Of a stretch of 32,000 nucleotides of DNA, positions 1-32,000 are shown piece by piece. How positions within the stretch are numbered: position 1 is the stretch's first letter; the number at the start of each line of letters is the position of its first letter. The notes under the pieces were generated by a model that saw nothing but the letters and a program-made list of their open reading frames with translations, had not been told where the DNA came from and did no database searches. The stretch is from contig NZ_CP010341.1 in NCBI RefSeq assembly GCF_000940845.1, forward strand, positions 1-32,000, read 5' to 3'. The translations under genes and the position numbers were made by a program. The stretch comes from Propionibacterium freudenreichii subsp. freudenreichii. GTDB taxonomy: Bacteria; Actinomycetota; Actinomycetes; Propionibacteriales; Propionibacteriaceae.

Positions 1-231
1 TTTGGCCAGTCGACACGCCGTAATCGGGTGTGTTCGCCGGTCATGGCTTTGCAAGTACTCGGCTGGGAAAGTAGCGTACTCAGCCGACCCCCCGATCCGA
101 TGCACGATGGTCCCGCTTCCCCCGGAAGCGCCCGTTCGGCGTCCCCTCCCGGGTGGTCAGTGACAAAAGCAGACACGACCGCGGCGTGTGATCCGAGTAG
201 GGTCGGCACAATCCGCCGACGAGAGCGAAGG

Positions 232-1707
232 ATGGACGGTGTGACTCGGGCTACAGACAGTGCTCAAGGGGCCCCCGACCTCCCTGATGCGTGGAAGCAC
301 GTGCTCTCTGACTTCGGTGGCCGCGACAAGGCCTACCTCAGGGGTGCCAAGGCCCTCACCGTGCATGAGTCCACCGTGATGATCGCGGTGCCCAATGACT
401 ACACGCGCGAGAACATCGAATCGAAGCTGCGCGACACCATCGAGTCGCGCCTGTCCGATGTGTACCACCGCGAGATGCGCCTGGCCATCACCGTCGAGCC
501 GAGCCTGGAGCTCGACCTGCGTCCCCCCGAACGCGACGAGGAGGCCGAGCGCGAGGTGGAGCCGGTGCAGTTCATCCCGCGCCAGGACGCCCCGGCGCCG
601 AGCCTGCGTGCGGTGGAGACCCCGCAACCGGCCAGCGCGGAATCCGCCGATGACACCGCGATCGCCGATGGACGCCTCAATCCGCGCTACACCTTCGACA
701 ACTTCGTGATCGGCTCGTCGAACCGCTTCGCCCATGCTGCCGCGGTGGCCGTGGCCGAGGCACCCGGCAAGGCGTACAACCCGCTGATGATCTATGGCGA
801 ATCAGGGCTGGGCAAGACGCACCTGCTGCATGCGCTGGGTCACTATGTGCGCAACTACTACTCCAATGTGCGCGTGAAGTACGTGAGCACCGAGGAGATG
901 ACCAATGAGTTCATCAACGCGGTGGGCGAGAACCGCACGGCCGAGTTCCGCCGCAAGTACCGCGACGACGTCGATGTGTTGCTGATCGACGACATCCAGT
1001 TCCTGGAGGGCAAGACCCAGACCCAGGAGGAGTTCTTCTACACGTTCAATGCGCTGCACAATGCCCAGCGCCAGATCGTGCTCACCTCCGACCGTCCGCC
1101 CAAGGCGCTGGAACAGCTCGAATCACGCCTGCGCAGCCGCTTCGAATGGGGGCTGATCACCGATATCCAGCCGCCCGACCCCGAGACGCGCATCGCGATC
1201 CTGCAGCGCAAGGCCGCCGCGGACAACCTTTCGGTGCCCCCGGGCGTGCTGGAGTTCATTGCCTCGAAGATCCAGACCAACATCCGTGAACTGGAGGGAG
1301 CGCTCATCCGCGTGACCGCCTTCGCCTCGCTCAATCGCGAGGAGGTGTCGCTGGCCGTGGCCGAGCAGGTGCTGCGCGACCTGATTCCCGACGGTGCCGA
1401 GGCCGATGTGACCGCCCCGACGATCATCCACGAGACCGCCAACTACTTCGGCGTGAGCGTCGACGACCTCATCGGCCCGAGCCGCAACCAGACCCTGGTG
1501 ATGGCCCGCCAGATCGCCATGTACCTGTGCCGCGAGCTCACCGACCTGTCGTTGCCGAAGATCGGCCAGGAATTCGGTGGCAAGGACCACACCACGGTGA
1601 TGCACGCCGATCGCAAGATCCGCAAGCTGATGAGTGAGCGCCGCAGCGTCTACAACCAGGTAACCGAGCTCACCAACCGCATCAAGCAGAATTCCGCGCG
1701 CCGCTAG
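232..1707 (+). CDS. dnaA: Chromosomal replication initiator protein DnaA
   Basis: ORF 28..1707. Has the AAA+ Walker A GESGLGKTHL, the RFEWGL and IRELEGAL blocks, and the C-terminal DNA-binding region (ARQIAMYLCRELT..LPKIGQEFGGKDHTTVMHA). Start moved to ATG 232, preceded by purine-rich GAGAGCGAAGG. GTG 241 (AAGGA 8 nt upstream) is equally possible. The ORF-track ATG 28 adds a non-conserved 68 aa. Confidence 0.93.
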   Translation: MDGVTRATDSAQGAPDLPDAWKHVLSDFGGRDKAYLRGAKALTVHESTVMIAVPNDYTRENIESKLRDTIESRLSDVYHREMRLAITVEPSLELDLRPPERDEEAEREVEPVQFIPRQDAPAPSLRAVETPQPASAESADDTAIADGRLNPRYTFDNFVIGSSNRFAHAAAVAVAEAPGKAYNPLMIYGESGLGKTHLLHALGHYVRNYYSNVRVKYVSTEEMTNEFINAVGENRTAEFRRKYRDDVDVLLIDDIQFLEGKTQTQEEFFYTFNALHNAQRQIVLTSDRPPKALEQLESRLRSRFEWGLITDIQPPDPETRIAILQRKAAADNLSVPPGVLEFIASKIQTNIRELEGALIRVTAFASLNREEVSLAVAEQVLRDLIPDGAEADVTAPTIIHETANYFGVSVDDLIGPSRNQTLVMARQIAMYLCRELTDLSLPKIGQEFGGKDHTTVMHADRKIRKLMSERRSVYNQVTELTNRIKQNSARR

Positions 1708-3151
1708 TCGCAGGCGAGATGAGGCCGCAGACGCCGACCCCCACCACGAGCACCCCCACGCACATCCACAACGCGGGCAGCAGCCCATCGACGAACGGCT
1801 GACCGGGACGATAGCTGCCGGCGCTGGTGAAGATGGCCGTGCAGACGGCGACCCCCAGCGTCACGCCCACCTGGCGCAGGGTGGAGTTCACGCCCGACGC
1901 CACTGCGTACTCGGGGCCCTGGCGACCCTGCAGCGCCGCCGTGGACAGCGGTGCGAAGCTCAGGCCCATGCCGACGCCACCGACGAACATCGGGGCGATC
2001 ACGGCGCCGTAGGTGACGCCCGGCGACAGCACGAGGGCCATCCACAGCAGCGCCACCGCCTCCAGGCCGAGTCCGATCATGAGCACCAGGCGCACGCCGA
2101 TGCGCTGCACGATCAATCCGACGATCGGCGCCATCACCATCGGCATCAGCGTCCAGGGCGCGGCGCGCCAGCCGGCACCCAGCGCCGAGTAGCCCATCGA
2201 CACCTCCAGGAACTGGCTCAGCAGGAAGATCGCGCCGAACACCCCGCCAGCGAACAGGAAGGTGGCGGCATTGGCGGCGCTGAACACCCGGTCGCGGAAC
2301 ATGGCAACCGGCAGGAAGGCCGAGCGCGCGCGACGCTCACGCATCAGGAAGCAGACGATGCACACCAGGGCCACGGCCAGTCCGAGCAGTGTGCGGGCGC
2401 TGGTCCAGCCGTGGTCGGGGGCCTCCACGATCGTCCACACGAGCATGAAGATCGACGCGATACCCAGGGCCATGCCAAGCAGGTCGATGCCCCGACGCTC
2501 CTGCGACCCACGCGCGGCGGCGGCACCCCGCAGGCTCACCAGGGCGAGCACGATGGCCACCACGCCGACGGGCACGTTGATCCAGAAGATCGCGCTCCAG
2601 TGCAGGCCCTGGATCACCGCGCCACCGACGATCGGACCCGCGGCAGTGCCGATGCCATTGACCCCGCCCCAGATGCCGATCGCCATCGGACGCTTCGCCG
2701 GCGGCACCATGTCGGCCAACAGGGCCAGCGACAGGGTGACGATCGCCGCCGCCCCGGCCCCCTCCACGGCACGCGCCGCGATGAGCATGGCCGATGAACC
2801 ACTCACCGCGGCCCAGGCGGAGGCGCCGGTGAACACGGTGATGCCGATGAGGAAGACGCGACGGCGTCCGAAGCGGTCACCCAACGCGGCCGCGGGCAAC
2901 AAGAGCGCCGCGAAAACGATCGTGTAGGCGTTCACGAACCACTGCAACTGCGTCACCGAGGCGTTCATCGCCTTCTGGATCACCGGCAACGCAAAGGTCA
3001 TCACCAGGTCGTCCAGGGCGGTCATCAGGGTGGGGAGGGCGGCGGCGATGATCACCATCGCCAGGCCGTGGCCGGCGCGCCCGCTTGGTCGGCGCGCATC
3101 GGACTCGGGTGCCTCGGGGGCGCCCGGGGACTGCCTCAGGATTATCGTCAT
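1682..3151 (-). CDS. MFS transporter, 14-TMS drug:H+ antiporter (EmrB/QacA, DHA2-like)
   Basis: 489 aa and hydrophobic throughout. MFS signature-like motifs (LGDRFGRRRVFLIG; GAGAAAIVTLSLALLADMVPPAKR). GGAG lies 8 nt upstream of ATG 3151. The 3' end overlaps the dnaA 3' end by 26 nt, convergently. Confidence 0.85.
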   Translation of the reverse strand: MTIILRQSPGAPEAPESDARRPSGRAGHGLAMVIIAAALPTLMTALDDLVMTFALPVIQKAMNASVTQLQWFVNAYTIVFAALLLPAAALGDRFGRRRVFLIGITVFTGASAWAAVSGSSAMLIAARAVEGAGAAAIVTLSLALLADMVPPAKRPMAIGIWGGVNGIGTAAGPIVGGAVIQGLHWSAIFWINVPVGVVAIVLALVSLRGAAAARGSQERRGIDLLGMALGIASIFMLVWTIVEAPDHGWTSARTLLGLAVALVCIVCFLMRERRARSAFLPVAMFRDRVFSAANAATFLFAGGVFGAIFLLSQFLEVSMGYSALGAGWRAAPWTLMPMVMAPIVGLIVQRIGVRLVLMIGLGLEAVALLWMALVLSPGVTYGAVIAPMFVGGVGMGLSFAPLSTAALQGRQGPEYAVASGVNSTLRQVGVTLGVAVCTAIFTSAGSYRPGQPFVDGLLPALWMCVGVLVVGVGVCGLISPATSGARNSA

Positions 3152-3164
3152 GTTGACTCCGTTC

Positions 3165-3216
3165 CACTAGATAGTGTTTCTATCTAACAAAACTAGATAG
3201 TATGTCTATCCAGTGG
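3165..3216. promoter_or_regulatory. Twin 19-bp palindromic operators in the divergent MFS/MerR intergenic region
   Basis: TAGATAG-TGTTT-CTATCTA (3168-3186) and TAGATAG-TATGT-CTATC (3194-3210), centres 26 bp apart. They are nested in an outer inverted repeat CCACTAGATAG...CTATCCAGTGG. The patch is AT-rich in a GC-rich genome. A candidate minus-strand promoter, TTGCAC (3225-3220) - 17 nt - TACTAT (3202-3197), overlaps palindrome 2. Confidence 0.55.
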
Positions 3217-3392
3217 CGGGTGCAAGATCGTCCCATGGCAGGCGCCGACGATGCGTTCGACACCGGGACGCCGAACCCCGGGCGCTGGGCCCCAACGCAA
3301 TGGGAACAGTGCAATGAACAACAGTGCAGCGAACAACGGGGCAACGGAGAACAGGGCGAAGGACGACAGGGACCTCAGGGAAGGGTGCATCG

Positions 3393-4010
3393 ATGCGCAT
3401 CTCGGAGCTGGCGCATGCGGCGAAGGTGCCGCTGCCAACCGTGAAGTACTACCAACGCGAGGGGCTGCTTCCCCCCGGACGGGCGGTCAACGCCCGCGAG
3501 TCGCAGTACGGCGAGGAGCACCTGTCCCGGCTGCGCGTGGTGCGCGTCCTGGTCACCGGGCTGGGCCTGACCATTGCCCAGGTGCGTCATGTGCTCGACG
3601 TGCTCGACGGCCCCCAGCGCGATCCCTACCAGGCGATGGGCGAGGCGACGAAGAACCTGCCGCTCACGGCACCGGCGTCGCAGACCAGCACCCCCGACGA
3701 TGACGTCGCCATGGTGCGCGCCCTGGGTTTCACCCACATCATCGATCCGCAGTTGGCCGGCCAGCTCGGCAATGCCCTGCGCTGGGCGGCCGAATCAGGC
3801 GTCAGCGTGACCCCGGAGCTCCTCGGCGCCTACCTGGACGCCACCCGGCAGATCGCCCGGGCCGACTTCGAGGTGATTCCCCGCACGAACTCCCGGGAGT
3901 CGGTCTCCTTCGCCGTGGTCGGCACCGTGGTGATGGAACCGGTGTTGCTCGCGCTGCGTCGACTGGCCCACGAGGAGCTTGCCCAGGAGATGGAGGACGA
4001 CGAGGGCTAG
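3393..4010 (+). CDS. MerR-family transcriptional regulator
   Basis: N-terminal MerR HTH: MRISELAHAAKVPLPTVKYYQREGLLPPGR...YGEEHLSRLRVVRVL. ATG 3393 is preceded by GGAAGGG. Divergent from the MFS gene. The stop overlaps the stop of the convergent glycosyltransferase (CTAG 4007-4010). Confidence 0.85.
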   Translation: MRISELAHAAKVPLPTVKYYQREGLLPPGRAVNARESQYGEEHLSRLRVVRVLVTGLGLTIAQVRHVLDVLDGPQRDPYQAMGEATKNLPLTAPASQTSTPDDDVAMVRALGFTHIIDPQLAGQLGNALRWAAESGVSVTPELLGAYLDATRQIARADFEVIPRTNSRESVSFAVVGTVVMEPVLLALRRLAHEELAQEMEDDEG

Positions 4011-5188
4011 CCGGGCCCGCGGCGCGACCGGCCACCCCGTGCGCGCTCGATCCCGTGCCGCTCGATGGCCTCGCGATAGCGCTCCACCAGGCTGCGGGTG
4101 GCCGCGGCCCAGTCGTGGCGCTCGGCCTCGGCCCGGGCCGCCACGGCCATGAGGGTACGCAGCCGACGCGCGGCGTCGTCGTCGCCCAGCAGGCGTCGGG
4201 CACGGTCGGCAAACCCGGCGCCGTCATGGGGCGTCACCAGAAAGCCATCGGTGCCGTCGTGGATCACATCGGGCAGCCCGCCCGCCGCGGCCGCGATCAC
4301 CGGCACGCCCGAGGCCATCGATTCCAGCGCCACCAGGCCGAGCGTCTCGGTGGTGGAGGGAAAGACGAAGGCGTCGGCGCTGGCATAGGCGGCAGCCAGC
4401 TCACTGCCCGCCAGGTAGCCGGTGAACACGGTGGGCGTACCCACGAAGGCCCGCTCCAGCTCGGCGCGGGCCGGGCCCGAACCCACCATCGCCAGGCGAT
4501 ATCCCTGCGCGCCCAGCACGCGCATCGGCTCCACCAGGTCGGCCAGGTCCTTCTCCCGACTCAGCCGCCCCACGTAGATCAGCAGCCGGGCATCGGGGTG
4601 GCCGTCGGTGAGCCGGGCGCGCATCGCGGCACTGGCCCGCCCGGGCCGGAACGTCTGCACGTCCACCGCCTTGGGCCACAGTTCCACGTGGCGCACGCCG
4701 CGACGCCGGGCCCGGCGCACCATCGTCGGCGAGGTGCACAGGTTCACCTGCGCCCGGTTGTGCAGGAACCGCGTCCACCCGACCATGGGACGCCGCGCCC
4801 ACCCGACGCCCAGCTTGCCCAGGTAGTCGGCCAGGTCGGTGTGATAGCTCGCCAACAGCGGCAGCCTGCGATGCACGGCCACCTCGACGCCGAACGCCGC
4901 CAGCGCCACGGGGTTGACCGCATGCACCACGTCGGGACGAAAGTGCACCATCTTGTCGGCGATGCTCGGTGTGGGCAGCCCCACCTTGATCTCGGGATAG
5001 ATGGGGCGCAGCGAGAAGGAGCGCACCCGCGACACCGGTTGACCCGCATGGCTGGCCGGTGGATTCCCGGGCGCGAAGACGAGCACCTCATGGCCGATCT
5101 CGCCGAGCTGCTCCAGGGTGTGGGTGAGCCGGGTGACCACCCCGTCGACCTTGGGCAGGAAGACCTCGGTGAACATGGCGACGCGCAT
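4007..5188 (-). CDS. GT4 glycosyltransferase, SQD2/SqdX-like (putative sulfoquinovosyl transferase)
   Basis: 393 aa. Matches recalled plant SQD2 block by block: SYHT...Y, FLH..A, LW.K.VD...F.P, VGR.S.EK, GP....LE..F.G.P.VFTG.L.G.EL..AYAS.D.FVFPS..ETLG.V.LE.M.SG.PV.AA.AGG.PD.I, DW.AAT. Lies 13 nt downstream of sqdB on the same strand. Confidence 0.8.
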   Translation of the reverse strand: MRVAMFTEVFLPKVDGVVTRLTHTLEQLGEIGHEVLVFAPGNPPASHAGQPVSRVRSFSLRPIYPEIKVGLPTPSIADKMVHFRPDVVHAVNPVALAAFGVEVAVHRRLPLLASYHTDLADYLGKLGVGWARRPMVGWTRFLHNRAQVNLCTSPTMVRRARRRGVRHVELWPKAVDVQTFRPGRASAAMRARLTDGHPDARLLIYVGRLSREKDLADLVEPMRVLGAQGYRLAMVGSGPARAELERAFVGTPTVFTGYLAGSELAAAYASADAFVFPSTTETLGLVALESMASGVPVIAAAAGGLPDVIHDGTDGFLVTPHDGAGFADRARRLLGDDDAARRLRTLMAVAARAEAERHDWAAATRSLVERYREAIERHGIERARGGRSRRGPG

Positions 5189-5201
5189 GGCGTCGGTTCC
5201 C

Positions 5202-6449
5202 CTAGCCCGCGTCGATCGCGGTCACCGGATCGGTCGGCAAGCCGCCGGGGGAATCCTCGCGGTATGCGGCCGGGATACCGGGCTGGCGGTCCTTCGTCCA
5301 CAGGGAGCGGGCCGGGATGTGGGCGAAGTCCACCCGGTCGCGATATTTGGCGGCGGTCTGGTTGATCTCGCCGAGCAGCCCCTGGCTCAGCGTGGTGGGA
5401 TGCAGGCCCAGGTCGAGGAATGCCTCGGCGGTGACGTGCAGTTCGTTCTCGTCGGCCTCGTTGCGCGGATCGGGCACGTTCTCCACCACGGCCCCGGTGA
5501 GGCGTGCCACCATCGCGGCCAGGTCGCGCACCCGGTGGGTCTCGGTCATCTGGTTGAAGATCTTCACCCGCACGCCGCGCTCGGGAGGGTTGGCCAGCGC
5601 CAACTCGATACAGCGGGTCATGTCCTGGATGTGGATGAACGCCCGCGTCTGACCGCCGGTGCCGTGCACGGTGAGCGGATAGCCGACCGCGGCCTGCACC
5701 AGGAAGCGGTTCAACACGGTGCCGTAGTCGCCGTCGTAATCGAAGCGGTTCACCAGCCGCTCATCGAGCTGCGTCTCGGGGGTGGACGTGCCCCAGATGA
5801 TGCCCTGGTGCAGGTCGGTGATGCGCAGCGCGTCGTTCTTCGCGTAGTAGGCGAACAGGTCCTGGTCGAGCACCTTGGTCATGTGGTAGATCGAGCCGGG
5901 GCTGGTGGGATAGAGGATCTCGCGGTGCATCTCGCCGGCCTCGCCGTTCACGGCGACGTCGAGATATCCCTCGGGGATCTTCATGCCGGCGGTGCCGTAG
6001 CCGTAGACGCCCATCGTGCCCAGGTGCACCAGGTGGATGTCCAGGCCCGATTCGACGATGGCGCACAGCACATTGTCGGTGGCGTTGACGTTGTTGTTCA
6101 CCGTGTAGCGCTTGTGGCGCGATGACTTCATGGAATAGGGCGCCGAGCGCTGTTCGGCGAAGTGCACGATGGCGTCGGGACGCAGCGTGACCAGCAGGTC
6201 GAGCAGGCGCTCGTAGTCGGTGGCGACGTCGAGCTCCACCAGGTCGAGATGGCGTCCGGTGGCCTCGGCCCAGGCAGCACGGCGCTCGGCGTTCGAGCGG
6301 ATGGGGGTCAGTGATCCGGCCCCGAGTTCCTCGTCGATGCGGCGTCGGGAGAAGTTGTCGACGATGGTCACCTCGTTGCCCAGCGCCGACAGGTGCAGGC
6401 TTGCGGGCCACCCGCAGAAGCCGTCGCCACCGAGAACCACAATCTTCAT
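5202..6449 (-). CDS. sqdB: UDP-sulfoquinovose synthase (SQD1/SqdB family SDR)
   Basis: MKIVVLGGDGFCGWP..LHLS..G.EV.IVDN.SRR.ID.ELG..SLTPI, HFAEQRSAPYSM, NNV..T.N.L.AI, LGTMG.YG, GS.YH..K, TDL.QG...G, R.DYD...GT.LNRF.VQAAVG.PLTV.G.GGQTR are nearly collinear with recalled SQD1. Start chosen at ATG 6449 (AAGGA 8 nt upstream). ATG 6458 is the alternative. The ORF-track start 6602 adds unconserved residues. Confidence 0.85.
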   Translation of the reverse strand: MKIVVLGGDGFCGWPASLHLSALGNEVTIVDNFSRRRIDEELGAGSLTPIRSNAERRAAWAEATGRHLDLVELDVATDYERLLDLLVTLRPDAIVHFAEQRSAPYSMKSSRHKRYTVNNNVNATDNVLCAIVESGLDIHLVHLGTMGVYGYGTAGMKIPEGYLDVAVNGEAGEMHREILYPTSPGSIYHMTKVLDQDLFAYYAKNDALRITDLHQGIIWGTSTPETQLDERLVNRFDYDGDYGTVLNRFLVQAAVGYPLTVHGTGGQTRAFIHIQDMTRCIELALANPPERGVRVKIFNQMTETHRVRDLAAMVARLTGAVVENVPDPRNEADENELHVTAEAFLDLGLHPTTLSQGLLGEINQTAAKYRDRVDFAHIPARSLWTKDRQPGIPAAYREDSPGGLPTDPVTAIDAG

Positions 6450-6620
6450 CTGCGTCATCCTTTGCTCACGAGGTCGGGCCCCGGGGGTGCTTCGCGTGTG
6501 AACGCCGTCGCTCACCACATTAACCAGACGGCCCTGCCACACTTCGCCCACCTGCGGCCGGCCTGACGCGAACGGACGGCCGCAGCCATCAGATTTCACC
6601 AAGTTTTCATGCGGTTCTCC

Positions 6621-6868
6621 CTGTCCGCAGACCTGTGGATAACTCGCCGTTCATGGGGAGATCATGTGGACGCCCATCCCCAACCCTCCGCCGCTGTCCA
6701 CAGGCGTCCACAGGCGCATGGCGTGTCGTCAACAGCGCATCAACAGGCAGATCGGGCCGAATCACGCCTGAAACGGCAGTTGTCCACCGGATCCACACGT
6801 GTGAAGAGGGGTACTGAATGGACATACAAAGAAGAAATTCCAAGTCTGCTGCACCCATCTGTGGACGG
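6621..6868. promoter_or_regulatory. Cluster of eight DnaA-box-like 9-mers (candidate oriC or DnaA-binding region)
   Basis: Read directly. CTGTCCGCA 6621-6629 (7/9). TGTGGATAA 6634-6642 (rc TTATCCACA, 9/9). TGTGGACGC 6665-6673 (7/9). CTGTCCACA 6694-6702 (8/9). GCGTCCACA 6704-6712 (7/9). TTGTCCACC 6780-6788 (8/9). GGATCCACA 6789-6797 (7/9). TGTGGACGG 6860-6868 (7/9). Scored against TT(A/G)TCCACA. An AT-rich tract (cagatttcaccaagttttcat, 6588-6608, 14/21 A+T) adjoins the cluster. Confidence 0.6.
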
Positions 6869-7864
6869 CCCCACGAGCCACGGGAAGACGGCTCGGCAGG
6901 GCCCCGAAGGTGCGCTAACGTGACCGTCGTGCCCCCACAAGACAGTCCACGAGCACGTCGTGCCGCAGCCGACGATCCGGGTGTATCAGACGGCGTTCCC
7001 GAAGCGACGTCCGCCGCCCTGCATGCCGACGAGCAGCCCCCGCTGGGCGAGGTCCCCGTACCGCGGGATGACAACTCGGAGATCGCTGCGTACACCAGGG
7101 ACCTGACCAAGGTCTACGGCAGCGGCGACGCCGAGGTGGTGGCGCTCGACCATGTTGACGTCGACTTCTTCAAGGCACGCTTCACCGCCGTGATGGGCCC
7201 CTCGGGGTCGGGCAAGTCAACGCTGATGCACTGCGTGGCCGGCCTGGACGCACCCACCTCAGGCGAGGTGGTGATCGGCGACACCAACATCGCCACCCTC
7301 AAGGACTCCAGGCTCACCGAACTGCGCCGTGACCGCATCGGCTTCGTGTTCCAGTCATTCAACCTGATTCCCACGCTCACCGCGCTGGAGAACATCGAGT
7401 TGCCGATGGCGATCGCCGGGCGCAAGCCCGACCCGGAATGGCTCGACCACGTGATCGACATCGTGGGGCTGCGCAGCCGCCTCAAGCACAAGCCGTCGCA
7501 GCTTTCCGGCGGCCAGCAGCAGCGCGTGGCGTGTGCCCGCGCCCTGGTGGGCAAGCCCGACATCATCTTCGCCGACGAACCCACCGGCAACCTCGACTCG
7601 GCGGCCTCCGCCGAGATCCTGGGCTTCCTGGCCTCCAGCGTCACCGACCTGGGCCAGACCATCGTGATGGTCACCCACGACCCCACCGCGGCCGCCTACG
7701 CCAATCGGGCGTTGTTCCTGGCCGACGGGCGCATCGTCGCCGACATGGACGATCCCGACCGCGACAAGGTGCTCGCCCGCATGGTCGAGCTGAGCTCCCC
7801 GGTTGACGCGTCCGCACCCGGTGCGTCGACGCAGGCTGCCGGTCCTTCGACAGTTCAGGGCTGA
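6818..7864 (+). CDS. ABC transporter ATP-binding protein (MacB/LolD/FtsE-like) with a disordered N-terminal extension
   Basis: Walker [11 protein letters not shown]-loop, signature [15 protein letters not shown], Walker [14 protein letters not shown]-loop VMVTHD. No in-frame ATG or GTG lies close to the ATPase core, so an N-terminal extension of at least 50 aa is real. Candidate starts are ATG 6818 (GAGGGG 8 nt upstream), GTG 6920 and GTG 6929. Confidence 0.88.
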
Positions 7865-7865
7865 C

Positions 7866-10424
7866 ATGTGGAAGGCGTCGTGGAAGTCCCTGATGGGACA
7901 CAAGGTCCGGCTGCTGTTGTCCGCCCTGTCGGTGGTGTTGGGCATCGCCTTCCTGTCGGGTGCGCTCACCTTCACCGGCATGCTGTCGAACACCTTCGCC
8001 GCGATCACCCAGGGCACGATCGCCGATGTGTCGGTGGGGGTGAAGGGCACCCAGAGCATTGACTCGGTGGTGACCCCGGATTACACGAAGAACCACCTGA
8101 CCAACGCCGATATCGACCGCATCCGCGGCGTGGCGGGTGTGGAGTCAGCCTCGGGGCAGATCACCCAGATGAACACGGTCTACCTGTTGGGCACCAACAA
8201 CAAGGTGGTCGGCATGGCCGGGCCACCGTCGATCGCCAGCAATTTCACCACCGAGCCGGCAATGAATCACAAGCCCGGCATCGAGGTGCGCAGCGGGCAG
8301 GCACCCACCACCGACGACGAGGTGGCGGTGGATCCCAGCTCGTTGGAGCGCAGTGGCTATCACCTCGGTGACACGGTGAAACTGCTTGCCAATGGACAGA
8401 CCATCACCAAGAAGCTGGTGGGCACGGCTGCCTGGGGTTCGGGTGGCAGTGCCGGTGCCGCCTATGTCTTCTTCGACGACGTCACCGCTTCCCAGCTGTT
8501 CATGGGTGGCGCACCGGGCTATATGCAGGCGGCCGTCACGGTGAAGGCTGGCTCCGATGTCGACGCCGTGACCAAGGCTGTCGCTGCCGCGGTGCCGGAT
8601 GGGTTCGAGGCGGTTCCGGGACATCAGGTGGCCGACCAGTTGAAGACCGCGCTCGACCAGGCGATGGACTTCGTCAACATCTTCCTGGGGGTCTTCGCGG
8701 CGATATCCCTGGTGGTGGCCTGCTTCCTCATTGTGAACACCTTCTCAATGCTGGTGGCTCAACGCAGTCGTGAGCTGGCGCTGTACCGGGCACTGGGCGC
8801 GTCCCGCGGTCAGGTGGCACGGTCGGTGATCTTCGAGGCCCTGCTGACCGGTCTGGTCGGCGGGGTCATCGGGGTTGGGCTGGGTGCCTTTCTGGCTTAT
8901 GGAATCGGAGAAGCCGTGACGGCGGCTGGCATGGATATGGTCTCTTCGGTGCCCATGCCGTCGTGGCAGAACGCATTGTTGTCGGTGGTGATCGCCGTGG
9001 TGGTCACGGTGGTCGCCGCCTGGTTCCCCTCGCGGCGCGCGAGCCGGGTGCCGCCGATCGCGGCAATGACTGGTGAGGTGACGTCGGGCGAGGGGGGTCT
9101 GGGGCGTCGCACGCTGGTCGGCACGATCATGCTGGTGGTCGGCATCGCGGGCATCTGGTCGGGTGTCACCCTGAAGGTCAGCAAGAATATGTGGCTGCTG
9201 GGTGGAGGTGCCTTCCTGGTGCTCATCGCGGTCACCTTGATGAGCCCGGTGATCGGGCGTCCGCTCATCTGGGTGATGGGACGGGCCTACCGGTTGTTGT
9301 TCGGTGAGACGGGAAAGCTTGCCGAGCTGAATGCGATCCGACTGCCCCGACGCACCGCCGCCACCGCGTCGGCGTTGATGATCGGCATCACATTGGTGTC
9401 AACCCTGTCGATCCTGGGCGCCTCCGCGAGCACATCCACCGAGCACTCCGTGCGGGACAGCCTTCGTGGCGACTTTGTCATATCGAGCCTCAATTATGGG
9501 CCGCTGCCTGCCAGCCTCTTCGACGAGGTGAAATCGACGCAGGGCGTCGCCTCGGTGCATCGGGCACGGACGGCGGCGACCACAATCAACGGCGCGCGCG
9601 CCCGGGTCATCGGCTATCCGACCAGCGATTTCAACAAGATCCAGGCGCAGTCGATGGTCACCGGCACCATGGGCGATGCGCTGGGCGAGGTGATCGTCTC
9701 GCAGGCCTACGCCGACGAGCAGAAGCTGCAGGTGGGCGGCACGCTCGAGTCGGTGGACGCCGCCACCATGGCGCCGCTGAAGCTCACCGTCACCGGCATC
9801 TTCACCACGCCCAAGGGAGGTGGCTTCGGATCGATCAACGCGAACCTTGCCACCGTGGCAGCCCTGGGCAACCGTGACCGCGACAGCCAACTGTCGGTGG
9901 ACGCCGCACCGGGCGCGTCGCACCAGTCGGTGCAGGACGCCCTCGATTCGGCCACCAGCGACAACCCGCTGATCGTGGTGCAGAACCAGCAGGAATATGC
10001 CAAGGCGCAGAGCGCCCAGATCGACCAGATGCTCACCACTGTGTACGCCCTGCTGGGGTTGGCCGTGGTGATCGCGGTGCTGGGCATCGTGAACACGCTG
10101 GCCCTGTCGGTGGTGGAACGTACCCGCGAGATCGGGTTACTGCGCGCCGTGGGCATGAAGCGTGGCCAGCTGAGGCTGATGATCACCCTGGAATCGGTGA
10201 TCATCGCCGTGCTTGGTGCCGTGCTCGGCCTGGTGATGGGCCTGGGCTTCGGCGTGGCCCTGCAGCACGTGCTGGTTGACCAGGGACTGTCGATCCTGTC
10301 GATCCCGTGGGGCCGGTTGGGAATCTTCCTGGCCGTGTCGGTGGTGGTGGGCGTGCTGGCCGCAGTGGTGCCCGCCCGACGCGCCACCAAGCTGAACATG
10401 CTCGACGCCATTTCCAGCGAATAG
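7866..10424 (+). CDS. ABC transporter permease with two FtsX/MacB-type domains
   Basis: 852 aa. Two FtsX-like modules (…IVNTFSMLVAQRSRELALYRALGASRGQV… and …IVNTLALSVVERTREIGLLRAVGMKRGQL…), each preceded by a large extracytoplasmic loop. ATG 7866 is 1 nt after the ATPase stop (TGAcATG). Confidence 0.88.
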   Translation: MWKASWKSLMGHKVRLLLSALSVVLGIAFLSGALTFTGMLSNTFAAITQGTIADVSVGVKGTQSIDSVVTPDYTKNHLTNADIDRIRGVAGVESASGQITQMNTVYLLGTNNKVVGMAGPPSIASNFTTEPAMNHKPGIEVRSGQAPTTDDEVAVDPSSLERSGYHLGDTVKLLANGQTITKKLVGTAAWGSGGSAGAAYVFFDDVTASQLFMGGAPGYMQAAVTVKAGSDVDAVTKAVAAAVPDGFEAVPGHQVADQLKTALDQAMDFVNIFLGVFAAISLVVACFLIVNTFSMLVAQRSRELALYRALGASRGQVARSVIFEALLTGLVGGVIGVGLGAFLAYGIGEAVTAAGMDMVSSVPMPSWQNALLSVVIAVVVTVVAAWFPSRRASRVPPIAAMTGEVTSGEGGLGRRTLVGTIMLVVGIAGIWSGVTLKVSKNMWLLGGGAFLVLIAVTLMSPVIGRPLIWVMGRAYRLLFGETGKLAELNAIRLPRRTAATASALMIGITLVSTLSILGASASTSTEHSVRDSLRGDFVISSLNYGPLPASLFDEVKSTQGVASVHRARTAATTINGARARVIGYPTSDFNKIQAQSMVTGTMGDALGEVIVSQAYADEQKLQVGGTLESVDAATMAPLKLTVTGIFTTPKGGGFGSINANLATVAALGNRDRDSQLSVDAAPGASHQSVQDALDSATSDNPLIVVQNQQEYAKAQSAQIDQMLTTVYALLGLAVVIAVLGIVNTLALSVVERTREIGLLRAVGMKRGQLRLMITLESVIIAVLGAVLGLVMGLGFGVALQHVLVDQGLSILSIPWGRLGIFLAVSVVVGVLAAVVPARRATKLNMLDAISSE

Positions 10425-11091
10425 GGATATTGCGACGCCGTGCTGCGATATTCCCCGGAGTTATCGCTTGCGGATATCGATTATTGGCCTCGTGGGGCCC
10501 GCCCGGTGACGAGCAGGTGAATTCCCTGCCGGACGCCCATCCCTGACGCCCAGCTCCGCGCGCCGGCGGGTGGCTCGGTGTCCCGCCCGGTGGTGCAACC
10601 CGGTGGCGCGACCCATGTCCCCTGCCGATACCCCGGATGGCATGGCACGTCGCCCGAGGCGGGGCTTCGGGGTGTGGGGGCTCGCAGGGTGGGGGCTGGC
10701 CCGTCTCGTCGGATGAACGCGCCCCGGACGGCGTCGTGGCTGGTCAGGGCCGTGTGGCCGCAACGACGGCCCTGCACGCGGTCGCGTCCCGGGCCCGATG
10801 ACGCCTGGTGAGGGACGCCATGGTCGGTGTGCTCGTCCCGGCGGTTTCCCATGCCGGCAGTCCCCCATGCCGGTGGTGAGTTCGCGGTCCTGACTGGTGG
10901 GCTGGCCGGGGCGTCCACCGGAAGTGGGCCCAACCCGGCGGAATCTGCTTTCGCGACGCTGTTGCCGCAACTATCGCGTCGACAAACCGCGCTCGTGGAT
11001 TGGCGCGACATCCGCCGACTGCGACGCCGTGATCGGCCCGTGATGGCGCGCGCTCAGTGGAATCGGGTCGCCTGGGGAAGCTGCGCACACC

Positions 11092-11335
11092 GGTGGACAA
11101 ACTGTTGATAACTTCGCTGATCGGAGCCGATGTGCGGTGTTTCCTGCTTGTCGGGCTGTGGTGTTGTGGCGGTTCGCGTGCCGGGGCGCCACCGACGGAG
11201 TGACGCTTTTCCCGCGTGAAAGTGCGATCGTTGAAGCATTTACGGCCTCGCCGGTCGGTGCCTGCGGGTGCTCCGCGGGCAGCCGATGGTTACCCAGAGA
11301 GTTATCCACAGGGCGGTGGGTTGATTGGTGGATAA
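11092..11335. promoter_or_regulatory. Four DnaA-box-like sites in the long dnaN-upstream non-coding region
   Basis: GGTGGACAA 11092-11100 (rc TTGTCCACC, 8/9). TGTTGATAA 11103-11111 (rc TTATCAACA, 8/9). TTATCCACA 11302-11310 (9/9). GGTGGATAA 11327-11335 (rc TTATCCACC, 8/9). A direct repeat GGCGGTGGGTT at 11312 and 11343 flanks the last box. Confidence 0.5.
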
Positions 11336-11835
11336 GTCGACAGGCGGTGGGTTCGGCGTCGCCAGCGCGGCGCAGGGCTTGGGGGTGACGATGCGTCACG
11401 ATCGGGCCCGCTTGTCAACCGACACGAAGGTGACCACTGCCCCCACCGTGACGGGGCCGGCACAGCACAGATCTTGCGGCCGAATGCCCCCTGTGGCGCA
11501 TGATTTCCCGGGATGGGTACGTCGCCGATCACGACGCGCCAAGGGCTCGGGGCGAGGTCGGTCTGCGATGCGCCGGTCGATCCCCCCGTCCGGTGTTGCG
11601 GCCGTGCCGTCCCATGTCGGCCGGGACGCCGCAGGGCGCCGTGGCACGCCCTCGCCGCGCCCCGCTATTGGGGCACTCCGCTGTTGGGGCTGCCACCGAA
11701 GGAACCGGTGTCCTGAGGCGGAACCCAGGTCGCCGTCGAGCCCCTGCGGCCATGACGCAGGAAATCCGTGGGTTCGCTGCCCTACGCGCTCGATTTCTTC
11801 GGCCCGGCGGCGGTCACCGCAGGCGGCGTCAGAGT

Positions 11836-11859
11836 GACGTCGGGCGGGACGTCGGGCGG
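11836..11859. repeat. Perfect 12-bp tandem duplication (GACGTCGGGCGG x2)
   Basis: Read directly at 11836-11847 and 11848-11859. Followed by GGCGGTCGG-like partial copies. Confidence 0.8.
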
Positions 11860-11917
11860 TCGGCAAGGCGGTCGGAATGGGTGAACAACGCGTGAACACA
11901 TTGCGGGGTGCTTTCAG

Positions 11918-11992
11918 GGAGCGCCATAAGGGAGCGCGATAAGGCAGCGCCATAGGTGATCTCGCAGAGATAAGGGATTGGCACAAGGGATT
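11918..11992. repeat. Three head-to-tail 13-mers plus 13-bp-spaced AAGGGATT repeats about 310 bp upstream of dnaN
   Basis: GGAGCGCCATAAG (11918-11930), GGAGCGCGATAAG (11931-11943), GCAGCGCCATAGG (11944-11956). Then ATCTC-GCA-GAGAT mini-palindrome. AAGGGATT occurs at 11972-11979 and 11985-11992. This is locally the least GC-rich part of the intergenic region. Confidence 0.7.
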
Positions 11993-12299
11993 TCGTGCCG
12001 GAACCGCTATTTTCTTCACCCGGTCCTCGTCCGCGCGGGATATCGCCGCCATCCCGCGGGATTGACGGGGCAACGCCGCGTCCACACGACCATTCCATGG
12101 GTGCATCGGCGTCCGCTCGCCGCTATTGCCGGCCGATGGGGTGCCCGCAGCTCTGTGATGTCGCGGGGTCATGCGTCAACCCTCAACCGTCACTTGCCAC
12201 CGCTGAACAGAACGTCGGAGCAGGCCGATATGATGCAAGCGCCGCGGTAGGCGGCTTGCCGAGTGGTCGAGAAAGACAGCACAACGGAGCGAGGAATCA

Positions 12300-13460
12300 G
12301 TGAAGATCACAGTCGAGCGCGATGTCATGGCGGAGGCTGTTGCCTGGGTGGCACGCAGCCTGCCCAATCGCCCGAGCGTTCCGATCCTTGCCGGCCTGCT
12401 CATGAGGGCCACGGGGAGCCAGCTCGTGCTGTCGAGCTTCGACTATGAGACCAGTGCACGCATCACCATTGACGCGCAGGTCGATGAGGAGGGCGAGGCC
12501 CTCGTCTCGGGGCGCCTGCTGTCAGAGATCGCCCGCAGCCTGCCCAATCGTCCGGCCCGCTTCACCGCCAACTCCAACCACGTGGAACTGGTGTGTGGCT
12601 CGGCCCGCTTCACCCTGCAGATGCTGCCGGTGGAGGACTACCCGCAGCTGCCCGAGATGCCCGCCGAGAGCGGCACCGTCCCCAGCGACGAGTTCACCCG
12701 TTCCGTGGCCCAGGTGGTGGTGGCCGCCGGTCGCGACGAGCTGCTGCCCGTGTTCACCGGCGTGCGCATCGAGATCAACGACGATCGCCTCTCGCTGCTG
12801 GCCACCGACCGCTACCGCATGGCGTTGAAGGAACTCACCTGGAATCCGGCCACCACGCAGGCCGAGAGCGCCGCCCTGGTGCCCGCCCGCGTGCTGTCGG
12901 AATCGGCCCGTTCCATGGGTGGTGGCGAGGCCGTTGCCCTGGCATTGTCCAATGGCATCGAGGGCGAGGGGCTCATCGGATTGTCCGGCGAGGGCGCCGG
13001 CGGACGCCGCGAACTCACCACCCGGCTGCTCGACGGCGAATTCCCCAAAGTGCGCCACCTGATGGACATCAAGCCCAATGTCACCGTGCGCGTGAAGACC
13101 GAGGAGGTGCTCGAGTCGGTCAAGCGCGTCTCCCTGGTCGCCGAGCGCAACACCTCGGTGCGCATGGTCATCGAGGACGACCGCATCGCACTCGACGCCG
13201 CCACCGGCGACCAGGCGCAGGCCACCGAGGCCATTGAGGCCCAGGTGAACAATGTGGCCGGCGGCGAGATGGCCGTATCGGCCGTGGGGTTCAACCCCCG
13301 CTACCTGACCGATGCGCTCTCGGCGCTTGATACGCCCTATGTGCAGTTCTCGTTCACGGCCCCCGGCAAGCCCTGCCTGGTGCAGGGACTGCCCGACGTC
13401 GATGGCGAGCCCGAGGCCGACTACAAGCATGTGATCATGCTGATGCGCCTGCCCGGCTGA
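12300..13460 (+). CDS. dnaN: DNA polymerase III beta sliding clamp
   Basis: 386 aa with a typical DnaN N-terminus (MKITVERDVMAEAVAWVARSLP.RPSVPILAGLLM...LVLSSFDYETSARI) and three-domain length. GTG 12300 is preceded by GGAGCGAGGAA. Position is upstream of recF. Confidence 0.92.
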   Translation: MKITVERDVMAEAVAWVARSLPNRPSVPILAGLLMRATGSQLVLSSFDYETSARITIDAQVDEEGEALVSGRLLSEIARSLPNRPARFTANSNHVELVCGSARFTLQMLPVEDYPQLPEMPAESGTVPSDEFTRSVAQVVVAAGRDELLPVFTGVRIEINDDRLSLLATDRYRMALKELTWNPATTQAESAALVPARVLSESARSMGGGEAVALALSNGIEGEGLIGLSGEGAGGRRELTTRLLDGEFPKVRHLMDIKPNVTVRVKTEEVLESVKRVSLVAERNTSVRMVIEDDRIALDAATGDQAQATEAIEAQVNNVAGGEMAVSAVGFNPRYLTDALSALDTPYVQFSFTAPGKPCLVQGLPDVDGEPEADYKHVIMLMRLPG

Positions 13461-13533
13461 CCGATCGACCGCGGAGCGGGGCTGGCCTAGGCTGGCACCG
13501 TCGCATTGATGTCGTTCGGGAGGGGTGCAGCCG

Positions 13534-14835
13534 ATGTTCGTCGAGCACCTCGAGCTGAAGGACTTTCGTTCCTACGAGGCCGCCAAGCTCGATATCGGCC
13601 CGGGTGTGTCGGTGTTCGTGGGGCCCAACGGCCACGGCAAGACCAACCTGGTGGAGGCCGTCGAATACCTGTCGACGCTGTCGAGCCACCGGGTGTCGGC
13701 CGATGCGCCATTGATCCGCGCCGGCACCAGCCAGGCGATCGTCAGGGCGCTGGTGGTGGCGGGTCGCGACGACCCCCGCAAGCTGCTGCTGGAGCTCGAG
13801 ATCAACGCCGGACGCGCCAACCATGCGCGCATCAACCGGGCGCCGGTGCGGCGGATGCGCGATTTCATCGGGGCGCTGCGCACGGTGGTGTTCAGCCCCG
13901 AGGACCTGGCGATGGTGAAGGGCGATCCCACCGACCGGCGTGCCTTCCTCGATGCCCTGGTGATCACCCGGTGGCCGCGGCTGGCCGGCGTGAAATCTGA
14001 CTACGACCGGGTGCTGCGGCAACGTAATACCCTGCTGAAGACGCTGGCGCGACGCTCGTCGCGCGTCGATGGGGGCGACGTGGCCACCCTCGACGTGTGG
14101 AACGAGCGGCTGGCCCAGTTCGGCGCTGAGCTGTTGGCGGCGCGGCTGGCAACCCTGTCCGACCTGATGCCCTATGCGCGGGCGAGCTATGCGGCGATCG
14201 CGCCGGTGAACAACCGGGTGGACGCCCGCTACAAGTCGTCGTTGGGTGGGCTGTCCGAGCTGCTGGGCTATGCCACCGACGGTGCACCCGGTGAGCTTCC
14301 GGAGGCCGCGGACACCGACGACGAAGTGCGCACCCCGGCGCCCGGGCCCGACCAGCTGGCGGTGCTCATGATGGACGCCATGGCTGCGCGGCGCGGCGAC
14401 GAACTCGCCCGCGGCGTCACCCTGGTGGGTCCCCACCGCGATGATGTGACCCTGACGATCGGCACCCTGCCGGCGAAGGGCTATGCCAGCCACGGTGAGA
14501 GCTGGTCGCTCGCCCTGGCGCTGCGGTTGGGATCACTCGACATGCTGCGCGCCGACGACGTGGAGCCGGTGCTGGTGCTCGACGATGTGTTCGCCGAGCT
14601 CGACGTGACGCGACGTGATCGCCTTGCCGACGCCGTCGCGAAGGCCGAGCAGGTGCTGGTGACTGCCGCGGTCGGCTCCGACGTGCCCGGGCAGCTGAAT
14701 GGGCAGCGCTTCGACGTCGACCTGCGCGGATCGGCGCACGCCGGGCATGAGGAGAGCGCCACCGGGCCGCGTGTTTCGATCGTGTCCCCAGCCTTGTCCA
14801 CAGGCTCTGTCCACAGGTCTGTGGACAATGACTGA
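13534..14835 (+). CDS. recF: DNA replication/repair protein RecF (with about 45-aa C-terminal read-through tail)
   Basis: MFVEHLELKDFRSYE, Walker A GPNGHGKTNL, signature-like HGESWSLALALRLGS, Walker B LVLDDVFAELD. ATG 13534 lies 8 nt after GGGAGGGG. The last ~45 codons (…RGSAHAGHEESATGPRVSIVSPALSTGSVHRSVDND) lie beyond the conserved RecF end and run through the DnaA-box trio. Confidence 0.9.
   Translation: MFVEHLELKDFRSYEAAKLDIGPGVSVFVGPNGHGKTNLVEAVEYLSTLSSHRVSADAPLIRAGTSQAIVRALVVAGRDDPRKLLLELEINAGRANHARINRAPVRRMRDFIGALRTVVFSPEDLAMVKGDPTDRRAFLDALVITRWPRLAGVKSDYDRVLRQRNTLLKTLARRSSRVDGGDVATLDVWNERLAQFGAELLAARLATLSDLMPYARASYAAIAPVNNRVDARYKSSLGGLSELLGYATDGAPGELPEAADTDDEVRTPAPGPDQLAVLMMDAMAARRGDELARGVTLVGPHRDDVTLTIGTLPAKGYASHGESWSLALALRLGSLDMLRADDVEPVLVLDDVFAELDVTRRDRLADAVAKAEQVLVTAAVGSDVPGQLNGQRFDVDLRGSAHAGHEESATGPRVSIVSPALSTGSVHRSVDND
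14794..14828. promoter_or_regulatory. Three DnaA boxes at 13-bp spacing overlapping the recF stop and dciA start
   Basis: TTGTCCACA 14794-14802 (9/9 to the actinobacterial consensus). CTGTCCACA 14807-14815 (8/9). TGTGGACAA 14820-14828 (inverted, 9/9). The last base of box 3 is the A of the dciA ATG. Confidence 0.65.
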
Positions 14836-15610
14836 GCGCGAACGGCACCCCGGTGAGGCGCCGATGCCCTGGGGCGATGGGCTGCCGCCGTGGCAGCGCG
14901 ACCAGGAAGCCCCGCCGGAGCCTCCCGATCCGACCCCGCCGGATCCGATCCTCCCCGATTCGACCGAACCCGTTTCCACAGGGCCCGATCCCGCGGAAGA
15001 TGATCCGACGAGCTCTGGCTCGTCGAACGGCGAGCGCTGGGACCCATCGGGGGGCGACCCATCGGCAGGCGGGCCGGATGAGGGGGCGGTTCCGGACGAC
15101 CACGATCCCGAGGGCTTCGAGGTGGCCACCAGCGTGGCCCACCAGCTGTCGGGGATGTTGCCCCCGGCCAGGTTGGGCCCGCGCAAGAAGGGCAGAAAGC
15201 GCCGTCGGCGTGCCCGACTGTTCGACGAGGAGCGATCCGGTGCCGGCCCCGATGTGCGCGACCCGCAGGCGGTCGGATCGGCGATGGAGAAGCTCGTCAA
15301 CGAGCGTGGCTGGCGCACCCAGTTGGGCCTGCGCCTGATCGTCGGGCGCTGGGCCGAGTTGGTGGGGCCGACGAATGCCGCCCATTCGCGTCCCGAGAGC
15401 TATCGCGACCGGGTGTTGGTGGTGCGGGCCGAGTCGAGCACCTGGGCGTCGGCATTGCGGCTGCTGGCGCCCCAGCTGGTGGCGGAGCTGAATCGTCGCC
15501 TGGGCGATGGTTCGGTGATCCGGGTGGACGTGCGTGGCCCCGCCGCGCCCAGTTGGCGCCATGGGCGTCGAACGGTGAATGGACGCGGTCCCCGCGACAC
15601 CTATGGGTGA
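14828..15610 (+). CDS. dciA: DUF721 / DciA-like protein (Rv0004-type, putative replicative-helicase operator) with a Pro/Asp-rich N-terminal half
   Basis: The C-terminal DUF721-like block (VGSAMEKLVNERGWRTQLGLRLIVGRWAELVG...HSRPESYRDRVLVVRAESSTWASALRLLAPQLVAELNRRLG.GSVIRVDV) and the conserved position after recF support the call. ATG 14828 overlaps the recF stop (ATGACTGA). Confidence 0.8.
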   Translation: MTERERHPGEAPMPWGDGLPPWQRDQEAPPEPPDPTPPDPILPDSTEPVSTGPDPAEDDPTSSGSSNGERWDPSGGDPSAGGPDEGAVPDDHDPEGFEVATSVAHQLSGMLPPARLGPRKKGRKRRRRARLFDEERSGAGPDVRDPQAVGSAMEKLVNERGWRTQLGLRLIVGRWAELVGPTNAAHSRPESYRDRVLVVRAESSTWASALRLLAPQLVAELNRRLGDGSVIRVDVRGPAAPSWRHGRRTVNGRGPRDTYG

Positions 15611-15663
15611 GTGATGCGGTGGGCGAGTGACGCCGGGACGAGTGGGCAGTGGCTGAGTGACGC
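15609..15663. repeat. Four copies of a 15-16-bp periodic GAGTGAYGC repeat immediately after the dciA stop
   Basis: GAGTGATGC 15609, GAGTGACGC 15625, GAGTGGGC 15640, GAGTGACGC 15655. Each is preceded by GG(G/C)(T/C). Confidence 0.6.
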
Positions 15664-17176
15664 CCCGACGGGCCGGCTCTGGCAAGGGGATTCGTGGCGA
15701 ATCCGGCCGCCCCACGGTCACCACGGTGGGCGCATGTGACCACGATGTGAAAGTCGGGGACAGGGTCTTCACAGGAACCTATGAGTTCCAGTAATCTGCA
15801 CTACAGGACGACCGGGTGCCGTTCAGCCCTTGTTTCAACCCCACCTCAAGGAGCACTGCCCCATGAAGACTCGTGTTCGCTCCCGCAAGCCGGCCGCTGG
15901 CCTTGCCGGGATAGCCCTTTTCGCCAGCGGCCTCAGCCTCATGTCAACCGTCGCATCCCGTGCCGATTCCGGGCTGCCCAGTGGAGTCCACGAGGGGGTG
16001 TGCATCCCGAAGGACGGTGCTGGATCGTTCAACATCATCAACAATGACGACCAGATGAGTCGAACGAAGTACACCGACAGCTACGACAACATCTACCGAT
16101 GCATTACTCCCCCAGCAGCCCAGGCAGCTGGGCTGACCTATTCATCACCGATGAAGTCATTCCTGCATGCGGCCGGATTTACGTCAACCGATGTCTCTGA
16201 CAAGTCAATTCTTGCCCAGGATGATCAGTGGAAGGGCTATACAAATGGCGCAGATGGTACGCCGCTGACGAATTCCTACGGGGCCCCTTTGAACTCGATG
16301 ATCGCCGCTTATGATCGTGATGGATCCGTTACCACGAAAATTGACGGAAATCCGAGCAAGTACGGTCAGGATCTGCCGATTCCGGGCTACTGGGATACGC
16401 AAGTGGGAACGGCATCAAGTGGTAACTGGTGGATTCCAAACAACGGCCCGACCGGAACCGGCGGGGTCGTGGCAGGGTCGTATCTCTGGAACCAGCGAGT
16501 AGCTGCTGGAACACTCGGCCAGCAGGACGACGGCACGCCTTTTGAGGAGATACAGAAGGGTAATCCGGCACTGAAGCGAGATTGGAACACGATACATTGG
16601 AACACAATCCAATTCAATTTCAATCCATCGAACACACCCGCGTTCACATTTATTGATTATTTAGGCTTTCGTGACCTGAATAATCTGCCTCCGATTGACG
16701 TAACTCAGCGGGACATCAATGCAAATGTGACGCTCAAACTCTCGACCATGTATGAGGGATATCCTGGAACATCCTTCCCGGCGCGTCCAGAGAGTGACTT
16801 CGCGGCCGGAAAACTCAAGACAGTTCAGCGAACGCACGAGAACGATCCTGACGTGATACCTGCAGATGACGTGTCGGAACCCTCCACCCCAGGTGTGAGC
16901 ACTCCGTCACCGCAGCCTTCTTCGCCGCAGCCGTCGTCTCCTGCGACGGGTGGTGATGGTGGTGGTACCACGGTGCCGCCGGCGGGTGATTGCTTCGTGG
17001 ATGTGCATGCGGGTGATCAGTTCGCGGATGATATTTGCTGGGCGAAGTCCCAGGGGATCACCACGGGTTGGCCTGATGGTACGTATCGTCCGGTGACGCC
17101 GATCAATCGTGATGCGTTGATTGCCTATATCTATCGTTTGGCTGGTTCTCCGGCGTTTACGCCGTCGGGTCAGACG

Positions 17177-18282
17177 GCGATGTCAAGGCGTCGAAGCAAC
17201 ATGGGGCTCGCCGGCGAGCAGTCGAGCGAATGCCTCGGTGGGCGTGAGATAGCCCAGTCGGCGGCGGGGTCGATTGTTGATCTCCTCGGCGATGGTGGTG
17301 AGGTAGGGCTGGTGATCGGGGATCACCGTGCCCTTGGGCAGATACTCCCGGTAGAGCCGGTTCGTGTTCTCGTTGCTGGGCCTCTGCCAGGGCGAGTGGG
17401 GATCGGCGAAGTAGACCGGCATCGCCGTGGCCAGGGAGACCTTCGCGTGCTGGGCCATCTCGCTGCCCTGGTCCCACGCCAACGATGCCTTCATCATCTC
17501 GGGCAAGTCGTTGAAAAACTCGATGACCGCGTCAGCGGTTGGCTCGGCGTGTTTCGAGGACAGGGCCAGCAGCCCGGTGAACCCGCTCATCCGCTCCACC
17601 AGCGTCGCCGCGCACGAGGTGCCGTTCTTCCCGATGATCAGGTCACCCTCCCAGTGCCCCGGCACCCGACGCTGGGCGGCGTCCTCACCTCGCTCCGCGA
17701 TCGGGACCATACCTACGATTGGGCCACCGCGCGTCCGCCCGGTCGTACGTGGTCGGCGCTTGGTCCGCTTGGACTGCAGGAAGATGCCCTTGCGGGCGAG
17801 CTCACCCTTCGGGATTGCGTAGATGTACTGGTAGATAGCCTCACCGGAGACGGTTCGGCCGCGTGCGTCAGCAGAGTTCGCCATGCGTTCAACGGTCGGG
17901 TCTGTCGCCTCCAGACGCAACCGGCCCGCTATCTCGTTCGGCGTCCACGACGCGGCCAGATCCGCCTCCACCCTCGCCTGCAGCACCGGATCCCCCGCGA
18001 CCTTCCGCTGCTGCGGGCGAGCCCGCCGACGCTGCGCTCTGACGTCTGCGGTCACGGCCTGGTAGCCGCGGGTCTTCGTCGAGTTCCGGTGAAGCTCCCG
18101 CAAGATCACCGACGGGCAACGCCCCAGGTGACGGGCGATCCTCCGCACCGACCAGCCCGCTTTCGAGGCCGTCGAGATCTCCGACCTGTCACTGAACGAC
18201 AACCCCACCCGCGCCATCCGCACACTCCACCGATCAGACCCCCGCCGACCGGGAGTGTTGCTTCGACGCTATGACACCACCG
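17177..18282 (-). mobile_element. IS30-family insertion sequence (about 1.1 kb)
   Basis: Imperfect terminal inverted repeats: TGTCAAGGCGTCGAAGCAACA (17181-17201) versus the rc of 18256-18276, TGTCATAGCGTCGAAGCAACA (19/21). The flanking direct repeat (G)ACG at 17173/4-17176 and 18282/3-18285 fits a 3-4 bp target duplication. The outermost 4-6 bp of the ends are uncertain. Confidence 0.8.
17183..18217 (-). CDS. IS30-family DDE transposase
   Basis: N-terminal HTH (GWSVRRIARHLGRCPSVILRELHRN). Catalytic core motifs HWEGDLI, WDQGSEM, PWQRPSNENTNRLYREYLPKG, NNRPRRRLGYLTPTEAF. ATG 18217 (GGTGGAG 7 nt upstream) is preferred over the ORF-track GTG 18223. The stop lies inside the left IR. Confidence 0.9.
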   Translation of the reverse strand: MARVGLSFSDRSEISTASKAGWSVRRIARHLGRCPSVILRELHRNSTKTRGYQAVTADVRAQRRRARPQQRKVAGDPVLQARVEADLAASWTPNEIAGRLRLEATDPTVERMANSADARGRTVSGEAIYQYIYAIPKGELARKGIFLQSKRTKRRPRTTGRTRGGPIVGMVPIAERGEDAAQRRVPGHWEGDLIIGKNGTSCAATLVERMSGFTGLLALSSKHAEPTADAVIEFFNDLPEMMKASLAWDQGSEMAQHAKVSLATAMPVYFADPHSPWQRPSNENTNRLYREYLPKGTVIPDHQPYLTTIAEEINNRPRRRLGYLTPTEAFARLLAGEPHVASTP

Positions 18283-18661
18283 ACGTTCTCGGATGTGGCC
18301 CCGTCGAATCAGTTCTACAAGGAGATCGAGTGGGCCGCGAGCACCGCTATCACCACTGGTTGGCCTGATGGCACGTTCCGTCCGACGACTCCGGTGGCGC
18401 GTGATGCGATGGCTGCTTTCTTGTATCGGCGTGCCGGGTCTCCTGCTTTCCTGGCTCCTGGTGTTCCGTCGTTCACTGATGTGGGTGCGGGGAACATGTT
18501 CTATCAGCAGATCGAGTGGATGAAGTCGACTGGTGTGTCCACGGGTTGGGTTGATGGGACGTATCGTCCATTGGACGCTACGAACCGTGACGCGATGGCA
18601 GCATTCCTGCACCGCTACAGCAACATCGGGAAGTAACCACCCGAACAAACAAACCAGCTGA

Positions 18662-18704
18662 GGGCTTGTGGGCGCGGCATTGAATCGTCGCCCCGCAAGC
18701 CCTT
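18662..18704 (+). terminator. Hairpin downstream of the SLH gene
   Basis: AGGGCTTGTGGG (18662-18673) pairs with CCCGCAAGCCCT (18693-18704), 12 bp including one G-U. Starts 26 nt after the stop and is followed by TTACTG (weak U tract). Confidence 0.45.
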
Positions 18705-18878
18705 ACTGCGAGCCCTGATGTTTCGCGAACCAGGCCGATGCCCACCCACGTGGCATTGGCCACCTCATTGGCGGGAATGGCCCTGATCGTCCGACAAGGA
18801 CCGCGCCATCTACCGCCGCCTTGTGCCCCCGGGATGGACCTGTTGGGCAATGACAGTGCAATCAGAAGGGATGTGGCG

Positions 18879-19901
18879 ATGGCCAGCGAAGGTGAATGGG
18901 CCAGGTGGCGTGGCGACATGAGGAGTTCCGCGCGCGGCGTGGAGAATTCGGCCGCGAACATTGAGCAATCGTCGGCGCGGGCCGCGGCGGCATCCGACCG
19001 GACCGCCGAGAACTCGGCCCGCACCGCCAGGGCGTCAGAGGACACGGCGCGTTCGGCGCGTTCGGCGCGCAGTGCGGCCACCGCTTCATGGGTCAGCGCT
19101 GGATTCGCCGCCGTCTCGGCCATCCAGAACGCACGTGCCGCCCGGGCAGCCGAGGAACAGACCGCCATCACGCAGTCGATGGCCGCACAGGAACAGACCC
19201 ACCAGTTCGCCATGTGGCGCCAGACCGAGGAGGGCAAGCAGTACGTGGCGTGGCGCAACCAGGCCATTCCGCTGGCGCAACTGCTGCGCGATCGCCAGAC
19301 GCAGTGGCAGCTGGCGTGGGCCCAGGCCATCGGCAACGCCCAGGACTCGGTGTCCGCCCAGGAACTGGAACACATGAAGCCCCACACCGTCCAGGTGCGG
19401 TCGGGGCGACTTAAGATCGCCGCAGTGATCCTGTTCATCCTGGGAGGCTTCGGCCTCATAACCACCCTGGCCGGTGCGTCCATGACGCGCGTCACCGTCC
19501 TGGGTGTGGCTGGTCCGCTGCTGCTCGCGCTACTCATGCTCGCGGTGGCGGTCTACCTCACCGTGAACGGCAAGCGCCGCCGCCAGGAGGAACAGACGGG
19601 CATCACCTGGATGAACACCGAGCTGAGGAGCATCGTGGCCGCCGAGGCGGCCCAGCGCGTCGCGCGCTTCGGCTTCGACCCGCTGGCGGTGCCGCAGGGC
19701 TACACCGGCTTCGCGTGGGGCGCCACCTTCGACCCGAGCGCCTATGCCGACCAGCTCATGTGGATGATCATCAATGGGCCGGTGAACTTCCCCGAGCCCG
19801 ATGAGTTGCCGGCGCTGGTGATGCCCGACGTGTTGGCTCCCAACCCCGCCTTCCGGCCGGAGGTGAATGCTGCGCTGGCCGACTTCCAGCAGCAGTCCTG
19901 A
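18879..19901 (+). CDS. Hypothetical membrane protein (Ala/Ser/Arg-rich helical N-domain, 2 TM helices, about 110-aa C-domain)
   Basis: ATG 18879 is preceded by GAAGGG (8 nt). TM segments LKIAAVILFILGGFGLITTLAGA and VLGVAGPLLLALLMLAVAVYLTV. No family recognised. Confidence 0.55.
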   Translation: MASEGEWARWRGDMRSSARGVENSAANIEQSSARAAAASDRTAENSARTARASEDTARSARSARSAATASWVSAGFAAVSAIQNARAARAAEEQTAITQSMAAQEQTHQFAMWRQTEEGKQYVAWRNQAIPLAQLLRDRQTQWQLAWAQAIGNAQDSVSAQELEHMKPHTVQVRSGRLKIAAVILFILGGFGLITTLAGASMTRVTVLGVAGPLLLALLMLAVAVYLTVNGKRRRQEEQTGITWMNTELRSIVAAEAAQRVARFGFDPLAVPQGYTGFAWGATFDPSAYADQLMWMIINGPVNFPEPDELPALVMPDVLAPNPAFRPEVNAALADFQQQS

Positions 19902-19974
19902 ATCAATCCGCTCGCCCGGGACGACCGCGTCCCTACCGATCCGACGCGAGGTGCCCCCACCGGGGGCCGGACGC

Positions 19975-20030
19975 GCAGGACAGGGGCGACAAGGGCACCG
20001 TCCACAGTGCCCTTGTCGCCCCTGTCCTGC
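19975..20030. terminator. 24-bp perfect inverted repeat (I-shaped terminator candidate) with a DnaA-box-like loop
   Basis: GCAGGACAGGGGCGACAAGGGCAC (19975-19998) pairs with GTGCCCTTGTCGCCCCTGTCCTGC (20007-20030). The loop is CGTCCACA. Lies about 75 nt after the stop of the upstream gene. No U tract. Confidence 0.5.
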
Positions 20031-20259
20031 GTTGAGCCCTCGGCGTCCACGTCCAACCCACCCGGTGCGCCCGGCCGTCCACGCGCTGCACGCACCGACC
20101 CGGCGAAAACCGCCACAACGCCCTGAGCGCCGCAGCACCGTCGCAAGTGGAGGGGCACGCGAAACGGGGTTAATCGGCTCTGAGCGCCGATTTTGCCGCG
20201 ATTTAGGGCAGGCGGCCCCCGATCGACCCCGTCCAGACATGGGTATCGGGCACTTTGGC

Positions 20260-20268
20260 TGGTAGAAT
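20260..20268 (+). promoter_or_regulatory. Candidate extended -10 element of the gyrB promoter
   Basis: TGGTAGAAT (TGn + TAGAAT) lies 54 nt upstream of the gyrB GTG. The -35 is poor (TGGGTA at 17-nt spacing). Confidence 0.4.
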
Positions 20269-20306
20269 CGTCAGGGTGTGCTGCGAGCATTCGCGCACTG
20301 TGATGA

Positions 20307-22364
<2,058 letters not shown>

Positions 22365-22410
22365 TCCGCGCGCGCCCCGCGTCCCCATCCGTGCCTGACA
22401 AGGAAGAACA

Positions 22411-25146
<2,736 letters not shown>

Positions 25147-25173
25147 TTGCCGGGCAACTGGCATTAGCGGGAG

Positions 25174-25209
25174 TCTCCCGCAACCGGCATGAGCGCTGGT
25201 TGCGGGAGA
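25174..25209 (+). terminator. Hairpin downstream of gyrA
   Basis: TCTCCCGCAACC (25174-25185) pairs with GGTTGCGGGAGA (25198-25209). 12-nt loop, followed by TTCCTGCGTTC. Two smaller hairpins precede it (GTTGC-CGG-GCAAC; GCGGGAG-T-CTCCCGC). Confidence 0.5.
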
Positions 25210-25367
25210 TTCCTGCGTTCGGGGCTTGATCGGCGAACCACCGCGTCCACATGGCGGAAATATTCCCCACCGGCTTGAACTGCGGCCGGTCATGCGAGAA
25301 GGTAAGGCTAACCTAACTAGCTGATCCCACCAGTTGGTTTGACCTGTTCGCAGAGAGGCTGCCGACG

Positions 25368-26252
25368 TTGTCACCTTCCTCAAGCAACTCGCATGACCTG
25401 GAGCCCACCGTCTCCGACCAGTCACTGTCGGTTGCCCGACGACTCATGCGCGGCCAGGGCCGTGCATCAATGCTTGCCTACCGCATGGACCCCGCACAGT
25501 CCGTGCAATCGATGGCCCATGGCGTCGACGCCAAGGGCCGCTTCCTCGTGTCGTGGATCGGCAATGCCTGCTGCCCGGTCCCCGAATCGGCCGAGGTGAA
25601 TCCTGTGCGCACCGGGGGCCAGCCCGAGCCGGTGCCGGTGCGCCTGGAGATCCTGCGTCAATCACCTGATCCGATGACGCGGATCGCTGCAGCGAGCCTC
25701 CACCTGCTCGGCTCGCTGTATGTCTTGAGCGACGATGAGCGCATCGACCTGCTCGCCGAGCGCGCACTGCCCACCATGGTGGGCGACGTGGCCGGCATGC
25801 GCGGCGCCCATGTGGGCGTCCTCGTCTCCGACCGCGTGCTGCTGCACGATTGCTACGGCGTCACGCCGCTGTCCTTCGATGCGTTGGTCGGCGAATCCGC
25901 CGACGCGGCCCCGGTGTTCCCCACCATGGCCGACGACCTGGAGGCCTTCGAATGCGTGGCCTGCCTGGCGGAGCCGACGCTGCGCCGCGTCTGCGATTCG
26001 GTGATGTGCGGGCTGCTGCGCGGCCGCGTGCATTCCACCAAGGCCGTGGTCAATCCCTGCCCCGCCGTGGCCGACAAGGTGTTCTGCGTGGACGTTGACC
26101 AGACCGGCATCCTGTTCATGCGGGTGCTCAACGGCCGCGCCACCTCCGTGGTGGCCGACTTCTCACGCAATGTGCATTCACTCGAGGGCCTGGACGCCGA
26201 AGTGTCCGCCCTGGTCGAGAGCTCGACGCTGGTTGACGATTACTGCGTCTGA
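25368..26252 (+). CDS. Hypothetical Cys-rich cytoplasmic protein (10 Cys)
   Basis: ORF with normal high-GC codon appearance. Cys clusters CCPVP, ECVACLAEPTLRRVCDSVMCG, NPCPAVADKVFC. No family recognised. Start uncertain: TTG 25368 per the ORF track, or ATG 25446. Confidence 0.55.
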   Translation: MSPSSSNSHDLEPTVSDQSLSVARRLMRGQGRASMLAYRMDPAQSVQSMAHGVDAKGRFLVSWIGNACCPVPESAEVNPVRTGGQPEPVPVRLEILRQSPDPMTRIAAASLHLLGSLYVLSDDERIDLLAERALPTMVGDVAGMRGAHVGVLVSDRVLLHDCYGVTPLSFDALVGESADAAPVFPTMADDLEAFECVACLAEPTLRRVCDSVMCGLLRGRVHSTKAVVNPCPAVADKVFCVDVDQTGILFMRVLNGRATSVVADFSRNVHSLEGLDAEVSALVESSTLVDDYCV

Positions 26253-26273
26253 CAAGGCCGGCGTCGGGAGTGG

Positions 26274-26298
26274 GCGGGCCCGGGACAACCGGGCCCGC
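26274..26298 (+). terminator. GC-rich hairpin after the Cys-rich hypothetical gene
   Basis: GCGGGCCCGG (26274-26283), loop GACAA, CCGGGCCCGC (26289-26298). Followed by ACGCTTCATT. Confidence 0.5.
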
Positions 26299-26329
26299 AC
26301 GCTTCATTGCACCGTCGCCGGAACATGAA

Positions 26330-26370
26330 CAGGCGGGCCACCGCACATGGGGATGTTGGTGGCCCGCCTG
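26330..26370 (-). terminator. Hairpin just downstream of the DUF1540 gene (minus strand)
   Basis: CAGGCGGGCCACC (26330-26342) pairs with GGTGGCCCGCCTG (26358-26370). 15-nt loop. On the minus strand it is followed by TTCATGTTCC. Lies 12 nt from the stop at 26383. Confidence 0.55.
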
Positions 26371-26382
26371 CAAGTTGTGGAA

Positions 26383-26658
26383 CTACTTGGCCTGGTAGGC
26401 GAGGCAATCAGCCTGCGAGCCACCGACCTCGATGGAGCTTGCGGTGCACATGAGGTCCTTGTTGTGCGTGCACTCGAGACGCTGGCAGGCACCGACCTTG
26501 CCATTGGCCGACGACAGGCCGCCGCGGGCGTCGAGTTCGATGAAGGTGCGGCAGGTGGGCTTCGCGTCGCTGCCACCGATGGTGACGGCGAATGCGGTGC
26601 AGCCGTTGTGGTTGAAGGCGCAGGCCGAGGTGGAACAGGACTTGATGGCGGTTTCCAT
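26383..26658 (-). CDS. Small Cys-rich protein with two DUF1540-like repeats (91 aa, 8 Cys)
   Basis: Two copies of the C-x(4)-C-x-(F/H)N-x(3,4)-C-TA pattern (KSCSTSACAFNHNGCTAFAVTIGG; VGACQRLECTHNKDLMCTASSIEVGG). ATG 26658 is preceded by AGGGAGA. The ORF-track start 26694 adds 12 aa without an SD. Confidence 0.7.
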   Translation of the reverse strand: METAIKSCSTSACAFNHNGCTAFAVTIGGSDAKPTCRTFIELDARGGLSSANGKVGACQRLECTHNKDLMCTASSIEVGGSQADCLAYQAK

Positions 26659-26699
26659 GATGATTCTCCCTTTGTTCGTGACCACGTCTGACAATTACC

Positions 26700-26728
26700 A
26701 ATGTAAGTGCGCATACCGCCCCTGACAA
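26700..26728 (-). promoter_or_regulatory. Candidate sigma-70-type promoter of the DUF1540 gene
   Basis: On the minus strand: TTGTCA (26728-26723) - 17 nt - TACATT (26705-26700). A second ATTGTCAG copy (rc of 26688-26695) falls at about +1 to +10. Confidence 0.45.
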
Positions 26729-26898
26729 TCAAGGTCATCCTAAGAAATAGGGCCGGGAAAGGTTAGGTTCACCTACATTCTGAGTATTCACACGGCGTGC
26801 ACGGCCCATTCCTGAGAAATTCATGTCACCAGGGTTTCTCCCCGCGTTTTCCCGGCTGGCCTACCCTTGGGGTGGAGCACTTCTTAGGGGTGGCGCAT

Positions 26899-27696
26899 AT
26901 GGTGACCAGGCCGACAGCAGTGGCCGGCAGCTTCTATCCGGGCCAGCGGGGGCGGCTCGCCCGCGAGCTGAACACGCTCTTCGAGCAGGCGGATCGTCCA
27001 CCGGCGCAGGTGAGCCCGGCCAGGGTGAAGGCGATCGTGGTGCCGCACGCCGGCTATGTCTACTCGGGCACCACGGCCGCAACCGGCTACGAACTGCTGC
27101 GGGGACGCCCCATCAACCGCGTGGTGGTGCTGGGGCCCACGCACCGGGTGGGGATCCGCGGCATGGCGCTTGCCGGTGCCGACGCCTTCGACACGCCGCT
27201 GGGCTCCGTGCCGGTCGATCCCGACCTCACCGCCATCGCCGAGGCGGTGCCGTTGGTGGTGACGCGTCCCGATGTGCACGCCCGGGAACACAGCCTGGAG
27301 GTGCAGCTGCCGTTCATCAGGACGGTACTGCCGCAGGCCAGCGTGCTTCCGGTGGCCGTGGGCGACGCGCTGCCCGACGAGGTGGCCGCGCTGCTGGACG
27401 CGGTGTGGGGCGAGTCCGACACCGCAATCGTCATCAGCTCCGACCTGTCGCACTACCACTCCTATGACGACGCCCGGAAGCTTGATGCCGGCACCATCGA
27501 CAAGGTGCTGGCGCTGGACGACACCGTGGCGCCCAACCGGGCCTGCGGTTGCTTCTCGTTGAACGGGCTGCTGCTCGCCAGCGGGGAACACCATCTGACG
27601 CCCACCCTGCTTTCCGCCCGCAATTCCGGGGATACCGCCGGCGACAAGGGACGCGTCGTGGGATATGCGTCCTTTGCATTCCAGGCGGACCAGTGA
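26899..27696 (+). CDS. AmmeMemoRadiSam system protein B (MEMO1-family)
   Basis: VAGSFYPG, VVPHAGYVYSG, LGPTHR, REHSLEVQLPF, ISSDLSHYH, ACG. ATG 26899 is preceded by AGGGGTGG. The ORF-track start 26797 is unconserved. Confidence 0.85.
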   Translation: MVTRPTAVAGSFYPGQRGRLARELNTLFEQADRPPAQVSPARVKAIVVPHAGYVYSGTTAATGYELLRGRPINRVVVLGPTHRVGIRGMALAGADAFDTPLGSVPVDPDLTAIAEAVPLVVTRPDVHAREHSLEVQLPFIRTVLPQASVLPVAVGDALPDEVAALLDAVWGESDTAIVISSDLSHYHSYDDARKLDAGTIDKVLALDDTVAPNRACGCFSLNGLLLASGEHHLTPTLLSARNSGDTAGDKGRVVGYASFAFQADQ

Positions 27697-27760
27697 TGTC
27701 GCACCGCGACAATCCCGTAGCCCAACAACACCGCATAACCACACAGTGAGGAGCCAGATC

Positions 27761-28333
27761 ATGAATGACATCCCCGCGGGTGCCCGCGAGACCCTCATCG
27801 ACATGGCGCGCGGAGCCATCGAGCGCCAGTTCGGCATGACCGTGCACCACCGCGAGCAGGCAACCGGCGAGCTGGCGAAGTGGTTGGCGCGTCCGGGCGC
27901 GTCGTTCGTCACGCTGACCCTCGACGGGCGGCTGCGCGGCTGCATCGGCACCCTGGAGGCCTATCGGCCGCTGGGCCAGGACGTGCGCGACAATGCGGTG
28001 CTCGCCGCCTTCCACGACCGGCGCTTCACCCCGCTGCGGGTTGCCGAATACCCCGGACTGCACGTTGAGGTGTCGGTGTTGTCGGCGCCCGAGCCGATGG
28101 AGGTGACCAGCGAGGCGGACGCGATCCGCCAGCTGCGTCCCGGCGTCGACGGGGTGGTGCTCACCGAGGGTTCCCACCGGGCCACCTACCTGCCCCAGGT
28201 GTGGGACCAGCTGCCCGACCCGCATGAATTTCTGTCCACGCTGCGCGAGAAGGCCGGCCTGGCCCCCGATCGGTGGGGGCCGGACACCCGGCTGGCGCGC
28301 TACGCCGTCACCGCCTTCGAGGACACCCGATGA
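27761..28333 (+). CDS. AmmeMemoRadiSam system protein A (AMMECR1 domain)
   Basis: GASFVTL...GRLRGCIGTLEAYRPL..DV..NA..AAF.D.RF.PL, VEVSVLS.PE, G.HRATYLPQVW. ATG 27761 after GTGAGGAG. Confidence 0.85.
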   Translation: MNDIPAGARETLIDMARGAIERQFGMTVHHREQATGELAKWLARPGASFVTLTLDGRLRGCIGTLEAYRPLGQDVRDNAVLAAFHDRRFTPLRVAEYPGLHVEVSVLSAPEPMEVTSEADAIRQLRPGVDGVVLTEGSHRATYLPQVWDQLPDPHEFLSTLREKAGLAPDRWGPDTRLARYAVTAFEDTR

Positions 28334-29418
28334 CGACCTCGCCCACCCGACGGGACCCCGCGGGCACGGACAGGGCCGTCCACGACACCGATGGGCTGCC
28401 CGGACGCACCGCCCGCTGGTGGCATGCGCTGCCCGACGGACGGCTGCGCTGTGAGCTGTGCCCGCGCGAATGCACCCTGCGCGACGGCCAACGCGGCTTC
28501 TGCTTCGTGCGCGCCCGCCACGGCGACGAGATCCGCCTGGACACCTACGGGCACTGCTCGGGCCTGGCGGTCGACCCCATCGAGAAGAAGCCGCTCAACC
28601 ACGTGCTGCCCGGGTCGCGGGTGCTCAGCTTCGGCACCGCCGGCTGCGACCTGGCCTGCCGCTTCTGCCAGAACTGGGAGATCTCCACGGCCCGGTCGAT
28701 GACCGCGGTGGGCGTGCCGGCCATGCCCCGCGACATCGCCCACGACGCGTCGGCACGCGGCTGCAGCGCCGTGGCCTTCACCTACAACGATCCGGTGGTG
28801 TTCGCCGAGTACGCCATGGACACCGCCAGGGCGGTCAACGAGCAGCAGATGCTGTCGATCGCCGTGACGGCCGGATACATCAATCCGGAACCGCGCGACG
28901 AGTTCTTCGCCTGCATGGACGCCGCCAATATCGACCTGAAGGGCTTCACCGAGGGCTTCTACCGGCGTATTACCGGCGGACGCCTCGACGTGGTGCTCGA
29001 CACGATCGATGCCGTGGTGCACAACGGACGCACCTGGGTGGAGCTCACCACCCTGCTGATCCCCGGCATGAACGACTCCGACGAGGAGTTGCGGGCGATG
29101 TGCGGGTGGATCGTGCGCCAGCTCGGCCCCGATGTGCCGCTGCACTTCACGGCGTTCCACCCGTCGAACCGCATGAGGGATGTGCCGCCCACCACCGCCA
29201 CATCGGTGGAGCGGGCCCGCCAGATCGCACTCGATGCCGGCATCCACTTCGTCTACACCGGCAATGTGCACGATCCGGCCGGTCAGACCACCTGGTGCCC
29301 GCAGTGCGGGACGGCGCTCATCGAGCGTGATGGCTACCGGGTGGGGCCGGTGCGCCTGGACGACCTGGGGCGCTGCCGTTCCTGCGGCTACGCGTTGCCC
29401 GGCATCTTCCGGCGCTGA
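28330..29418 (+). CDS. AmmeMemoRadiSam system radical SAM enzyme (PflA-activase-like)
   Basis: N-terminal CELCPRECTLRDGQRGFCFVR. DPIEKKPLNH. Radical-SAM CX3CX2C (CDLACRFC, nt 28645-28668). C-terminal CPQCG...CRSCG zinc-ribbon-like pair. ATG 28330 overlaps the AMMECR1 stop (ATGA). Confidence 0.88.
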   Translation: MTTSPTRRDPAGTDRAVHDTDGLPGRTARWWHALPDGRLRCELCPRECTLRDGQRGFCFVRARHGDEIRLDTYGHCSGLAVDPIEKKPLNHVLPGSRVLSFGTAGCDLACRFCQNWEISTARSMTAVGVPAMPRDIAHDASARGCSAVAFTYNDPVVFAEYAMDTARAVNEQQMLSIAVTAGYINPEPRDEFFACMDAANIDLKGFTEGFYRRITGGRLDVVLDTIDAVVHNGRTWVELTTLLIPGMNDSDEELRAMCGWIVRQLGPDVPLHFTAFHPSNRMRDVPPTTATSVERARQIALDAGIHFVYTGNVHDPAGQTTWCPQCGTALIERDGYRVGPVRLDDLGRCRSCGYALPGIFRR

Positions 29419-29574
29419 CGGGGCACCGGGTGGGCGCTGGACGCACCGGCGATCCCTGCCGCGGCGACGCGGTGCGCATGCGGTGGCCGCGCCCGGTAGT
29501 CTGAACACGCCCGAAACCGTCGGTGTGGCCCAGCAGGGTGGTCGCGTTGCCGACATGCACGCAGGAGGGTCTGG

Positions 29575-30093
29575 ATGGCTGACAATTCCGATGCCACAAC
29601 CGCGAAGGCGGATGGCGGCTCGCGACGCTTCGCGCGTCCCGGCAGCCGACGCAGGTCGGGGCGCAAGCCGGCGCTGTCCTTCGCCACGCTGAAGGAGAAG
29701 GCCGGGGCCGGACGTCCCGAGGGTCCCACGCGCAAGGCGCAGCTGCGCATCTCGCGGGTCGACCCGTGGTCGGTGATGAAGACCTCATTCCTGTTCTCGG
29801 TGGTCGGCGGCATCGCGTTGATCATTGCGGTGTGGGTGTTGTGGGGCATCATCAGCCTGTCCGGTGGCCTCAACGCCATGCAGCAGGGCATCACGGCCAT
29901 GGTCGGCGCCGATAGTGGCGGCGGGTCCAACCTGGCCAACTATGTGACCATGTGGCGCGTGCTGGGGTTCACCGTGCTGGTGTCGGTGGTGAGCATCGTG
30001 CTGGTCACGGCCATCACCACGCTGTTCAGTTTCGTGTACAACGTGGCCGCCAATGTGATCGGCGGCCTCGAGGTGACACTGGCCGAGGACTGA
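29575..30093 (+). CDS. DUF3566 transmembrane protein (Rv0007-type, conserved after gyrA in Actinobacteria)
   Basis: Basic N-tail, then RKAQLRISRVDPWSVMKTSFLFSVVGGIALIIAVWVLW and a C-terminal TM ending in NVAANVIGGLEVTLAED. AGGAGGG lies 5 nt before ATG 29575. Confidence 0.8.
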   Translation: MADNSDATTAKADGGSRRFARPGSRRRSGRKPALSFATLKEKAGAGRPEGPTRKAQLRISRVDPWSVMKTSFLFSVVGGIALIIAVWVLWGIISLSGGLNAMQQGITAMVGADSGGGSNLANYVTMWRVLGFTVLVSVVSIVLVTAITTLFSFVYNVAANVIGGLEVTLAED

Positions 30094-30166
30094 GTGAGTT
30101 GAGCGTGAGGGACGTCGTGCGATAAAGTCTCTCTTCGGTACGGGGGACAACCTCCCCAGCACCGAT

Positions 30167-30243
30167 GGGCCTATAGCTCAGTTGGTTAGAGCGCGTCCCT
30201 GATAAGGACGAGGTCACTGGTTCAAGTCCAGTTAGGCCCACCA
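30167..30243 (+). tRNA. tRNA-Ile (anticodon GAT), CCA encoded
   Basis: Folded by hand. Acceptor GGGCCTA/TAGGCCC. D-stem GCTC/GAGC. Anticodon stem CGTCC/GGACG with loop CTGATAA. T-stem ACTGG/CCAGT with loop TTCAAGT. Discriminator A plus CCA. Confidence 0.93.
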
Positions 30244-30621
30244 AAGAATGTGCCTCTGACAAGCTTCGATGCTCTGAGCCCTCTCGACAGGGTACGAATC
30301 GGGTACGAATTCCCGTCGGTCCTCGCGTACGCGCGCGTGTGAGAGCGGGCCCGCCCACGCGCTCACCGGCGTGGCTCTCGCACGGCCTACACATAGCCCT
30401 GACACCGCGAATCATGGGTGACAACTGATACCCCCCTGGGGTATCAGTTCCGTGGGGAATGCCGCTATGTCTGGTCGGGTCGAGGGATACAGTCCAGACT
30501 TTCCCCCCATGTTTTGTGGAAAGGGTGCCCATACAGGGCATGCAGGGTGATTGGGGTTGGGCGACCGGAAACCGCGTTCTCCCGGGTCCAGGATCACCGA
30601 CCCTACGACTACACCACCCAT

Positions 30622-30668
30622 GGGCTGCAAGTCCGGGAGATCTGCGACGGTGGGCCTCTAATCATGAC
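30622..30668. repeat. Copy A of a 47-bp direct repeat (34-bp core 31/34 identical to copy B)
   Basis: GGGCTGCAAGTCCGGGAGATCTGCGACGGTGGGCCTCTAATCATGAC. Lies 63 bp beyond the stop of the 226-aa gene. In the copy-B reading frame it carries TAG where copy B has TGG. Confidence 0.75.
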
Positions 30669-30730
30669 TGGAGCACAGCAGCGCCCCGGGTAGTTCGCGG
30701 TGAACCACTCGGGGCGGTGATGTTGGTCGG

Positions 30731-31411
30731 TCAGACGGCCACGTCCGCAGACGTGAGCTGTTGCCTCTGACCGAACGGCTGGACATTTGTCACCGGCAGC
30801 GCGTCGGCATCGTCCAGCTCGCGGAACAGATCGGGGTCGCCGTCGGCCAGGCCCAGGAGGTCCTGGGAATCCAGCTCCCCGCCCAACGCGATCTTGTGCG
30901 CAGCCCGGGCCACACCTGCCTCCTGCTGTGCCGTCGCGAGTTGGCTGGCCAGGGCGCCGTAGAGTTCCTGGTTCTCGGGCAGCGCCGGGTACGCCCGGAC
31001 CACGGCCTCGGGGATGTACGCGGCCTCGTCCTCGGGCAGCTCGTGGGCGCCGATCGTGGCCAGGGTCTCCAGCTCGTGGGCGGAGGCGGACGGGGCGATT
31101 GTGTCGACGTTCGCCGTCCCGGCTGCGATACGTGCCGAAAGCCGCTGCCAGGTCAACTCTCGGGCGATGACGGTCTGGGGATCGGACGACGGCGCCAGGT
31201 CCTTGGCGAACTGATCGTTGAGAGCCTGCTGAGCCTTCTCTTCCCGGGCCAGCGCCACCTTCACCTCCGAGATGACCCATTCGCGGGTTGGCGCGATCTG
31301 CTTCTCTCGGTACTCGGCCAGGCCGCTCGCTGACAGGCTCGGGTTGGTGTAGGCATCGGCGGCCTTCTTGTCTGCCATGAACTTGCGGAATGCATCGGTG
31401 ATGCTAGACAT
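30731..31411 (-). CDS. Hypothetical protein (226 aa, acidic and helical), probable mobile-element or phage cargo
   Basis: AAGGAAG lies 6 nt upstream of ATG 31411. Co-oriented 44 nt downstream of the FDXHR-like gene. No family recognised. Confidence 0.55.
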   Translation of the reverse strand: MSSITDAFRKFMADKKAADAYTNPSLSASGLAEYREKQIAPTREWVISEVKVALAREEKAQQALNDQFAKDLAPSSDPQTVIARELTWQRLSARIAAGTANVDTIAPSASAHELETLATIGAHELPEDEAAYIPEAVVRAYPALPENQELYGALASQLATAQQEAGVARAAHKIALGGELDSQDLLGLADGDPDLFRELDDADALPVTNVQPFGQRQQLTSADVAV

Positions 31412-31455
31412 GATGGACTTCCTTTCGAGGAGCTATCTGATGGTTGGGGGTGTAG

Positions 31456-31740
31456 TTATGCGGGATCGGGCTGCGCGGCTGGGAGATCTGCGACGGTGGG
31501 CCTCCAATCGTCACTTCCGGGCCAGTGCCATACGCCCTTGGCATTCCGCACGAGGCCCTTGGCGGCTATCTCGTCGGGTGTGAGGCAGCGGCGCGGTATG
31601 TAGGGGCGCTGCGGGTCGTGGTGGTCGTAGTAGTCACCAACCCGGTGCAGGTCCCCCGCCGATGTGCCCGAGAACAGCTCGTTGCAGACGGGGCAGAGCT
31701 CTGTCTTGAAGCCAGGGATTGCGGGGCGCTTCGCGCTCAT
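31456..31740 (-). CDS. Small CxxC ... DxHR zinc-binding-type protein resembling the actinophage-associated FDXHR family (94 aa)
   Basis: MSAKRPAIPGFKTELCPVCNELFSGTSAGDLHRVGDYYDHHDPQRPYIPRRCLTPDEI. ATG 31740 is preceded by GGGAGGGG. The motif is GDLHR rather than FDxHR, so the family assignment is tentative. Confidence 0.5.
   Translation of the reverse strand: MSAKRPAIPGFKTELCPVCNELFSGTSAGDLHRVGDYYDHHDPQRPYIPRRCLTPDEIAAKGLVRNAKGVWHWPGSDDWRPTVADLPAAQPDPA
31468..31514. repeat. Copy B of the 47-bp direct repeat (inside the 3' end of the FDXHR-like gene)
   Basis: GGGCTGCGCGGCTGGGAGATCTGCGACGGTGGGCCTCCAATCGTCAC. On the minus strand it encodes ...DDWRPTVADLPAAQP. Confidence 0.75.
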
Positions 31741-31785
31741 GCTGGATTCCCCTCCCGAGCCAGGGGGGCATCCAATCGGAGGGCA

Positions 31786-31930
31786 GAACATACCGGCGTT
31801 TTCTTGGCCCCCGGTATGTTCCGCCGGATCTACCGATGAAGAACCTACCTCGAACCCCCCTAAAGGGGTACGTTCGGTAGGTTTCTTCGAACCTACCGAG
31901 CCGGTATGTTCCGGTATGTTCCGGTACCTT
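31786..31930. repeat. Dense repeat/operator-like array upstream of the FDXHR-like gene
   Basis: The CCGGTATGTT(C) motif occurs inverted at 31786-31796 and direct at 31811-31821, which together form an 11-bp perfect IR with a 14-nt spacer. It also occurs as tandem 10-mers at 31901-31910 and 31911-31920, with a degenerate third copy at 31921-31930. A long imperfect hairpin spans 31838-31888 (GAAGAACCTACC...CCCCT-AA-AGGGG...GGTAGGTTTCTTC). Confidence 0.7.
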
Positions 31931-32000
31931 CTGGAAGGGCACCTCATTTCGCTCCTCCTGGCTCGGTATTTTCGGCCAGCTTGTAGTAGAACCCGCCACC

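Follow-up and report, generated by a model that had tools for sequence, protein, structure and literature searches.

Can a non-photosynthetic actinobacterium make the sulfoquinovose lipid SQDG? The question was raised by two adjacent genes between dnaA and dnaN in the window (the whole stretch of 32,000 nucleotides that was analysed), which the initial annotation had described as an operon of sqdB and an SQD2-like glycosyltransferase. Phototrophs are generally regarded as the source of sulfoquinovose, and its degradation supplies other microbes that form sulfite and sulfide. In propionibacteria, the classical glycolipids on record are acylated inositol mannosides rather than SQDG. The pair was interpreted, at a probability of about 0.8, as a two-gene operon of the sqdB–sqdX type for a sulfoquinovose lipid, SQDG being made from UDP-glucose, sulfite and diacylglycerol.

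Gene locus

The following features were assigned:

4007..5188, minus strand: sqdX-like GT4 gene, predicted UDP-sulfoquinovose:diacylglycerol sulfoquinovosyltransferase; 393 aa plus stop (from domains, orthology and linkage)
5189..5201, minus strand: gap from the stop of sqdB to the start of the GT4 gene; 13 nt (from ORF coordinates)
5202..6449, minus strand: sqdB, UDP-sulfoquinovose synthase homologue; 415 aa plus stop (from the SQD1 match and conserved residues)
6458..6462, minus strand: AAGGA resembling a Shine-Dalgarno site, 8 nt ahead of the start codon ATG at 6449 (read from the sequence)
6450..6817, no strand: intergenic DNA separating sqdB from the divergent operon of a MacB-type ABC exporter; 368 bp (from the sequence and DnaA-box-like motif matches)

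Both ORFs were intact, co-oriented on the minus strand and located where the initial annotation had placed them. The promoter and terminator scan gave no terminator-like site between sqdB and the GT4 gene, and the 13-nt spacer is consistent with co-transcription. Three starts were considered for sqdB, i.e., 6449 and the longer ORF starts 6458 and 6602; 6449 was preferred because of the AAGGA upstream of it and because homologues begin with MKI. The sqdB promoter is presumably contained in 6450..6817; it was inferred and not located, since no sigma-70 consensus site was found by the scan of this region. DnaA-box-like motifs were matched at 6634, 6694 and 6780 upstream of sqdB (span 6634–6797; whole window: 13 matches vs 5.2 expected), so that the earlier remark on the nearness of the pair to DnaA boxes was correct as to position; this nearness follows from the location between dnaA and dnaN and is no evidence of a functional link. 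Within the short flanks compared, the MacB-type exporter beside sqdB was common to the sister species only. When the neighbours in 27 loci were compared all against all, no third conserved gene was revealed at the pair; apart from shadow frames, nothing but the two genes was recovered.

UDP-Sulfoquinovose synthase (SqdB)

The 415-aa product was collinear with UDP-sulfoquinovose synthase, and all four motifs quoted for it in the initial annotation were present: GGDGFCGW, HFAEQRSAPYSM, LGTMGVYG and LNRFLVQAAVGYPLTVHGTGGQTR. PDB search: SQD1 structures 1qrr and 1i24, E 1e-98, 334 bits, residues 5–389, ca. 50% identity; the next SDR structure, UDP-glucuronate decarboxylase, gave 46 bits only. Chance similarity is left far behind by such a match. 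The catalytic triad of SQD1 is Thr145/Tyr182/Lys186 (SQD1 numbering; PMC4388408), and GxxGxxG (G7/G10/G13), T145, Y188 and K192 of the window SqdB were aligned to SQD1. His95, Arg101 and Met145 of Agl3, essential by mutation (PMC4388408), are all kept in the window SqdB, as H96, R101 and M146. In alignment A1, where the window protein is one of ten diverse SqdB sequences, GxxGxxG, H96, R101, T145, M146, Y188 and K192 were invariant.

The NCBIfam equivalog NF041015 scored 340 bits against the window SqdB at a cut-off of 575; the Synechococcus elongatus control was also below this cut-off, which was passed only in Sulfolobus and therefore marks archaeal enzymes rather than the family at large. 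Identity of the SDR as an ordinary epimerase or dehydratase was rejected, as the GalE and RmlB models reached only 37–44 bits.

The window SqdB was placed in a clade with rhizobial and Caulobacterales proteins (63–70% identity), outside the main cyanobacterial/plant clade (43–50%). The closest characterised SqdB is that of Sinorhizobium meliloti from an sqdB-sqdD locus (64% identity); the SqdB proteins of S. meliloti and Marinovum, encoded in sqdB-sqdD(-sqdC) loci, showed 64–67%, and haloarchaeal relatives only ca. 35%. Profile searches, PDB match, alignment and clade placement thus agree with the initial annotation that the SDR is a true member of the SqdB/SQD1 family, and its prediction as UDP-sulfoquinovose synthase (EC 3.13.1.1), catalysing the first step of the pathway, is strongly supported.

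Glycosyltransferase (GT4)

The second product has the GT-B GT4 architecture (PF13439 and PF00534/PF13692); E281 and E289 of its EX7E motif are kept in all groups compared. The reference sample consisted of 61 Cyanobacteriota genomes, 21 of them sqdB-positive; one GT4 adjoins sqdB in 21/21 of the latter, in the same order as in the window (sqdB first, the GT4 gene second, a short spacer in between). This single cyanobacterial protein is 46–51% identical to the window GT4 over the full length, and the two are reciprocal best hits (377 bits vs 186 bits for the paralogue). In the tree, sqdB-linked GT4s were split from a family-wide paralogue with SH-aLRT 100, the window GT4 being inside the sqdB-linked clade together with the cyanobacterial proteins. 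Sixteen positions are common to the actinobacterial and cyanobacterial sqdB-linked GT4s and absent from the paralogue; they include the clusters D15/V18/T19/R20 and F276/S278/T280/L283, the latter beside the EX7E motif. Clade membership and the reciprocal best hit bear out the proposal that the enzyme is of the SqdX type. The cyanobacterial sqdB-adjacent GT4 is here taken to be SqdX; the name rests on its position and conservation in cyanobacterial genomes.

NCBIfam contains no curated SqdX/SQD2 model. The best curated match of the window GT4 was GpgS, N-acetylglucosaminyl-phosphatidylglycerol synthase (NF053787), followed by MshA, BshA and Mgs. GpgS was rejected (184 bits at a cut-off of 480); the family-wide paralogue matches the same model with 143 bits. 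MshA, D-inositol-3-phosphate glycosyltransferase, was rejected likewise (TIGR03449, 98 bits vs cut-off 462.5, C-terminal half only, residues 169–376).

An identity of ca. 48% between the actinobacterial and cyanobacterial proteins does not prove that the window GT4 uses the same acceptor as SqdX. SqdB might make UDP-sulfoquinovose for a GT4 that acts not on diacylglycerol but, for example, on a different membrane lipid, a lipoglycan, a glycolipid based on inositol or a small molecule; this would yield a sulfoglycoconjugate specific to actinobacteria instead of SQDG. The window GT4 does fall into a separate clade of Actinobacteria, Deinococcota and Verrucomicrobiota, and the actinobacterial clade is distinct from that of cyanobacterial SqdX (SH-aLRT 96 and 99); the substrates of GT4 relatives are very different, GpgS as the best curated match using phosphatidylglycerol; and in the phylum sample SqdB was found in 74/301 genomes, this GT4 in only 22. 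The reciprocal best hit and the clade membership nevertheless tie the enzyme to SqdX, the positions shared with SqdX surround the nucleotide-sugar site, size and architecture are those of SqdX (377–393 aa), and the pair has no further conserved neighbour by which a different acceptor could be supplied or processed; a different acceptor is hence considered unlikely. The narrower proposal that the actinobacterial SqdX-like clade places sulfoquinovose not onto plain diacylglycerol but onto an acceptor characteristic of actinobacteria, such as a lipoglycan anchor or a glycolipid containing inositol, is quite doubtful; if true, dairy, skin, oral and urogenital actinobacteria would possess a sulfonated envelope glycolipid of a new class. 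Should ordinary SQDG be the product, sulfoquinovose in cheese and at body sites would still have in these organisms a non-phototrophic source that has gone unrecognised.

Distribution and linkage

Among 101 genomes of the window's own family, SqdB was present in 16, and the GT4 orthologue was directly adjacent in the same 16/16; it was not found in the 85 family genomes without sqdB, where the best GT4 was the paralogue (≤41% identity). A GT4 was also adjacent to sqdB in 29/29 cases when the actinobacterial SqdBs of the main clade were considered. Kocuria, Citricoccus, Corynebacterium, Gulosibacter and Trueperaceae likewise carry the pair; in Pontibacillus, ca. 3 kb separate an sqdB of the same clade from a GT4 of 40% identity. 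The module is accessory, being patchy within the family and always present as a pair.

This linkage bears on the donor of the GT4. Plant SQD2 also forms glucuronosyl-diacylglycerol, and an enzyme that used mainly UDP-glucuronate or UDP-glucose would give a neutral or uronic glycolipid; adjacency to sqdB would then reflect shared regulation and not a shared pathway. A broad donor range can be found among related lipid GT4s (PMC8231724). The GT4 stands beside sqdB, however, in 16/16 family and 21/21 cyanobacterial sqdB-positive genomes, and no genome was found with the GT4 and without sqdB; since each of these two independent samples shows the genes together without exception, independence of the GT4 from UDP-sulfoquinovose is not expected, and another main donor is highly improbable.

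It is equally hard to credit that the pair is an intact acquired module, physiologically silent or dispensable and yielding no product under normal growth: the distribution is patchy (2/5 genomes in the genus, 16/101 in the family), the 10.6-kb stretch from dnaA to dnaN that holds the pair is variable and no lipid has been reported, but both ORFs are intact with all catalytic residues kept, another species of the genus has the pair in the corresponding position (71–80% identity), and the probable orthologue PFREUD_00050 is transcribed and cold-responsive.

Predicted pathway and substrate supply

In the operon reading, to which we return, the two enzymes would act in sequence. Together, SqdB/SQD1 and SqdX/SQD2 are known to convert UDP-glucose, sulfite and diacylglycerol to SQDG (10.1101/2022.08.18.504050; PMC13436972). 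The window SqdB, as an NAD+-bound SDR, would oxidise UDP-glucose at C4 and eliminate water to give the 4-keto-5,6-ene; sulfite would be added at C6 and C4 reduced again, with formation of UDP-sulfoquinovose. The retaining GT4, judged by orthology and gene linkage, would transfer sulfoquinovose from UDP-sulfoquinovose to sn-1,2-diacylglycerol at the inner membrane face, and the product, SQDG, would be an anionic phosphorus-free lipid.

Genes for both precursors were found in the genome. A cluster of sulfite reductase, CysH and CysD at about 2.294–2.297 Mb represents sulfite-forming sulfate assimilation and is the probable source of sulfite. Canonical GalU was not found in the genome; in its place, a UDPGP-family UDP-sugar pyrophosphorylase gene (380 bits) was detected, which may provide UDP-glucose. 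By analogy only, the lipid would serve as a partial stand-in for anionic phospholipid, probably at phosphate scarcity.

Comparison with known systems

Synechococcus elongatus PCC 7942 (sqdB-sqdX) and Arabidopsis (SQD1/SQD2): the same two families are employed, i.e., an SDR UDP-sulfoquinovose synthase and a GT4 sulfoquinovosyltransferase, and the predicted chemistry of the window pair is that of their SQDG pathway. The window host differs in being a non-photosynthetic, high-GC Gram-positive organism that has no thylakoids; its SqdB groups with the rhizobial/Caulobacterales proteins and its GT4 falls into a separate clade.

Rhodobacter sphaeroides and Sinorhizobium meliloti (sqdBDC and sqdA): the closest characterised SqdB is found here, and S. 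meliloti, like the window's host, is non-phototrophic; SQDG is a phosphate-sparing anionic lipid in this pathway (10.1101/2022.08.18.504050). In contrast to the window pair, these systems use SqdD (GT8, glycogenin-like), SqdC (reductase) and SqdA (acyltransferase), and SQDG is formed via sulfoquinovosyl-glycerol. The tblastn search with S. meliloti SqdD gave no match beside sqdB at the window locus or at any actinobacterial locus examined, and the SqdD route was rejected for the window pair on this ground.

Bacillus coahuilensis, Marinococcus and Salinicoccus: SQDG occurs in the membranes of these non-phototrophic Gram-positive bacteria of low-phosphate habitats (10.1101/2022.08.18.504050), which gives a precedent. 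They differ from the window host in phylum, in the GT4, which falls into a different sub-clade, and in that the lipid has been demonstrated for them.

Agl3 of Sulfolobus acidocaldarius: the enzyme is of the same family, with its essential residues kept in the window SqdB; the archaeal UDP-sulfoquinovose differs in its use, as it feeds protein N-glycosylation through other glycosyltransferases.

Literature data

PFREUD_00050 of Propionibacterium freudenreichii is the fifth gene from dnaA, as is sqdB here, and is its probable orthologue. It is annotated as sqdB in the supplement of PMC3258244, where the 2012 data set gives a significant, cold-responsive microarray signal, and it was placed in a tree of UDP-sulfoquinovose synthases in 2015 (PMC4388408). 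The novelty claimed for propionibacteria by the initial annotation stands only in part: the literature searched contained no report of the lipid, or of biochemical evidence for SQDG in any actinobacterium, but the gene already bore the name sqdB. Its further statement that sulfoquinovosyl lipids are characteristic of phototrophs and a few rhizobia proved too narrow, SQDG also being known from non-phototrophic Caulobacterales, Marinococcus, Salinicoccus and Bacillus coahuilensis (10.1101/2022.08.18.504050). Novelty is limited in that the pair represents a new host for a well-known pathway.

If the SqdB/SqdX pair works, propionibacteria, corynebacteria and micrococci would be added to the non-phototrophic producers as food-borne and host-associated members, and a phosphorus-free anionic lipid would be available to them; some of the 'unidentified glycolipids' of actinobacterial chemotaxonomy could be accounted for in this way.

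Database names

Most SqdB relatives carry the name 'NAD-dependent epimerase/dehydratase' only. The name 'SqdX' was not found for the cyanobacterial GT4 clade, where only generic names are in use, and the ESM Atlas names of GT4 relatives are generic or automatic names of the MshA type. The MshA label that UniRef gives to GT4 relatives is not supported; in practice, relatives of this enzyme stand in databases mislabelled as MshA or under generic names.

Operon and locus organization

The sqdB gene and an SQD2-like glycosyltransferase gene, proposed as an operon in the initial annotation, form a real operon that was correctly read. The spacer is 13 nt and a terminator scan found no terminator-like site between the two genes. 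The sqdB start at 6449 was judged best (AAGGA 8 nt upstream; homologues share the same MKI... beginning). The operon probably makes sulfoquinovosyl diacylglycerol (SQDG; probability about 0.8).

Features of the dnaA–gyrA region
1–1707 (+): dnaA, first gene of the window
1682–3151 (−): DHA2/EmrB-type MFS efflux gene
3324–4010 (+): MerR-family regulator
4007–5188 (−): GT4 glycosyltransferase, SqdX-like
5202–6449 (−): sqdB
368 bp: divergent intergenic region between sqdB and the ABC exporter
6818–7864 (+): MacB-type ABC exporter, ATPase
7803–10424 (+): MacB-type ABC exporter, duplicated FtsX permease
after the exporter, before dnaN: two ORFs without recognised family
12300–13460: dnaN, then recF and a DciA-domain gene
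22411–25146: gyrA, further along than the DciA-domain gene

Predicted UDP-sulfoquinovose synthase (SqdB)

The four motifs quoted in the initial annotation were all found in the translation of the SDR gene. Search of all PDB sequences gave three SQD1 entries (E 1e-98, residues 5–389), the next structure scoring 46 bits. The sole strong NCBIfam match was NF041015 (UDP-sulfoquinovose synthase, 340 bits); ordinary epimerase or dehydratase models were rejected (GalE 44 bits, dTDP-glucose dehydratase 37 bits), and the refuting condition named in the initial annotation, phylogenetic placement of the SDR among ordinary epimerases, clearly did not hold. The score lies below the NF041015 cut-off of 575 bits, as does that of Synechococcus elongatus; the cut-off was surpassed in Sulfolobus alone, so the model marks the archaeal Agl3 type (the Sulfolobus synthase), not the whole family. 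Identity was 64% to Sinorhizobium meliloti SqdB (sqdB–sqdD locus) and 67% to Marinovum SqdB.

Hallmarks of the enzyme are the GxxGxxG NAD site and the SQD1 triad Thr145/Tyr182/Lys186; His95, Arg101, Met145, Tyr182 and Lys186 of Agl3 are essential by mutation (PMC4388408). All have counterparts in the window protein (G7/G10/G13, H96, R101, T145, M146, Y188, K192), and these do not vary across ten diverse aligned SqdB proteins. Judged by its sequence, the SDR is a predicted UDP-sulfoquinovose synthase.

Two SqdB types were seen in cyanobacteria: the common one, 43–48% identical to the window protein, and a second, 61–67% identical, in a clade with proteobacterial and actinobacterial proteins (loci: G103, with both types, L066 and L095; G158, L106).

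SqdX-like glycosyltransferase

Pfam assigned the neighbouring product to standard GT4. NCBIfam candidates were rejected: GpgS, the best match (184 bits vs cut-off 480), and MshA (98 bits vs cut-off 462.5). No curated SqdX model exists; SqdX was located by position, i.e. as the GT4 adjoining sqdB in cyanobacteria. SqdB was present in 21 of 61 sampled Cyanobacteriota genomes; in each of these 21 the window GT4 had exactly one strong, full-length match (46–50% identity, E 1e-99 or better), adjoining an sqdB in every case. A reverse search of the window's genome with one such cyanobacterial protein retrieved the window GT4 first (377 bits, 51%), followed by a protein at 186 bits.

In a maximum-likelihood tree, 51 sqdB-linked GT4s split from the family's ubiquitous paralogue (SH-aLRT 100); cyanobacterial proteins formed one clade (SH-aLRT 99), and the window GT4 grouped with proteins from Actinomycetota, Deinococcota and a single Verrucomicrobiota genome (SH-aLRT 96). 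At sixteen positions both sqdB-linked groups are conserved and the paralogue differs; these positions concentrate at D15/V18/T19/R20 and F276/S278/T280/L283, beside the EX7E motif. By position and phylogeny, judged against sqdB-linked GT4s of the sampled genomes, the window GT4 is the predicted counterpart of SqdX. The main rival, the same sugar placed on an acceptor other than diacylglycerol, is considered unlikely beside SQDG formation, to which the kinship with cyanobacterial sqdB-linked GT4s points.

The paralogue of the window's genome (L108, G000:C1:694242-695393) is 36–37% identical to the window GT4; its counterparts (33–41% identical) occur in most sampled family genomes, with 79 of 101 reaching E 1e-30 or better. 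Among curated models it, too, matches GpgS best (143 bits, below cut-off); making a glycolipid common to the whole family could be its role.

Distribution and linkage

In the Propionibacteriaceae-level sample SqdB was found in 16 of 101 genomes (8 of 40 genera; 2 of 5 genomes of the genus). Exactly these 16 carry a GT4 46–71% identical to that of the window, directly beside sqdB; elsewhere in the family the best match was at most 41% identical. The adjacent pair also occurs in Corynebacterium (mucifaciens, riegelii, lubricantis, others), Kocuria, Citricoccus, Gulosibacter, 'Zimmermannella' faecalis, Trueperaceae and one Verrucomicrobiales genome; in Ornithinimicrobium both proteins have close relatives. 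In the SqdB tree all 29 actinobacterial proteins of the window clade (SH-aLRT 90) have an adjacent GT4; actinobacterial SqdBs lacking one fall elsewhere (Nocardioidaceae, Pseudonocardiaceae, Isoptericola, a Rhodococcus plasmid). Neighbour comparison found no third gene conserved around the pair.

In the phylum sample (301 genomes) SqdB was present in 74 and the window-type GT4 in 22; five of the 74 are unpublished (G166, G213, G338, G390, G403), the values without them being 69 and 22 of 296, and no other claim depends on these five. All but one of the 22 (21/22) belong to one family, f17 (e.g. G236, G370, G250), which lies outside the window's class and has both genes, often unlinked, in 21 of its 22 sampled genomes. 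With f17, a second lineage of actinobacteria possesses the full SqdB and SqdX-like pair.

Locus L002 (G045:C2:261027-265172), of the window's own family, has a different sqdB type (47% identical; NF041015 470 bits) resembling cyanobacterial, plant and archaeal types; its adjacent GT4 (45–46% identical) groups with a Pontibacillus protein, which suggests that the pair was acquired a second time, independently. Locus L013 (Rhodococcus qingshengii plasmid NZ_CP054208.1, linear, 523 kb; 199186–210355) carries an sqdB 62% identical, flanked by genes for a SulP anion transporter and an alkyl sulfatase; the products encoded after it are a hypothetical protein (640 aa) and a glycosyltransferase (625 aa). 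This is a different sulfoquinovose context without SqdX or SqdD (the GT8 alternative).

Prior records, substrates and expression

The names of homologues suggest Propionibacteriaceae. 'Propionibacterium freudenreichii, PFREUD_00050' is one of 33 UDP-sulfoquinovose synthases that PMC4388408 drew from KEGG and NCBI; the same paper notes that non-photosynthetic bacteria carry the gene. Tag 00050 denotes the fifth gene from dnaA, the place that sqdB has in the window; the two are probably orthologues. A microarray table lists PFREUD_00050 as 'sqdB, UDP-sulfoquinovose synthase', with expression dropping under cold conditions (p 0.004; supplement of PMC3258244). Neither the genome paper (PMC2909200) nor the main text of PMC3258244 mentions a sulfolipid. 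The non-phototrophic SQDG producers listed in one paper include Rhizobiaceae, Caulobacteria, Marinococcus, Salinicoccus and Bacillus coahuilensis (10.1101/2022.08.18.504050). The initial annotation held the lipid to be undescribed for such actinobacteria; no paper on SQDG in any actinobacterium was found in the limited literature searched, but the gene was already annotated sqdB. The pathway itself is known; what is new is the group of hosts, and existing annotation had foreseen part of this.

A cluster of sulfite reductase, CysH and CysD genes in the window's genome makes sulfite a normal intermediate. Canonical GalU was not found in this genome; a UDPGP-family pyrophosphorylase was (380 bits). 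This gene (PF01704; L120, G000:C1:1941227-1942456) is eukaryote-type, and none of 14 control genomes has the family.

Surroundings of the pair

The dnaA–dnaN distance is 10.6 kb (1708–12299). In the sister species G051 (L113, G051:C29:9500-29400) the order is dnaA, GT4 and sqdB, ABC exporter, dnaN; the pair therefore already occupied this position when the species diverged. The G051 insert lacks the MFS efflux gene, MerR regulator and two unknown ORFs; the region has thus since gained or lost cargo, and the gap is a variable cargo site in the genus.

DnaA-box-like motifs gave 13 matches in the window (5.2 expected), in regions 6634–6797 (upstream of sqdB), 11092–11310 and 14794–14828; the last is a tight cluster of three, two perfect, at the recF/DciA junction, with a G051 counterpart at L113 3104–3163. 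The pair had been placed beside a DnaA-box cluster: motifs do lie upstream of sqdB, weakly matched in G051 (one match in the equivalent region), but this nearness is treated as positional.

The long ORFs of 15830–20300 (DciA-domain gene to gyrB), including an 814-aa frame at 15830–18274, gave no Pfam, NCBIfam or PADLOC match; the stretch shows a GC dip, 0.545 at 16–17 kb vs about 0.67 elsewhere.

Follow-up and report, generated by a model that had tools for sequence, protein, structure and literature searches.

The replication origin of Actinobacteria, oriC, sits in the spacer between dnaA and dnaN. In E. coli, oriC has another architecture and is located between gidA and mioC, about 40 kb from dnaA. 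Bipartite origins are arranged as oriC1-dnaA-oriC2 in H. pylori and as incAB-dnaA-incC in B. subtilis, and accessory box clusters with titration or regulatory roles are represented by datA of E. coli and by a cluster near oriC in Streptomyces. The basal unwinding system (BUS) of B. subtilis (incC) is comprised of DnaA-boxes 6 and 7, DnaA-trios and an AT-rich region. The supplement of PMC8287927 lists a layout of tandem boxes, a 4-nt spacer and triplets for both S. coelicolor and C. glutamicum, and C has been shown experimentally to be able to substitute for the central A of a DnaA-trio (PMC10721633). In B. subtilis, accessory DnaA-box clusters, termed DBCs, are described in PMC3245932. For P. 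freudenreichii, the published origin evidence consists only of an Ori-Finder prediction in the genome paper (PMC2909200), which placed oriC at 10,426-12,300, the gap between a permease gene and dnaN.

The window analysed here is the whole stretch of 32,000 nucleotides from P. freudenreichii, and its sequence agrees without differences with assemblies of this species. Its gene coordinates agree with an earlier note on this DNA that the dnaA-dnaN spacer is 10.6 kb in length, and the gene calls likewise agree that a DnaA-box cluster lies within it, in the divergent gap between a sqdB-like gene (minus strand) and an ABC ATPase gene (plus strand). This cluster resembles the actinobacterial oriC of the Streptomyces, Mycobacterium and Corynebacterium type in its TTGTCCACA-type boxes and in a core shared with the spacers of relatives, but it is adjacent to neither dnaA nor dnaN, being 4.9 kb from the end of the former and 5.4 kb from the start of the latter, with unrelated genes on both sides. 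The published oriC lies about 4 kb away from it. From sequence comparison, we propose with a probability of roughly 80% that 6621-6868 represents the P. freudenreichii oriC, or at least its DnaA-assembly and unwinding part; the published assignment probably covers an accessory DnaA-box module only. The features concerned are listed in Table 1.

Table 1. Genes, DnaA boxes and other elements of the dnaA-dnaN region in the window
Feature	Position	Strand	Remark
dnaA	28/232-1707		two alternative starts; gene called 491 aa, longer ORF 559 aa
DHA2 MFS efflux gene	1682-3151	-	between dnaA and origin core
MerR regulator gene	3324-4010	+	between dnaA and origin core
GT4 glycosyltransferase gene	4007-5188	-	between dnaA and origin core
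UDP-sulfoquinovose-synthase-like epimerase gene (sqdB-like)	5202-6449	-	called start 6449
Left DnaA-box array	6621-6712		five boxes
DnaA box CTGTCCGCA	6621	+	left array
DnaA box TTATCCACA	6634	-	left array; perfect
DnaA box GCGTCCACA	6665	-	left array
DnaA box CTGTCCACA	6694	+	left array
DnaA box GCGTCCACA	6704	+	left array
Overlapping box pair	6724/6726	-/+	weak
Degenerate TCAACA-type box pair TCGTCAACA, GCATCAACA	6726-6734, 6737-6745	+	candidate low-affinity boxes
Conserved origin core	6767-6867	+	matches dnaA-dnaN oriC core of Propionibacteriaceae
DnaA box TTGTCCACC	6780-6788	+	first of core tandem
DnaA box GGATCCACA	6789-6797	+	second of core tandem
Spacer CGTG	6798-6801		4 nt
Five candidate DnaA-trio triplets	6802-6816	-	3'-ACT TCT CCC CAT GAC-5'; C or A centre
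AT-rich, least stable segment GTACTGAATGGACATACAAAGAAGAAATTCCAAGTCTGCT	6811-6850		candidate DNA unwinding element
Inverted DnaA box CCGTCCACA	6860-6868	-	closes core on right; profile columns 101-107 (TGTGGAC) conserved
ABC ATPase gene of MacB/FtsX-type exporter operon	6929-7864	+	6818-7864 in longer gene call
Duplicated FtsX/MacB permease gene	7803-10424	+	MacB/FtsX-type operon spans 6929-10424
Second-module tandem boxes TTGTCCACC, TTATCAACA	11092, 11103	-, -	
Second-module inverted pair TTATCCACA, TTATCCACC	11302, 11327	+, -	
-10-like element GATATGATGC (TATGAT)	12227-12236	+	66 bp upstream of dnaN
dnaN	12300-13460		
Further small conserved box group	14794-14828		near origin, without unwinding element

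The proposal is carried by a comparison with relatives. A core of about 105 bp was found in about 70 of the 80 Propionibacteriaceae loci compared (designated L001 and so on); it is single-copy at each locus and has the orientation of dnaN throughout. Of 69 loci, 57 have the end of the core 55-273 bp (median 114 bp) upstream of dnaN. The full profile of this core matched the window by nhmmer with E = 5e-17. A profile from which the genomes with the ABC insertion had been left out found 6769-6867 (E = 4.5e-9) as the sole match in 40 kb, a composite made of the window and 8.3 kb upstream of dnaA taken from another assembly of the same species. Independently, blastn matched 6779-6828 of the window to the dnaA-dnaN spacer of L033. 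The earlier note had suggested that the functional oriC could be this internal site and not the stretch adjoining dnaN; the core match to the short spacers of relatives and the unwinding-module layout described below support this suggestion. The comparison of synteny which it had proposed showed a single core upstream of dnaN, with insertions that can be traced.

Adjacency to dnaA and dnaN is a usual but not a defining feature of oriC, and its absence here is explained, judging from gene order in relatives, by traceable insertions. The ABC operon lies between core and dnaN in Propionibacterium (L001, L003, L005, L006, L007 and L009), in Luteococcus (L019 and L027) and also in L051. It is carried by every fetched Propionibacterium locus that reaches the core-dnaN interval and by some Luteococcus loci; in L002 and L004 it is located upstream of dnaN, with a sequence too short to show the core, and most other Propionibacteriaceae have no ABC operon in this interval. 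Wherever the operon lies between dnaA and dnaN and the sequence of the genome extends far enough, the core is upstream of the operon. On the dnaA side, the GT4 and sqdB-like genes are common to L001, L005 and L007; in L003, L006 and L009 the core is only 262-283 bp from dnaA. Other inserts beside the core include a DEAD-box helicase gene (L063) and thiD/thiE/thiM (L031), some of them on the opposite strand. The interval between the core and the dnaN promoter in Propionibacteriaceae has repeatedly taken up DNA: the ABC exporter, the DEAD-box helicase, thiamine genes and a 9-kb block.

These comparisons suggest an ancestral order, kept by most Propionibacteriaceae, of dnaA, left box array, core, about 55-270 bp with the dnaN promoter, and dnaN. 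The ABC exporter operon and 1.9 kb of fast-evolving non-coding DNA would have entered after the right-hand box of the core and ahead of the dnaN promoter, and four further genes, among them glycolipid and efflux genes, between dnaA and the origin. Insertions on both sides would thus have left the origin about 5 kb from dnaA and from dnaN. The E. coli oriC is likewise apart from dnaA and dnaN and has unrelated flanking genes, but here the distance is about 5 kb on each side and results from insertions into a dnaA-oriC-dnaN block that are traceable in relatives.

DnaA boxes were defined as 9-mers with at most two mismatches to TT[A/G]TCCACA on either strand. By this definition 6621-6868 contains 10 sites, whereas the earlier note had counted eight with 7-9 of 9 matches within 250 bp; the single perfect site it reported is the minus-strand box at 6634. 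A box density above background, which it had named as a check, was indeed observed, since in 300 shuffles of the window that preserved dinucleotides, the richest 250 bp had 4.3 sites on average and never more than 6. The intergenic region 6453-6919 has 11 sites compared to 1.9 +/- 1.3 expected, and 6621-6868 is the densest cluster both in the 32-kb window and in the 40-kb composite. The plus-strand boxes at 6694 and 6704 form a 10-bp tandem, two copies of GTCCACAGGC. To the left of the core in L001, L005, L007 and L003, one or more minus-strand boxes are followed by two plus-strand boxes, as in the window, and canonical relatives have a similar minus-strand box array about 130-160 bp left of the core. 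The same four loci carry a (T)CATCAACA motif pair at the position matching 6726-6745, and we infer that DnaA may also bind the TCAACA-type pair there.

A hairpin and a tract with 67% A+T next to the boxes had been pointed out as well. Both exist: the hairpin at 6552-6585 has a 9+2 bp stem and -14.6 kcal/mol (z = -3.4), and the tract at 6588-6608 has A or T at 14 of its 21 positions. Neither is a conserved element, 6552-6608 being outside both the stretch alignable with L001, the nearest relative, and the family core. The GC-rich hairpin and the tract are probably not part of the origin and could be elements of the sqdB-like gene's 5' region. The relevant AT-rich element appears to be 6811-6850 instead. 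Its 30-mer 6811-6840, as calculated in silico, ranks third among the least stable in the 32 kb (top 0.1%), and no other 30-mer in the gap between the sqdB-like and ABC genes is less stable. It is placed between the tandem boxes and the inverted box; in the alignment with the family core, 6811-6850 falls on the conserved ACATACATCTCCA..TCTTCAAAGTC segment.

The boxes at 6780-6797 are abutting and co-oriented and correspond to profile columns 18-35, which are nearly invariant in 63 cores; we propose that they anchor an unwinding module. The first triplet follows the upstream box by 13 nt, in agreement with the two-box arrangement and spacing of a BUS (at most 16 nt, typically 13, from the better box). 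At the five triplet positions, 3'-R[A/C]T-5' is found in 57, 54, 32, 47 and 39 of 63 cores and in almost none in shifted frames, and the centre is A or C in 63/63, 59/63, 37/63, 61/62 and 61/62 cores, respectively. The family consensus reads ACT ACT GCT ACT ACT, and the L001 core is well preserved (AAT ACT GCT ACT ACT). The triplets of the window are degenerate, with an A/C centre in 5/5 and the full R[A/C]T pattern in 1/5, and its first tandem box ends in C. Canonical central-A DnaA-trios were rejected, because the strict BUS rule, which asks for three or more consecutive central-A trios (consensus 3'-GAT-5') on the strand whose 5'-to-3' direction leads to the boxes, fits neither the window nor the family consensus. 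The relaxed rule of an A or C centre, for which PMC10721633 gives grounds, fits 5/5 triplets of the window; in the family, four of the five positions follow it in 59-63 of 62-63 cores. The module is therefore BUS-like with variant trios rather than a strict member of the class. Trios starting from the right-hand inverted box were rejected as well, as no run of NAN triplets occurs within 16 nt of it.

Like the B. subtilis BUS, the candidate module has two co-oriented boxes with the same distance from the upstream box to the first triplet, at least five triplets on the strand that reads 5' to 3' in the direction of the boxes, and then an AT-rich region. It differs in that a C centre is commoner than A, in the conserved sequence beyond the triplets and in the closing inverted box. 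S. coelicolor and C. glutamicum have the same tandem boxes, 4-nt spacer and triplets (PMC8287927), but the triplets here are mostly 3'-ACT-5' and not 3'-GAT-5'. Across the family the triplet centre varies almost solely between A and C, which fits the substitution result of PMC10721633. Since the triplets are C-centred, the search rule (.A.){3,} of PMC8287927 would miss the Propionibacteriaceae core; that study lists a different, low-scoring site for P. acnes. The layout suggests that DnaA would bind to the abutting boxes 6780-6797, aided by the left array at 6621-6745, that the DnaA oligomer would then grow rightwards along the bottom strand over the triplets 6802-6816, and that the AT-rich segment 6811-6850 would open, with the inverted box 6860-6868 as the boundary.

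The -10-like element GATATGATGC is presumed to be dnaN's own promoter. In 76 of the 81 sequences (the 80 loci and the window), genomes with inserts included, a -10-like GATATGAT with at most two mismatches occurs in the 160 bp ahead of dnaN, and comparison of the Luteococcus junctions showed that it stays with dnaN. The possibility that the core is the dnaN promoter was rejected, as this separate element stays with dnaN and the core is on the dnaA side. A rival cluster upstream of dnaA was also rejected: the rpmH-dnaA gap, taken from another assembly of the same species, has two weak boxes and no core match. The cumulative GC-skew minimum of the 40-kb composite falls at 4.9-7.7 kb on a noisy curve; comparable excursions are present at other positions of the 40 kb, so GC skew is not decisive. 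The strand switch at the cluster, which had been taken as the pattern of an origin, holds locally but not as a conserved feature, as the conserved switch is between rpmH and dnaA. Rfam and tRNA scans returned tRNA-Ile as the sole match.

The permease-dnaN gap has four good boxes, at 11092-11335, and thus fewer than the cluster, as had been stated before. It is conceivable, though unlikely, that the origin is bipartite, with halves at 6.6-6.9 kb and 11.09-11.34 kb which are both needed, the ABC operon between them and looping contacts between DnaA molecules at either site, as at H. pylori oriC1/oriC2 or B. subtilis incAB/incC. The second module is kept in L001 (at 9140, 9340 and 9365) though the surrounding gap does not align. 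Similar tandem minus-strand modules (TGTGCACAAC..CCTGTGGACAAGTGGAAAAG) directly follow the permease gene in L002, L005 and L007 and, in L003, are located close to dnaN, and these Propionibacterium modules resemble the left array of Luteococcus origins. However, in Luteococcus L019 and L027, which carry the same ABC insertion, the DNA from permease to dnaN lacks any box with at most one mismatch to the consensus, thus the second module is not required by the arrangement as such. Moreover, canonical relatives have no box module from core to dnaN, the distance from core to second module varies from about 3.6 to 7.5 kb, and no unwinding element adjoins 11092-11335. The bipartite origins of H. pylori and B. 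subtilis similarly have two gene-separated box clusters with an unwinding element in one only; the separator is dnaA there and the ABC exporter operon here, and Luteococcus loci carrying this insertion lack a second cluster. As small conserved box groups without an unwinding element, 11092-11335 and 14794-14828 resemble accessory clusters, a class to which the main cluster does not belong because an unwinding module is present. The four conserved boxes of the published oriC gap are probably auxiliary or regulatory.

We consider it improbable that the published assignment is right, i.e. that replication starts in 10,426-12,300 and that 6.6-6.9 kb is a decaying relic or a DnaA-titrating site. 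The gap was chosen by Ori-Finder (PMC2909200), abuts dnaN and is a non-coding stretch of unusual length. It contains one perfect TTATCCACA, two sites one mismatch off and one site one mismatch from TTGTCCACA, and in sites with at most one mismatch to the E. coli consensus TTATCCACA it surpasses the main cluster; in addition, the core of the window is more degenerate, and scores lower, than the cores of relatives. On the other hand, profile searches found no match to the family core in this gap, and its least stable 30-mer has -38.0 kcal/mol compared to -34.5 at 6811. We rejected the gap as a BUS, as no triplet run or AT-rich segment comes after the tandem at 11092-11111 or after the box at 11302; the layout of tandem boxes, spacer and triplets is lacking. 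The gap is about 1.9 kb of fast-evolving, non-coding DNA; even in L001 conservation is limited to the boxes and the dnaN leader, and the equivalent gap is merely 237 bp in L005 and 216 bp in Luteococcus. The well-preserved L001 core argues against decay in this lineage. An origin of the gap from decayed genes was rejected, since tblastx against the corresponding regions of seven Propionibacterium loci returned the box module and the dnaN leader alone; a 258-aa ORF called in the gap has no Pfam match.

It is very improbable that the cluster is mainly a DnaA-dependent operator of the divergent sqdB-like and ABC genes, which the earlier note had raised, or a datA-like titration site without a role in initiation: the cluster does lie in a divergent promoter gap, the longer ATPase gene call starts inside the core and its candidate unwinding element (at 6818), and DnaA is a transcription factor, with box clusters away from oriC that control adjacent genes in B. 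subtilis (PMC3245932), but about 60 genomes carry the core with neither gene adjoining, no sqdB-like gene is beside it in L003, L006, L009, L019, L027 and L051, a scan of 6300-7100 found neither a sigma-70-like promoter nor a terminator, and there is otherwise no candidate for an unwinding module in the 40 kb around dnaA. As the core persists beside different inserted genes, some of them on the opposite strand, it is neither a promoter nor an operator linked to the ABC or sqdB-like genes.

Assignment of oriC to 6621-6868 would have practical consequences, as the only published origin assignment for this industrial species (10,426-12,300) probably marks an accessory gap, and the conserved module is located at 6.77-6.87 kb; origin-based vectors, replication profiling and genome-coordinate conventions are at stake. 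Adjacency rules, by which the intergenic region beside dnaA or dnaN with E. coli-type boxes is selected, fail at this locus. A wider picture is unlikely when all its parts are taken jointly: the Propionibacterium origin would be split, with a complete unwinding module on the upstream side of the ABC operon, a conserved auxiliary DnaA-box module on its downstream side and the operon nested in the origin, transcription from at or beside the unwinding element would be coupled to initiation, and Propionibacteriaceae would naturally use C-centred trios (3'-ACT-5'). The alignment of about 60 cores provides a natural test of the DnaA-trio model; the A/C centres are those which cryo-EM and base-substitution work predicts, and they explain why the published trio search missed the origins of Propionibacteriaceae. 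If true, natural use of C-centred trios would confirm, on evolutionary grounds, the amine-capture rule, for which the evidence has so far come from B. subtilis origins that were engineered.

DnaA-box-like sites were searched for with TT[A/G]TCCACA on both strands, allowing up to 2 mismatches. Ten such sites fell within 6621-6868, among them a perfect box, TTATCCACA, at 6634-6642 on the minus strand, whereas the maximum per 250 bp in 300 dinucleotide-preserving shuffles had a mean of 4.3 and was at most 6; in the intergenic stretch around the cluster there are 11 sites against 1.9 +/- 1.3 expected. The dense cluster and the perfect 9-mer pointed out in an earlier note on this DNA are thus genuine, with an enrichment above background. 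The left array of the cluster (6621-6745) has counterparts in the relatives' loci L001, L003, L005 and L007 and in canonical origins. A hairpin (6552-6585) and a 67% A+T tract (6588-6608), which the note placed beside the boxes, are both real but lie outside the part conserved in relatives. No promoter-like or terminator-like sites were found in a scan of 6300-7100. Further box clusters are present at 11092-11335 and 14794-14828.

A scan with DnaN, taking one genome per species, gave 80 Propionibacteriaceae loci, in most of which dnaA and dnaN are separated by the classical short spacer (about 350-1400 bp). Where the ABC insertion is absent, the spacers have in common a conserved segment of about 70-100 bp, which is located upstream of the ABC ATPase in two Luteococcus loci (L019 and L027) and whose copy in L033 is matched by window 6779-6828. 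An nhmmer profile of this segment matched about 70 loci once each, always on the dnaN strand, and matched the window at 6767-6867 (E = 5e-17); with a profile from eight genomes without the ABC insertion, 6769-6867 was the sole match in a 40-kb composite (E = 4.5e-9). The distance from the core end to dnaN is 55-273 bp (median 114) in 57 of 69 loci, and 2.5-9.2 kb is inserted there in 12. In the comparison with relatives, which the note proposed, 6767-6867 thus matches the core found upstream of dnaN elsewhere in the family.

Column statistics over 63 cores showed abutting boxes, TTGTCCACA and GGATCCACA, followed by a 4-nt spacer (G-C-N-G) and five triplets; to the right lie a conserved AT-rich stretch (ACATACATCTCCA..TCTTCAAAGTC), about 15 variable GC-rich nt and the inverted box TGTGGACAA. 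The strand and register for reading the triplets were fixed by the notation of the search study on basal unwinding systems (BUS, tandem DnaA boxes plus DnaA-trios), whose supplement gives the trio strand in the 3'-to-5' direction, with S. coelicolor as AATAGGTGC CATAGGTGT CCGG GATGATGATGAC (PMC8287927). Read in this way, triplets 1-5 are 3'-R[A/C]T-5' in 57, 54, 32, 47 and 39 of the 63 cores, against about 0 in each of the two shifted frames, and their centres are A or C in 63/63, 59/63, 37/63, 61/62 and 61/62 cores. The published BUS rule, a central A and at least 3 trios in a row (PMC8287927), fails for the core triplets when applied strictly. Cytosine, which like adenine has an exocyclic amine, can take the place of the central adenine both in vitro and in vivo (Pelliciari et al. 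2023, PMC10721633), and because of this the core may be read as an unwinding module with C-centred trios. For P. acnes KPA171202, the site given in the supplement of PMC8287927 is AATAGGGGA .. GACCAAAAG, with a low score of 4; the central-A rule is not satisfied by the tandem-box core seen in C. avidum and some 60 relatives, which is probably why this core was passed over in that search.

Orthology with the family core and the anatomy both support the note's suggestion that the internal cluster is an origin: the 6.6-6.9 kb cluster is the predicted oriC core of the species, apparently separated by insertions from dnaA on one side and dnaN on the other. No experimental studies of the P. freudenreichii origin turned up in literature searches.

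Coordinates of the proposed origin core, neighbouring genes and insertions (window positions unless a locus is named)
Feature	Position	Strand	Remark
dnaA	28-1707		ORF; 491-aa gene call starts at 232
DHA2 MFS efflux gene	1682-3151	minus	
MerR regulator	3324-4010	plus	
GT4 glycosyltransferase	4007-5188	minus	
UDP-sulfoquinovose-synthase-like (sqdB-like) gene	5202-6449	minus	
Core tandem boxes	6780-6788 and 6789-6797		
Core spacer	6798-6801		
Core triplets	6802-6816		ACT TCT CCC CAT GAC, degenerate copy
Core AT-rich segment	6811-6850		30-mer 6811-6840 third least stable of 32 kb
Core right box	6860-6868		
ABC ATPase	6818 or 6929 to 7864	plus	
FtsX/MacB permease	7803-10424	plus	duplicated
Stretch without credible gene	10425-12299		1.9 kb
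Gap box module	tandem 11092-11111; inverted pair 11302/11327		
-10-like TATGAT element	12227-12236		GATATGAT / GATATGATGC, upstream of dnaN
dnaN	12300-13460		
recF	13525-14835		
DEAD-box helicase insert	L063 7428-9956		core-dnaN
thiD/thiE/thiM insert	L031 7470-9969		core-dnaN
9-kb block with threonine synthase and IucA/IucC siderophore genes	L028 790-10001		core-dnaN
TetR gene	L017 8724-9431		dnaA-core interval; Luteococcus and several others

The oriC of the CIRM-BIA1 genome paper (PMC2909200), with whose coordinates those of the window agree, is the permease-dnaN gap and not the 6.6-6.9 kb cluster. Within 10,425-12,299 there was no match to the core profile, no unstable segment adjoining boxes, and no conservation at the DNA or protein level except for a box module and the dnaN leader, both common to the window and its closest relative, L001. 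L002, L005 and L007 have comparable modules of tandem minus-strand boxes right after the permease, and L003 has one close to dnaN; in Luteococcus loci that share the ABC insertion, no box within one mismatch occurs in this interval. The gap module is therefore under selection in the genus, and it looks like a putative accessory DnaA-binding site rather than an initiation site, with dnaN regulation, titration or an auxiliary origin half as conceivable roles. Ori-Finder's choice of the gap was probably guided by its position next to dnaN and by its larger number of near-consensus sites (at most one mismatch to the E. coli consensus); the published coordinates are those of a probable accessory gap. 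The gap also has, about 350 bp upstream of dnaN, three tandem AGGGAGCGCCATA-like 13-mers (11916-11954; 88% matches, TRF score 64), with a weaker fourth copy near 11970. They show no conservation in L001 and may be protein-binding sites; as an unwinding element they were ruled out, being GC-rich.

The cumulative GC skew of the 40-kb composite has its minimum at 4.9-7.7 kb on a noisy curve, and only two weak boxes were counted in the rpmH-dnaA gap of another assembly of the species. The boxes at 14794-14828 (TTGTCCACA +, CTGTCCACA +, TTGTCCACA -) lie at the 3' end of recF, within its final 40 nt. Two or more boxes (up to 1 mismatch) are located no more than 120 bp from the recF stop in 6 of 20 scorable loci (Propionibacterium L001, L002, L005 and L007, Luteococcus L017, and L021), at about 8 times the locus background, and those of the window are possibly an accessory DnaA-box cluster.

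The window, which also carries gyrB and gyrA, was identical over 13,151 bp (0 mismatches) to contigs from P. freudenreichii assemblies. The strand switch noted at 6.5-6.9 kb exists but is local: since rpmH, rnpA, yidD, yidC, jag, gidB, parA and parB, upstream of dnaA, are all oriented away from it, the conserved switch is rpmH|dnaA. The ABC ATPase start differs between assemblies, at 348 aa (ATG 6818) versus 311 aa (GTG 6929); ATG 6818 falls within the proposed unwinding element, and the N-terminal 50-85 residues lack conservation in relatives. Of all 30-40-mers in the window, the least stable is 3170-3209 (GC 0.27), in the MFS-MerR divergent gap; with its inverted repeat CTATCTA..N..TAGATAG it resembles a MerR-type operator-promoter region. 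A low-GC island (15500-18300; GC down to 0.55 versus about 0.67), probably foreign DNA, lies after the gene that follows recF and before gyrB; it holds a plus-strand 814-aa ORF (15830-18274) with a single weak SLH-domain match, overlapped by a minus-strand IS30-like transposase (HTH_38 and rve; 17183-18223).

Upstream of dnaN, the ABC operon is present in 7/7 Propionibacterium loci, 2/4 Luteococcus loci and one Propionibacteriaceae MAG (L051); it lies between dnaA and dnaN in 8 of the 10 ABC-bearing loci, those whose sequence includes dnaA. Other core-dnaN inserts vary in gene content, some being on the opposite strand. The GT4 and sqdB-like genes lie between dnaA and the core in L001, L005, L007 and the window, which additionally has the MFS and MerR genes there. 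P. acidifaciens, P. ruminifibrarum, P. australiense and one MAG share a conserved stretch of about 2.2 kb between the ABC permease and dnaN (L003 7949-9985, with homologous stretches in L004, L006 and L009); its 678-aa minus-strand ORF has no Pfam match. In 76 of 81 sequences (80 loci and the window), whatever adjoins further upstream, dnaN is preceded at 40-100 bp by a -10-like element, probably its promoter. This element stays with dnaN, and the insertion points therefore lie to the right of the core and to the left of the dnaN promoter.

In Propionibacteriaceae the dnaA-oriC-dnaN block has been interrupted repeatedly. The interest of these results lies in a corrected origin annotation, in a core-to-dnaN-promoter interval that has received insertions repeatedly in this family, and in triplet centres that vary, family-wide, almost only between A and C.

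What the first reader, a model, noticed from the sequence alone, without database searches (positions are those of the whole stretch)
14794..14830. Three consensus DnaA boxes at exact 13-bp spacing overlapping the recF stop and the dciA start codon
TTGTCCACA (14794), CTGTCCACA (14807) and inverted TGTGGACAA (14820) form the best match to the actinobacterial consensus in the whole window. The final A of box 3 is the A of the ATG of the DUF721/DciA-like gene, and the boxes are translated as a non-conserved C-terminal tail of RecF. DciA-type proteins act with DnaA in helicase loading. A DnaA-occupied site exactly at the dciA translation start suggests direct DnaA control (roadblock or promoter) of the helicase operator, or a secondary DnaA-loading site.
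Basis: partly seen in the sequence, partly recalled or inferred. Interest (0 to 1): 0.62.

Follow-up and report, generated by a model that had tools for sequence, protein, structure and literature searches.

The report
DnaA-box triad inside recF tail
Three tightly packed binding sites for the replication initiator DnaA are written into the last 14 codons of recF, just before the dciA gene of Propionibacterium freudenreichii. They have been kept since the origin of the genus and belong to a family-wide type of DnaA docking site that resembles the E. coli DARS core.

Summary
TTGTCCACA (14794, +), CTGTCCACA (14807, +) and TTGTCCACA (14820, -) are the only exact or near-exact box trio in the window. 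They form one of only four tight triads in the 2.65 Mb genome (0 in 20 shuffles).

The trio is homologous in four Propionibacterium species that span the deepest split of the genus, and it was lost once. Between the two closest species the spacers changed at 4 of 8 positions and the boxes at 1 of 27. In two species the middle box is flipped, which changes the RecF residues but keeps a DnaA box. Selection therefore acts on the DNA, not on the protein.

The same module is a convergent pair with a 4-5 bp gap plus a tandem third box. It recurs in Propionibacteriaceae upstream of dnaB, inside a tadB-like gene near the origin, and at a second P. freudenreichii locus. Its geometry matches the E. coli DARS1 core.

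It is most likely a real DnaA docking site. I favour an origin-proximal role in DnaA control over specific regulation of dciA. The dciA start is ambiguous (14828 or 14864), no promoter was found, and no binding or RNA data were available.

The parts
14782..14790 (+). weak fourth DnaA-like box GTGTCCCCA (2 mismatches), 3-bp gap before box 1
   Evidence: sequence
14794..14802 (+). DnaA box 1, TTGTCCACA (exact consensus); encodes L-S-T of the RecF tail
   Evidence: conserved in G003 and G001, GTTTCCACA in G007
14807..14815 (+). DnaA box 2, CTGTCCACA (1 mismatch at the least constrained position). It is flipped to the other strand in P. cyclohexanicum (G001) and G007
14820..14828 (-). DnaA box 3, TTGTCCACA on the minus strand (TGTGGACAA on +). 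Its last base is the A of ATG 14828. TGTGGACAATGAC is invariant in all four trio-bearing genomes
14808..14827 (.). convergent pair / palindrome TGTCCACAG-GT-CTGTGGACA (boxes 2 and 3, 4-bp gap). As RNA, box 1 can also pair with box 3
13525..14835 (+). recF (SMC_N/AAA). The last ~35 codons are a genus-specific tail. The last 14 codons (ALSTGSVHRSVDND) carry the trio and use five rare codons
14828..15610 (+). dciA (PF05258), 260-aa reading from the ATG that overlaps box 3. The ATG is conserved as ATGAC in four species and overlaps the recF stop by 8 nt
14864..15610 (+). alternative dciA reading (248 aa), the start most often annotated in public records. The trio would then lie 36-70 nt upstream of the start codon
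   Evidence: sequence
14852..14858 (+). GGTGAGG, a Shine-Dalgarno-like sequence 5 nt before ATG 14864
   Evidence: read (inference)

Best explanation
The trio is a selectively maintained, high-affinity docking site for about three DnaA molecules. Boxes 2 and 3 form a convergent (head-to-head) pair with a 4-bp gap. Box 1 lies in tandem (head-to-tail) with box 2, and a weak fourth box sits upstream.

The site is written into the dispensable C-terminal tail codons of recF, 14.8 kb from dnaA and 8 kb from the nearest origin-like box cluster. It is one copy of a module type that Propionibacteriaceae place at a few sites per genome.

I think its main job is centred on DnaA rather than on the neighbouring gene. 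It would hold DnaA close to the origin and possibly change its nucleotide state, so tuning initiation. This is how the oriC-proximal DnaA-box clusters of Bacillus and Streptomyces work, and perhaps E. coli DARS.

When occupied, the complex covers the recF stop and the dciA start, so a damping effect on dciA expression is a likely by-product.

Shown: the sequence, its rarity, its conservation at the DNA level, and its recurrence and geometry. Inferred: DnaA occupancy and every functional consequence.
For: 1. Rarity. The trio is one of four tight triads in 2.65 Mb, against 0 in 20 shuffles. There are only 20 exact boxes genome-wide.

2. Homology and age. The trio is present at the same junction in G000, G003, G001 (P. 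cyclohexanicum) and G007. The RecF tree places these as (G000,G003),((G001,G007),(four genomes without it)). This implies ancestral presence and one loss.

3. Selection at the DNA level.
- Between G000 and G003 the boxes differ at 1 of 27 positions and the spacers at 4 of 8 (hypergeometric p about 0.006, my arithmetic).
- The middle box is inverted in G001 and G007. This turns SVHR into TVDE/AVDQ but keeps a DnaA box.
- Five of the 14 tail codons have relative usage of 0.09 or less.
- Strain variants of P. freudenreichii are identical across the region.

4. The module type is under selection in the family.
- The triad pattern is found in 66 of 151 genomes, about 90 hits against 2 for the reversed control.
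- Exact convergent 8-mer pairs occur at 72 loci against 0 for the control. Thirty-six have a 5-bp gap, 8 a 4-bp gap and 10 a 6-bp gap.
- Divergent pairs prefer about 10 bp instead.

5. Independence from the neighbouring gene and proximity to the origin.
- The same module lies in frame inside a tadB-like gene in many genera. It sits 21-140 kb from dnaA in the genomes where this could be measured.
- It is intact in G004 and G005, 30-40 kb from recF, and these genomes lack the recF trio.
- It is eroded in P. freudenreichii, whose tad locus lies 290 kb from dnaA.

6. Geometry. The E. coli DARS1 core reads (+)5(-)3(-) (PMC6868365). The G001 and G007 trios and the second P. freudenreichii locus at 283,950 have exactly this geometry. 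The window trio has 4/4 with the same 35-bp span.

7. Precedent.
- Mycobacterial DnaA binds only five regions. One is a palindrome of two boxes about 13 kb from dnaA whose flanking genes do not respond to dnaA mutations (PMC7738170).
- oriC-proximal DnaA-box clusters restrain initiation in B. subtilis and are reported for Streptomyces (PMC3245932).
Against: - No binding, expression or replication data exist for this site.
- The origin-proximity argument rests on few independent lineages. G007 has both a recF trio and a tadB cluster. G002 and G006 have neither, though both keep a convergent pair upstream of dnaN.
- Two of the four P. freudenreichii triads lie 183-284 kb from dnaA.
- Box 3 keeps a fixed register with the conserved ATGAC of dciA in all four species. 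DnaA boxes at dnaB are family-wide. Both fit a helicase-system regulon equally well.
- The E. coli DnaA residue needed for DARS action (Gln208) aligns with Asn293 here.
- Three boxes can titrate only a few DnaA molecules.
Confidence: 0.45

Rival explanations
1. The trio is an operator for dciA. DnaA bound at the trio acts as a roadblock to RNA polymerase reading through from dnaN-recF. Alternatively it occludes a weak internal promoter or the start region. Either way the supply of the helicase operator DciA, and of DnaB through the boxes at its promoter, would follow DnaA occupancy.
For: - The trio ends exactly at the conserved ATGAC of dciA in four species. If the start is ATG 14864, it lies 36-70 nt upstream.
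- A convergent box pair lies 6 nt before a -35-like TTGCxx-N17-TAnCGT upstream of dnaB in G000, G001, G003 and G007. All 30 of 30 family genomes have a box there, against about 0.1 expected per 700 bp.
- DnaA binds upstream of dnaB in M. tuberculosis and M. smegmatis, and a dnaA mutant with weaker binding under-expresses dnaB (PMC7738170).
- The tadB-embedded clusters also sit near a gene's 5' end inside an operon.
- From my own knowledge: DnaA-box complexes can stop transcribing RNA polymerase in E. coli (asnC; Schaefer and Messer 1988).
Against: - No promoter-like or terminator-like site was found in 14600-15000.
- Four genus members and 22 other relatives run recF-dciA without any box.
- The same module occurs at unrelated genes and in an intergenic repeat region with no nearby gene start.
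- The dciA start is ambiguous.
Confidence: 0.27
2. The trio acts as an RNA or DNA hairpin rather than a protein site. The inverted repeat would form a stable stem-loop at the 3' end of the recF message. That stem-loop could work as a U-less attenuator, an RNA stabiliser, or a structure that masks the dciA start.
For: - RNA 14770-14880 folds at -51 kcal/mol. Box 1 pairs with box 3 and the stem ends at AUG 14828. The z-score is -2.5, and 2 of 200 shuffles fold as well.
- Every trio-bearing genome keeps some hairpin potential.
Against: - Conservation is of the exact DnaA consensus letters, with no compensatory changes.
- The hairpin partners differ between clades: boxes 2/3 in G000 and G003, boxes 1/2 in G001 and G007.
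- The same 9-mers occur at dnaB promoters and in origin regions.
- There is no T-run and no Rfam match.
- Any convergent box pair is self-complementary by construction.
Confidence: 0.07
3. The trio is a relic with no present function. It could be a leftover of an ancestral origin-flanking box cluster, or of a duplicated module, that drifted into the recF tail and persists by chance or because overlapping reading frames constrain it.
For: - It was lost without replacement at this site in one clade.
- Sister modules in tadB erode in several species.
- The overlap of the recF tail with the dciA start adds coding constraint.
Against: - Substitutions fall 4 of 8 in the spacers against 1 of 27 in the boxes between the closest pair.
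- The middle box is retained despite inversion.
- Rare codons are tolerated.
- The DNA downstream of ATGAC and upstream of box 1 is poorly conserved in the same alignment.
Confidence: 0.1
4. The trio is part of the replication origin itself, either a second half of a bipartite oriC or a secondary DnaA and helicase loading site.
For: - It is close to the origin region. The cumulative GC-skew minimum lies near dnaA.
- The canonical dnaA-dnaN spacer is disrupted by 10.6 kb of inserted genes.
- Box clusters elsewhere in the window are sparse.
Against: - The trio lies wholly within coding DNA of about 70% G+C.
- There is no A/T-rich unwinding element and there are only 3-4 boxes.
- It is absent in half of the genus.
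- An identical module type occurs far from origins.
Confidence: 0.03

Closest known systems
E. coli DARS1/DARS2 core (DnaA-reactivating sequences; Fujimitsu 2009; Sugiyama 2019, PMC6868365)
   Same: - It has three 9-mer DnaA boxes.
- One box is convergent with its neighbour across a 5-bp gap, and the other two are tandem with a 3-bp gap. This was read directly from MG1655: TTATCCACT-attcc-TGTGGATAA-cca-TGTGTATTA.
- The P. cyclohexanicum and G007 recF trios and the P. freudenreichii locus at 283,950 have exactly this 5/3 geometry. The window trio has the same 35-bp span.
- There are few copies per genome.
   Different: - The window copy has 4/4 gaps, with the middle box on the other strand.
- It lies inside coding DNA, whereas DARS is intergenic.
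- E. coli DnaA Gln208, which is needed for DARS action, aligns with Asn here.
- No ADP-release activity has been shown.
- DARS has not, to my knowledge, been described outside enterobacterial relatives.
oriC-proximal DnaA-box clusters (DBCs) of Bacillus subtilis and Streptomyces coelicolor (Okumura 2012, PMC3245932; Smulczyk-Krawczyszyn 2006, cited there)
   Same: - These are non-origin clusters of consensus boxes close to oriC.
- They bind DnaA stably and restrain initiation in a dosage- and position-dependent way.
- Their neighbouring genes differ between species.
   Different: - The B. subtilis DBCs are intergenic and larger.
- The trio is minimal (3-4 boxes), intragenic and of fixed geometry.
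Rv0010c-Rv0011c cryptic DnaA site of Mycobacterium tuberculosis (Hicks 2020, PMC7738170)
   Same: - It is actinobacterial.
- It is a palindrome made of two DnaA-box-like sequences, roughly 13 kb from dnaA.
- It is one of only five strongly bound regions, alongside oriC, rpmH-dnaA and the region upstream of dnaB.
- The flanking genes do not respond to dnaA mutations, and the authors suggest titration or nucleotide exchange.
   Different: - It is intergenic and has different flanking genes.
- I could not compare its exact spacing.
- Binding is experimentally shown there and not here.
DnaA as a transcription factor at double DnaA boxes (E. coli ChIP-seq, Stringer 2024, PMC11317965) and at dnaB promoters (Mycobacterium, Caulobacter)
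   Same: - DnaA needs at least two closely spaced boxes for stable binding.
- Its regulon centres on replication genes.
- An intragenic bound region exists within E. coli dnaN.
   Different: - The E. coli double boxes are tandem with 2-3 bp gaps.
- Here the defining pair is convergent with a 4-5 bp gap.
- No promoter was detected at the trio.

Membership tests
Non-origin DnaA-box cluster (DBC) | Several consensus or near-consensus DnaA boxes packed within a short stretch, beyond chance | tested here: met
   Boxes with 0, 1 and 0 mismatches lie within 35 bp. There are four such triads in the genome and 0 in 20 shuffles.
Non-origin DnaA-box cluster (DBC) | Location near oriC but outside it | tested here: met
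   The trio is 14.8 kb from dnaA and 8 kb from the 6.6-6.8 kb box cluster. The skew minimum lies near dnaA, and the trio is inside recF coding DNA.
Non-origin DnaA-box cluster (DBC) | Stable DnaA binding in vivo and an effect on initiation frequency | not testable with these tools
   This needs ChIP/IDAP-seq and ori/ter measurements.
DARS (DnaA-reactivating sequence) | Core of three boxes: I and II convergent with a 5-bp gap, II and III tandem with a 3-bp gap | tested here: inconclusive
   The window trio is (+)4(+)4(-) with the same total span. The orthologous trios of G001 and G007 and the locus at 283,950 have the exact 5/3 geometry.
DARS (DnaA-reactivating sequence) | DnaA Gln208 (E. coli numbering) at the head-to-head interface | tested here: not met
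   Gln208 aligns with Asn293 of the P. freudenreichii DnaA. The substitution is an amide and so conservative, but the residue is not identical.
DARS (DnaA-reactivating sequence) | Promotes ADP release from ADP-DnaA | not testable with these tools
   This needs a biochemical assay.
DnaA-controlled promoter/operator | Boxes overlap or adjoin recognisable -35/-10 elements or a mapped transcription start | tested here: not met
   No promoter-like site was found in 14600-15000. By contrast the dnaB copy lies 6 nt from a -35-like hexamer.
oriC | Intergenic region with many boxes and an A/T-rich unwinding element | tested here: not met
   The trio lies in coding DNA of about 70% G+C, has 3-4 boxes and has no A/T-rich stretch.
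Intrinsic terminator | G+C-rich hairpin followed by a T-run | tested here: not met
   A hairpin is present, but there is no T-run and the scan gave no hit.
DciA (PF05258) downstream gene | Match to the Pfam DciA domain above the gathering score | tested here: met
   E = 4.5e-23, 81.7 bits against a cut-off of 24.

The most novel reading that the evidence does not exclude
Propionibacteriaceae, and perhaps Actinobacteria more widely, may possess DARS-like DnaA-recharging elements. These would be a fixed three-box module (convergent pair with a 4-5 bp gap plus a tandem box at 3-4 bp) kept near the origin and tolerated inside coding sequences such as the recF tail and a tadB loop. Different species would carry it in different host genes. 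The recF-dciA trio would then be the P. freudenreichii copy that replaced an eroded tadB copy after the tad locus moved away from the origin.
Probability: 0.15. Interest if true: 0.85.

Novelty: new variant of a known kind. Interest (0 to 1): 0.58.

Why it matters
How bacteria without Hda/SeqA-type systems keep DnaA in check is an open question. This applies above all to Actinobacteria. In M. tuberculosis a cryptic palindromic DnaA site near the origin even affects drug susceptibility (PMC7738170).

This finding offers a small, sharply defined DNA module with fixed geometry. It is conserved at the DNA level although it sits inside genes, and it occurs in a food-grade, genetically tractable organism. 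It makes three ideas directly testable:
- Head-to-head DnaA dimers on a pair with a 5-bp gap are a general binding mode shared with E. coli DARS.
- Such sites act by position near the origin rather than through their neighbouring gene.
- Expression of the helicase (dnaB) and its operator (dciA) is wired to DnaA.

It also shows that coding sequence can carry regulatory DnaA sites. Origin and regulon predictors that scan only intergenic DNA will miss them.

Tried and rejected
- **Chance:** rejected.
- **Protein-level constraint on the RecF tail:** rejected. The middle box flips strand and changes the residues, rare codons are used, and the tail is absent outside the genus.
- **A wider occurrence of the recF-dciA trio:** not found.
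  - No box with up to 2 mismatches occurs in the four other genus genomes.
  - None occurs in 22 family or order relatives, apart from one single 1-mismatch box.
  - A scan of 185,579 species genomes for TCCACA-N17-TGTGGACAATGAC returned only Propionibacterium, plus about 6 hits. About 4 are expected by chance.
- **Promoter/terminator scan:** nothing.
- **Rfam:** nothing.
- **Plasmid similarity:** nothing.
- **Strict complementarity between the tadB cluster and the recF trio:** not met. G007 has both, and G002 and G006 have neither.
- **Extended motif beyond the 9-mer** (TTGTCCACAGG in the window): not conserved in relatives.
- **Homology of the 284-kb locus to other loci:** none by blastn or tblastx.
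- **Literature:** no paper describing DnaA boxes at recF-dciA, or DARS in Actinobacteria, was found.
Full report
**Setting**

The window is the first 32 kb of a single-contig 2.65 Mb genome with 67% G+C. Public records of the same DciA protein name the organism as Propionibacterium freudenreichii.

The gene order is:
- dnaA (to 1707)
- six unrelated genes
- a 1.9 kb non-coding tract
- dnaN (12300-13460)
- recF (13525-14835)
- a PF05258/DciA gene
- an SLH-domain gene
- gyrB and gyrA

The cumulative GC-skew minimum lies next to dnaA.

**Observation**

They are 13 bp apart start to start.

They are the only exact matches in the window. The window as a whole has 13 matches with up to one mismatch, against 5.2 expected.

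In the whole genome there are only 20 exact boxes. Only four tight triads exist, and none was found in 20 triplet-shuffled genomes. A weak fourth box (GTGTCCCCA, 14782) precedes box 1.

The recF stop (14833-14835) and an in-frame ATG (14828) overlap box 3 or lie just beyond it.

The statement that the trio overlaps the dciA start needs a caveat. Public annotations use three starts. The most common is ATG 14864 (248 aa), which has a good GGTGAGG Shine-Dalgarno sequence. ATG 14828 (260 aa) and GTG 14771 (279 aa) are also on record. ATGAC at box 3 is nevertheless conserved in all four species that carry the trio.

**Conservation**

I fetched the recF locus from 39 relatives and scanned the junction. 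The trio is present in four of eight genomes of the genus:

| Genome | Box 1 | Box 2 | Box 3 | Gaps |
|---|---|---|---|---|
| G000 (this genome) | TTGTCCACA (+) | CTGTCCACA (+) | TTGTCCACA (-) | 4/4 |
| G003 (a MAG) | TTGTCCACA (+) | ATGTCCACA (+) | TTGTCCACA (-) | 4/4 |
| G001 (P. cyclohexanicum, named) | TTGTCCACA (+) | TCGTCCACA (-) | TTGTCCACA (-) | 5/3 |
| G007 (a MAG) | GTTTCCACA (+) | TGATCCACA (-) | TTGTCCACA (-) | 5/3 |

The other four genus genomes have no box with up to two mismatches in their longer, acidic RecF tails. Twenty-two genomes of other genera and families have none either.

A scan of one genome per species for 185,579 species found the outer-box signature only in Propionibacterium, apart from about the number of hits expected by chance.

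A RecF tree gives (G000,G003),((G001,G007),(G004,G005,G002,G006)) with 93-100% support. The trio was therefore present in the ancestor of the genus and lost once. This rests on a single-gene tree.

**Selection acts on the DNA**

- Between G000 and G003 the 27 box positions differ once and the 8 spacer positions differ four times (p about 0.006 by my hypergeometric arithmetic).
- TGTGGACAATGAC is invariant in all four genomes, while the DNA on either side aligns poorly.
- The middle box lies on opposite strands in the two clades. This changes the RecF residues from SVHR to TVDE/AVDQ but preserves a DnaA box.
- Five of the 14 tail codons (TTG, ACA, TCT twice, AGG) have a relative usage of 0.09 or less in this genome.
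- RecF proteins outside the genus end about 35 residues earlier, so the tail is not needed for RecF function.

**A family-wide module**

Searching the genus for the convergent pair showed it in every genome, against 0-1 hits for a reversed control. The contexts recur.

*Upstream of dnaB.* All 30 of 30 family genomes have at least one box (up to one mismatch) within 700 bp upstream, where about 0.1 is expected. Sixteen have a convergent pair at 14-15 bp start to start. In G000, G001, G003 and G007 the pair ends 6 nt before a -35-like TTGCxx-N17-TAnCGT (the promoter is inferred). This matches the experimental finding that mycobacterial DnaA binds upstream of dnaB (PMC7738170).

*Inside a tadB-like gene.* The triad pattern TCCACA-N4-5-TGTGGA-N6-7-TGTGGA occurs in 66 of 151 family genomes, about 90 hits against 2 control hits. 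Many copies lie in frame inside the tadB-like gene that follows a cpaF-like ATPase gene. There they encode ..LSTGxSTxLWTRVD.. just after the first membrane helix.

*A second locus in P. freudenreichii.* At 283,950-283,984 the genome reads TTGTCCACC-gcc-TTGTCCACA-ggatc-TGTGGACAA, in a repeat-rich intergenic region.

*Spacing preference.* Exact convergent 8-mer pairs across 151 genomes number 72 against 0 for the control. The preferred gap is sharp: 36 at 5 bp, 8 at 4 bp and 10 at 6 bp (my count). Divergent pairs number 31 and prefer about 10 bp.

**Geometry compared with DARS**

I read the E. coli DARS1 core from MG1655: TTATCCACT-attcc-TGTGGATAA-cca-TGTGTATTA. That is (+)5(-)3(-), in line with the description of a 5-bp gap between the oppositely oriented boxes I and II (PMC6868365).

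The G001 and G007 recF trios have exactly this geometry. So does the 283,950 locus when read on the other strand. The window trio and G003 have 4/4 gaps with the same 35-bp span. Most tadB copies have 4/3.

The resemblance is structural only. E. coli DnaA Gln208, which is needed for DARS action, aligns with Asn293 here, and no biochemistry is available.

**Position**

In genomes where both could be placed, the tadB cluster lies close to dnaA:
- 28-41 kb in genus g29
- 89-139 kb in genus g9
- 21-25 kb in one genome of genus g30 (G112)

In G004 and G005 it is intact, 30-40 kb from recF. These genomes lack the recF trio.

In P. freudenreichii the tad locus lies 290 kb from dnaA and its cluster is gone, while the recF trio is kept.

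The pattern is suggestive, not strict. G007 has both, and G002 and G006 have neither, though they keep a pair upstream of dnaN.

**Interpretation**

That DnaA binds here is an inference, but a strong one (I put it near 0.85). The letters are the actinobacterial consensus, the conservation follows the boxes, and the same module sits at origins and at dnaB promoters.

What binding achieves is open. I favour a DnaA-centred, origin-proximal role (0.45). The module is portable between unrelated host genes, is few in number, tends to lie near the origin, and has known counterparts:
- B. subtilis and Streptomyces DnaA-box clusters (PMC3245932)
- the Rv0010c-Rv0011c palindrome of M. tuberculosis
- E. 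coli DARS

A three-protomer complex sitting on the recF stop and dciA start would plausibly hinder read-through or coupled translation. The dnaB boxes make a helicase-system regulon attractive. Against it:
- No promoter or terminator was found.
- Half of the genus and all other relatives examined lack the site.
- The start codon is uncertain.

The remaining readings are less likely:
- An RNA hairpin role is possible (delta G -51 kcal/mol, z -2.5). It does not explain why the consensus letters themselves are conserved, and Rfam has no match.
- A relic.
- Part of oriC.

**Limits**

- Most relatives are draft assemblies.
- Relatives are not independent samples.
- The gap counts are my own tallies of the listed matches.

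Noticed in passing
G000:C1:283950-283984 (L031:4951-4985), outside the window: A second triad, TTGTCCACC-gcc-TTGTCCACA-ggatc-TGTGGACAA, has the exact 3/5 geometry of the E. coli DARS core, with two more TGCACA-type boxes just upstream. It is intergenic, between an ETF-QO-like FAD oxidoreductase gene and a ResIII/DEAD helicase gene. It is followed by 18-bp tandem repeats and four ~70-nt palindromic REP-like elements.
   Followed up: partly
G000:C1:2465650-2465880 (L109:2150-2380), outside the window: An intergenic cluster of at least seven DnaA-like boxes (TTATCCACA-ggg-TTATCCCCA-ca-TGTGGATTA, then TGTGGATCA, TGTGGACAA, TGTGGAAAC and TGTGCACA motifs) lies next to an A/T-richer stretch. It sits between an FGGY kinase gene and a radical-SAM/SPASM gene, 183 kb from dnaA. 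It could be a datA-like reservoir. It is not the skew minimum.
   Followed up: partly
G000:C1:2239640-2239750 (L044:1140-1250) and dnaB loci L047-L076: DnaA boxes upstream of dnaB are conserved in all 30 of 30 Propionibacteriaceae genomes examined. Sixteen have a convergent pair with a 5-bp gap. In the genus the pair ends 6 nt before a -35-like TTGCxx-N17-TAnCGT. The divergent neighbour is a CsoR-like repressor gene.
   Followed up: partly
tadB-like genes, e.g. L095:1490-1540, L079, L099, L033, L124: An in-frame DnaA-box tetrad inside the tadB-like gene, downstream of a cpaF-like ATPase gene, encodes ..LSTGxSTxLWTRVD... It is present in many genera, 21-140 kb from dnaA where this could be measured. 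It is intact in G004, G005 and G007, and eroded in G001, G002, G006 and P. freudenreichii.
   Followed up: partly
family genomes, e.g. G121:C4:282157, G105:C23:20660, G127:C1:1017434: Divergent box pairs with an A/T-rich spacer (TGTGGACAA-cttttttg-TTGTCCACA) recur in two genera at a fixed 8-bp gap between 9-mers. Their genomic context was not examined.
   Followed up: no
window 1708-12299: dnaA and dnaN are separated by 10.6 kb: an MFS transporter, a MerR regulator, a GT4 glycosyltransferase, an epimerase, an ABC ATPase, an FtsX-type permease and a 1.9 kb non-coding tract. The only other box cluster in the window is at 6634-6788. This agrees with earlier notes of this scan.
   Followed up: partly
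G000:C1:91260-91297 (L108:1761-1798): Three same-strand boxes (TGGGGAGAA-ccgg-TGTGGACAA-ccagttg-TGTGGATCA) lie in or beside a DUF4395 gene, 91 kb from dnaA.
   Followed up: no
window 14850-14876: A second small predicted RNA hairpin (CCCCGG...CUGGGG) encloses the GGTGAGG Shine-Dalgarno sequence and AUG 14864 of the commonly annotated dciA start.
   Followed up: no

Follow-up and report, generated by a model that had tools for sequence, protein, structure and literature searches.

An AmmeMemoRadiSam cassette and a predicted iron/heme-type gene pair, probably independent modules, between gyrA and the DUF3566 gene of Propionibacterium freudenreichii

Results

Two probably unrelated modules in the gyrA–cofA interval

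Between gyrA and the DUF3566 gene of P. freudenreichii, an AmmeMemoRadiSam cassette adjoins the genes for a 294-amino-acid protein (p294) and a DUF1540 protein. Cassette and pair are probably two unrelated modules in a lineage-specific juxtaposition, with the pair being of an iron/heme type. They co-occur in 1/80 and 0/87 neighbourhoods, the pair itself is constant, and iron boxes accompany the pair but no cassette elsewhere; we therefore treat them as independent. Features are listed in Table 1 by their positions in the window, i.e. the whole 32,000-nucleotide stretch that was analysed.

The first-pass annotation had described the cassette as inserted into the gyrA–DUF3566 synteny, and this was borne out. 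The intervening segment of approximately 4.4 kb is atypical because DUF3566/CofA is normally encoded directly 3' of gyrase and 5' of tRNA genes (PMC7205459). The insertion is shared by a relative of 89% identity (L168), in which the gyrA orthologue matches PF00521/PF03989. The hairpin 3' of gyrA was not called by a simple terminator scan. Separately, a second insertion, in the dciA–gyrB interval, is present in the window and absent from L168.

Table 1. Positions of features from gyrA to the tRNA gene in the window
Feature	Position	Strand	Evidence and remarks
gyrA	22411..25146	+	911-aa ORF, clear GyrA sequence; left border of the segment
GC-rich terminator-like hairpin 3' of gyrA	25174..25209	+	TCTCCCGCAACC-N12-GGTTGCGGGAGA, read off the sequence
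IdeR/DtxR-type iron box GAAGGTAAGGCTAACCTAA	25298..25316		18/19 versus TWAGGTWAGSCTWACCTWA; 70 nt 5' of p294
p294, predicted HOZ/HugZ-like, split beta-barrel then DUF2470/DRI domain	25368..26252	+	AF2 model, Foldseek
Convergent p294/DUF1540 intergenic spacer	26253..26382		Two GC-rich hairpins, one per gene, read off the sequence
Double-DUF1540 protein, constant p294 partner	26383..26658	-	91 aa from ATG; PF07561 33.6 bits versus cut-off 22.1
DUF1540 promoter-like TTGTCA-17-TACATT	26728..26700	-	Sole sigma-70-like match within 25100-30300
Degenerate iron-box remnant ATTTCTTAGGATGACCTTG (minus strand) abutting DUF1540 -35	26730..26748		12/19, hand-counted, weak alone
Second iron box AAAGGTTAGGTTCACCTAC in DUF1540/Memo divergent spacer	26758..26776		15/19
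AmmeMemoRadiSam system protein B (Memo-like)	26899..27696	+	TIGR04336 266.9 bits versus cut-off 26; PF01875 2e-44
AmmeMemoRadiSam system protein A (AMMECR1-like)	27761..28333	+	TIGR04335 194.5 bits versus cut-off 99; PF01871 3e-46
AmmeMemoRadiSam radical SAM enzyme	28330..29418	+	TIGR04337 528.7 bits versus cut-off 220
DUF3566/CofA-like membrane protein (cofA)	29575..30093	+	PF12089 2.6e-36; right border of the segment
tRNA-Ile (GAT)	30167..30243	+	ARAGORN; Rfam RF00005 76 bits

The cassette is an ordinary trio that moves as a unit

Positions 26899-29418 hold a canonical, ordinary AmmeMemoRadiSam trio. The compact Memo–AMMECR1–radical SAM operon annotated earlier was confirmed, since all three translations scored far above the cut-offs of their TIGR families, and the ATGA overlap between the last two genes was seen at 28330-28333 when the AMMECR1 stop and radical SAM start were read off the sequence. 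The AMMECR1-like translation contains the motif LRGCIGT, and that of the radical SAM enzyme contains CDLACRFC, a CxxxCxxC motif. Models for PflA and glycyl-radical activases matched the latter enzyme at approximately 47 bits at best, far under their own cut-offs, and Pfam found no SPASM or peptide-recognition (RRE-type) domain in it. With more than 8000 candidates, some of them labelled Pseudomonadota, the family of this cassette is very large and spans many taxa. Among the loci compared, no further conserved gene family accompanied the cassette, and no recurrent small Cys-rich ORF was found beside it elsewhere. Because its neighbourhoods differ in every lineage examined, the cassette is mobile between genomes as a three-gene unit.

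Cassette and pair rarely share a neighbourhood

The genomic co-occurrence check put forward in the first-pass annotation was carried out at the level of neighbourhoods, in both directions. Eighty loci of other species were collected via the DUF1540 orthologue; one contained the cassette, and none contained gyrA, gyrB or DUF3566. Conversely, profile HMM searches of 87 cassette loci (80 metagenomic and 7 genomic, 813 kb) recovered neither DUF1540 nor the p294 family in any of them, while the p294 HMM, as a positive control, found its target in all 80 DUF1540 loci. The three closest named cassettes (L161-163, labelled 'Propionibacterium sp.', L164/165 and L166/167) reside in unrelated neighbourhoods.

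These counts bear on the proposal, made in the first-pass annotation, that DUF1540 or p294 is a candidate substrate or partner of the cassette, in the manner of a maturase/substrate layout. DUF1540 is small and Cys-rich, and the cassette adjoins the pair in both the window and L168. The single positive locus, L050 (a Propionicimonas MAG), adds a second, phylogenetically independent adjacency: its cassette lies directly 5' of DUF1540 and is co-directional with it, whereas the window genes are divergent, and its radical SAM enzyme is not close to that of the window (rank 40 of 75), so cassette and pair have been juxtaposed twice. The chance of two such juxtapositions is approximately 0.02-0.08 by a rough estimate that assumes random placement, the fraction of cassette-bearing genomes not being known, and we regard L050 as a weak residual signal. 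Even there, however, DUF1540 is set off from the radical SAM gene by a hairpin and by a separate promoter that carries a box, and the boxes flank DUF1540 and p294 only. Together with the near-absence of co-occurrence, the missing pair near the closest cassettes, the divergent orientation in the window and a radical SAM enzyme that has no SPASM or RRE-type domain, this makes a substrate or partner role highly improbable. Furthermore, the cassette has spread far beyond the few actinobacterial families that own DUF1540, which argues against the neighbouring protein as its substrate. What the comparison revealed instead is that the two neighbours travel with each other. The genes 5' of DUF1540 vary among nine Propionicimonas-like loci; with the second insertion in the dciA–gyrB interval, this points to ready turnover of the region and of the gene flank at which cassette and pair meet.

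DUF1540 and p294 form a constant pair

A p294 orthologue adjoins DUF1540 in all of the 80 loci from other species. The two genes are convergent and adjacent in 75-76 of these loci (convergent within 1 kb in 75), with a median spacer of 118 nt and overlapping 3' ends in 14. The pair was found in Actinomycetaceae, Micrococcaceae, Propionibacteriaceae, Dermatophilaceae and relatives, and no additional conserved gene family surrounded it among the loci compared.

The window DUF1540 protein is 99% identical to a P. freudenreichii DUF1540 protein, and the orthologue search returned 192 clusters and 164 genomic matches limited to a few actinobacterial families. All 8 Cys are invariant or nearly so among orthologues. 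The earlier description of a 91-amino-acid, 8-Cys protein with its own promoter was upheld by the PF07561 match and by conservation of TTGTCA-17-TACATT in L168; shuffled versions of 25100-30300 gave a mean of 0.4 sigma-70-like matches, versus 1 in the real sequence. Its 'double' nature is based on an internal Cys repeat (2 x C-x4-C-x6/7-C-x13/15-C), but Pfam matches the C-terminal repeat only. The terminator ascribed to DUF1540 corresponds to hairpins in the convergent spacer that went uncalled in the simple terminator scan. Structure prediction for DUF1540 gave a pLDDT of 33, too low for a usable model.

Iron boxes accompany the pair

The box upstream of p294 is the top PWM match of the whole window (27.4 bits) and is identical in L168. 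A p294-upstream box of at least 14/19 was present in 75 of 79 other loci scored, versus 2.7% of control windows. DUF1540 upstream regions exceeded the control 99th percentile in 61/81 loci; the rigid layout box-N-TTGNNN-17-TANNNT recurs in 30 other DUF1540 loci, in each of which the box holds the position of the degenerate remnant in the window. The consensus derived from the sites, TGAGGTTAGGCTTACCTTA, is essentially the established IdeR/DtxR box, TTAGGTTAGGCTAACCTAA. Thus, on the strength of these sites, the pair is apparently iron-regulated.

The box in the DUF1540/Memo spacer is the second-best PWM match in the window (17.7 bits; the third scores 8.1). It lies 123 nt 5' of the Memo ATG and overlaps a TANNNT-type hexamer on the Memo strand (TACATT, 26774-26779); iron control of the cassette is therefore possible in this species. 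Regulatory capture by the shared-spacer box might thus have placed cassette expression within the iron-limitation regulon in the P. freudenreichii lineage, without the proteins of cassette and pair acting on each other. L168 retains a box-like sequence at the same place, and the better box lies away from the place that boxes rigidly occupy at DUF1540 in other taxa. On the other hand, none of 59 Memo upstream regions of other cassettes reached a 14/19 match, the L050 boxes leave the cassette unflanked, and species that have no cassette carry boxes about as far from the start of DUF1540 (81-118 nt), so the spacer box can be explained without Memo. We consider such capture of the cassette unlikely, though deserving of some weight.

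p294 resembles two-domain heme proteins

Neither Pfam nor NCBIfam gave a significant match for the window p294 or for 10 distant family members. The family is small (185 cluster representatives in 1.84 billion). Weak matches to PF10615 (DUF2470) were obtained for 17/42 members (best 1.8e-4). Sequence-profile links to DUF2470, PDB profiles included, are marginal; the weak sequence matches fall on the DUF2470 core motif D-x3/4-G...F..P, including the invariant D242 and G247. R92, H112, H51 and H160 are likewise invariant or nearly so. The annotation as a Cys-rich protein holds for the window, where p294 has 10 Cys, but only C231 (90%) and C240 (70%) are conserved in the family.

An AF2 model (pLDDT 66; TM approximately 0.5) was compared using Foldseek. 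The top matches, all full-length, were the heme-binding protein MSMEG_6519 (E 3.5e-8), plant HOZ and the GluTR-binding protein (GBP). Each of the 18 matches at E <= 0.001 is a two-domain protein with a split barrel, and each aligns from end to end; the majority (HOZ, GBP, MSMEG_6519) have been characterised as binding heme or acting in its pathway, a few are of unknown function, and single-domain flavoenzymes are absent. The DUF2470 'domain related to iron' (DRI) binds heme, and in HOZ-like proteins it follows a split barrel (PMC11014987, PMC11602992). With moderate confidence, we assign p294 a HOZ/HugZ-like fold of split barrel plus DUF2470/DRI; it probably binds heme.

A further reading, conceivable though quite unlikely, takes the pair out of iron and heme metabolism: another regulator would act on the palindromes, and the p294 split barrel would hold a non-heme ligand, e.g. 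flavin or F420. Split barrels also bind FMN and F420, and the lower Foldseek matches include PNPOx-like and F420 enzymes; the missing family matches, the marginal profile links and DUF1540 boxes weaker than those of p294 would fit as well. The near-identity of the site consensus to the IdeR/DtxR box, the uniformly two-domain, mostly heme-linked Foldseek matches and the weak sequence matches to the DUF2470 core motif all argue against it.

Discussion

For the cassette, a neighbourhood of AMMECR1, radical SAM and dioxygenase genes has been predicted to act in RNA base modification (PMC2034487). Going by the literature, the radical SAM enzyme would generate a 5'-deoxyadenosyl radical; the target of this radical would be a small molecule or RNA base that is widely conserved and is held by AMMECR1, which bears a conserved Cys, and the Memo-type metal-dependent dioxygenase-like enzyme would add an oxidative step.

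For the pair, a DtxR-family repressor would, under iron-replete conditions, occupy the p294 box, which overlaps the core promoter or abuts it. Iron limitation would allow p294 to be made and to bind heme, and p294 may then either degrade heme, with release of iron, or throttle heme synthesis, the latter as reported for Rv3839. DUF1540, whose box rigidly abuts the -35 element, would be a metal-binding partner with two Cys4 sites under the same regulator.

In Actinomycetota, DUF2470 genes are co-expressed with siderophore clusters (bioRxiv 10.64898/2026.06.17.732583). Rv3839 of M. tuberculosis is an IdeR-regulated DUF2470 protein that decreases heme synthesis at low iron (PMC13258150).

A canonical AmmeMemoRadiSam cassette

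The Memo, AMMECR1 and radical SAM (rSAM) genes of the window were scored against curated NCBIfam models. Memo reached 266.9 bits with TIGR04336 (cut-off 26), AMMECR1 194.5 bits with TIGR04335 (cut-off 99) and rSAM 528.7 bits with TIGR04337 (cut-off 220), that is, 2-10 times the curated cut-offs for all three families; PflA-type activase models gave ~47 bits at most with rSAM. All three genes point the same way and follow one another directly at 26899-29418; 64 nt separate Memo from AMMECR1, and the -4-nt gap after AMMECR1 is its ATGA overlap with rSAM at 28330-28333. The NCBIfam scores and the sequence thus bear out the AmmeMemoRadiSam trio and the overlap reported in the first-pass annotation, as well as its TTGTCA-17-TACATT promoter for the neighbouring DUF1540 gene, a pattern seen at 26728..26700. 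The rSAM translation shows GCDLACRFCQNW, a CxxxCxxC motif, and that of AMMECR1 shows LRGCIGT, with the conserved Cys; these are taken to be the radical SAM cluster motif and the AMMECR1 conserved-Cys motif. By Pfam, rSAM matches Radical_SAM only, with Fer4_12 falling below threshold (21.2 bits, cut-off 22). Its family is very large, with >8000 candidates at ~60% identity; hits bear the label Pseudomonadota as well as Actinomycetota. The cassette is a canonical, ordinary member of a known system, whose function is so far a matter of prediction.

For the AMMECR1-rSAM-dioxygenase system, modification of an RNA base has been predicted; in this working model, rSAM, the conserved-Cys protein AMMECR1 and the dioxygenase-like Memo enzyme would share a pathway whose substrate is widely conserved, an RNA base being one possibility (PMC2034487). 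A 476-aa fusion of Memo and AMMECR1, encoded directly 5' of the rSAM gene in an Ancrocorticia sp. MAG (L166, 8563-9993), supports the idea that Memo and AMMECR1 act together. Burroughs et al. 2019 reportedly extended the prediction to modification of nucleotide bases or isoprenoids.

An alpha/beta-hydrolase of ~250 aa, dienelactone-hydrolase-like by eye, lies directly 3' of the rSAM gene and co-directional with it in 13 metagenomic loci (e.g. L131, 4776-5519; L086, 3380-4018), and a phosphoribosyltransferase-like gene is found near the cassette in 9 loci; both could be lineage-specific cassette accessories. At L164/L165 (7156-11465), from a Propionibacteriaceae genome, ApbE, a flavin transferase, and a zinc-ribbon thioredoxin are located 5' of the cassette and an FKBP-type isomerase 3' of it, all co-directional. 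Lineage-specific neighbours also include thiL/pgpA/ribBA-type synteny.

Gene order near oriC

Features of the oriC-proximal block, in window coordinates
Feature	Position	Strand
dnaN	12300-13460	
recF	13525-14835	
dciA	14699-15610	
additional segment, including an SLH-domain ORF	~4.7 kb after dciA	
gyrB	20322-22364	
gyrA	22411-25146	
p294 (294-aa ORF)	25368-26252	+
DUF1540 gene	26383-26658	-
Memo	26899-27696	
AMMECR1	27761-28333	
radical SAM enzyme	28330-29418	
DUF3566	29575-30093	
tRNA-Ile	30167-30243	

DUF3566 is CofA, a PBP1a cofactor whose gene normally comes straight after gyrase and ahead of tRNA genes (PMC7205459) and is also described as 'invariably very close to oriC' (PMC4255298); the 4.4-kb gap between gyrA and DUF3566 is therefore unusual. 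A close relative (L168), with a p294 89% identical to the window's, has the same gene order. Its gyrB follows dciA directly, without the additional segment seen in the window, so that the oriC-proximal block has taken up another lineage-specific insertion at window 15830-19901. Between dciA and gyrB, the window has an SLH-domain ORF (15830-18274; PF00395, 6e-5) and a 387-aa ORF (18738-19901) with no Pfam match; positions 16001-17000 form a low-GC stretch (GC 0.545). Located 3' of tRNA-Ile are a 226-aa ORF with no match (30731-31411, minus strand) and a 163-aa ORF (31456-31947, minus strand) in which a phage FDXHR zinc-binding domain scores below threshold (PF24071, 23.7 bits; cut-off 27). The genes 3' of tRNA-Ile are different in L168, and window 30244-32000 may be an element integrated at the tRNA. 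An Rfam scan of window 25000-30400 returned nothing besides the tRNA.

DUF1540 and p294 are conserved as a pair

The first-pass annotation had proposed the DUF1540 protein or p294 as a substrate or partner of the cassette enzymes. An alignment of DUF1540 orthologues was scanned against one genome per species, giving 80 loci with 10-kb flanks from Actinomyces, Kocuria, Propionicimonas, Tessaracoccus, Arachnia, Micropruina, Nesterenkonia, Serinicoccus, Dermatophilaceae, Arcanobacterium and one Corynebacterium MAG. A p294 homologue was present in 80/80 (tblastn with the window proteins plus HMM search), and in 75 the two genes converge at a distance of <1 kb (median gap 118 nt). The cassette was found in only one of the 80, a Propionicimonas MAG (L050), and gyrA, gyrB and DUF3566 in none. 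Clustering of all ORFs in these loci revealed no further family conserved with the pair; the families conserved around pair or cassette were merely generic ABC ATPases and lineage-specific neighbours. By projected coordinates, the 3' ends of p294 and DUF1540 overlap in 14 loci (L006, L008, L011, L021, L047, L050 etc., ~10250-10285), an arrangement that would allow room for transcriptional interference or antisense coupling.

Cassettes were surveyed in 80 metagenomic loci with close rSAM homologues and seven genomic loci, 813 kb together. Among the 80 metagenomic loci, 62 have Memo and 67 have AMMECR1; DUF1540 and p294 occur in none of them. HMMs for DUF1540 and p294, run with filters off, detected neither in any of the 87 cassette loci (positive control, 80/80). 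No small Cys-rich ORF recurs beside these cassettes, nor does a general neighbour of any other kind, and the closest named cassettes, those of a 'Propionibacterium sp.' (rSAM 68% identity), a Propionibacteriaceae genome and Ancrocorticia, lie between unrelated genes. The double-DUF1540 orthologue is limited to a few actinobacterial families. With co-occurrence at 1/80 and 0/87, an association of DUF1540 or p294 with the cassette is essentially absent at the level of gene neighbourhood, and the 'substrate next door' reading is not supported.

A small Cys-rich ORF adjoining an rSAM gene does resemble the radical SAM maturase/precursor peptide pairs of sactipeptide-, streptide- and SPASM-type RiPPs, and a maturase with its substrate was considered as an explanation. 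The window differs from such systems in lacking this conserved co-occurrence (1/80 DUF1540 loci, 0/87 cassette loci). The gene arrangement also argues against co-transcription or translational coupling, with the DUF1540 and cassette genes divergent in the window and apparently separated in L050. Moreover, Pfam detects no SPASM, twitch or RRE domain in rSAM, and the 91-aa DUF1540 protein, conserved at 57-78% identity among orthologues, is of the folded-domain kind and not a leader/core peptide. The maturase-substrate explanation is not supported.

The DUF1540 protein, 99% identical to a P. freudenreichii protein, matches PF07561 at 33.6 bits (gathering threshold 22.1) over its C-terminal repeat only. 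Its 8 Cys form two C-x4-C-x6/7-C-x13/15-C repeats and are invariant or nearly so in sets of 17 and 69 orthologues. An AF2 prediction with 69 sequences had a pLDDT of 33 and yielded no usable fold or Cys geometry.

Iron boxes at the promoters of the pair

The 19-bp operator of IdeR/DtxR-type regulators has the consensus TTAGGTTAGGCTAACCTAA. A box matching it at 18/19 positions, GAAGGTAAGGCTAACCTAA (25298-25316), lies 70 nt 5' of p294, and a second box, AAAGGTTAGGTTCACCTAC (26758-26776, 15/19), lies in the DUF1540/Memo spacer. These two are the only sites of at least 14/19 in 32 kb and the top two PWM matches (27.4 bits at 25298 and 17.7 bits at 26758; the third has 8.1). Across species, the best site in the p294 5' region reaches at least 14/19 in 75/79 other loci scored (77/81 with the window and L168), compared with 2.7% of control 350-nt windows; the boxes lie 25-110 nt from the start codon and have the consensus TGAGGTTAGGCTTACCTTA. 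The interval from gyrA to the p294 box is ~550 bp longer in L168 (9166-10000) than in the window; the box and its immediate 5' sequence hardly differ between them.

When a PWM built from the p294 sites was applied to DUF1540 5' regions, 61/81 loci exceeded the control 99th percentile. Among L001-L080, the loci of the DUF1540 scan, 30 have a fixed layout ~80-120 nt 5' of the gene: a 19-nt box, one base, TTGNNN, 17 nt and TANNNT. In the window (26700-26748), the fixed-layout position is occupied by a degenerate box (26730-26748), with the better box 11 nt further 5'. With the DUF1540 box abutting the -35 from upstream, its position is compatible with repression and with activation. Just 3' of the -10, the DUF1540 leaders of eight loci from several families (L013, L019, L037, L063, L064, L070, L075 and L080) share a conserved element, GTCAGATACGCGG, with the window counterpart GTCAGACGTGG at ~26668-26680 (minus strand). 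It has no match in Rfam; candidate roles are those of a second operator, of start-site context or of an RNA element in the leader.

On the strand of Memo, a TACATT overlaps the box at 26758-26776. A regulatory link of the cassette to the iron box is possible in this lineage only; none of 59 Memo 5' regions from other cassette loci reaches 14/19. p294 and DUF1540 form a pair that is independent of the cassette and apparently under iron-box control. The involvement of DUF1540 in such a pair appears undescribed, the literature found that mentions DUF1540 containing no description of it as an iron-regulated gene.

p294 is predicted to have a HOZ/HugZ-like fold

Neither p294 nor ten distant members of its family matched a Pfam or NCBIfam model. 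Word-indexed searches recovered only six relatives, and profile searching in exhaustive mode gave 185 cluster representatives out of 1.84 billion, a small, compact family with no Pfam model. The description of p294 as Cys-rich holds for its count of 10 Cys, but C231 (90%) and C240 (70%) are the sole conserved ones; other conserved residues are R25, G29, H51, R92, H112, H160, D242 and G247. Weak matches to PF10615 (DUF2470) were obtained with 17/42 family members (best 1.8e-4) and none with the window protein. Profile searches of the PDB with 42- and 96-sequence alignments gave marginal matches only, to Dri1/Ssr1698 (E 0.2-0.8 for Dri1) and PtHOZ1, and the marginal profile matches fall on the DUF2470 core, D-x-x-G...F..P.

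An AF2 model of p294 built from a 5-sequence alignment was of moderate quality (pLDDT 66, pTM 0.56). All of the top 18 Foldseek matches have a split barrel followed by a DRI domain (E 3.5e-8 to 7e-5, 274-294 aligned columns), and the heme-binding proteins matched over the full length include MSMEG_6519 (E 3.5e-8), HOZ proteins of plants and the GluTR-binding protein. This domain order, with the split barrel ahead of DRI/DUF2470, is known as HOZ-like (PMC11602992, PMC11014987). The same predicted domain order is shared by p294 with MSMEG_6519 (5bnc), At3g03890 HOZ1 (6m0a), PtHOZ1 (9bl1) and the GluTR-binding protein (4n7r), over the full length (Foldseek E 3.5e-8 to 1e-5, TM 0.46-0.54). The difference lies in sequence, with identities of 12-18% and no significant recovery by sequence profiles. 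The model predicts a HOZ/HugZ-like heme-binding fold for p294 and makes it a candidate heme binder. Iron limitation would then derepress p294, which would bind heme and lead to heme degradation or to restraint of heme synthesis; DUF1540, under the same regulator, would be a metal-binding partner with two Cys4 sites.

The juxtaposition in L050

In an NJ tree of rSAM sequences, that of the window is joined first by L168 and next by L161-163, closest named cassette loci in which the cassette does not adjoin the pair. The rSAM of L050 ranks 40th of 75 by distance from that of the window. Tree grouping and rank rule out one ancestral juxtaposition for L050 and the window, and the rank indicates that the adjacency in L050 arose as an independent event. 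The L050 cassette has the opposite orientation toward the pair, being co-directional with DUF1540. Judging from the sequence, its rSAM gene is set apart from DUF1540 by a hairpin, an AT-rich spacer and a distinct promoter with box, and its iron boxes flank DUF1540 and p294 only. Many different genes are found 5' of DUF1540 in nine Propionicimonas-like loci, marking this flank as a point of turnover. Given this turnover and the dciA-gyrB insertion absent from L168, the L050 adjacency deserves little weight.

It is also conceivable that the two juxtapositions, divergent with a shared iron-box spacer in P. freudenreichii/L168 and co-directional in L050, are not due to chance, and that the cassette enzymes act on the putatively iron/heme-responsive DUF1540-HOZ-like module in some Propionibacteriales. 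Random placement would give one such juxtaposition among 80 loci with p ~0.02-0.08, a very rough estimate of ours that depends on the frequency of the cassette in these genomes. We consider this reading highly improbable. Were it correct, the cassette target might be the 8-Cys protein or a tetrapyrrole handled by p294, and the pair would offer a first substrate lead within experimental reach, in a system whose conservation extends from archaea to human MEMO1/AMMECR1.

Comparison with known systems

For the AmmeMemoRadiSam question the outcome is mostly negative: the neighbours of the cassette belong to a different, self-sufficient module, and a 'substrate next door' should therefore not drive experiments. 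The trio itself is the gene neighbourhood of Memo, AMMECR1 and a radical SAM enzyme known from Balaji & Aravind 2007 and Burroughs et al. 2019, with all three genes, the commonest order and tight packing. The proteins show no difference from that system; only the location is distinct, between gyrA and cofA and beside the apparently iron-regulated pair. A useful by-product of the analysis is that two families so far uncharacterised, the actinobacterial double-DUF1540 proteins and the 185-cluster p294 family, receive an assignment that can be tested.

The putative iron boxes resemble IdeR/DtxR operators in being palindromic 19-mers with 14-18 consensus positions, placed at or next to the core promoter and conserved in ~80 species; they differ in that the DUF1540 box is 5'-adjacent to the -35 with fixed spacing. 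DUF2470 genes are co-expressed with siderophore clusters across Actinomycetota (bioRxiv 10.64898/2026.06.17.732583), and in M. tuberculosis the DUF2470 protein Rv3839 has an IdeR site and is induced by low iron, its loss raising heme and porphyrin (PMC13258150). On the basis of domain type and the IdeR control described in PMC13258150, Rv3839 would be the nearest characterised analogue of p294. It differs in its setting, sharing a transcript with Rv3840 (LCP-like) beside bfrB, whereas p294 is convergent with the DUF1540 gene, and the match of the p294 family to Pfam DUF2470 is marginal. Both are actinobacterial proteins of ~260-290 aa with DUF2470-type similarity and an IdeR-type box upstream; low-iron induction would be expected for p294, and by analogy its functional model would be down-regulation of heme biosynthesis. 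The convergent pair conserved in ~80 species, the iron boxes at both promoters and the predicted HOZ/HugZ-like fold together would place p294 and DUF1540 in iron/heme homeostasis, alongside Rv3839.
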